Positions 1 to 64,000 of a DNA stretch of 64,000 bases are shown in pieces. Numbering within the stretch: the first letter of the stretch is position 1; every line of letters starts with the position of its first letter. The position numbers and the translations under genes were made by a program. A model generated the notes under the pieces. It saw only the letters and a list, made by a program, of their open reading frames with translations. It did not search any database and was not told the DNA's origin. The stretch lies in the NCBI GenBank assembly GCA_047967505.1, contig CM106538.1. The stretch is one strand, 5' to 3'. The DNA is from Dipteris shenzhenensis. Taxonomy: Eukaryota.

Positions 1-561
1 GTGACACTAGAGGGATTTTGCCACATCTATCAATAAATTGGAAAGGCATAGGTAGATTCTTTATTTGCAAGTGTTTGGGGCATGCTCTAGCTTCTTCTAC
101 ACCAGGTTGTAAGGGTTTTGGTTATTCTTGATAGGTTGCAGATTGACAGTTTCTCCTCGCCTATGCCCATTTTCACGTTATTGTGAAGTTTGTGGGATGG
201 AGATTACTCTCTGACCTTTGCTGTAATCACCTTTTGGTGGTTTTGAATGTAATATGTTATTGTTTTATGGTAAATGAATGCAAATTTATTTGGGTAGTGG
301 GACATAGTACTCAGAATAGAAAAGCATATTTAGAGCTATGTTTAGAGAATACGTCTATGGCCACTCCTTTGCTTTTTTTCTAGTAGTGGAATGTGTAATG
401 TCAATTGCTCAAGGAGTTGTTTCAAGGAGGTGTTTCCTAGTGTCCATGAATAGGGCAATGTAAGTCGCCATGGCATTGGTATGGCATTGCTATGATAAGA
501 ACTGACCAATGCAATCACATCCTTGTAAGTCATGATCAAATCCCTCTCGAATAGTACAATG

Positions 562-593
<32 letters not shown>

Positions 594-903
594 TCCATTA
601 CTGTCAATTCTTGCAAGTTTGGAGAATCAATAGATAGTGTACGGCACACGAGGTGAGTCCAAGAAGATCATAGGAGCTAATCAAGATAGCCACAATTTTG
701 CATAACAATGGTTCTTAATGTTCATGAAGGAAAAAAATATCTTCATTTTGCAATGTAATAGTTTCTAATACATCTCTAATTATTTAAGCTCTCATCCTCT
801 GAGAAAATAGGAAAGTTTAGGACATTGAAGTACATATACAATATTTTTTTTCTTGAAATAAAATGGTTTATTAAAGAAATAATATAACACAAGAGTTACA
901 TTT

Positions 904-1135
904 CATATTGATAGAGACCATTGTAGGTTTTTAATATTGTGGTAACCATTTGAGTCATCATATCTATCCTCTTCACCACTTTCCTTATCTTCTCTTTTCT
1001 CATCCTCATCTTTTCTTTTTCATATTGATAGAGACCATTTTAGATTTCTGACTTTATGGTGATGCTTTGAGTCATCATCTCTATCCTCTTTACCACTTTT
1101 CTCATCTCTTCTTTTCCCATCCTCACTCTTCCCTT
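904..1135. repeat. Degenerate tandem duplication, ~117-bp unit
   Basis: CATATTGATAGAGACCATT...TTTGAGTCATCAT.TCTATCCTCTT.ACCACTT occurs at 904 and again at 1021. Confidence 0.75.
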
Positions 1136-1618
1136 GATCTCCTCTAATGTGGAATCTTGTCATCATCTTCAATGTCCTCTTCCTCTAATTCATCATCCTT
1201 GTATCTAGTATGGTCCTTATCAAACCCCATTGTTTGATGAACTTGCCCTTCAAAGTAATCCATACAAGCTTTTCTTTCAATAACATTGGTGGAGTGAGCT
1301 TATGATAATGGTGAGAAAGCTACAAGGAGTTCGGGCTTAAGAGATGTGGTGTAGTGGTTTATACTTACATGTGCAAAAGCTCCCATTGAGAAGCAGGGAG
1401 TAATGGCAAAGTGAAGAGATGGGGGGGTGAGGATGAATTCATCAATATTTTTTAGGTTTCTTCGATGAGTAAGGGGTTGATTCAAGTTGGTGAGGTAGTG
1501 TGCCAACCCCTCACGAAGAGTGAGGTTTTGATTAGAGTTGATTAGAAACATGTAGTCACTTCTAAGTGGGGGCTTGTGATGAGGAAGAAAATGGGGAAGG
1601 GGTGGGTTGGTGGGTGCA

Positions 1619-1898
1619 TGTGGAGATATCAAGCTCTACCCCCGATATATCTCCTGGATGACTATCATTTATGTCACCGCCTATGTTAGTTGTACTCGTG
1701 GTGTAGTTAGACTACCACATATGTTTTTGGTTTGGGTTCACATATGAACCACGTATTCTAGGGTTTGACATATAGGGTATTGTTGTTGTGTGCAAAAGTG
1801 AAGAAAGGCTTCACCCTCCAACCTTGTGTCCTCTCTCTTTTGTGTGTTGTAAAGAAAGCTGAACTTGAGTCTCCTATCTCTCTCCCTTATTCTTTACA
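1619..1898 (+). repeat. 5' LTR of copia-1 (280 bp)
   Basis: Direct repeat of 6768-7065; I see two substitutions and an 18-bp deletion relative to it. Confidence 0.97.
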
Positions 1899-1910
1899 TG
1901 GTATCAGAGC
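1899..1910 (+). promoter_or_regulatory. Primer-binding site, tRNA-iMet
   Basis: TGGTATCAGAGC immediately after the 5' LTR. Confidence 0.96.
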
Positions 1911-2455
1911 CTTGTTCATGGTAAGGAGCTCAAGAAAGCAAGCCAAATTTGTGGTGTCCTGGTAAGAGGACCAGTGTTGCTTTCCTATTTCGAGTTTGGG
2001 AGCAAATCTCTGCAGGTAGCACAGCCAGAAGTGCAAGAGTGCACTGTTTCAGATTGAGAGGCCCTTCGCGGTGTGGCGAGAGCGTAGTATATGATGCGGG
2101 GCCCGTTTTTTTGATTTGAGGCCGTTTCGGGGCCCGTTTTGAAGGCGCAAGTTCTTCGCAGGCACTCAGAAAAAGGCCCTGTTTTTCGCTGTGCGACCAC
2201 TGCGCGGCTAGTCGGTGGAAAGGTGCCACAGAAATTGCATCGTATGCCTGTGTGCAGAGATATTGGGAGTTGCAGATTCATGCCTGTTGCCTGTTGATGC
2301 AAAATCGTCACTAGGAAGTGACTGTGTGGTGAAATACCACTTTCGTCAGTGTTGCAGATCTGCCCCTGTGAGGCTTTTTGCAGAAGTTTTGCTATTTGCC
2401 CTTGTGAGGCATTTGCTGTGTTTACAGGTTGCTGTTGCAATTCGTGATTTGTAAA

Positions 2456-5400
2456 ATGTCTGAGAATCTGTCTACCATTGTCAGTGAGAAGCTTGACAAG
2501 AACAACTTTCAAGCATGGAAGTTCAGGATACAAACTTCCTTATGGGAAAGGGAGTTTGGGATTACATCAGTGGTGAAACTGCAGAACCAGTGTTGGGTGC
2601 TGCTCCCACTCCTGCTGAACTGAAGGCCTTTAAAGAATGGCATGAAAAAGCCAGAAAATGCTTGTATTGGCTGTCTGTTAGCATTTCAGATTCTATGATT
2701 GTGCATATACAGGATCTAGAGACGCCTAAAGAGGCATGGGATACATTGGTGAAGCTGTATAGCACAAATACCAAAGCACGAAAGATGCAGCTAAAGCAGG
2801 AGTTGCACAATGTGCAAAGGAAAAATCTGAATATAAATGAGTATTCCTTGAAGGTGAAAGGCCTTGCAGATTCTCTTGCCTCCATTGGAGCACCTGTTGA
2901 TGATGAGGACTTAGTGTCCGTGACCTTGAACGGTCTTGGGAAAGATTATGCACAGTTTCGGACATCCATTGGAGTCCGTGAAACATTTCCTGATTTTCAG
3001 GAACTTATTGCTCTCTTGCTGAGTGAAGAGCAAAGGAATGGTGGTTCAGCCACCTCAACTTCTCAAGAGACTGCTTTCTACTCAAATACAGGTAGAGGCA
3101 GGGGTAGAGGAAGAGGCCGTTTTGGTGGCCGTGCAGGAAATCAGAACCAACAGCAACAACAGGAAAACCAGTCCTATGGAGGAGGACGTGGTAGTTCTAG
3201 AGGCAGGGGGAGCCAAAGAGGCTGTGGTTCATGGCAAAGGAACCAGCAAGTAAATAGCAGCACAGAATGCTATTATTGTGGAAAGCCTGAACACAAGGAG
3301 AATACATGCTATAAAAAACAGAATGACATCAAAAGTGGGAAGTTGTAGCAAAGCAACTATGCATCATCAAGTGGGCATGGTGACGACAGAAATGAGCACC
3401 TTTTTGTGATGCAGCATATGGTTAACTCCATGTCAGGAGATGCTGCAGCTTGCAATGATGTTTGGTATGTTGATTCAGGTGCCTCTAACCACATGACCAG
3501 TCATGGTGAGTGGTTTCATGATGTTAGAAATTTGGATAAGCCAGGTTATGTTGAAACAGGTGATGATACTGCGCACCCAATTATGCAGGTTGGTAAAGTG
3601 CCATTGGCTATGCAGGATGGCAAAACGAAGTACTTGGCAGATGTACTTCATGTTCCAAAAATCACTAAGAACCTGGTTTCAGTTGGCCAGATGGTTGAGC
3701 AAGGTCTGCAGGTTAGATTTAATCCTGATGGATGCTTTGTTGAGGACTTGAAAAATAAGTGCCGCTTGGTTGCGAAAGGCAACAAAAATGGCAGAATGTT
3801 CACCTTGGATGTTGATATGCCTGAGGTGAAAGCTGCTATGTTTGCGCATGGGAGAGGTGTCATTGCAGATATTGAGATATGGCACAAGCGCATTGGGCAC
3901 GTGAATATACAAAGGCTGAAATCTATGCAAACGAAAAACATTGTTGCAGGTTTGCCTAAATTCAGAGTTGAGGGAATGCAAAAGGTATGTGAAGCATGCC
4001 AAATGGGTAAGCAGGCCAGACATGCATTTCCCAAAAATGCTAAGGTGAGCAGAAGACCTTTGGAAGTAATCCAGTCAGATGTTTGGACAACCAAAGCTGC
4101 TTCTATTGGTGGATGCCATTATTATGTGACGTTTATTGATGACTACACTAGGAAGGTGTGGATTTATTTTATGAAGCACAAAAGTGAAGTGTTCAGCCAT
4201 TTCAAGGCTTTTAAGGCCATGGTTGAAAAAGAGAAAGGTGTGCATATTAAAGTGCTAAGATCTGATGGAGGGGGAGAGTACTTTTCAGAAGAATTTTGTG
4301 AATATCTGAAAGAACAGGGAATTCAAAGGAAGTACTCATGTAGGTCTACCCCTCAGCAGAATGGGGTTGCAGAAAGGAAGAACAGGCATATTGCAAAAGT
4401 AGGACGGGCGATCCTAAATGAGAAAAACATGCCTGATTATTTTTGGGCTGAAGCAGTAGCAACTGCTGTTTATATTATGAACAGAACCCCCACTGCATCT
4501 GTCCATGGCATGACGCCTGAAGAAATGTATACAGGCCAAAAACCAGATATTTCTCACTTGAAGGTATTTGGTTGCATAGCTTATGTTCATGTTCCTGATG
4601 AGAAGAGAACACAGCTGGATCCAACGGCAGAAAAATGCATCTTTATTGGATATGCTCTGCACCAGAAAGGGTATCGCTGTTATAACCCTTCCACCCGCAA
4701 AATGCAAGTGAGTAGAGATGTTGTTTTTGATGAAATGAGCAGCTGGTATGCACCAACTGTTATGGTAGGAGATGCAGATGCAGGAAATGGGAATGCTGCA
4801 ATAAATCCAGAGCAGCAATCTCAAGCCTTGAGTGGACCCAGAGAGTCCTCTACTAGTGGATCTAATGCATGGACAGGGAGATTGAGATCTAGTGAATTGT
4901 CACATGGCAGTCCTGATAGTGTTGTGCAGGTATCACATAAGGGAAAAGAAAAAGTAGACCATGCTCCAGTGTTTGATGTGTCTGCTGGTAGCTCTCATGT
5001 TGATGGAGAGTCAAGTGGCTCTGAAATGAGCCTTGATGAGGAACTTGGGATTCCTTCTGTTGTTACACCTGGTGCAAGGAAAAGCAGGCATGATTTAAAG
5101 ACTCCTGCAACTGATCTAGTTGTACGGAGGTCCACTCGTATTAAGTATCCAGTTGACAGGCTGAGATATGATGGGTATACAGCACATCACTATGCTTATA
5201 TGGTCAAGGTTCTAGAGGAGCCAGAGCCCACATGTTTTGAGGATGCAGCAGGGCATAAAAATTGGGAAGCAGCTATGGATGAAGAGATGGCTGCCTTGGA
5301 TGCAAACCACACTTGGGATTTGATGCCTTTGCCTCATGATAAGAAGGCTATTGGCTGCAAGTGGGTTTACAAAGTAAAGCACAATGCTGATGGGTCTGTT

Positions 5401-6810
5401 AGCAGGTACAAGGCAAGATTGGTTGCCAAAGGTTTTGCGCAGACATATGGAATTGACTATGAGGAAACTTTCAGCCTAGTTGCAAGGATGGCAACCGTGA
5501 GAGCAGTAATTGCTATGGCTGCTGCAAAGGGATGGTCTTTGCATCAGATGGATGTGAAAAATGCCTTCTTGCATGGTGATTTGCAGGAAGAGGTTTATAT
5601 GATGCAGCCAGAAGGTTATGAGGATAATTCACACCCCGATTTTGTATGCAGGTTGCGCAAAGCCTTGTATGGCTTAAAACAAGCGCCGAGGGCATGGTCA
5701 GACAAGATAGGGCAATATCTTGTCACTATTTGATTTCAGATTTCCAATTCAGATTTTTCACTTTATGTGAAAAGGACAAACAGAGGGATTGTGCTTATAG
5801 TCATCTATGTTGATGACTTGATTATTACAGGTGATAGTGATGCAGACATTAATGAAGTGAAGCTACTGTTGAAGCAGAAATTTGAGATGAAGGATTTGGG
5901 AGAGCTGCGTTACTTCTTGGGCATTGAGGTTATTAGATCCCCGAGTGGGATATGGCTGTTGCAAAGGCAATACGGTTTGGACATGCTGTCCAAATATGGG
6001 ATGACAGGCTGTAAGCCTATCGCTGTTCCATTGGAGCAGAATGTGAAGCTCAATGCAGAGACAGGTGAGCTTCTTGAAGATATTACTATGTACAGGCGCA
6101 TAGTAGGTAGCTTGATTTACATGACTATAACCAGACCAGATTTGAGCTATGCTGTGGGGCTGGTGAGTCAGTTTATGCAGGCACCAAGGAAGCCACATTT
6201 GGATGCGGCTAGGCGCATACTGCGGTATGTGAAGTCCACATTGCATTATGGACTATTTTATGAAGCTAGGTGTGCATTACAGGTACATGGATACACAGAT
6301 GCTGACTGGGCTGGTAGTGTCTCAGACAGGAGATCTACTAGTGGTTTTATGTTTTCCCTTGGGAGTGGTGCCATCAGTTGGAGCAGCAAGAAGCAGCCAA
6401 CAGTTGCCTTGTCGAGCACAGAGGCTGAGTACAGGGGTGCAGCAATGGCTGCATGTGAGGTAGCTTGGTTACGGAAGCTACTTGCAGATATGGGACAGTC
6501 AGTTCATGCAGCAGTTGTCATTCATTGTGACAACATTAGCAGCATCATGCTTGCTAATAACCCAGTTTATCATGCTAGAACGAAGCACATTGAGGTGCAT
6601 TATCACTTTGTGAGAGAGAAGGTTCTAGCTGGTGAGATTGATCTTGTCTATGTCAGCACTGAGGAGCAGGTGGCTGATATTTTTACGAAGGCATTGGGTA
6701 CCGAGAAGCTTCGCAGATTTAGGAGCTTGCTTGGTGTACGTGAGATGGATTTGAGCTTGAGGGGGAGTGTTGAGATATCAAGCTCTACCCCCGATATATC
6801 TCCTGGATGA
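2456..6810 (+). pseudogene. copia gag-pol polyprotein, disrupted (frameshift ~2530, in-frame TAG 3346-3348, in-frame TGA 5731-5733)
   Basis: MSENLSTIVSEKLDKNNFQAWK start, knuckle CYYCGKPEHKENTC, protease [11 protein letters not shown], integrase [31 protein letters not shown], RNase H DADWAG..EAEY; the three ORF pieces 2515/3406/5767 share one frame. Confidence 0.95.
6759..6767 (+). promoter_or_regulatory. Polypurine tract of copia-1
   Basis: GAGGGGGAG directly before the 3' LTR. Confidence 0.92.
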
Positions 6811-7065
6811 CTATCATTTATGTCACCGCCTATGTTAGTTGTACTCGTGGTGTAGTTAGACTACCACGTATGTTTTTGGTTTGGGTTCACATATGAACCA
6901 CGTATTCTAGGGTTTGACATATAGGGTATTTCCCTATTCTATTGTATTGTTGTTGTGTGCAAAAGTGAAGAAAGGCTTCACCCTCCAACCTTGTGTCCTC
7001 TCTCTTTTGTGTGTTGTAAAGAAAGCTGAACTTGAGTCTCCTATCTCTCTCCCTTATTCTTTACA
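6768..7065 (+). repeat. 3' LTR of copia-1 (298 bp)
   Basis: TGTTGAGATATC...TTTACA followed by TSD GTGCA. Confidence 0.97.
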
Positions 7066-7070
7066 GTGCA

Positions 7071-9975
7071 TAGAAGGTAGATCAAAAATCCTATGATGAA
7101 ATGATGCCAAAAAGCTTACTAGTGGTTTTCCCTCATGGTGTAGGAAATTGCATAGGAGTTGGCTTGCATGAATGTTATAAGGAGGGAGGCTGAGACATAA
7201 AAAAGGAATCTATGAGAGAATGGGGTTAAGCATAAGATGGTGTGTCACCTCCATTTTGATGAAATAAAGCCAAAAATTAAGAAGCTTGCAAACGGGGGAG
7301 TTTACCTATTTTTTATTAGTTGAGTTCCTATGCTAGGGGCAGCTGCATGAGTATCTGGTTTCTAAATGAAAAATTCCAATGAAGGGATCTATTGCTCAGT
7401 TTTTGGGTAAAGGTTTCTTTCTTTTGCACTATGTCTTGGAAGCCATTAGAAATGATCTACTTGCAAAGTCGTTTGAGTATATGGGAGCTATGGTGATGTC
7501 AATTCCATGAAGCCCCTCATTTAGCATTTGATGAGTTCATGTATTGTGAATTCCCAGTCTCTGTCTCAAATTTCCCACTATGCCTGCCTAGATAGAAAAC
7601 TCTCTTGATATGGTAGCAAATGCTCTTGGTCAAATCTTGGTGCTCCCTCATTCTACTAGGAAAGTGTTTGATGTGAATCATGCATGGATCCTTTGGGACT
7701 ACATCTAGGATGTGTCAAATTTTGTTGATGTTCATTTTCTTGATAAGGTTGTGGTTACACAGAGGGTCTGATTTGGATAGTTCCTAGATGCATGTTACCT
7801 TTGTAGGAAGGTGGAGCAATATGCATAATGCTTCCCATCTTGTGAGGAGAATAAGAAGATTGCAAGAGGTGAGAAGTTGGACGAAACGGCCCACCTAGAC
7901 CTTGAGAAAATTAATCCACAAGAGTAGCTTAAGGTTAGTAGAGGTGGCATGTAGTTGTTGGAGGATGCTAGGGGAGGATGATCGGCTATCAAGATCACAC
8001 ATGGAAACATAGATTTACTAGCAACCTATGATGTCTCAAAGGAAGGAAAATGTAATAGCTATGATTTGGATGAGATTGACGCTTGAATGCTAAGTAAGGA
8101 GGAAGGGCAGATGCTAGTGGAAGAAAAATAGAAGAAGCAACTTATCCATATTAGAAATCCTTTTGGGTAAGTCGGTTCATACGAGGTTGAGAATGGCTTG
8201 CATCCTCTTCGGTTGGCTATTGATGATCAGATGGTGAGTGATGAAGGTGAGGATGAGTTTCCATATGCCAATAATAAAAAGACACTCTTGGAAGAAAAGC
8301 CTATGACCAAGAAACTGATGGACGAAGGAGTTCATAATAGACAACCACCTAAAGAAATGTCAAAGAGACTCCAAAACATGGCAAAGAGTGCAAGTGGCAA
8401 GGAGAACCACTTCAGCTTCCTCTGAGTTTCATATGAGGCTCTAACATAGTAAAGGTGGAACGAAGGCTCTTCAAGGGGTGTTAATGGTAATGTGGAATGT
8501 TTGGCATTTAATTCCCATTTGAGAGGAAGCTAGCGGGAGGCAGGGGGTGGGGGGGGGGTTGTTACTCAAAAAGCGGTTGTAAGGTAAATATATTTTTTGG
8601 GATGCATTAGTTAAATTTGTTGCTATCTCTCTTTTTGTGTTAGGCTTTAGGCTCAATATTATAAGTGCCTATGCATCTAATGAGGCTCGAGTGCAAGCTA
8701 AGTGTTAGAGGGAGTTGAATCAAAATATTTCTAGGAATAGATGGGATTTAGGAGGGGATAAGAATACGGTTGAGGTCATTAGAGATAGGTTGAGTAGCTT
8801 GACGGTGTTTTGGGGATTTGAATTAGAAGCCTAGGATGAGTTGTGTATAGACAAATATCTTTTAGATTCCTTTGAGATGATCTTGAGGGGCTCTCATGGA
8901 GAAATAGCAAGAAGAGTAATGAATTTAGAGCTAGTAGGATTGAAATTTTTTAGTGTCTTGAGCATGGTTAGTGTGGCTTTATGCCCCTATGGGGGGTCAT
9001 GTTTCCTTGATTTGGATTTGTCTGATAATATACCTATGGGGTGCAAATTTTAGTCCCAGGATCAATTGGCAAATCATTCGACATCCCCTAAAAGTTTAAC
9101 AAAGGGCTGTTGAGAAGGGAGGGATTTTGTCAAAAAATCAAGAGAGTTTCGTTGTTGTAACTGCATTAGATTGTGGATCCTGGTGCTAGGAGAGAGGGTT
9201 TTTGCCAAAAATTCAAGAGAAACTAGTTCCTGAAATTGCACCAAAGTGTAGAGCATGGTCTAGGAGGAACAAAGCTATCAGATCTATAATGTAGGTGGCA
9301 AAAGCTTGGGAGGTAAAGGTCTTCAACAAGAGATGAAAATTTAAATCTTGTTTGGTGCAATGCTGTCCAATCTAAGGGAGAACAAGTTGTTGATTCCGAA
9401 TGATCCATATGTGTCCACCCTTTTGGTTGAGGTTGAGGATGCATTTTAGGAGGAGAGATTGACAAGGTAGAGAGGGCCTATCTACAAAGTCAGATTCTTT
9501 GGGTATACTTAGGCTATTTCCCTTTGAAGTTCTTTTTCTGGGTCATGAAGACATACAAGGTAATATGGTGAATGCATTTTGGCATATTGTAGAAGCCTTT
9601 AGAAAAGATCTTTCCTATATTGTGCATGATCTAGGGAAAGTGACTCCTAAATGGAAAAGTAATGTGGCAGGTATTCTACCTAGAGTGGTAGCTAGCCAAA
9701 GAGTTGGGCTAGAGAGTGAGTTAACTGAGAGGGAACTGTGGGAATCTCTAGATGATTTGGATCATGATAAGGCCCATGGACCTAATGGCTTGATTGCTAG
9801 ACTTTATATAGCTTTTTGGAGTCTAATTAGTCTAATTAAGAAGGACTTTATGGAAATGGCCAACAAGCCTATGGCAGTGGATGAGCTTTCTAAAGATGTT
9901 AATGTGGATTTAGTTAAACTGTTTCCTAAACTATTTCCTAAATGGCAAGAATAGATTAAGGGTCAAGTATTGGAC
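7071..9975 (+). mobile_element. Heavily decayed L1-type LINE remnant (ORF1 knuckle, AP endonuclease, linker before RT); probably the target of copia-1 and may extend left of 1618
   Basis: CYLCRK knuckle ~7790; VMWNV ~8490, IISAYASN ~8660, GGDKNTVE ~8750 (endonuclease motifs); ELWESLDDLDHDKAHGPNGL..FWSLI..VKLFPK in ORF 9499-9954 (KSPGPDG-type region). Boundaries approximate. Confidence 0.7.
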
Positions 9976-10949
9976 AATAATACGGATTTACCTCTTTATA
10001 TTCAACTTTCATAGCTTCATGAATACATGCTATATCTTTCTCATGAATTTACAGTGGTCTTGCTGAATACTCATCATCTTTTCAACTTTTCACTTGAAAT
10101 GTCGATTTGCTTCTTTGCATTCAACTTCGACACACTGTTGAAGAAATACTGTGACTAGATACTCGTTTGAAGAACACATCACTAGGTGAACCACAACAAA
10201 TATCGACACAATTACAAATCTAGATCATTTCGAACTTGACAAACAAAATGTATTTAAAGCAAAGTATCCAAAAAACAATGACATACTCAATTTTTTGCTT
10301 GAACGTTTTCCAATGCTACAATATGATATTTTGGTTGCGATTCTGTTCGAGTCACTTTTCCTCTGTCCAAGTACGGTTTCTCCAACTTGGATTGGCCTTT
10401 TCATTGATGCCTTGTCCATGTCCACAAATGCAACAACACTTGAGCTTCTACAACAAATCTTAGCAAATACGGCTAACTTGCCAATGCTTATGCACAATTG
10501 TTTAATGCGACTAGGGTCTTTCTTGGAGTCCTCCTTTGAGGTGCTCTGTGAAGCCAACAATTGCGTTCACACAGTGATGATTGTTTAAACAAGTTCATGC
10601 ATAGAAGCACTTTTCAACTTACTTAGCGAGGTTGGCGACCACATAGAACTGGCACCCCTATTTCTTTGAAAACTCGAGCTCCAATATGCCTTCTGGGACC
10701 TTGCACAAGAGACAACGCTTGCAGATTTGATGCAACAGCTCCAAATGCAAGTGCTAGAGAGATAACTGTCCAGTATGCAGAATCACAAGCCAATCACAAC
10801 ATAATCACAATGAACATTATCAACAAAATATATTGTATGCAAATGAATGCTAACAAAATGATGGAGCAACAATGCACCAAAAATCTTTCCTTCGCTTCTT
10901 CATCGTAGTCACGCCACAAGATGTCAAAATGCACTTAGACCAGAGAAGT

Positions 10950-13900
10950 AATGCGTCTAGTTGCAAGGTATCTTAGAAGTATTCAAGACAGTCCATCACA
11001 CCCATGCATTTGTTGTGGATCTCTCTCTTTCAAGTCGAAGCTACATGGTGTTTCTTCCATTAATAGGCAATTCTTGGATCTAAACTCAAGGAACACCGCT
11101 AACTTCCCTTGCTATGAGCATGTCATATGTACCTTATGCGAGGGACACAAATCCGCAAAGGTTCTCTACCAAGGTTTTGTTTAGAAAACATGACTTTGGC
11201 TCATCCAACACAGTACACGAACATGCTCAACGACATTGAGGATGCCTTATTGCAATACGCATGCCCTTCACACAAATCCATGAACTATCGTTTGATGGCC
11301 AGTACAGATTGCGAGGAGTAGTGGTGAATGTTTTCGCAGATGTCGATAGGGAGTAGCGGATTTTGCCACGGTTTATGGACAAAATTGCAATAGTCATGGT
11401 AGAACTGAAGCATAGGCTATCATATGCACAAAATTACATGAGGGCCATGGCCTTGTGCAGCCCACTTTGAATTTCAATGCTCTACATGAGCTTTTGAGCA
11501 CACCATTATACTGTGAATCTGAGGTGGTGCTCAACCCCCTGTGGACAAGCCTTATCAATGCTCTGTCGCAAGAGCCTACTCACAAGCCTTTGCATGACTC
11601 CAACTTGGACACTGACGATAATGTTGTAGCAATCGACACACTTGTCCATGGAATCTACATAGCACAACAAGTTGTTGATCTCGAGGACAAAACAATATGT
11701 GTCACACCATTAGAAGGCTTCGCTCCAATGAGCATTTTCAAAGACACTCAATGTGATGAACTCGCTTTACTATTCTACAAATATCCTAGGCAATACAAAA
11801 TACTAGAATGTACATCTTACCAAGACATCTCGCATTGGGAGCTTGTCCACAAAGACTATCGGTTCTTGCACTCCATAGAAAACCTCTTCTTCAAAACCAT
11901 AAAAATACTTGTCAGTCAAGTTTTGTCATTGACATGGGTCCGTATCAGAAAGGGCAAGCTGCAAGGGAAGACAATACTTGCAAGGGACATTGCACAATAC
12001 ACAGACATTGAATGACTTCTACAATTAGACATAGTCTTTCGTGACTTCATGCATATGCGAACATTAGTTGACTACAAACATAAATTGCAAAAAAACCTCT
12101 TCGCCATGCTACGATAGCTCGACCCACCATGTTTTTTTCTCACGCTATCATCGACGGTAGAGAAAACATGGGAGCCCCTAGTTAAATGTCTTCATGAACT
12201 AATAGTGGACGCAATACCTCCCATCGAAAGCCTTGATAATGCCAGTTTAAGAGAGCTCATACACAGTGACCCCATCATAACTGCGAGGTATTACATGCAC
12301 AAGTTCCAGTGTTTGAAGCGCCTTTTGAAGAGTGAGAATTCAATACTCAGCCACATTGTTGATTTCTTCTTTGTCACAGAATTTCAAAATAACCACTGAC
12401 ATTGCATTGTTCATGTGTGAACCTAAGGATATACAACAAAACAACACAGAGCCACTTGCAAGAAAAAGGGCAATACATGCCATCTCCGTTTCTCATGGCC
12501 CCTAATGGGACAAAAAAAAATACTAGAACCCATCGATGAAATTGATGAGGTTGGAGAAACAACTACAAAAGATATGCAATGCTTTGGAAAATGATCGCAT
12601 CGAATAAGAGAATTTTGATACATTTCTTAGTGCAGTTTCACTCTCCGATGTTCAGTACTTGTATGCATTGAGCTCAGCTATCTCGCAGCTAACAAATTTT
12701 TTAAAAAGACACCCAACAGACATTTACACAAACAACTTTAACCCACAACTTTAGCCCAACATTGTCACACTTGTGGGGGGCAAACATTGATATCCAATTT
12801 GTCCTTAATGCACATGGAGCTGCTGCATACTATACATCGCACATGACAAAGATTGACAAGGCTATAGCAAAGGCTATGAAACAAGCATTTCAACAATGTC
12901 TACCAACAAATGCTACTGCAAATGAATGCATTAGGAAGATAGACAATGCCATACTAAACACACAACCCATTAGTGTACAACAAGCTATATACTTGTTACT
13001 ATCATTGCCATTAACAAGTAGTACATGAGAGTTTTTGCTACATTGACACTACTCCCTTTGAGTAGTGGACACTCCTACTTAAGAGGCAGGCGTAGGTCAA
13101 AAAGTTGGAGCCTTCGTGTAGCGATGTATTTTTTGATGACATCATTGCCAAACACTTAAAATGTAGCAACACCCTGACTTCCCAGTGCTTGGTAGAATAT
13201 ACTAGTGCATACACAACCAATGGATTAATAGTAACAAAGAAGTGAAAACTATTGAAAGTAATACGTTTCAATAACTACAACCTTGCAAAAGACCCTGAAA
13301 ACCACTTCCATGAATTGTGCCTTCAAGATGACATTCCCACATGGCATGACTTATATGGACTACATATACAAAATATTGAGAGCAATAAGGCCAAGTTCAT
13401 AAAGTAATTACTGCCATCGCCACACTTGCAACTTTCCACAACCTCATCGACAACACTCCCTGATCACAACACCACTTCAATAGGTGCAGCAGAGTTCAAA
13501 ACTCAAAATTTGTGACAAGCCTCCATCATTCATCCATGGTTCCCATTTTACATACCGTGTGATGCCCTGTGATGAATACCATGAGAAACTACATAAACTA
13601 AACAAAGAGCAATGTCTTCTCTTAAAGGACATTCTCTTGAGAAAATGCTTAAAAGACCAACAACCCCTATGCTTGTTCTTATCTGGAAATGCAAGCATAG
13701 GGAAGACATTCACATTGCTGCTACTAGTCCAAGCACTTCTATGGCATTGTTCTCATCACAAAACAACCGATGCAACATTGCCAAAGGTGCTATTGCTATC
13801 CTACATAGGCAAGGTAACATATAATATAGGTGGCATGACTATACATTCCACGCTGCACTTGCCTTTACTACTAAGTGAGTACAAAATCTTGTTAGTAGTA

Positions 13901-15650
13901 CACCTATTGCAAACCTTATCGCAAGCATACAAAGGAGTCAAGCTCATCGTTATTGGTGAGATATCTTTGGTAGGAATCAACACATTCATAGTGTGCGACA
14001 TGCGAATGCAAGATGCGAATGCAAGATATCAAGCATATCCATATGCAACCCTTTGGAGGTGTTGACGTAATATTCTATGGGGACCTTTGCCAAACTAGCC
14101 CAAGAAAAGACGCATGGGTTTTCTCTAAGAAATCATCAGCACTAGCGCTTGCACCATTTGTCTGGATAGACAACGTGATGTACTATGAATTGGTTCAACC
14201 AGTGCGACAAACAAAAAACCTTTTTATAGATTCTTAATTGTATTGAGTAGGCCAACAAACTGAGACCGACATTGTGTACTAAATGCGCTTTATTGCGGAA
14301 GGAAACTGCCAGTAAGAGAAACAACACCCCACCTCTTTTACAAAAACGTGTCAAAGGATAAGCACAATCATGCAATTTTTGAAGCACTCACAACAAGAGC
14401 TTTCACCATCAAAGCAAAAGACTTAAGACATCGCACATGCAACAAAACAATATGAATACCAACAGACATGAAGCTAAGAGAAGACTACACTCAAACCTCA
14501 ATCTGAAATAAGGAAGCATTGTTGAAATTTGCTCAGGGAATTTGGACATAGCTGACAAACTTGTCAATAGTGTGGATGCAGTTTTCAAAACAGTTGACCT
14601 GGCTAGGATACCTCCTATGCTTTGGGTCCAATTCACTTTACACAAATGTCGGTAAATGCACAAGAGCTTCATAGCTTGCACTCTTCACTTCCAACATTGA
14701 GAAACAATGGACACCAATCAAGCAAATAACAAGGGACTTCCAAATAGGAAAAAATCATATCAACACCATCTGCAAAAAATAGTTTCCAATCTAGCCGGTA
14801 GTCACACGAACAATCCATCACACACAAGGCCTTTCAATGGACCCCTCACCTTTGATCCAATGCATGTGAAAGCACATGGGCTCGTCTACATAGCTCTTTT
14901 TAGAATTTGTGATCCAGCATCCCTTTACTTACTTTGCCCTCTAGAAAACAAGCACATCAAGGTAGACTTGGTTGTCCTATCCAAAATTCATTGACTCTCT
15001 TCCACTAGGTTGTGGGAGACAACCTAGAAATATTTTCATGAAGAATCTATTGGAGAGCGATCATTGCAATCCCTCAACACAAGATCGTTCCATGCACACC
15101 AAGATGATGTCATTGCCAGCCAGAGTGTGCTTAACACCACAATTCTTTGCCTTTAAGAGCTTCATGTATCACCAAATCACAACACACATATAATCAGATT
15201 CAACAACTCTCGTAGTATAGAAGGTTTTGGGCTAGCAACATACTTAAACAAAAACATAATACTCATGCATGAGGTTTTTCTATCATCATACAATGGCATC
15301 AAGTGCCTATTGACTGTCCTCCGTGCACCATGCCACACATAAATGGATGTTATCAATGTCTACAAGCCACCATAAACTCTGACAATGTCATTGATACATC
15401 CCCTTCGCAAGCTATATGTAGAAATAAAAACAACAATCCCAAGAACTGTCATAGGCGACTTCAACATATGCTTCCATAAACAAGGCCCATCACAAAACAA
15501 TCTCAACACATTCATGTAGACAAGAAACATGGAGCAACTAATCAAAGACCCAACAACAGTCAATGGCTTGACCATAGACCACATCTGGATACAAAAATAA
15601 TCCCTCATTTCCTTCACACAAGGTACAAATTACACATTGTTCTAACCACT
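10950..15650 (+). mobile_element. Decayed rolling-circle transposon (Helentron/Helitron2-type): Rep + PIF1 helicase + C-terminal AP-like endonuclease
   Basis: PLEG..PMSIFKD..DELA (~11710); LFAMLR*L.PPCFFLTLSS (Rep motif I, ~12100); DPIITARYY..FVTEFQ (motif II, truncated); WGANIDIQF..AAYYTSHMTK (motif III); LNKEQ..LFLSGNASIGKTF (Walker A), PFGGVDVIFYGDLCQ; endonuclease motifs at 15061-15600. Many stops and frameshifts; termini not identified. Confidence 0.88.
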
Positions 15651-16053
15651 CTCTCTCATGTACACAACATTACACACAAACTTGTGGGCATGCCACTTGA
15701 ATGTAATTCATCTTGTTTTTGTGGAGCTTTGTTATTAATTAGTATTCGTGTGTTGCAAGTTTTGCAAATGTGGGGTTGTGCTTATTGTTTCATTAGAAGA
15801 ACAATTCCTACTCTAAGATATAGACAACCTACTTTGGAGGGCATTTTTCAGTAAGAGCTTGTTCACAATCTTGCCAATTCTCATCTATATATGTAGATTT
15901 ATAGAGGGCTTCTTACTCCTTTCATCTAAGGAGCGATTCTTTGATGAGTCTGACAATTTTGGGGCATGAACACCTTAAGGATGGGGGCCAGTCATCTCTG
16001 CCAGCTCATAATTGTGTTGATTTGGTTTAGGTAGTGCATGGAACTTGATTAAG

Positions 16054-17385
16054 CATGTAATGTGTAATATGTGACTCCCCCCATGCTTCTACAATCAATG
16101 ATATGAATTCTCCCAATGCTGTCATAAATCTCTCATAATAAAGCTCATCTATTTGACCTTGTCTAAGCAACTTTACATATGCATCAAGCTTTGTCTACAA
16201 TTTTGCTCTTAAAGTAGCAATCATACGGATGTGAAGCTTGATTCGTAGAGCACTCATACAAAGCTTTCCAATACTCCTAATCTAGGGTGTTTTGAGCCAA
16301 TGTATGTTTTCTTTAGTAGCATTGTGGTTATACAAGAACCTCCTTGACACTTTATCATGAAGATTTTATGTCTTTCCTGATTGTTTCTTATCCTGCTTAA
16401 GCTTCACATTGCCACTCCGTGGAGTCCCATTGGTGAGAGTAGTTCTTCAGCTTTTGCAATGCATTGTGCAGAGACTTGCTATGGCCTCAAATTCCAAGCA
16501 TAAACTAAATGGAGATAGAGTAACTTATCAAAAGTATGTGGATTTCAACATGCAAAGTGCACATATACCCGCTCCAATGGAATCGATAGAATGAGGTCCC
16601 ACTTAGGATCCTTTTTGTGATGATCAAGGGCTGCACTTTGGTTGCAAGAAGGATGCCATTTTTTTAATTGTAGGCTTCTCTTTTGCATCTTCTGAGAGTT
16701 GGTGCAATACAGGCATGTCCATTTGCATCTGCACCTGTATCACAACCATACAAGGACTTGAGGGTCTTCAAATCACTAGCTAGATTCCATTCAACTTGAA
16801 ACATTCCATGTCCATCCACTGTCAATGTTTGCCCTGCCTCTTGTCTTTGAATAATTGATGGGATGCCAATTCTCTCCAAAACCCACTTCTATGTCTCATG
16901 GCATTGCTTTGGGTCTCAAAGGTTGCAAAACCAAATATATCCTTATATTGGACTGAGAAACCTTGCTTAACTTCCTCATCCTCTTGAGCAAAATGCAAGG
17001 CATCATTCTCATAATACATATGCTCACCCTCTCTAGCTTGTGCTCTTTTACCAACTAAGCGTCATCCATTTTTATAACAAATACTAACTTGCCATCTGTA
17101 CAATGAAAGAGAAATATAGTAAGGATATAGAAATGAGAAGGAGTAAAGTTGAATGCAATGAAGGAATTTCTCTTACCTTCTTCTCTCATCCTATAGAATT
17201 TGACCATGGATCTCTACAAATTCTCTACATCCACGTAAACATTATTGCTAGCATTTATCTCAAACGTTTGGATGCTAAGTTTCTTTTTACTCTTCCAATA
17301 CATTGTGCCACTTACACAATGGTATCCTCCGAGCTTTTCTCTAGCACATTGGTTTGTTTCTTGACATGGAAGCCTTGCAGACTAG
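16054..17385 (-). pseudogene. RAG1/Transib-like transposase fragment (copy A, central part)
   Basis: Collinear diverged copy of ~27221-28568, including KMD, FQVEWNLASDLKTLKSLYGCDTGADA, the same intron and WGESHITHYM. Confidence 0.85.
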
Positions 17386-17978
17386 GAACGTACGTTTTCT
17401 ATGCATAGGATTTCCTTTGGAAGATGAATATGTAAGAGTAAGACAACAAAACACAATTTTTAGTAGTTTAATGGAGGAATAATCGGAAAACAGTTGTAAG
17501 CATATCTAAAATGAAACACAATATTTCTACTTCATTTGGAAATGCTAAATCCAGCAAGAAGAGAGTGCCATACACAATTCTTTCATATAAATTATTGAAA
17601 AAGAACCACAAATCCAATAAGAGCTTTCATGAATCATACGGTCCAAACAATCTTCAAAATAAGGCACACGATTGAATGATGTTACAATTTCTATCTTGGA
17701 TTTGAAGTTGGAAACACATCACATACACAATGCAACCCAATAATCTTTGTTTGAAAGATGAAGGTAGAGAACAAAGACAGCACAACCGCAGATCTCTCAT
17801 GCAAACTTACGAATCGTGCATACCTTCACGGTTGGCCATCTTGATATCTTTTGTTTATTCAAAATCCCAATAGTGTAGTTCCCCACAAACCACAAGCCAA
17901 AAGCGCATGAAAATGTAAAGGTTTTGCAACCACAACAACATATATAGTGATGTTGACATAAATGAAACAAGGCTTACA

Positions 17979-18360
17979 TTGTGGAGCAATGGGGGCCTCT
18001 GTCCATTTTGAATACTCAAGGAATGGAGAAATCACACTACAGAGCAAAGGCAACCTACTTCAAGAATACAAGGCATGGGGGTGGTATCACGTGAAGCAAT
18101 GGACTACACGAAATGTTTGACTGGTTTTATAAATGTCTAGTGTCCAGGACTCTCAAGCACGACAAGGTAGAGATCTCAAGTCTCATAAAAGTGGTTCAAC
18201 ACATCAAGAAGACAAGGATATGTGCTGCTTAGAAGTCCTCGATAGGGAAAAAAGGGGTTGCACTTTGGTTGCAATGTAGAGTTAGACAGGGGAGGCATTG
18301 GGTCCTAAGAGAACCCAAATGTAACAAAATTCACAAATTTGTTTGGAAATTGCAAAGTTT
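17979..18360 (+). pseudogene. C-terminal part of RAG1/Transib-like transposase (copy A)
   Basis: Translates VEQWGPLSILNTQGMEKSHYRAKATYFKNTRHGGG. Confidence 0.85.
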
Positions 18361-18583
18361 CATGTGCATATGCATCTGCGACATGGCAGGGCAGAGGGGT
18401 GGGTGGGTTGGGAGGGAGGGTGGTGAAGATATAGCGTTACCGAACTGACAATGAAAGACTGGGGGGGTGGAGAGGGGGTGCACCAAAAAAGCCCTAATTT
18501 AAAAGGGCCTGTAAATAAAAACCCTAAAGTGCTATAAAAAATACTATATGAAGAGCTTCAAAACCCTAAAATCCCTCATATCT

Positions 18584-19625
18584 ATGGCACGAGTTAAACA
18601 AAATGCTAGACCCCTACTAGACACTGTTTAGACGCTACCTGCTCTCCTCCTCAGAACTCCATGACCTCCTAACACACTGCGAGCCCTAGTGGCCAACACG
18701 GAAATGATCAAAATGGATCAGGGGGTTCTCATCATCAAGAGTCCTAGCAATGCGAGTCCCCACCATCTGACTCTCATAGGGGATCCTAGGGATCTCAACA
18801 TGATGAGGGATCCCAGCATGATCAGGGGTTCTCTCAGTCCTTCCACAAATTAATCGTGGAAGTAGAGAGGTCTCCCGAGAGGGACAAAATAGTTCCATCA
18901 ATCATGATCAACTACAAACCATTATCATGCCCCTTCCTCCTCCGTGGGGTGCTCGCATTCAGCATCTAGACCAACAAGGGGAGCAAGAAAGGAAAAGCAA
19001 GGAGATGGAAAGATTAAAGGGGCCACAACAAGAGGAAGTATTTGGTGGGCTCGCATATATTATGAACCTTGGCCCCAATCCTCCAACCAAGTAGACTGCA
19101 CGGAAGAGCACCATCAACCCTCAGTGCCTTGAGATTGTCACATATGAGGAGCATCTAGTACGAGCTGAGAAAGAGCTTCAACTCGACTCATAGCCTCAGT
19201 GAAAGGGAAAGGGAACAAGGACAAAGTAGACCCCTAGGCACGAGAGGCCACCTTGACAGACCCACCAAACACAAAAAGAGGAGTCTGAAGATGAAGTTGC
19301 AAGGGAGGAGAGGTGAAAGAAGTTCAAAGCGGACAAGCGGACATGGAGTCATGTCCAAAGGCCAGTGCAGGGTCCACCAAAGATTAAGAGGCACAGGAAA
19401 TCAGGCGTGAAGGCACTTCAAGAGATCCACAAGTTCTAGAGCACTATGGATAATCTCATTCCCCGTGCAACCTTCCAATGTGTTGTACGTGAAATAGCAC
19501 ATCATTACAAGAATGATGTGTGTTTCACATTTGGTGCTCTGGGAGAAATTCAAGAGGTGACGATGGAGTAGATGGCAGTAGGTCTTTTTGAATTCATGAA
19601 CTTATGTGCTATCCATGCTTGGCGT
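18584..19625 (+). pseudogene. Histone H3-derived gene with long N-terminal extension (copy A)
   Basis: Starts MARVKQNAR; fold region SGVKALQEIHKF*STMDNLIPRATFQCVVREIAHHYKNDVCF..ALGEIQE..VGLFEFMNLCAIHAWR aligns to H3 [62 protein letters not shown]. Confidence 0.9.
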
Positions 19626-20106
19626 AATCTGAATCATTTTGTAAATCTCTACCCTTTGAGGCCAGTGCATAGAATATATTTTTATGTTCTATTATTGTTC
19701 CCATGTTATTATGCATGTTATGTGATGATTTCCATCACTTTATGCAAGTTTAGTGTGACTTTGAGTGGTCAAATGATGTTTTTTCGAGGTCAAACAGGCT
19801 CCATACGTGCCTTACTGGGTTTTGACCTTTTTGGGCTCCCTGCATGATGCTGAACACTTTTCCCTTCTGCACCAAGGTGAGATTCTTGCTAGATTGCTCA
19901 GAAATGACCATTATAGTGCAAAAAGTTATCTGATAGCATGAAGTTCGAACATAAAAATGAATGAAAATATTAATGCCAACAATAATTAAAGCCACATAAT
20001 ACAATGACAATATAAAAGAAATTTTGTAAAAGAACAAAAAATGGGACACTATAGAAAAAGTATATCTATATTCATATAAAATAAAAGCTCTATACAATAA
20101 GGCTAC

Positions 20107-21341
20107 ATAGCCTTTCTCTCTTCTCTAAAACATTGAGATATCGTGCTTTGAATTCCCAAATAGACTCCTAGCTCTAAACCTAGTCGATAGAGTATCAATG
20201 CTATTATCGTTGTTGGCCAGGGACATGGCTGCTCCCATCAATGCCATATCTTGAAAATTGGTTCCAAAAGCATTGAGGGCATCTATGCAGTTCACCAAAA
20301 TGACCTTGTCAGCATTCCGATTGATGTCAGCATGACCAATCACTCATGACAAGGACTTGCACTTCAGAAGGTCCTTAGTGCCTCGTGGCAAAATGTTTTT
20401 GTGGATAAACACAAAGTGCCATTTGGCTTGGCCAAGTTAATGTGCCAGTGATGAGTGATCTCAGCCGTGTAGCTACTACAAACAAGGCGTTGGCAAGATG
20501 AGAAGAGGTCAACCCAAATGCCTCTTGCAACAATCCAACATTACATTAGAATGCTGATAAAGAAAAATTATACCAAGAGAGAAGAAATTCAAAGCTCATA
20601 GTTTCTTACCACTATGGAGTTGTCATGCTCAATCCCTTCCTCTTTGTGAATGAGGATGGATCTAGTGGCCTCCTGCTATTCAGAGTGAGATGTGGAGGCT
20701 TCTTCTGGCACATTAGGTAGGTTGGAGTAGATCTCTTTGTCTGCATCTTTGATTCTAGCCCATGTGAAAGGAAGAACCTCTCTCCTTGAATTATTTGCTC
20801 CCAAAAACCTAGGTTCTTGCATAGTCATGTCCACCTTGTATCCACACAGGACACCAAGAGCTTCATCCTCCTAGAGACCAAACAAAACCTCGATGTCATG
20901 GAGGAAGAGGTATTGTTCTCCATTGACAAGAAGGGTAGCAAGTAAACATACTCAACTGGTTCCCACTCCTCAAAGTTTGAAGGAAATACATCTACCATGC
21001 ACAAGTGCTATTTCAAATCTTAGAAATATTACATAGAATGTAGACTTACAATGCAATGGTATTGTCGATTGATTGCTTGATAGAGCAAGGTGCATGTCCT
21101 TCCCCATGTAGATGTGTTGCACCTTTGCAAGCCATCCTTTCTTCCCAAGCTTGAATTTCATGATGTGGCCCTTCCATTTATGGAAAAGATAATCTCTCTT
21201 GCTCTTGGGAAGCTTATGTGGACCCTTGGCAGATCCTCTCATGACTATCCAATCATTCAAGATGTAGGTGCAAGGCACCCATTCACCTAGTGCATTTTTG
21301 CTCCTGTGGGACACATAAGATATGTATGGTCTCCTCACCAT
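20107..21341 (-). pseudogene. Gene X (copy A): spliced gene with BAH-like N-terminal domain and unknown C-terminal domain
   Basis: YILNDWIVMRG..KWKGHIMKF..AKVQHIYMGKD..LH|YVFPSNFEEWEPVEYV across a phase-1 GT-AG intron (~21048-20993); downstream exons match 24210-25034 and 34865-35435. Confidence 0.65.
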
Positions 21342-23329
21342 TCTTGTACAAAGGTCACAACACCAAGAATGGAACTAAAAATGTAGCTTGGAGGGAGAGA
21401 GAAGCTCAAATAGAGGGAGAGAAAGGGAGAGACGGGGAAGGTATAGAGGGTGCAACTGAAGGTGAAGATAAGCTCCAAGAGGTGTTGTAGCTAGGAATGG
21501 AGGGGGAAAGAGTAGAGGGGGATGAACAAATTCTGTAGGAGGTATTGTAGCTAGGAATGGAGAGAGAAAGAGTAGCTCCTACAAGAGGTGTTGGAGAGGG
21601 AGAAAGACAGTGGACCAAAGTAGGAGGGGAGTTCCCACATTTGAAAAATGGAGGGAGAATGGAGCTAGACCAGAGAAGAGGAGGGGGCAGGCTTGAAACA
21701 AGCTGAGAGGGGGAAAAAATTCACCCAAAAGGGCCCACCGCCTCTTGAATGAATTGTAGGATTGTCTGGGGGAACTGCATATGGGAGGAGGGTCAAGCAT
21801 GGGTTGAGGGGGGGGATGGTTTGAGTGGTCCCCGATGTAAGAGGAGTAGCCAATAGGGGCTATTTGCAGGTTTGCCCACCCTTCATCTCAACATGGCATT
21901 GCCCCAAAAGAAGGATTGGCACACCTCAAATACCTCACTAATCCCTTGAAATTAGGAATTAGGAATCAGGAAAAAAGGGAGCTCATTTTGGGGTCTTTAA
22001 GGTTTGGAAAAATGTCCCTCAACCAATGAGGAGAAGGCCAACACAATGTAGAAATTCCACAAAAAGAAGGAAAAAATATGAAAAAAAAGTACTTTATGTT
22101 GCTACAAGCGTGTGGCATTAATGAGAAGATTTGTTTTTTATTGTTTTATGATTCGCCTGTCTCTATCAAAAGATGTGGACCCAAAATCAAAACAAAGCTC
22201 CATTTTGTCTTTGATGCTTTACATGGTGCTATTGGGGAGCTACAATACAAACGTAGAAAATCAACAAAGCTAGCTAAATCGGGTATATTTTGTAATGATC
22301 ACTTTTATCAATTCTACTCACCCATACAATTTATTAAAAAAGCAAGATCTCCCAGCATGGAATACAATTGACTAGCCAGTCCCTGATGGCATCATCACAA
22401 AATCATATAAAGCCAAACTATTTTAAAAAATACAACATTCCCTGAAACCAAATATTGCTACAATCAAAATTAATGTTTCATGCCACTTACATTTTTTGTA
22501 CAACTTTTTCAAGATTATCCAATTAAAGTTTGTAAGTCAATGTTGACTTTTAGAGCAAAAGGATATAATGAAATTCCAATTGCAAAAATTTTGGATAATG
22601 GTCAGGATAGAATGGTGGCCAACAATGTGTATTGTGAGGTTGCTCATAACTTCAATCAACATTAAGTACATGATTTCCTCGCAAAACTTTATTTTCTCTT
22701 TTTACTGTAAACATAGCAGGATGATAGGCAAAAAACTTGTGGCAATCGACCAAGACGAGAGGTCTTCAGGTCTAATAATTAAAATAAATGTTATTGAGAA
22801 TGACATCCTTCTAACATCCATCTCACTGGGACAATGTTGCACTCTCTCTCAGTTACACAATGACATTATTATGGAGACTGAGAACAATATCTGCAAAGAA
22901 TTTTCATTCATTTTGAACAACAGGAAAGTAAGTTGGTTTCCACCCTGTGTTTCTCCTAAAGCTATTCTCTTTACATTTGCATCATACATTCATCTATCAC
23001 TTCTAAAGTTATGATATTGCTAAAAAAATATTTTTGCAGATACTGCAAAGGAGCGAAAGAAAAATTCAATGCAAGGACATTGTAAATAGAACAATTTAGA
23101 TAATTTAAAGCTATTGACTCCAGGTATTACTTGCAATCCAAAAAGAGAGAGTTGACATGTGATGTATTAATACAAAATGAGTACAAGTATCGTGTGTTTT
23201 TCTATTGTTGCTCATAATCTTTCTCTTGACTTTTGTGCAGTGGAGATTTCTGAGAAGAGTTGTCTTTAGCTTCTTCCACATGCTAGTTAGGTGGCTGCTA
23301 CTATACATCCTCCTAATGACTTGAGTCCT

Positions 23330-23526
23330 CTATGGGCTTGAGATCTCGGCCTGTTGCAATCGTATTGCCTCCTCGTGCATCGACTCGGGATCATGTTGCT
23401 TTGATGTCTCTACCTCCTCATGCATGGGCTCGAGCTCGTGTTGCTTTAATGTCCCTGCCTCCTCTTGTGCATGGGCTCGGGATTTTTTGGTAGCTCTGCA
23501 TGGAAAGGATCAACTGTGGCTTGTCC
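23330..23526 (-). pseudogene. Downstream part of an acidic, repeat-containing ORF interrupted by the TIR element
   Basis: QATVDPFHAELPKNPEPMH then (E)PMHEE-type ~39-bp repeats; continues in frame from ORF 30637-30368 if the element and 3 bp are removed. Confidence 0.55.
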
Positions 23527-23558
23527 CATTAGGGAAGAATTGCGCTCTCCAAAGGGCC
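23527..23558 (+). repeat. Left TIR
   Basis: CATTAGGGAAGAATTGCGCTCTCCAAAGGGCC. Confidence 0.87.
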
Positions 23559-24190
23559 CCCAATTAGTGTTTCCTAATTTCAAGGGATTAGTGAGGTATT
23601 TGAGGTGTACCAATGGGAGTGCTCCTTTTTGTGGGGCAATGCCATGTTAAGGTGGAGGGTGGTGGGCATACCTACAAACAAACCCTATTGGTTGGCTACT
23701 CCTGTTACATCGAGGACCACTCAAACCATCCCCCCCCCTCGTCAACCCATGCTTGACCCTTCTCCCATATGGACCTCCCCCAAACAAACCTACAAGTCAT
23801 TCAAGAGGCGGTGGGCCCTTCTGGGTGAACTTTCCCAAGCTCACACCCTTAGGGTTTAGGGAGGTGCACACTGATGACCTCCTAGCATGTGGAGTCATCG
23901 AAAACATAGGAAATAGGTTCATATCCTAGGAAATGACCTTTATTTTCCTTCTCCAAGAGGGATAAATGGAAGAGGAGGCCTCGATCTCAAGCCCTGACCT
24001 TGCCCCTACCCTTTCCAATCCTCTTATTTCTGTAGATGAGCACAACATCTACTATGAAGAGCCCATAGATGAAGAAGCTGAGGAGCAGGAAGCTACATTG
24101 GCCTTGTAAGTGCTCCAGTGACCTCCTGAACCCCATTCTACTTCTCAAATTCCACCCACATCGGGCACCACCTCTGTTGACCCCGCAACA

Positions 24191-25034
24191 ATGATATGGT
24201 TTCTTGATCCCCTTCTTGTCGATGGAGAACAATACCTCTTTCTCCATGACATAGAGGTTATGTTTGGTCTCCGGGAGGATGAAGCTCTTGGTATCCTATG
24301 TGGATACGAGGTGGACATGACTATGCAAGAACTTGGGTTTTTGGGAGCAAATGATTCAATAGAAGAGGTTCTTGCTTTAACACTGGTCCAAATCAAAGAT
24401 GTAGAGACATCAATCTACTCTGACCTACCTGATGTTCCAGAAGAAGCCTCCACATCTCACTCCAAATAGCAAGAGGCCTCTGGATCCATCCTCATTGACA
24501 AAGAGGAAGGGATTGAGCATCATGACTCCATAGTGGTAAGAAACTATGAGCTTTGAATTTCTTCTCTCTTGGTATACTTTTGCTTTAATGGAATTCTAAT
24601 GTAATGTTGGACTATTGCAGAAGGAATTTGAGGTCGACCTATTCTCATCTCGGCAACGCCTTGTTTGCAGTAGCTTCGGCCGAGATCACTCATTGGCACA
24701 TTACCTTGGCCAAGCAAAAGGGCACTTTGTGGTTATCCATAAAAAGTTTTCTCATGGCACTGATGACCTCCTGAAGTGCAAGGCCTTGTCAAGAGTGATT
24801 GGTCATGCTGACATCAATTGCAATGTTGACAAGGTCATTTTGGTGAATCGCATGGCTACCCTCAATGCCTTTGGAACCAATTTTCAAGGTATAGCATTGA
24901 TGGAAGCAGCCATGTCCCTGGCCAGCAATGATAATAGCGTTGACTCTCTATCAACTAGGTTTAGAGCTAGGAGTGTATTTGGGAACTCAAAGCCTGATGT
25001 TCTCAGTGTTTTAGAGAAGAGAGAAAGGCTCTGA
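24191..25034 (+). pseudogene. Gene X (copy B), 3' exons; BAH-like exon absent
   Basis: ORFs 24191-24469 and 24615-25034 linked by a GT-AG intron (~24536-24620); homologous to copies A and C. Confidence 0.75.
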
Positions 25035-25271
25035 AGCCTTATTGTATAGAAAATTTATTTTATATGAATACAACTATACTTTTTATACAGTGCCCCATTT
25101 TGTGTTCTTTTACAAAATTTATTTTATACTATCATTGTATTTTGTAACTTTAATTGTTGTTGGCATTAATATTTTCATTCACTATTCTGTTCAAAAGCAT
25201 GTGATTAGATAAATGTTTGTGCTATAATGGTCATTTCTGAGCAATCCAATAAGAATCTCACCGCGCGGCAG

Positions 25272-25457
25272 AAGGCAAATGTGTTCGACATCGTGCACGG
25301 AGCCCAAAAATGGTAAAACCCACTATGGCATGCATGGGGCCTGTTTGACTTGGTTAAACAGGCCCCATGCGTACCCCAAGTCAAACCGGCCTCATGCACG
25401 ACATAGTGGGTTTTACCATTTTCGAGCTCCCCATGCGATGCCGAACACATTTGCCTT
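25272..25457. repeat. Long imperfect palindrome between the convergent gene X and H3-like genes
   Basis: AAGGCAAATGTGTTCGACATCG..TGGTAAAACCCACTATG..TTTGACTTGG pairs with CCAAGTCAAA..CATAGTGGGTTTTACCA..CGATGCCGAACACATTTGCCTT (~75-bp arms). Confidence 0.9.
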
Positions 25458-25464
25458 TTGTCAC

Positions 25465-26505
25465 CTCTTTTGGCATGGATAGCATGTAAGTTCGTGTCTT
25501 CAAAAAGACATACTATCATCTACTCCATTGCCTCCTGAATTTCTCCCATAGCACCTAAAGTGAAATGCACATCACTCTTGTAATGCTATGCTATTTCACA
25601 TATAACACGCTAGAAGGGTGCACGGAGAATGAGATTGTCCATATTGGTTTGGAACTTGTAGATCTCCTAAAGTGCCTTCACCCTGATTTTTTGCACCTCT
25701 TAATCTTTGGGGGACCCTGTACTGGCCTTTGGACATGGCTCCATGGCCACTTGTTTGCTTTGAACTTCTTTCGCCTCTCCTCCCTTGCAACCACCTCTTC
25801 AGACTCCTCTTCCTGTGTTTGGTGGGTCATTTGAGGTGGCTTCTCGCGCCTAGGGGTCTGCTTTGTCCTTGGTCTCTTTTCCTTTTCGTGAGGCTGTGAG
25901 ACAAGCTGAGGCTCTTGCTCAGCTCGTACTAGAGGCTCCTCATATCTGATCATCTCAAGGCACAGAGGGTTGATGGTGCTCTTCTGTGCGGTTTTCTTGG
26001 TTGGAGGATTGGGGACAAGGTTCATTATATTTGCAAGCCCGCCAAATACTTCCTCTTGTTGTGGCCCCTGTAATCTCTCCATCTCCTCTCTTTGCCTTTC
26101 TTGCTCCCCTTGTTCATCTAGATGCTCCACTCCAAGACCCCGCGGAGGAGGGAGGGGCAATTGATCAAGATTGACTAGACTATTTTGCCCCTCTTAGGAG
26201 ACCTCTCTACTTCCACGATTAGTTGTGTGGAAGGACTGAGAGGACCCTTGCTTGTGCTTAGATCCTTCATCGTGCTGGGATTCCTCATGGTGCTGAGATC
26301 CCTGGGATCCCCCCTGAGAGTTGAATGGTGGGGACTCGCGTTGCTTATACTCCTGCTGATGAAAATCACCTTCAGATCCCTGGTGATCATTGCCCTCTTG
26401 GCCAATGGGTCTTCCAGTGTGTTTGGAGGCCATGGCGTTCTGAGGACAACAGGTAGAGTCTAAACGGTGTCCAGTGGGTCTAGTAGTTTGTTTAGCTCGT
26501 GCCAT
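25465..26505 (-). pseudogene. Histone H3-derived gene with ~275-aa N-terminal extension (copy B)
   Basis: MARAKQTTR start; ORFs 26505-26194 and 26160-25678 share a frame; after a 1-bp deletion: VKAL*EIYKFQTNMDNLILRAPF*RVICEIA*HYKSDVHF..EIQEAME*MIVCLFEDTNLHAIHAKR. Confidence 0.9.
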
Positions 26506-26592
26506 AGAAATGAGAGATTTTAGGATTTTTAAGTGCTTTATATAGTCTTTTTTAAAGCACTTTAGGGTTTTTCTTTTAAATTAGGGTTTTTT
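26506..26592 (-). promoter_or_regulatory. Putative promoter of the H3-like gene: two telo-boxes and a TATA box
   Basis: Minus strand AAACCCTAA twice, then CTATATAAG ~35 bp before the ATG; similar motifs at 18490-18583 in copy A. Confidence 0.5.
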
Positions 26593-26704
26593 GAGTGCAG
26601 CTCCTCCCCCCCCAGTGTTTTGTCGCTAATTTGGTAATACTTAATCTTCACCACCCTCCCTCCCAACCCACTCACCCCTCTGCCCTGCCATGTTGCACAT
26701 GCAA

Positions 26705-29650
26705 TTATGCAATTTTCAAACAAATTTGTGAATTTTGGAATCTAGTGTTAACTTTATTCATCAAACATTTTACATTTGGGGATCTCTTAGACCCAATGCC
26801 TCCCTGTCTGACTCTACGTTGCAACCAAAGTGCAACCCCTTGGCTCCCTATCGAGGACTTCCAAGCAGCACATCTCCTTGTCTTCTTGACATGTTGAACT
26901 GGTTTTGCGAAACTTGAGACCTCTACCTTATCGCGCGTGAGAGTCCTGGCCTCTAGACATCTATAAAACCAATCAAACATTTTGTGTAGTGCATTGCTTC
27001 ACGCGATACTACCCCCATGCCTTGTATTCTTGAAGTATGCTGCCTTTGCTCTATAATGTGATTTCTCCATTCCTTAGGTATTCCAAATGGACAGAGGGCC
27101 CCATTGCTCCACAAACCATGGTGCATATGCATAAAGAATATGCTGTAAAGAAAAAAATTGTATTAAAAACATAAACTGACTCAAGTTTAAAGCACAAAAT
27201 TTAACCCTAAGGAGGATTATCATGTAATGTGTAATATGTGACTCCCCCCATGCTTCTACCATCAATGATATGAATTCTCCCAATGTTGTCCTGAATCTCT
27301 CATAATAAAGCTCATATGCTTGATCTTGTCTAAGCAACTTTATAAATGCATCAAGCTTTGTCCACAATTTTGCTCTCAAAGTAGCAATTCACGGATGTGA
27401 AGCTTGATTTGTAATGCACTCACACAAATCTTTCCAGTACTCCCAACCTAGGGTGCTTTGAGCCAATGTATGCTTTTCTTTATTAGCATTGTGGTTGGAC
27501 AAGAACCTCCTTGCCTTTTCTCCACCCATGGATACTTTAGCAGGAAGATTTTGTATCTTTCCTGATTGTTTGTTGTCTTGCTTAAGCTTCACATTACCTC
27601 CATGAAGTGCCATTAGTAAGAGTAGTTCTTTAGCTTTTGCAATGCATTGTGGAGATACTTGCTGTGGCCTCAAATTCCAAGCATAAACTAGATGGAGATA
27701 GACTAACTTATAAACTATACGCAGTTCAACATGCAAAGTACATACGTGTACCAGCTCCAATGGAATTGGTAGAATGGGGTCCCACTTAGGATCCTTTTTG
27801 TGATGATTAGGGGCTGCACTTTGGTTGCAAGAAAGGATGGCATTTTCCCACTGTAGGCTTCCTTTTGCATCTCTGAGAGTGGGTGCAATACAAGCATGTC
27901 CATTTTGCATCTGCACCTGTATCACAACCATACAAGCACTTGAGGGTCTTCAAATCACTAGCTAGATGCCATTCAACTTGAAACATTCTATGACCATCCA
28001 CAATTAATGTTTGCCATGCCTCTCATCTTTGAATAATTGATGGGATGCCGGTTCTCTCCAAAACCCACTTCAATGTCTCATGGCACTCCTTTGGGGGTCT
28101 TAAAGGTTGCAAGCCACCATATGTCCTTCTCAAATTAGACTAAGAAACCCTGCTCAACTTCCTCATCCCCTTGAGCAAAATGCAAGGCGTCATTCATAAT
28201 ACAAATGCTCACCCTCTCTAGCTTGTACTCTTTTACCAACTGAGCTTCATCCATTTTTATAACAAATACTAGCTTGCCATCTGTACAATGAAAGAGGAAT
28301 TCAGTAAGGATATAGAAATAAGAAGAAATAAAGTTAAATGTGAAGAGGGAATTTCTCTTACCTTCTTCTCTCATCCCATATAATTTGACCATGGCTCTCT
28401 GGAAATTCTCTACATCCACGTAAACATTATTGAAAGCATTCATCTAAAATGTTTGGATGCCAGATTTCTTTTTACTCTTCCAAGTCATTGTGCCACTTAC
28501 ACAATGGTATCCTCCAAGATTTTCTCTAGCACATTGCTTTGTTTCGTGACGTGCAAGCCTTACAGACCACGGTGTTGGCAATGGCATTGTAGATATCTTA
28601 TACTTTTCCTCCATAGCAAACTTGAAAATTTTAAAAAGAGAGTTGTGAGCTTCACAACTTACACCAGTAGCATCACAAGCTCCAGGCACCTCCTTTGCTT
28701 GCATATGAGGCCCTTGAAGTCCTTTATTACCTCTCTAGCAACTAGTTCACCTAGCCCTATTTAGGGTCCTTCAACACTTCAATGACATCACTTGGCTTTA
28801 TTAAACTTCTTAGAACATATGAAGGATCACTATCATCCATTTCCATTGTTCCCATCACATCCTCCATGAAATTCCTAAAGTAGAGTACAAATGAGTCTTA
28901 GTGGAAACAATGCAACGCCACGAATATTTTGGAGTAAGAAATTTCATTGAAAAATTGGGGAACTAACCTTGCAGCCTGAACTCTCCTCTTTTGGGCACCA
29001 GTAGTGGTTGACAATGCATCCATAGATTGCAATTGTCTTTTCCTCTCCTTCAGTCCCAAAGCTGTTCCCTTCAACTTTTGTACTCGTTCTATTGACTTCT
29101 CTCATTCCTTCTCCACAACATGTTGAACTTGGACATAGATAAACCTTTCCAAATCTTGTTTGCTTTTGGCAAGCTTCTGGATTGATTCTTCCAATTCATG
29201 TCACTCCAAGTCTAATGCATGTGCTTTGTCACTGAGTTATTTGTTTTGCAATTGGAGATCTTGCATACTATTATGCATTGCCACAATAGTGATATTTCCC
29301 AAATGTGCAAGTTCTTCTGCTTGGGCTCTTTGCACCTCACTTGCTTGCATAGCCAATGTTTGAGAATGGTTCAATTGATTGCAATAACTGAGCAATCCAA
29401 CATGTCCCTTGCCAACAAACCGAACAACATCATGCATTGTATGAAAAGGAGGACTCTTTGGGGTGGCAGGGTCTAAAGAATACAAGTTTCCATCCACCCA
29501 AAGGTCAAGATGCTTCTTCCCTTGCAATCGAAGATTGTGGAGCACACTTTGAGGAGTTCCACTATATCCCAAAGAGTGTGTGCTTGCATATTCTGCCTCT
29601 AGTTGTAGGTTCACATGGTACTTGTTGGATATGTCCTCGAATGGTGCCAT
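26705..29650 (-). pseudogene. RAG1/Transib-like (CCHH zinc, DDE) transposase with three apparent introns
   Basis: LVFVIKMDEAQ, WHLASDLKTL, CLYC, VHVCTLHVELRI, ITHYM|HILYAYAPWFVEQWGPLSIWNT*GMEKSH; introns ~28968-28880, ~28361-28281, ~27220-27143; coiled-coil-like N-terminus; several stops and frameshifts. Confidence 0.82.
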
Positions 29651-29699
29651 GAGTACTCAAAGAGAGGTATCAGTGATGTAGGGTAAAATGTAGGGGAGA

Positions 29700-30182
29700 G
29701 CTGGCAAATATGGAGCAGTGAGAGGGAGAGAGTAGCAAGGAAGAGGGAGGAGGAGAAGCATATGAGGGCAAGAGGAAGATGAGGAGAAGAGTAGGGTGAC
29801 AGGTGTAGAAGGGAGGGAAGGAGCTGCTGTAGAAGGGAGGAGGAGGGGAGAGATGCTACAGGAGGGAGGAGGGGAGAGAGTCTACAGGAGGGAGGAGCAG
29901 AGGAGAGGGATCCTAGGCAGCTGGAGAAGGAGGGGAGAGGAAGGAGGGAGGAGGAGCCAAAAGGAGGAGGAGGAGCCAAAAGGAGGAGGAGGAGGGGAGA
30001 GGGAGGAAGAGGAGCAAGAAAGAGGAGGGGAGAGGAGGAGGGAGGGAGGGAGAGGGAGAGGGAGAGGGAGAGGGAAAGGGAAAGGGAGAGGGAGGAGGAG
30101 GAGGGAGGGAGGGAGGGAGGGAGGGAGGGAGAGAGAGGGAGGGAGGGAGAGAGAGAGAGAGAGAGGGAGGGAGGGAGGGAGA
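29700..30182. repeat. GA-rich low-complexity tract upstream of the transposase
   Basis: (GGA)n/(GGGA)n/(GA)n runs. Confidence 0.9.
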
Positions 30183-30335
30183 ATTTCAAAAAGTGGCCCC
30201 CTCCCCTCATTGATGGGGGAAGAGGTGGGCTCAAATGTGGGCTTAGCCCCCTAGGTTGGGCTGGTTAGGCCTCTTTGGGACCCTCTATGCCCCTTGCATT
30301 AGCCCACTAAGCATTCCCTAATCCCTTCCTTATGA

Positions 30336-30367
30336 GGCCCTTTTGAGACCCCAATTCTCCCCTAATG
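30336..30367 (-). repeat. Right TIR
   Basis: Reverse complement CATTAGGGGAGAATTGGGGTCTCAAAAGGGCC. Confidence 0.87.
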
Positions 30368-30637
30368 TTCCACATCCTTTGAGAATTGTTCCAGGAGGTC
30401 ATCAACAACAACACCTTTTAGAATCTCTTCTAGATTGCTAGCAATAGGGACATTTTTGTTGGCCTCCTCAACCTCTTGTTCAACCCAGAGATCTTCAACG
30501 CCTTTTGAGCCCTCTCTTGCATGGAATGTTTGGTCTGGTTCTGGAGAAGGGGAAGAGACCTTTAACAATGTCAAAATTGTCTTTGCTCTGAAGCTATATA
30601 CATATTCGGAGCCAAAACTATCCTCTTTCATATGCAA
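30368..30637 (-). pseudogene. Upstream part of the interrupted acidic ORF (unknown function)
   Basis: ORF reads ..DDLLEQFSKDVE and runs exactly into the TIR. Confidence 0.55.
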
Positions 30638-31682
30638 TTAAAAAAAACAATACTTTTCAATCTTTTTTGTACCAATGCATAACTTCTTAAAGAGTATGCA
30701 ATAAAGGTGCTTACAAATTTAGGCTGTATCTTTGAATATTATGTGTCTATCATATATTTTGCACTTATTAGAGTCCTCCATCCACAAGAGAAAGGATCCT
30801 TCTATTGTGGTGTCTATTTTATCAAAATAGAATCTTAAGATGTTAATGGGCTACAAAGAGTTCCAAAATAAGAGAGAGATACAGATAAGTGGCTAAGATT
30901 AGTGTACCTGCAATCACATTGGTAGAACTGAATCTAACACTTTAAATTTGGATTACGGAGGTCTAGTGCATCCATTATTATTTTGAGGCAGCTGCAATGG
31001 GAATGAAGGTTGAGGGAATGTATACTGTTAAATTAAATTGGGAAACAAAATATAAAATTCATACTTCTACATGTAAAAGTGATATGGCGGACTTTTCAGG
31101 AGGAAACATAGAAAACACATTTTGCAGCAGCAAAAGTATGTGGAAGACTAACTTACAATTCTAAATCTTGGTGGGTGCCTTTCAAGGAGTTGAACGTATA
31201 GCATAAATTTTGTTGTAAGCCTATATGCACCAAACTCCAATGATTGCAACAAGAAAAACAACAAACATGAGGGGATTAGACCAAGAGGGTGTCAATACAA
31301 TTTGAACATATCAAGATTTTGTCAATAGAGGGTATTAGTGGAGAAGGTCAGGGAACATACTCTAAACAATATGGGAGGAGAAGCATATCAACCGCATCGA
31401 GATTGCAAAAATGGAACCACTTGGAAATGCTTTTTGTTGATGTCTTGTTATCCTTCAACTTGAATGAAGTAGCTGGATCAACTATATATATAGTGTGCTA
31501 AAGGCTCTAGTGGATCTAACTTTTCAAAAAACTACCAAAATAGCCTAAGAAAAACTCACTACTACAAAGACATAAACACAATTGGCCTTGAAAGATATGC
31601 AAGCATGATTGTGCAAGTGACATGGTTTTCTTTCTGTGCTAAAGCACTGATGCAATCCTATGTCAAATCCTAGCTCATATCA

Positions 31683-33006
31683 TCATTCATAGTCTTTATA
31701 GATATTTTGATCATTGGTCCAAGTTGCAATAGCTTTTATTGAATTTACTGAATTTGCAACCTTGCCTCTGGTCTCATGTTGGTGAGTGACCTCTATTATC
31801 TTTACTACATCTGCTATAGGTTTCCTGGCTAGTATCAATAGGATATCTCTCATTTTAAGATCATCCCAATCCTCTGCATTAAGGATCTTGTCATATCTAT
31901 ACCTGACCCTTACAAGTGTTTGGATATCGTTTTTCATTATAGTCACCCTGTGTGCATGTGCTGCTACCTGCATTGTGTCTTGAAAAAACTCAATAAGCCA
32001 CTCTTCATTAGCAGCTTCTTGGAGAGCCAGCAATGCAGTCCTTTGCCATGTGAAGTCCATGTTCCAGTTGATGCATATTGCCCTCACAAGCCTCTGGAAT
32101 GGTGCCATGGGTACTGCATACCCGATGGATTTTTGAGCCTTCTTGATCTCCATCAAGATAGTGTTAGATATGCTCAATGCCCCGTCCTCTTGGTAACCAC
32201 CAGTGATCCAAGGTGCTCAAGTTGTAAGGACCCCATATGAGGAGAAGCCATGTGTGAGCCCAGGACATTGGATGGATTCTGACTTGCATATCAGAAGAGG
32301 TCTATCAATGAGACCGTTGATGGTAGAAAGGTGATCTATGTGAGTCTAGCCTATGGGCTAGGCAGGGTAGGTAAGTTAGTAGCACAACGAGGCACATTGT
32401 CTTGATTGTGTGGGAACCCCTTGCTCTCGCTGGGGTCTGGGGGCCAGTGGTCCCCCAGGTGGGGGTTTGGGGGCGAGAGCCTATGAGGCGACAGTATAGG
32501 GAATATTCCCTAAATATTCCATGGACGACTAGTCAATTCCACCGACTAGGTTGATTGGTCGGCTTCACCAACTACATTGATATGACTACCACCCTCATAC
32601 CTATAAAGAGGTGACCTTCCCATTCCATTGTATCAGTTTAGATTAGATTAGATCTTCCAGCTAGTAGCTCTTCACCTAGTATCTGTCTAGATCACCATCT
32701 AAGCTCCATTGTGGGAGTGCATGGGTGGACGGAGCCATCATCTGTACTACATCAGTATTGAAGGAAAATTTTGTTCGTCTCCAGTTTGCTGTGTACTCTC
32801 TATTCTTTGTTCAGTTTCTATTCCGCTGCGCTGTGTAATTTAATAGATAGATCTACCTTGGCTCACTCTTTTCTTCTTGTTCCTTGCTAGCATATGCATA
32901 GGCTTTTCCTTCTTTGAGGATTTTGTTCTCTTGATGGAGCTGTGGCAACCCCTACAATGTCGGGTCCCTTACATTTATTCCTGGCTATTTCTTTTGTTCT
33001 AGCCAT
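31683..33006 (-). pseudogene. Second, distinct histone H3-like gene with C-terminal extension, interrupted by an insertion
   Basis: ATG at 33006 gives MARTKEIARNK; fold ILMEIKKAQKS..PFQRLVRAI..FTWQRTALLALQEAA..FFQDTMQVAAHAHRVTIMKNDIQTLVRVR in ORF 32177-31683. Confidence 0.85.
32407..32856 (+). mobile_element. LTR-like insertion (solo or truncated LTR) inside the H3-like gene
   Basis: Starts TG, GC-rich GGGGTTTGGGGGCGAGAGCC motif, CCTATAAAG TATA-like box, composition differs from flanks; no clear CA end or TSD. Confidence 0.45.
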
Positions 33007-33030
33007 ACTCTATTTTTGTCCTCTCCTAAA

Positions 33031-33378
33031 CATAAATCCAAACATAACAAAGGAATAAGCCACCCAAACTTTTGCTTGAAAACATAATTTGGAGCAAAGA
33101 TTTAAGGAAATTGATGAAATCACATTTTAGAGAAATCATATACTCCTATTTTGATGTAACACACTCTAGAATGCAGATGTTTTTTGCTGCTAAGATAAAT
33201 CCAAACATAACACAAAATACTCCAGGCAAACATTTGCTGGAAAACATGATTTGGACCAAAGATATGAAGAAACTATTGAAATCGCATTTTAGAGAAAATT
33301 TCTCTAGATCATACTCTAATAAATCAGTTTGATGTAGCATCCTTCTAAATTTGATGTAGCACACTCTAGAATGCAGAT
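33031..33378. repeat. Tandem duplication, ~165-bp unit
   Basis: ATAAATCCAAACATAACA..GAAAACAT.ATTTGGA.CAAAGAT..CATTTTAGAGAAA..ACACTCTAGAATGCAGAT twice. Confidence 0.8.
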
Positions 33379-33817
33379 AAGATGTTCTTAATAGATAAAT
33401 AACAAATAGTGTCTTTGAGAGAAAGCTACAGAAAGGCCATTTCACCTTAACAACAGGTAGAAAAAAATGATTGCATTATAGTTATGAAGGTAACATGAGC
33501 TTGATGGGTGACATATTGCTTACCTTGTCTTGTGTCTCTTGATGACAGTAGATAGGTCCAAGTGATGATTCAGCTGGAGCTTGGAGCTAGAGCTGCAGTG
33601 GGTCTGTGTGATGGAGCTGGTGAGGTTGGATAGCACAAGATAGTAAGGAGGAAACTGAAACTCGAGATAGAGATGAAAAGAGAAGGTTAACTCTACTTAG
33701 TGGAGGCTTGGTCTCAAAATATCTACAAGCAATGATTCAAAATTAAATGCATGCATACTTAGAAGATCGTTTTTTGCACGTGTGCCTGATAGGACTATGT
33801 GACTTGCATAGATAACT

Positions 33818-34520
33818 GTGCCATCTTTGACATTAGGCTATGGCCATCTTCAATGCATTGCAACACCACAAGTTGAAGAAATGGATTGCAGCATAGTGGA
33901 CATAAGAACAATGCAATCATACAAGGAAAAGATTGCAAATGATGTGGGCATGGCCATGAAGTTTACATTTGGCTCTAAATGGGTAAGGTTGTCTTGGTTT
34001 ATGCCTCTACACGTTTTTACTTCTTGTTTTTAAAATATCCAGATGCATAGAACAAAAACCATGTGGTCATGCAAGTGCCTACATGAGAATGCCCTTGAGG
34101 AATTGCTTGGGGTGAATTGGGGAAGCAAATCAATTGAACAAAAGGGTGATCTGTTTCAATTCCATGTATGTAAGGACAATGCGGTTGTCAAGTACCACAT
34201 CTCCTACCAAATGTTATATTTTTCTTTCCAATATAGGTGTCGGAAGAAAATAGGTGGCAATTGGCTCCCCCTCGACTCTAACAATGATGATAATACAGGG
34301 GTAAGTTTATGTATTGATTCTCATTTAGGAGATGTCAAAAAGCGAGATGCCAAGAATGTGACTATCACATCACAATGGACTCTCAGAGATGTGTAGGAAT
34401 ACCTATTGGTAATGGAGCAAGGATGGCATGTCTGACTCCTTTCACTCTACCTTAAATGGTGAAAAGGTAGGAAAGCATGCAGAGAAGCACATGCATAGTC
34501 CCACTTTTATCCCTCTTGTA
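33818..34520 (+). pseudogene. Unknown spliced gene relic, divergent from the second H3-like gene
   Basis: ORFs 33818-34033 and 34043-34396 can be joined by a 60-nt GT-AG intron (33983-34042); no recognisable family. Confidence 0.35.
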
Positions 34521-34864
34521 ATATTGAAGATGGTAAACAATGTGGGGTGGAACAATTGTGGACTTTGACATATTCCAATTCATAGTGGTACAATTATTTT
34601 TGATGTTTTGAATGGTCTTGTTTCATTTCAATGTCAAGTTTTGCCCAAAAAAAATTCAATTCATTTCATTATTTATCTTTAGAACATTTGGGTATATATA
34701 GGTTACAAAGTTACTTTAGTTTCAAAGTTTCACTATCATAGCCATAGTTCTTCTATCTACCTTAAATAGGGGTGTTTTATCATCCTATGTGGATCTTAAG
34801 TAGGAAGTTTTCTTGAATTTCATGCATGCAGGTGACATCCCCCTTTCATGAGGGAATCCATCAG

Positions 34865-36207
34865 GAGAAGAAGCCTCCACATCTCACTCTGGATAGCCAT
34901 CCTCATTGACAAAGAGGAAAGGATCGAGCATGATGACTCCATAGTGGTAAGAAACTATGAGCTTTGAATTTCTTTTCTCTTGGTATAATTTTGCTTTATC
35001 GACATTATAATGTAATGTTGGATTGTTGTAGGAGGCATTTGAGGTCGACCTCTTCTCAGCACCTTGTTTGACTTAGCTTCGGCCGAGATCACTCACTGGC
35101 ACATTACCTTGGCCAAGCAAAAGGGCACTTTGTGTGGTTATCCACAAAAAGTTTTCACCCCAAGGCACCTCCTAAAGTGCAAGGCCTTGTCACGAGTGAT
35201 TGGTCACGCTAACATCAATCAGAATGCTGACAAGGTCATTTTGGTGAACCACATGGATTCCCTCAATGCTTTTGGAACCAATTTTCAAGGTATGGCATTG
35301 ATGGTAGCAACCATGTCCCTGGCCAGCAACAATAATAGCGCTTACTTTCTATCAATTAGGTTTAGAGCTAGGAGTCTATTCAGGAATTCAAAGCCCGATA
35401 TTCTCAATGTTTTAGAGAAGAGAAAAAGGCTGTGAAGTCTCGTTGTACAAAATTTTTATTTTATATGAATACAGATATACTTTCTCTACAGTGTCGCATT
35501 TTGTGTTCTTTTACTAAATTTATTTTATACTATCATTGTATTTTGTAGCTTTAATTATTGTCAGCATTCGTATTTTCATTCAGTAAGCATGCTATCAGAT
35601 AACATTTTGCGTTATAACATGTCTTTTTTGAGCAATCTAGCAAAAGAATCTCACCCTGGCGTAGAAGGGAAAAGTGCTCAGCATCACGCAGAGAGCCTAG
35701 AAAGGTCAAAACCGGCTATGGCACATATAGAGCCTATTTGACCAAGTCAAATAGTCTCCATACATGCCATAGTAGGTTTTGACCTTTCTGGGCTCCTCGT
35801 GCGATGCTAAGCACTTTTGCCTTCTGCATTAGGTCAAAAAACCATAATTTGATCACTCAAATTTACAGTGAACTTGCATAAACTAATGGAAAGCATCACA
35901 TAACATGTATAATAACATGGGAATAGTAATAGAACATAAAAAAATATTTTATTCATTAGCCTCAAAGGGAAGAGATTTACAAAAAGATTCAGATTACACC
36001 AAGTGAAACTAAACAACATCTAGGGCCTAAGGGAAGGATCAGAGTGGGATGCGATTGGCGAGTGCAAGGTCCCTGTCCATCATCGTTACTCTTTTGGCAT
36101 GGATAGTGCATAAGTTCACATCTTTAAAAAGACCTACTACCATGTACTCCATTGCCTCCTAAATTGCTCCCATAGTGCCTAAAGTGAAACACACATCATC
36201 CTTGTAA
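34865..36207. mobile_element. Partial copy C of the H3-carrying transposon (gene X 3' end, palindrome, H3 3' end)
   Basis: Matches 24440-25270; palindrome 35661-35827; 35830-36000 matches 19625-19790 in reverse. Confidence 0.88.
36039..36207 (-). pseudogene. C-terminal histone-fold fragment of the H3-like gene (copy C)
   Basis: [54 protein letters not shown], retaining helix alpha3 that is missing in copies A and B. Confidence 0.88.
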
Positions 36208-55419: not shown

Positions 55420-57025
55420 CAATGAATGTGGACCTCAAAAAGTCTAGCTACACAAGAGGGAGAGCTCGTATAATGCTAGACACTGCACATCTAAAAGAGA
55501 CTTGCAATACTCTTTGTTGTAGCAGAATGTGCCTGGTCACTTTTGGGGTTGCAAAATTAAGGGTGTTACGACAAAATTATTTTGAAATGAATAGAGATGA
55601 TCAAAATTTTTATTTAGCATGGTCCATAAGACCTAGGGAAAACAATATGAACAAAATTGTGTTTGAGTATTCATTCAGTTCAAGGATTGTCTTGGCAATG
55701 AAAGGCTAAAAAGATTACAGGCCCACCTTTATAAAGACCCCTGCATTTGTACAGTAGGACAAATGAGAGTGCTTTCATCCTTTTTGCTTTCACGTTATGG
55801 GCTCTCCTGACGACATGGCAATATGGTATGCCCATGGTTGCAAGACTTTGTGCAAAAACATGCCGAGGCTTTTCCAAATAGTGACCAGTTGCACTTACCT
55901 GATAATTTCTCCAAGCATGAGATCCATTCCATGTACAAGGATGCCATGGTTACTACAAGTGACGAGTATGTGACATACCAGCATTTTCGTAGGATTTGGG
56001 ACAATGAATTCAACAACATGAAGATACCAAAGCTTTGTCGCTTTGGTGTGTGTGCCACATGCATAGACTTGAAGGCCTTGTGTAATAGAAGTCAAGGACA
56101 AGAGAGGGGTGTGTGTAATGATGCAGTGAAATTTTGCTTCGTTTTGACAAAAATTGTTTGCTTGCAACATCTAATCATTTTCTATATTTGCAGAAGAAGC
56201 AATCGCAGAGTTGCAAATGCATCAAGAAATGCAAGCTCTAGAAAGGAAGAAGTTAGCGAAGCATCGCAAGAAGAGCTACCAACAACTTGATAAGTACATA
56301 ACCATCATCATTGATGGGATGGATCAAAAGAAGACCAATCTCCCACACTTCAAACAAGTGCCCAAGGATTTGAAAGAGGAGAACTTCATCACATATCACA
56401 TGGTTGGATGCATGATCTACCATGGTGGATTAATCCCCAAGGTTTATTTGACAACACCAAATGTAAGAAATGATCCTAATCTCACAATTTCCGTTCTTAA
56501 TGATGCATTGAGGAATCTTACACAACCTCTTCCAAAAGTATTGTATGTCCAACTTGATAACAGTGAACACATCGAGATAGAACAAGAATCAAGTTGTGTT
56601 GGCATATCTTTGCATGCTTGTGGAGAAAGGCATATTTTTAAAAGTGAAATTAGGAGGGTCATACACACGCCCATATTGATCATATGTTTAGCTAGTTCTC
56701 AGTAAAGCTGAGAAGGAAATAAGCATAGGATGGGGATGCAATGATCCACATTTTACATGATGCATATGTACCAAAACCGATAATTGCAAACATGGAAAAA
56801 ACAACAGATTTCAGGCGCTTTGTGTTTGGTGACAACAAGCGAATTGATCGATGTATTGAGAAGCTTAACAAGTTAAGCTTTCAACACCAATTTCGAATGA
56901 AGAAAGATCAAGAAGGCACGATGTTGTTGTGGGGAAGTTCTATTCCACATCACCGACTTGGGTTCGAGTCAAAGGATTGAAGTTCTTGAAGTGTGTTCCA
57001 GAGTGTGAGTTGTATGTGGCACCCT
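55420..57025 (+). pseudogene. DUF7869/Sola-like putative transposase, 5' part (interrupted by copia-2)
   Basis: FGVCATC, IIIDGMDQKKTNLPHF, DPNLTI, VLYVQLDNS..NKN, LCMLVEKGIF, GHTHAHIDHMFS; intron ~56110-56193. Confidence 0.75.
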
Positions 57026-57195
57026 TGAGAGTGCTCTCAACGGAAGCAAGAACGGAAGAAGGAGAGAGAGAGACAGAGAGCCACACAAGTTTGGTGGGTG
57101 CAGAACCACCCTAATCTTCTTTTTCATTCATTTATATATGTGTTTGAGTATTGTACATAACTGGGGTTAAGGCACAGTGACCTTTAACCCCCACA
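57026..57195 (-). repeat. 3' LTR of copia-2
   Basis: Identical by eye to 62633-62802. Confidence 0.97.
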
Positions 57196-57248
57196 ACCTC
57201 CCACTTAAAGGACAATGTGCCTTTAAGGGAGAATAACTAGTGAGCATA

Positions 57249-60200
57249 CTATCCAATGCCCATCAATACACGACAATACTCAAACCGCTGACTAGGTAGA
57301 CTCTTCGTCAGCATATCTGCAGGGTTATCATCTGTATGAACCTTGACAAGCTCTATGCACTTGTCCTCAAGTACCTCCCTGATGAAATGGTACCTGACCT
57401 CAATGTGTTTGGTCTTTGCATGAAAGACCGGATTCTGTGCTAGCTGAATAGCACTCATGGAATCACTATGCAATGTCGGTACACCTGTATGAATCCCCAA
57501 ATCTCCCACTAGCCGATCAAGCCATATAGCCTCCTTGCAACCCTCTGTGGCTGCAACACATACTCAGCCTCTGTGGTAGACAAAGCAACACACTTCTGTG
57601 CACGAGACATCCACGACACTGCACCACCTGCAAAGGTGAACACATAACCAGAAGTGGATCTCCTACTATCCACATGCCCTGCATAGTCTGAATCTGTGTA
57701 CCCAAGTACACGCATGTCTCCTTTACCAAAGCAGATGCACATCTCCTTGGTACCCTTCATGTACCTCATGATGCACTTAACTGCCTCCCAATGCCTCTTT
57801 CCTGGATTAGCCATATACCGGCTAACAACTCCCACTGCAAATGCAATGTCTGGTCTAGTAGCTATCATAGCATACATAAGACTCCCAACTGCTGATGCAT
57901 AAGGAACCTTGGCCATCATGGCCCTCTCCTCATCTGATTTGGGACTATCTGTATGACTCAGTTTCACATATGGAGGCAATGGAGTACTCACTGCCTTCCC
58001 CCCCTCCATATTGAAACGCTGCAATACTTTTGTAACATACTCTTTTTGTGAAAGCCAAAGGAGTTTTCTACTCCGATCACGCGTGATGCGCATACCAAGA
58101 ATATGACCTGCAAGTCCCAAATCCTTCATATCAAAGGCCTCATGCAACTTCGCCTTTAATGCATCTAGCTCATAAGTATTCTTGCTAGCCAATAGCATAT
58201 CATCCACATATAGTGCCAGGATTATCAGGCTACTATCCTTAGCCCTTTTAGTGTAGAGGCAGTGATCAATTTCACTCCTTCTAAAACCCTGGGACTGAAT
58301 GAAAGCATCAAACTTCTGATACCATTCTCTAGGTGCTTGCTTTGACCATAGAGACTCTTCTTTAGCTTGCAAACTAAATGCTCTTTGCCCTTTTCTTCAA
58401 AGCCTTCCGGCTGCACCATGTAAATTTCCTCATGCAAATCCCCATGCAAGAAAGCTGTCTTGACATCCATTTGCATAAGCTCCATATCCTCTGATGCCAC
58501 TAGTCCAAGCATGCATCTAAGTGTGGTCATCTTCACAACCGGAGAGAATATCTCATCAAAGTCCACACCCTTCTCTTGCTTGAACCCTTTAGCAACCAAA
58601 CGGGCCTTGTACCTAGGCACATCATCACCTGTGACCTTCATTTTGTAGACCCATTTACATGGCAATGCTTTCTTTCCATGTGGCAAAGAAACCAAGTCCC
58701 AAGTCTTATTCTTCATAAGTGAACTCATCTCTGATTGCATAGCATACTCCCACTTGCGTTGATCCTCACGTATCATAGCCTCTTTGTAGCAAGAAGGCTC
58801 CTTGCAATCAGTAAGCATCACATAATCTACACCTGGAACAAACCTATTAGGCGGTCTAGACACTCTAGATGATCTTCTCAAGGGCATTTCAGCTTGCTGT
58901 CCCACCTGCATATCAGCCACATTTGGCTCATCATTTCCACTAATAGATGATCCATCATCTACCCTTGATTGTATACCTGTGGGAGTACTTGGTTGTACCA
59001 TTTCTTGCACATTTGGTGCATGGACAGCTTGCTGTCTATCAACATATGCTGGTGGATTCACATCCTGGAAAGTGATTCTCCTCATTTCCACATCCCTCAT
59101 GGGTGCCTTATGCATCTTCTTCTCATTGAAGACCACATCATGGCTGCGTATGATCTTCTTTGCTTCTGGATCCCAGAGACGATAGCCCATCTCTCCACTT
59201 TCACCATAACCCAGAAAGATGCATTTCCTAGACTTAGGATCTAGCTTCTTTCGAAGCTCTTTTGGCACATGTGCATATGCCTCACACCCAAAGATACGCA
59301 AATGAGAGTAAGAGGGCTTCTTGCCACTCCATGCCTCTTCAGGAATACCACCATCCAAACTCTTACTAGGTGATCTATTGATCACATGCACTGCAGTCTT
59401 CATTGCCTCAGCCCAAAAACCACCAGAAAGACTTGCATTGGAAAGCATGCATTGCAACCTTTCTTGAATGGTACGGTTCATCTTTTCTGCAACTAGATTT
59501 TGCTCTGGAGTACGAGGGGATGTAAGCTCCCTCTTAATCCCACGAGTATCACAGAAATGCTGAAAGTCATGAGAGAGATACTCTCCACCATTGTCAGTCC
59601 GTAGGCATTTAAGCGTTCTACCTGACTGATTCTCAACCAAGGCCAGCCATTTCTGAAATACCTGGAACACATCACTCTTCCGAGCTATAGCATAAGCCCA
59701 CACTTTCCTAGATGCATCATCAATGAATGTCACATAGTATTCAGCCCCGCCTAATGATCGTGTAGGCATGGGACCACATACGTCTGAATGCACCAAATCA
59801 AGCATTTCAAACTCTTTCTTTCCCCTTCTTTTATGGGCTGATTTAGTCTGCTTCCCATAGAGACAATGCTCACAAAATTCAAAATCAGAGAAACTCAAAT
59901 GCGGTACATAACCCAAACGGCATAAGAGTTTCATTCCATTCTGGCTCATGTGCCCCAACCTGCAATGCCACAAAGAAGTGCTTGGCTGCTCGGTTATTGC
60001 AACAACATGATCAAATACCCCTGATACATGTAAGGGATACAAAGTCCCACACTTGGCACCCCTGGCCAAAAGCATAGAGCCCTTTTGAATTTTCCAACTC
60101 TGAAAGCCAAAAGTGGTGTGAAAACCAGCATCATCTAGCTGACCCACTGAAATAAGACTCTTGGTCAGCTTAGGCACATGTCTCACATGTTTCAAAACAA

Positions 60201-61314
60201 ATGCAGACCCATTTGCAAAAGAAAACTTTATGTCACCTGCTCCCACTATGTCACATGCATAGTCATTTCCAAGATGCACACAACCTGTCTTTCCACTATC
60301 ATAAGTGGAGAACCATTCCCTATGGGGAGTAACATGGAATGAAGCACCAGAATCCAAAATCCAATCCTGGGAATATGCATCATCTGAAGTGGTAAGCAAC
60401 TCTGCAGATAAACTAGACATGAAGAGAACATCATTGTCACTATCATGTGTGACTGCATTGATCTCCTCGATCTTCACTTTTCCTTTGTCCTCCCTTGGAC
60501 TCTCTTCCTTTTGATTTGCACCCCAATTTGCATTCTTTTTCTTATCCTTTTGCTCTCTTTTCAGCTTGTAGCAATCCTTTTTCATATGGCCCTTCTTGCC
60601 ACAATGGTAACACTCAATGTTCCGTGCCCTGGATTTGCTACGAGACTTCCCTCTTTCTTGGGACTTCCCCCTGAACTGTGATCTGCCCCTTTGCACATTT
60701 AAGGCTGCATCCTGCTTGTTGCCATCCATAGACTTCCGTCTAATCTCCTCGGCTAACAAGCTACCCACAACATCATCAAATTTCAGTACTCCACCAGGTG
60801 CAGAGTTACTGACAGCTGTACGGAAGGTATCCCATGAGGATGGCAATGAACATAAGAGAAATATTGCCTTAGTCTCCGCATCAAAATTCATTTTTTGAGC
60901 CTGAAGCTGGCTGAAAATAATATTGAATTCATTCAAGTGAGAAGCAATGGAGACCCCTTCCTTCATCTGCAGCTCAAACAACGTCTTCATGAGGTAAACT
61001 TTATTAGAGGCAGTTTCCTTCTCATAAGTGGCACACAGTTTCTTCCACAAATCTTCAGTAGTCTGCTCATTTACTACTGTGAAATAAACTGACTCTGCAA
61101 GATGAAGTCTAATAGTAGACTTTGCTAATGCATCCAACTCATTCCAATCATCCTCAGACATATTTGCAGGCTTAGCTTCAATCCCTGCCAAGGGTTTAAT
61201 CTGCTTCTTTTGAATAAGCACATCCCTTATCTGTTCTTTCGACAAAGAAAAGTTTGTCCCATCAAACTTTTTAATGCTGAAAAACTCCTTTTCAGGCATG
61301 GAAGAGGATGCCAT
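57249..61314 (-). pseudogene. copia gag-pol polyprotein with two frameshifts (~58345, ~57555)
   Basis: KFDGTNF, CYHCGKKGHMKKDC, WILDSGASFH, LWHCRLGH..CEHC, RTDNGGEY, YVDDML, DSDYAG, HAKTKHI; frame changes at KKSLYG/KQAPR and EAEYV. Confidence 0.95.
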
Positions 61315-62618
61315 GATGCAAATAAAGCAAAATCCCAAATGCTAGTGCCTGCAAGAGAGAATCACACCAAATACCAGGTGCACCCAAATGTGTATGCCAC
61401 AATAGAGTGAAATATCACCAAAATTCAAAGCTCAAAGCATCAAAAGATGCATCTGACTCATGTGCATATACTATGCATCCATATGAGCAAATCTGGCCCA
61501 AAAGAAAATGCCAATAAGTGCCAAATGACTCAAGCATAAACACTGTCCACTGGCATATGCATCAATAATGTCTCATCCAAGAGAGCATAGCACTATCAGT
61601 GCATCACCTGCAATGTGTCAAAGCTATCCCTCAGCTTAAAATAGCATCCATGTGCAAAGCGTCCATAAAAAATAGCATCCCACAAGGCAATTTGGGCCTA
61701 TCAGCGCATCCAACAAGGACAGCAATGCATCCAAATGGCCTATAAATCATCCACTGAGATGCTTCAAAACATGGGCGCCATTGCATAATCGGAATCAGCA
61801 AGAAAATCTGCAAATATCTCTCTTCTGCCAGAACTCCAAAATCCCAACCGATGAGTGAGAAATGGGAGTCAACACTTATCCACTGCCATGTGGCATAAAT
61901 CTAAGGTTTCAAAACCTTAGTATGAAAAATGCATAATAGAGAGACGAAATCGAATACACAGAGATTTATAACTCTGAAAATCCTCCACCGAATCGCGCAA
62001 GAACTGATAGGTAGGGGTTTTTGGGCGTCCGGAACGCAATGGGACAGACGGTTTTGGAAATCGTGGTCTCAATCACTGGGTCCAACACACGGACTGAAAA
62101 ACGTTTTTGGAAACAGAGCTATCTGTAAACTCCACCGGAGTGCGAATGATGAGCAACATAGAAGTTTTAGGACCTCCTGAGTCCACCGGAACTGATAGAT
62201 CTGCAAATGGTTGCTCCAAACTTGAGTTCCAACACCCGGGCAAAAAACGCAGGAACTGATACAGTGACTCAGAAATCCAATGAAATGATCCCAGATTCAG
62301 GAATGAAGGTGTTTCCAGGCTCCTGAAGTAATGTGGACACCAAAAGCAAGCAATAGTTGCCTCTACAAGTCAATACGGAGTCTCTGTCATCGAACGGAAC
62401 AGGGAAAAGCTCAAAAAACGACTTTTTCTTTGAAAGCTCTTAACAGGATCTCAAAACCACTTCGCAAAGCCAAAGTGACTTTTCCAAATGTTCCTCCAAG
62501 GTCTCTGCACACTCGGATGCAAGTAAAGTCACCCACAAAGCTTCCCACAGAGCTTCTCCTTCCTCCCACAGAGCTGCTGAGCTTCAAGCATTCACGGACG
62601 CTCAGCTAGATCACCCGG

Positions 62619-62630
62619 GCTCTGATACCA
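62619..62630 (-). promoter_or_regulatory. Primer-binding site, tRNA-iMet
   Basis: Minus strand TGGTATCAGAGC, 2 nt from the 5' LTR. Confidence 0.95.
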
Positions 62631-62632
62631 GT

Positions 62633-62802
62633 TGAGAGTGCTCTCAACGGAAGCAAGAACGGAAGAAGGAGAGAGAGAGACAGAGAGCCACACAAGTTTG
62701 GTGGGTGCAGAACCACCCTAATCTTCTTTTTCATTCATTTATATATGTGTTTGAGTATTGTACATAACTGGGGTTAAGGCACAGTGACCTTTAACCCCCA
62801 CA
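62633..62802 (-). repeat. 5' LTR of copia-2
   Basis: TG...CA on the minus strand, flanked by TSD. Confidence 0.97.
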
Positions 62803-62807
62803 ACCCT

Positions 62808-63400
62808 TACAACCTTTACAAATCAGTGAGGGAGTTGCAAGGAGCCATGAAGGAGGGGAGAGATGGGAGGAGAGAGAAATGTACCTTAGAGCAAGAAAGT
62901 CCAAAAAAGCCAAGGAAAGGGTTCAAGAAATATGGAGTGGTAGGATCGAGGACTTGGTAGTGGGTATGATGGTTGCTGTGTTAGCAACAGATGATCCTAG
63001 TGGATTTCCTTTTTGGAGCTAAAGTTGTGAAAGTTGAAAAGGAAGGTTCAAACACCAAGTTAATAGAGGTGCATTGGTTTTTCACCAAGTCCATGGATGC
63101 TTTCATGGGTTGATATAACCCATAGATGGTGGTAACAAGGAAGTGTGGCCAAAAAGAAAAGAGGGCGACAAGGAATTGTCCAAGAATTGATACTCTACAA
63201 TTGGATGAGGTAGATATTTTGGTATATGCAGTTTAATTAACACAAGTCCGGCATTTGCCAAAGGAGACACAATACATAATATCCCAAAAAGTTCCAAAGA
63301 CATTAATCGGATGCAATGAACAAATGAAAGGCAAGACACGCCATGCAAAAAATAGGGTGGCAGCTAAACTTGCCCAGGTTGTTTGACTTGGAGAATGTTC
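62808..63400 (+). pseudogene. 3' continuation of the DUF7869-like gene or a linked ORF
   Basis: Reading VAP|LQPLQISE continues across the insertion site; GMMVAVLATDDPSGFPFW-AKVVKV..IEVHWF follows. Confidence 0.5.
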
Positions 63401-63841
63401 TAGTGGGGGATAGCCTAGAGGAGGAAGGATCTTCAACTTCTACTGCACAAAGCTTAGGCTCTAGTGCATTTGAAGGTGTAGGATCAGAGGATGAGTACTG
63501 CTCTTTGTAGGATTGATGGCATGTATATTTTTGCAACAATGTGATTTGTACCTTTTTAGGATTTTGAAATGTGTTATGACATGGTCCTTTTATGTGCATT
63601 GGATGTATACGCCCTTATTATATTGGTTTTAAAAAATTAATGTATTTTTTGAAATTTTGGTATTCCAAGTGTAGGTGTTTGTGCCTGTTTTCCAAAAAAA
63701 CTTTGTCGGCAAAATTTCATAAAAGCATGGTTTTTATGTATTTTTCCAAAAATCATCGCGCAAAAAGGCCATCGTTTTTCAGATAAACATAAAATTCACA
63801 TGAAAAAGAGGGAATCTTTCAAACATTTTCCTAGAGTTCAG

Positions 63842-63970
63842 GTTATACTGTTTGTAATGTGGTGCTATTTCACATGCAACAGGATGGAAGGGTGCACAGT
63901 TCTTGAATTAGATGTTATACTGTTTGTAATGTGGTGCTATTTCACATACAACAGGATGGAAGGGTGCACA
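63842..63970. repeat. Tandem duplication, 71-bp period
   Basis: GTTATACTGTTTGTAATGTGGTGCTATTTCACAT.CAACAGGATGGAAGGGTGCACAG twice. Confidence 0.9.
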
Positions 63971-64000
63971 GGGAATGAGATTTGTCCACAGTGGTCTAGA

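Follow-up and report, generated by a model that had tools for sequence, protein, structure and literature searches.

A decayed transposase gene in Dipteris shenzhenensis points to a large plant-type family with a predicted RAG1/Transib-like fold

Introduction

RAG1 is the enzyme behind the diversity seen in antibodies and in T-cell receptors, and its transposon origin is a classic question. In a stretch of 64,000 nt from Dipteris shenzhenensis (GCA_047967505.1, contig CM106538.1), referred to here as the window, a first-pass annotation had placed a RAG1/Transib-like transposase with introns at 26705-29650 and had assigned it to the RAG1/Transib/Chapaev clade, a group that it described as known mostly from animals and other non-plant eukaryotes. 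This raises the questions whether the locus holds a genuine gene, whether the encoded protein would share the fold of RAG1, and to which transposase lineage it belongs. According to the text available from PMC12730594, the CMCT clade comprises EnSpm/CACTA, Mirage, Chapaev, Transib, Plavaka, ESTA, Lanisha, and RAG1, and the signature D..D..C(2)C..H(3-4)H..E is common to the whole clade, beyond RAG1 and Transib. Here, we analyze the gene, the other copies in the window, and the family of relatives to which they lead.

Structure and Decay of the Gene

The gene, designated copy B, is a full-length pseudogene of a DDE transposase with a predicted RAG1/Transib fold. It lies on the minus strand at 26774-29650, where it was located by tblastn of the relatives P0001, P0011, P0012, P0018, and P0009 and by its motifs. 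The tblastn alignments span nearly the whole protein (P0001 residues 7-755, E 1.25e-102; P0012 residues 223-896). Copy B is a true gene; chance similarity was weighed and rejected, as was a prokaryotic or viral origin.

Copy B has four exons on the minus strand (28968-29650, 28362-28874, 27221-28280, and 26774-27142), and the three introns between them bear out the earlier proposal of an intron-containing gene. Intron 1 (28875-28967, 93 nt) and intron 2 (28281-28361, 81 nt) run from GT to AG, and the donor and acceptor strings of intron 2 recur in a second copy in the window, copy A, at 17088-17183. Intron 3 (27143-27220, 78 nt) runs from AT to AG and has a mutated donor. Of the 25 relatives aligned in A1, 20 end as 'HY[MI]V' exactly at this site, which is read-through of a GT donor; in these 20, the position of intron 3 is conserved. 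The gene first proposed for this span is confirmed; the coordinate 26705 given for it falls about 70 bases past the last detectable homology, which stops near 26774.

The decay of copy B is extensive. Nine in-frame stops fall within the exon alignments obtained by tblastn, the reading frame changes three times (near 28740, 28095, and 27880), and the splice donor of intron 3 is ruined. The frame changes are not due to the introns, because all three intron lengths are divisible by three. Copy B is dead, an ordinary relic without function.

Copy A occupies 16051-18343 overall and is rearranged. Its core (16051-17382, minus strand, transposase core only) is 87% identical to 27221-28567 and carries VIKMDDA, WNLASDLKTLK, CLYC, TLHVE, and ITHYM, while its last exon, identified by tblastn and translation at 17972-18343 on the plus strand, is inverted relative to the rest. 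That exon keeps NTQGMEKSH intact, as had been claimed for TQGMEKSH, though on the strand opposite the core. In total, the window holds two old copies, mutually rearranged, and a third fragment, surrounded by Ty1/copia elements that belong to the same genome; every copy is broken, so there is no activity here.

Catalytic and Zinc-Binding Residues

The peptide motifs quoted in the first-pass annotation were all recovered from the minus-strand translation of copy B, where they had been placed. MAPFED lies at 29633-29650. The first catalytic Asp lies in VIKMDEAQ (28240-28263) and aligns with D411 of P0011, an intact relative, and the second lies in WHLASDLKTLKC (27936-27971) and aligns with D508. 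Twenty residues past the second Asp follows CLYC (27885-27896), with the CxxC zinc ligands that correspond to C528 and C531, and then come VHVCTLHVELRI (27716-27751) and ITHYM (27221-27235). The Hx4H zinc ligands are found in HILYAYAPWF (27113-27142), in which the second His is replaced by Tyr (codon TAT at 27125-27127), the substitution that had been noticed before; the close relative P0035 has His at this place (HILYAHCPWF). The catalytic Glu, which aligns with E785, is found in IWNT*GMEKSH (27056-27088), where an in-frame stop precedes it. All three catalytic residues are present in copy B.

Conservation of these residues was assessed in alignment A4, which contains 76 sequences out of 178 proteins. 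D411 is present in 37/37, D508 in 44/49, and E785 in 23/30 of the sequences, and the zinc ligands C528, C531, H761, and H766 in 42/49, 42/50, 23/38, and 22/40; where His or Glu is replaced in these columns, the cause is in many cases intron read-through. The D/D/E and CCHH residues are thus conserved in the family, as expected of the proposed enzyme, and the motifs follow the order of the CMCT signature. In the distant members P0062, P0067, P0076, and P0115, both Asp and the Glu are kept (P0115 starts after the column of the first Asp), and the two Cys are missing along with the second His, a joint loss as expected of one zinc site.

The spacing in P0011 (97 residues from D411 to D508, 20 from D508 to C528, CxxC, Hx4H, and 19 from H766 to E785) resembles that of mouse RAG1 (108, 19, CxxC, Hx4H, and 20), as calculated from published residue numbers (PMC4914335). 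The RAG1 residues cited in the first-pass annotation (D600/D708/E962 and C727/C730/H937/H942) agree with the same source. From order, spacing, and aligned ranges, D411/D508/E785 probably correspond to D600/D708/E962 of RAG1.

Predicted Fold

The structure was modeled for P0011, a relative that is about 25-30% identical to copy B in tblastn segments, and not for the protein of the window itself. AlphaFold2 with 76 aligned sequences gave a mean pLDDT of 79.5 and a pTM of 0.69; within residues 370-780, the mean pLDDT of 10-residue blocks was mostly above 90, and the N-terminal part of the model is a long coiled coil. In a Foldseek search of the PDB, the top match was RAG1 (5zdz_C, E 4.2e-12), and all of the matches listed among the 49 with E<=1e-3 were RAG1, the amphioxus RAG1-like protein BbRAGL, or HzTransib; rank 50 was the P element transposase (E 2.9e-3). 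Alignment with VIA-align matched residues 241-846 of the model to 459-1007 of RAG1 (6xnz_C, Z 19.3, rmsd 4.4, 461 aligned). The scores for HzTransib (Z 17.9, 420/480 residues, rmsd 4.0) and BbRAGL (Z 17.5) were close to this, and the next family, the P element transposase, reached Z 10.1. A search independent of Foldseek over 48,161 chains returned the same order, with RAG1 4wwx_E aligned over 489 residues (Z 18.9, model 214-849, RAG1 431-1008).

In the same search, residues 57-194 of HIV-1 integrase aligned to residues 404-842 of the model. If the first strand is ungapped, the first catalytic Asp of the integrase, D64, would map to P0011 D411. A language-model feature search likewise placed RAG1 clusters on top (score 0.96, 200/256 features), and among the named matches listed RAG1 was the sole transposase family, with no EnSpm. 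The predicted structure matches the RAG1 core from the dimerization/DNA-binding domain (DDBD) on, through the pre-RNase H part, an RNase H domain that bears D-D-E, and the split ZnC2/ZnH2 module, to the CTD. A non-RNase-H fold was considered and rejected. The best PDB matches of the P0011 model are hence of the kind anticipated by the first-pass annotation (RAG1, RAG1-like, and HzTransib) and not EnSpm TnpD or an unrelated fold. Since transposases of the EnSpm, Mirage, Chapaev, or Lanisha lineages were not seen in the PDB, the RAG1 matches show the nearest solved fold and not a closer relation to Transib than to those lineages.

Family Size and Sequence-Level Searches

A word search returned 27 relatives, and the named ones are three hypothetical proteins of Adiantum nelumboides. 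Among 1.84 billion representatives, with clusters counted at 50% identity, the family amounts to 1258 clusters at E<=1e-3, with 457 left at E<=1e-10 and 92 at E<=1e-30. A search of metagenome contigs with alignment A1 gave 193 pattern matches, among which 40 related loci were recognized; one assembly contributes 23 of them, with identities to P0001 of 31-57%, P0001's own contig aside. Intact relatives have about 900 residues (898 in P0011), and long open frames occur in many members from the databases. The family is large and unlabelled, and it resides in plant-type DNA with introns.

Sequence comparison gave no bridge to characterized transposases. Searches of all PDB sequences with phmmer (P0001) and with a profile of the 25-sequence alignment A1 returned, at E<=10, coiled-coil noise only and no RAG1 or Transib. 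Pfam returned no transposase family for 25/25 members of A1 at E<=10 among the families listed (25 of 57), and its Tnp2-type transposase model did not match P0001, P0002, P0009, P0011, P0012, P0016, or P0018. Eight open reading frame pieces of the window gave nothing relevant. The Pfam set used was one without the newer RAG1 domain models and without PF26100. By these methods, the family has no sequence-level link to RAG1/Transib.

Neither terminal inverted repeats nor target-site duplications were detected, whether in the window or in the longest 8 of the 40 loci. Inspection of the contig ends of all 40 loci revealed no element ends and no contig shown to span a whole element, and for the ends of an inverted block in the window (21958 / 23571), no partner exists in the rest of it. 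Beyond the second gene of the element (ORF2, see below), the loci L014, L001, and L005 have arrays of short, subterminal-type repeats, and the two- or three-gene unit recurs with different flanks. Copy number, diversity, and decay are the sole grounds on which we infer the mobility of the element.

Accessory Genes

Directly downstream of the copy B transposase lies an H3-like pseudogene (25490-26505, minus strand), which starts MARAKQTTRPTG and has stops in its histone-fold part. Remnants of ORF2, a convergent second gene, were located by tblastn of P0176 and alignment A6 at 24122-25034 on the plus strand, where the middle and C-terminal domains can be recognized. Copy A has its own H3-like pseudogene (MARVKQNARP ... 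GVKALQEIHKF; 18584-19559, plus strand) and an inverted counterpart of the ORF2 region (19789-20950, minus strand, 86% identical to 24195-25349), and the third copy in the window is a partial one of the ORF2/H3-like region (34866-36207, plus strand, 81-84% identical to 24439-25583). In both the window and the related loci, the transposase is followed by the H3-like gene on the same strand, and ORF2 faces them in the convergent orientation.

The H3-like gene was found in 5 of the 40 related loci, in addition to three occurrences in the window. It matches the Pfam Histone family in the three loci tested (L026, L013, and L009; E 2.6e-18, 5.6e-34, and 5.6e-26) and at 31683-32216 of the window (E 3.2e-20), and the N-terminus of the H3 variant copies the H3 tail (MARTKQTARK / MARTKQTAKK). 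It recurs in distantly related members, with transposases of the P0011/P0012 type and of the window type, and so seems to be a long-standing part that the element has kept rather than a recent capture. ORF2 was found in 10 of the 40 loci (convergent in 9) as well as in the window. It matched no Pfam family at E<=10 save for chance-level rows, Kelch included among the families not matched, and had no atlas match; in a word search in which the 8000 candidates sharing most words were scored, the sole match was the query. An AlphaFold2 model of its C-terminal domain had a pLDDT of 42.7, too low to use. The association of an H3-like gene and a convergent ORF2 with the transposase, in related loci and in both copies in the window, is a new observation of this study.

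Lineage and Alternative Origins

Taken together, copy B is very probably the decayed transposase gene from a cut-and-paste DNA transposon with several genes, of a family that belongs to the CMCT clade and whose predicted fold is nearest to RAG1/Transib among solved structures. The clade assignment of the first-pass annotation is supported at the level of the fold, as modeled for P0011, and by the conserved D/D/E, CxxC, and Hx4H residues. By analogy with RAG1 and Transib, an active enzyme would dimerize on the element ends, where three carboxylates and two metal ions would nick the DNA; a hairpin would then form on the flanking DNA, and the excised element would be integrated.

Within the clade, we give somewhat less than an even chance to the family being Lanisha or another EnSpm-like CMC lineage that resembles RAG1 since only RAG1 and Transib have been solved from the wider clade. 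Lanisha is a plant cut-and-paste lineage, similar to EnSpm and placed in the CMCT clade with RAG1 (available parts of PMC12730594 and PMC8245031), whose members share the motifs C(2)C and H(3-4)H (PMC12730594), and like the present family it apparently has no Pfam model that covers it. Against this stand the feature search, which among the matches listed names only RAG1 transposases and no EnSpm, the lack of any Pfam transposase family at E<=10, and a structural match that extends over RAG1 431-1008 and so covers more than the RNase H core.

EnSpm/CACTA elements are a staple of plants. Lanisha was proposed as a superfamily from the moss Ceratodon purpureus (PMC8245031), and assemblies of plants are reported to contain 39 Transib-like proteins, with Juglans, Capsicum, Hordeum, Silene, and Corrigiola among the names in the Figure 1 legend (PMC9435367), both according to the accessible text of these papers. 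For these three reasons, the notion of a mostly non-plant group was only partly right. The same report of plant proteins would favor canonical Transib, as in angiosperm assemblies, having arrived by horizontal transfer or contamination, a very improbable origin: canonical Transibs are detectable by sequence similarity to RAG1/Transib, whereas the family gives none against HzTransib or RAG1 in the PDB, and the copies in the window have spliceosomal introns at conserved sites amid Ty1/copia elements of the same genome. Domesticated host genes, a RAG1-like recombinase put to use by the plant, would fit the many long open frames and the failure to find inverted repeats or target-site duplications in the window and the loci examined. 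Against such a role stand the two rearranged and stop-riddled copies and the fragment in the window, the 23 of 40 diverged loci in one assembly, the subterminal-kind repeat arrays beyond ORF2, and the recurrence of the gene unit with different flanks, and the role is hardly to be expected.

A more far-reaching reading, which we put forward as tentative and on balance doubtful, is that the family represents an ancient, uncharacterized plant or plant-like lineage, distinct from Lanisha and EnSpm. Its elements would combine a RAG1-fold transposase with a partner positioned like the RAG2-like gene of ProtoRAG and with an H3 variant of their own, which may be deposited on element chromatin or titrate readers and writers, and so may help to escape silencing or guide integration. 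If this were true, recombinases of the RAG1 type that have a partner of their own would be distributed much more widely outside animals than thought. Copy B matters only as a pointer to the family. With its predicted fold, the family broadens the range in which the RAG1/Transib fold is known to plant-type genomes with introns and gives an outgroup for asking which features of RAG1 are ancestral, and the recurrent H3-like gene and the convergent partner are concrete, testable oddities.

Comparison With Known Systems

The core of RAG1 and the RAG1-like protein of ProtoRAG (4wwx, 6xnz, 6b40) resemble the family in the predicted fold over RAG1 431-1008 (Z 18.9-19.3, 461-489 aligned) and in D-D-E, CxxC, and Hx4H motifs at nearly equal spacing. 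A convergent second gene is shared as well, which in ProtoRAG is the RAG2-like gene, with the orientation described in the available part of PMC9435367. In contrast to both systems, the family has no detectable sequence similarity, no Pfam or Kelch match in ORF2, and no RSS-like ends that could be found, and it possesses a long N-terminal coiled coil, an H3-like gene, and spliceosomal introns.

Transib is defined by 5-bp duplications and RSS-like inverted repeats, neither of which was found in the window and the loci examined, and there is no sequence similarity to it. The likeness to Transib (HzTransib 6pqn, 6pqx) lies in the fold (Z 17.9) and in a transposon-borne, multi-copy gene; the family protein is about 400 residues longer (898 vs 451-480 in the solved chains), and its element carries extra genes. 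A fungal hAT transposon has been described, in the accessible text of PMC6710886, to have amplified a histone H3 gene; it is likewise a DNA transposon with an H3-like gene, but of another superfamily and in another kingdom. Compared to the CMCT clade as a whole, the family differs in matching no Pfam transposase model, and it shares the D..D..C(2)C..H(3-4)H..E signature described in PMC12730594 and, like EnSpm and Lanisha, has a plant host.

A decayed transposase gene with introns

The first-pass annotation described a RAG1/Transib-like transposase with introns, and this observation was confirmed. Stop-to-stop frames and tblastn with database relatives place the gene on the minus strand at 26774-29650 (copy B), a span that covers the whole protein of about 900 residues, with matches to residues 223-896 of P0012, 2-885 of P0011 and 7-755 of P0001 (E 1.25e-102 for P0001), all three being database proteins. 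The peptides quoted from it earlier were all located in its minus-strand translation. Three introns interrupt the gene: 28875-28967 (-; 93 nt, GT..AG), 28281-28361 (-; 81 nt, GT..AG), whose splice-site strings are identical in the rearranged second copy, copy A, at 17088-17183, and 27143-27220 (-; 78 nt), whose acceptor is good but whose donor has been ruined by mutation to AT. This last intron directly follows ITHYM, and its position is conserved across the family, since prokaryote-style ORF calls break off there as HY[MI]V in 20 of the 25 relatives of the family alignment A1; it is absent from P0011 and P0012. Long purine-rich, low-complexity tracts of the GGGA/GAGG type lie at 29700-30190, immediately before the transposase start codon, and at 53780-54240.

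Copy B is dead. It carries nine in-frame stops within the aligned exons. The reading frame also changes three times, at about 28740, 28095 and 27880; the length of each intron is divisible by three, so introns cannot account for these shifts. The replacement of the second His by Tyr, read earlier from the sequence, is found as TAT at 27125-27127; in P0035, a close relative, the second zinc His occupies this position. Taken by itself, copy B is an unremarkable dead remnant, and the interest lies in the wider family and in the histone and partner genes that accompany it.

Copy A has undergone rearrangement. Its core matches copy B in the same orientation (16054-17382 vs. 27221-28567, 87% identity), while two further stretches match in inverted orientation (17979-19618 vs. 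25473-27114, 81%; 19789-20950 vs. 24195-25349, 86%), and therefore its last exon, 17972-18343 (+), lies on the strand opposite to the core. This exon retains NTQGMEKSH intact, in agreement with the TQGMEKSH reported for it; the N-terminal third of copy A is missing. Together, the two copies make up a large inverted structure at 17979-27114 around a unique center, 21959-23570, across which two large blocks face each other, and the homology of both ends in the same 25-base string, of which no further copy was found within the window. A third element fragment lies at 34866-36207. Adjoining this partial copy is an open frame (36930-37658, -) with a borderline N6/N4 DNA methylase match (Pfam E 6.7e-06, 26.6 bits vs. 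a cut-off of 26.7), which is unusual for a plant-type genome.

Other mobile-element traces in the window are two polyprotein frames whose translations look Ty1/copia-like by eye (2497-6810, +; 57509-61341, -), a PIF1-like helicase fragment that is possibly Helitron-derived (13484-14065, +; Pfam E 2.5e-07), and frames with a DUF7869 match, probably another DNA-transposon remnant (55811-56705, +; E 5.1e-11). Repeats of about 560-900 bases, both tandem and inverted, make up a block at 43555-49430 with GT/CA-rich microsatellite on its flanks.

Family size and predicted fold

The transposase family is large, despite the lack of a Pfam match for the window pieces or their relatives. A three-sequence profile collected 1258 representative clusters at E<=1e-3, most of them fragments, 457 at <=1e-10 and 92 at <=1e-30, and 40 loci were confirmed in metagenome contigs from 193 pattern matches. 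A word search returned 27 family proteins, of which only three are named, all hypothetical proteins from a fern, Adiantum nelumboides. In a Pfam scan of the 25 A1 members at E<=10, no transposase or RAG1 family was among the best 25 of 57 families, and neither RAG1 nor Transib was recovered from the full set of PDB sequences by phmmer or by a 25-sequence profile.

The fold was predicted for the intact relative P0011 from an alignment of 76 of the proteins then collected, after the placement of C-terminal fragments had been checked. The model has a mean pLDDT of 79.5 and a pTM of 0.69, with 10-residue block means mostly >90 over residues 370-780. Foldseek against the PDB gave 49 matches at E<=1e-3, and those listed are mouse or zebrafish RAG1, amphioxus RAG1-like or HzTransib only (best E 4.2e-12 for RAG1, 5.5e-9 for amphioxus RAG1-like and 6.2e-7 for HzTransib); rank 50 is the P element transposase (E 2.9e-3). 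VIA-align, run on Foldseek's list, places RAG1 (6xnz_C; Z 19.3, rmsd 4.4, 461/549 aligned, model 241-846 vs. chain 459-1007), HzTransib (6pqx_A; Z 17.9, rmsd 4.0, 420/480 aligned) and BbRAGL (Z 17.5) ahead of the P element (Z 10.1), ISCth4 (Z 8.9) and Hermes (Z 7.5), so that the structural comparison proposed in the first-pass annotation came out in favor of RAG1, RAG1-like proteins and HzTransib. An independent search of 48,161 chains gave the same order (top 4wwx_E, Z 18.9, 489 aligned, model 214-849 vs. RAG1 431-1008), and a language-model feature search with P0011 380-860 ranked RAG1 clusters first (score 0.96, 200/256 features in common). The predicted architecture matches RAG1 431-1008, from the dimerization/DNA-binding domain through the C-terminal domain, in a PDB comparison that holds no EnSpm-type structure.

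Catalytic and zinc residues

The D/D/E and CCHH residues on which the earlier identification was built are conserved in the 76-sequence family alignment A4: the first Asp in 37/37, the second in 44/49 and the Glu in 23/30 sequences, the Cys in 42/49 and 42/50, and the His in 23/38 and 22/40, where many exceptions are intron read-through. We infer that they are equivalent to D600, D708, E962, C727, C730, H937 and H942 of RAG1 (numbers from PMC4914335). Spacing in P0011 is 97 (D411-D508), 20 (D508-C528), CxxC, Hx4H and 19 (H766-E785), compared to 108, 19, CxxC, Hx4H and 20 in mouse RAG1. In the window lineage, the first His and the Glu are 25 residues apart, exactly as RAG1 937 to 962, and the gap-free alignment of the last motif to RAG1 proposed earlier is consistent with this shared distance. 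The Asp residues and the Glu are retained in four distant members (P0062, P0067, P0076 and P0115, the last of which begins beyond the first Asp column). In these members both Cys and the second His are missing together, a joint loss that fits one zinc site in common.

Histone H3-like and partner genes

Of the 40 related loci, five carry an H3-like gene that comes right after the transposase gene in the same orientation (L009 2210-2704; L013 1723-2226; L024 2658-2888; L026 3699-4436; L038 1371-1496), and tblastn with P0176 detects a second downstream gene, ORF2, in 10 of 40, both fractions being lower bounds because many contigs stop before the expected gene place. Pfam Histone E-values are 5.6e-26 (L009), 5.6e-34 (L013) and 2.6e-18 (L026), and several of the genes begin with the H3-tail-like MARTKQTA(R/K)K. 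The window versions, 25490-26505 (-) in copy B and 18584-19559 (+) in copy A, begin MARAKQTT and MARVKQNA and are broken by stops. One more H3-like frame is present at 31683-32216 on the minus strand (Pfam Histone E 3.2e-20). The histone gene appears to have long belonged to part of the family, since in L013 and L009 it stands beside transposases of the P0012 and P0011 type, respectively, which share only about 25-30% identity with that of the window over tblastn segments.

ORF2 is convergent to the transposase gene in nine loci (L001, L002, L005, L008, L010, L014, L016, L020, L031) and on the same strand in L028. It measures 627 aa in L016, and in the window tblastn with P0176 recovers 24155-24298 and 24678-25010 (+) as well as 35181-35276 (+), the remnants extending overall over 24122-25034 (+). 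No relatives of ORF2 were found in Pfam, the atlas or the word search; its C-terminal domain aligns well over 10 sequences, the window's included, and the AlphaFold2 model of this domain is unusable (pLDDT 42.7). Element ends were not found in the window, as flanking inverted repeats in the eight longest loci or at the ends of the 40 contigs. Beyond the ORF2 start, L014 (5056-6058, seven copies), L001 (5022-5244, four) and L005 (4937-5098, three) carry arrays of direct and inverted repeats of 13-24 bases, which look like the subterminal binding-site arrays of a TIR transposon.

Proposed mechanism and relation to known systems

By analogy with the biochemistry of RAG1 and Transib, an intact member would dimerize on the element ends, nick the DNA through D-D-E and two metal ions, generate a hairpin on the DNA flanking the element and then insert the excised element. 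None of the copies in the window is capable of this activity.

The RAG1/Transib/Chapaev-clade reading is supported at the level of fold and motif. The data do not establish the gene as a Transib proper, since the searches with phmmer and the 25-sequence profile against the PDB returned no sequence similarity to Transib or RAG1 and element ends were not recovered. The motif argument alone places the gene in the CMCT clade, not specifically with RAG1/Transib, because the motifs are common to clade members, which are characterized by CA..TG termini and 2-5 bp duplications (PMC12730594). Literature searches on Lanisha, Transib and plant RAG1-like genes found no description of the present family. 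For transposon-borne H3, the one case recovered by full-text search was a fungal hAT element by which histone H3 had been amplified (PMC6710886). Tao et al. (PMC9435367) reported 39 Transib-like proteins from plants, the species in the figure legend being angiosperms; these probably differ from the present family, since they were identified through a resemblance to Transib that the present family does not show. An obvious candidate for the identity of the family is Lanisha, a proposed superfamily described from a moss, Ceratodon purpureus (PMC8245031 and its preprint; Repbase Reports 2020, as cited in PMC12730594).
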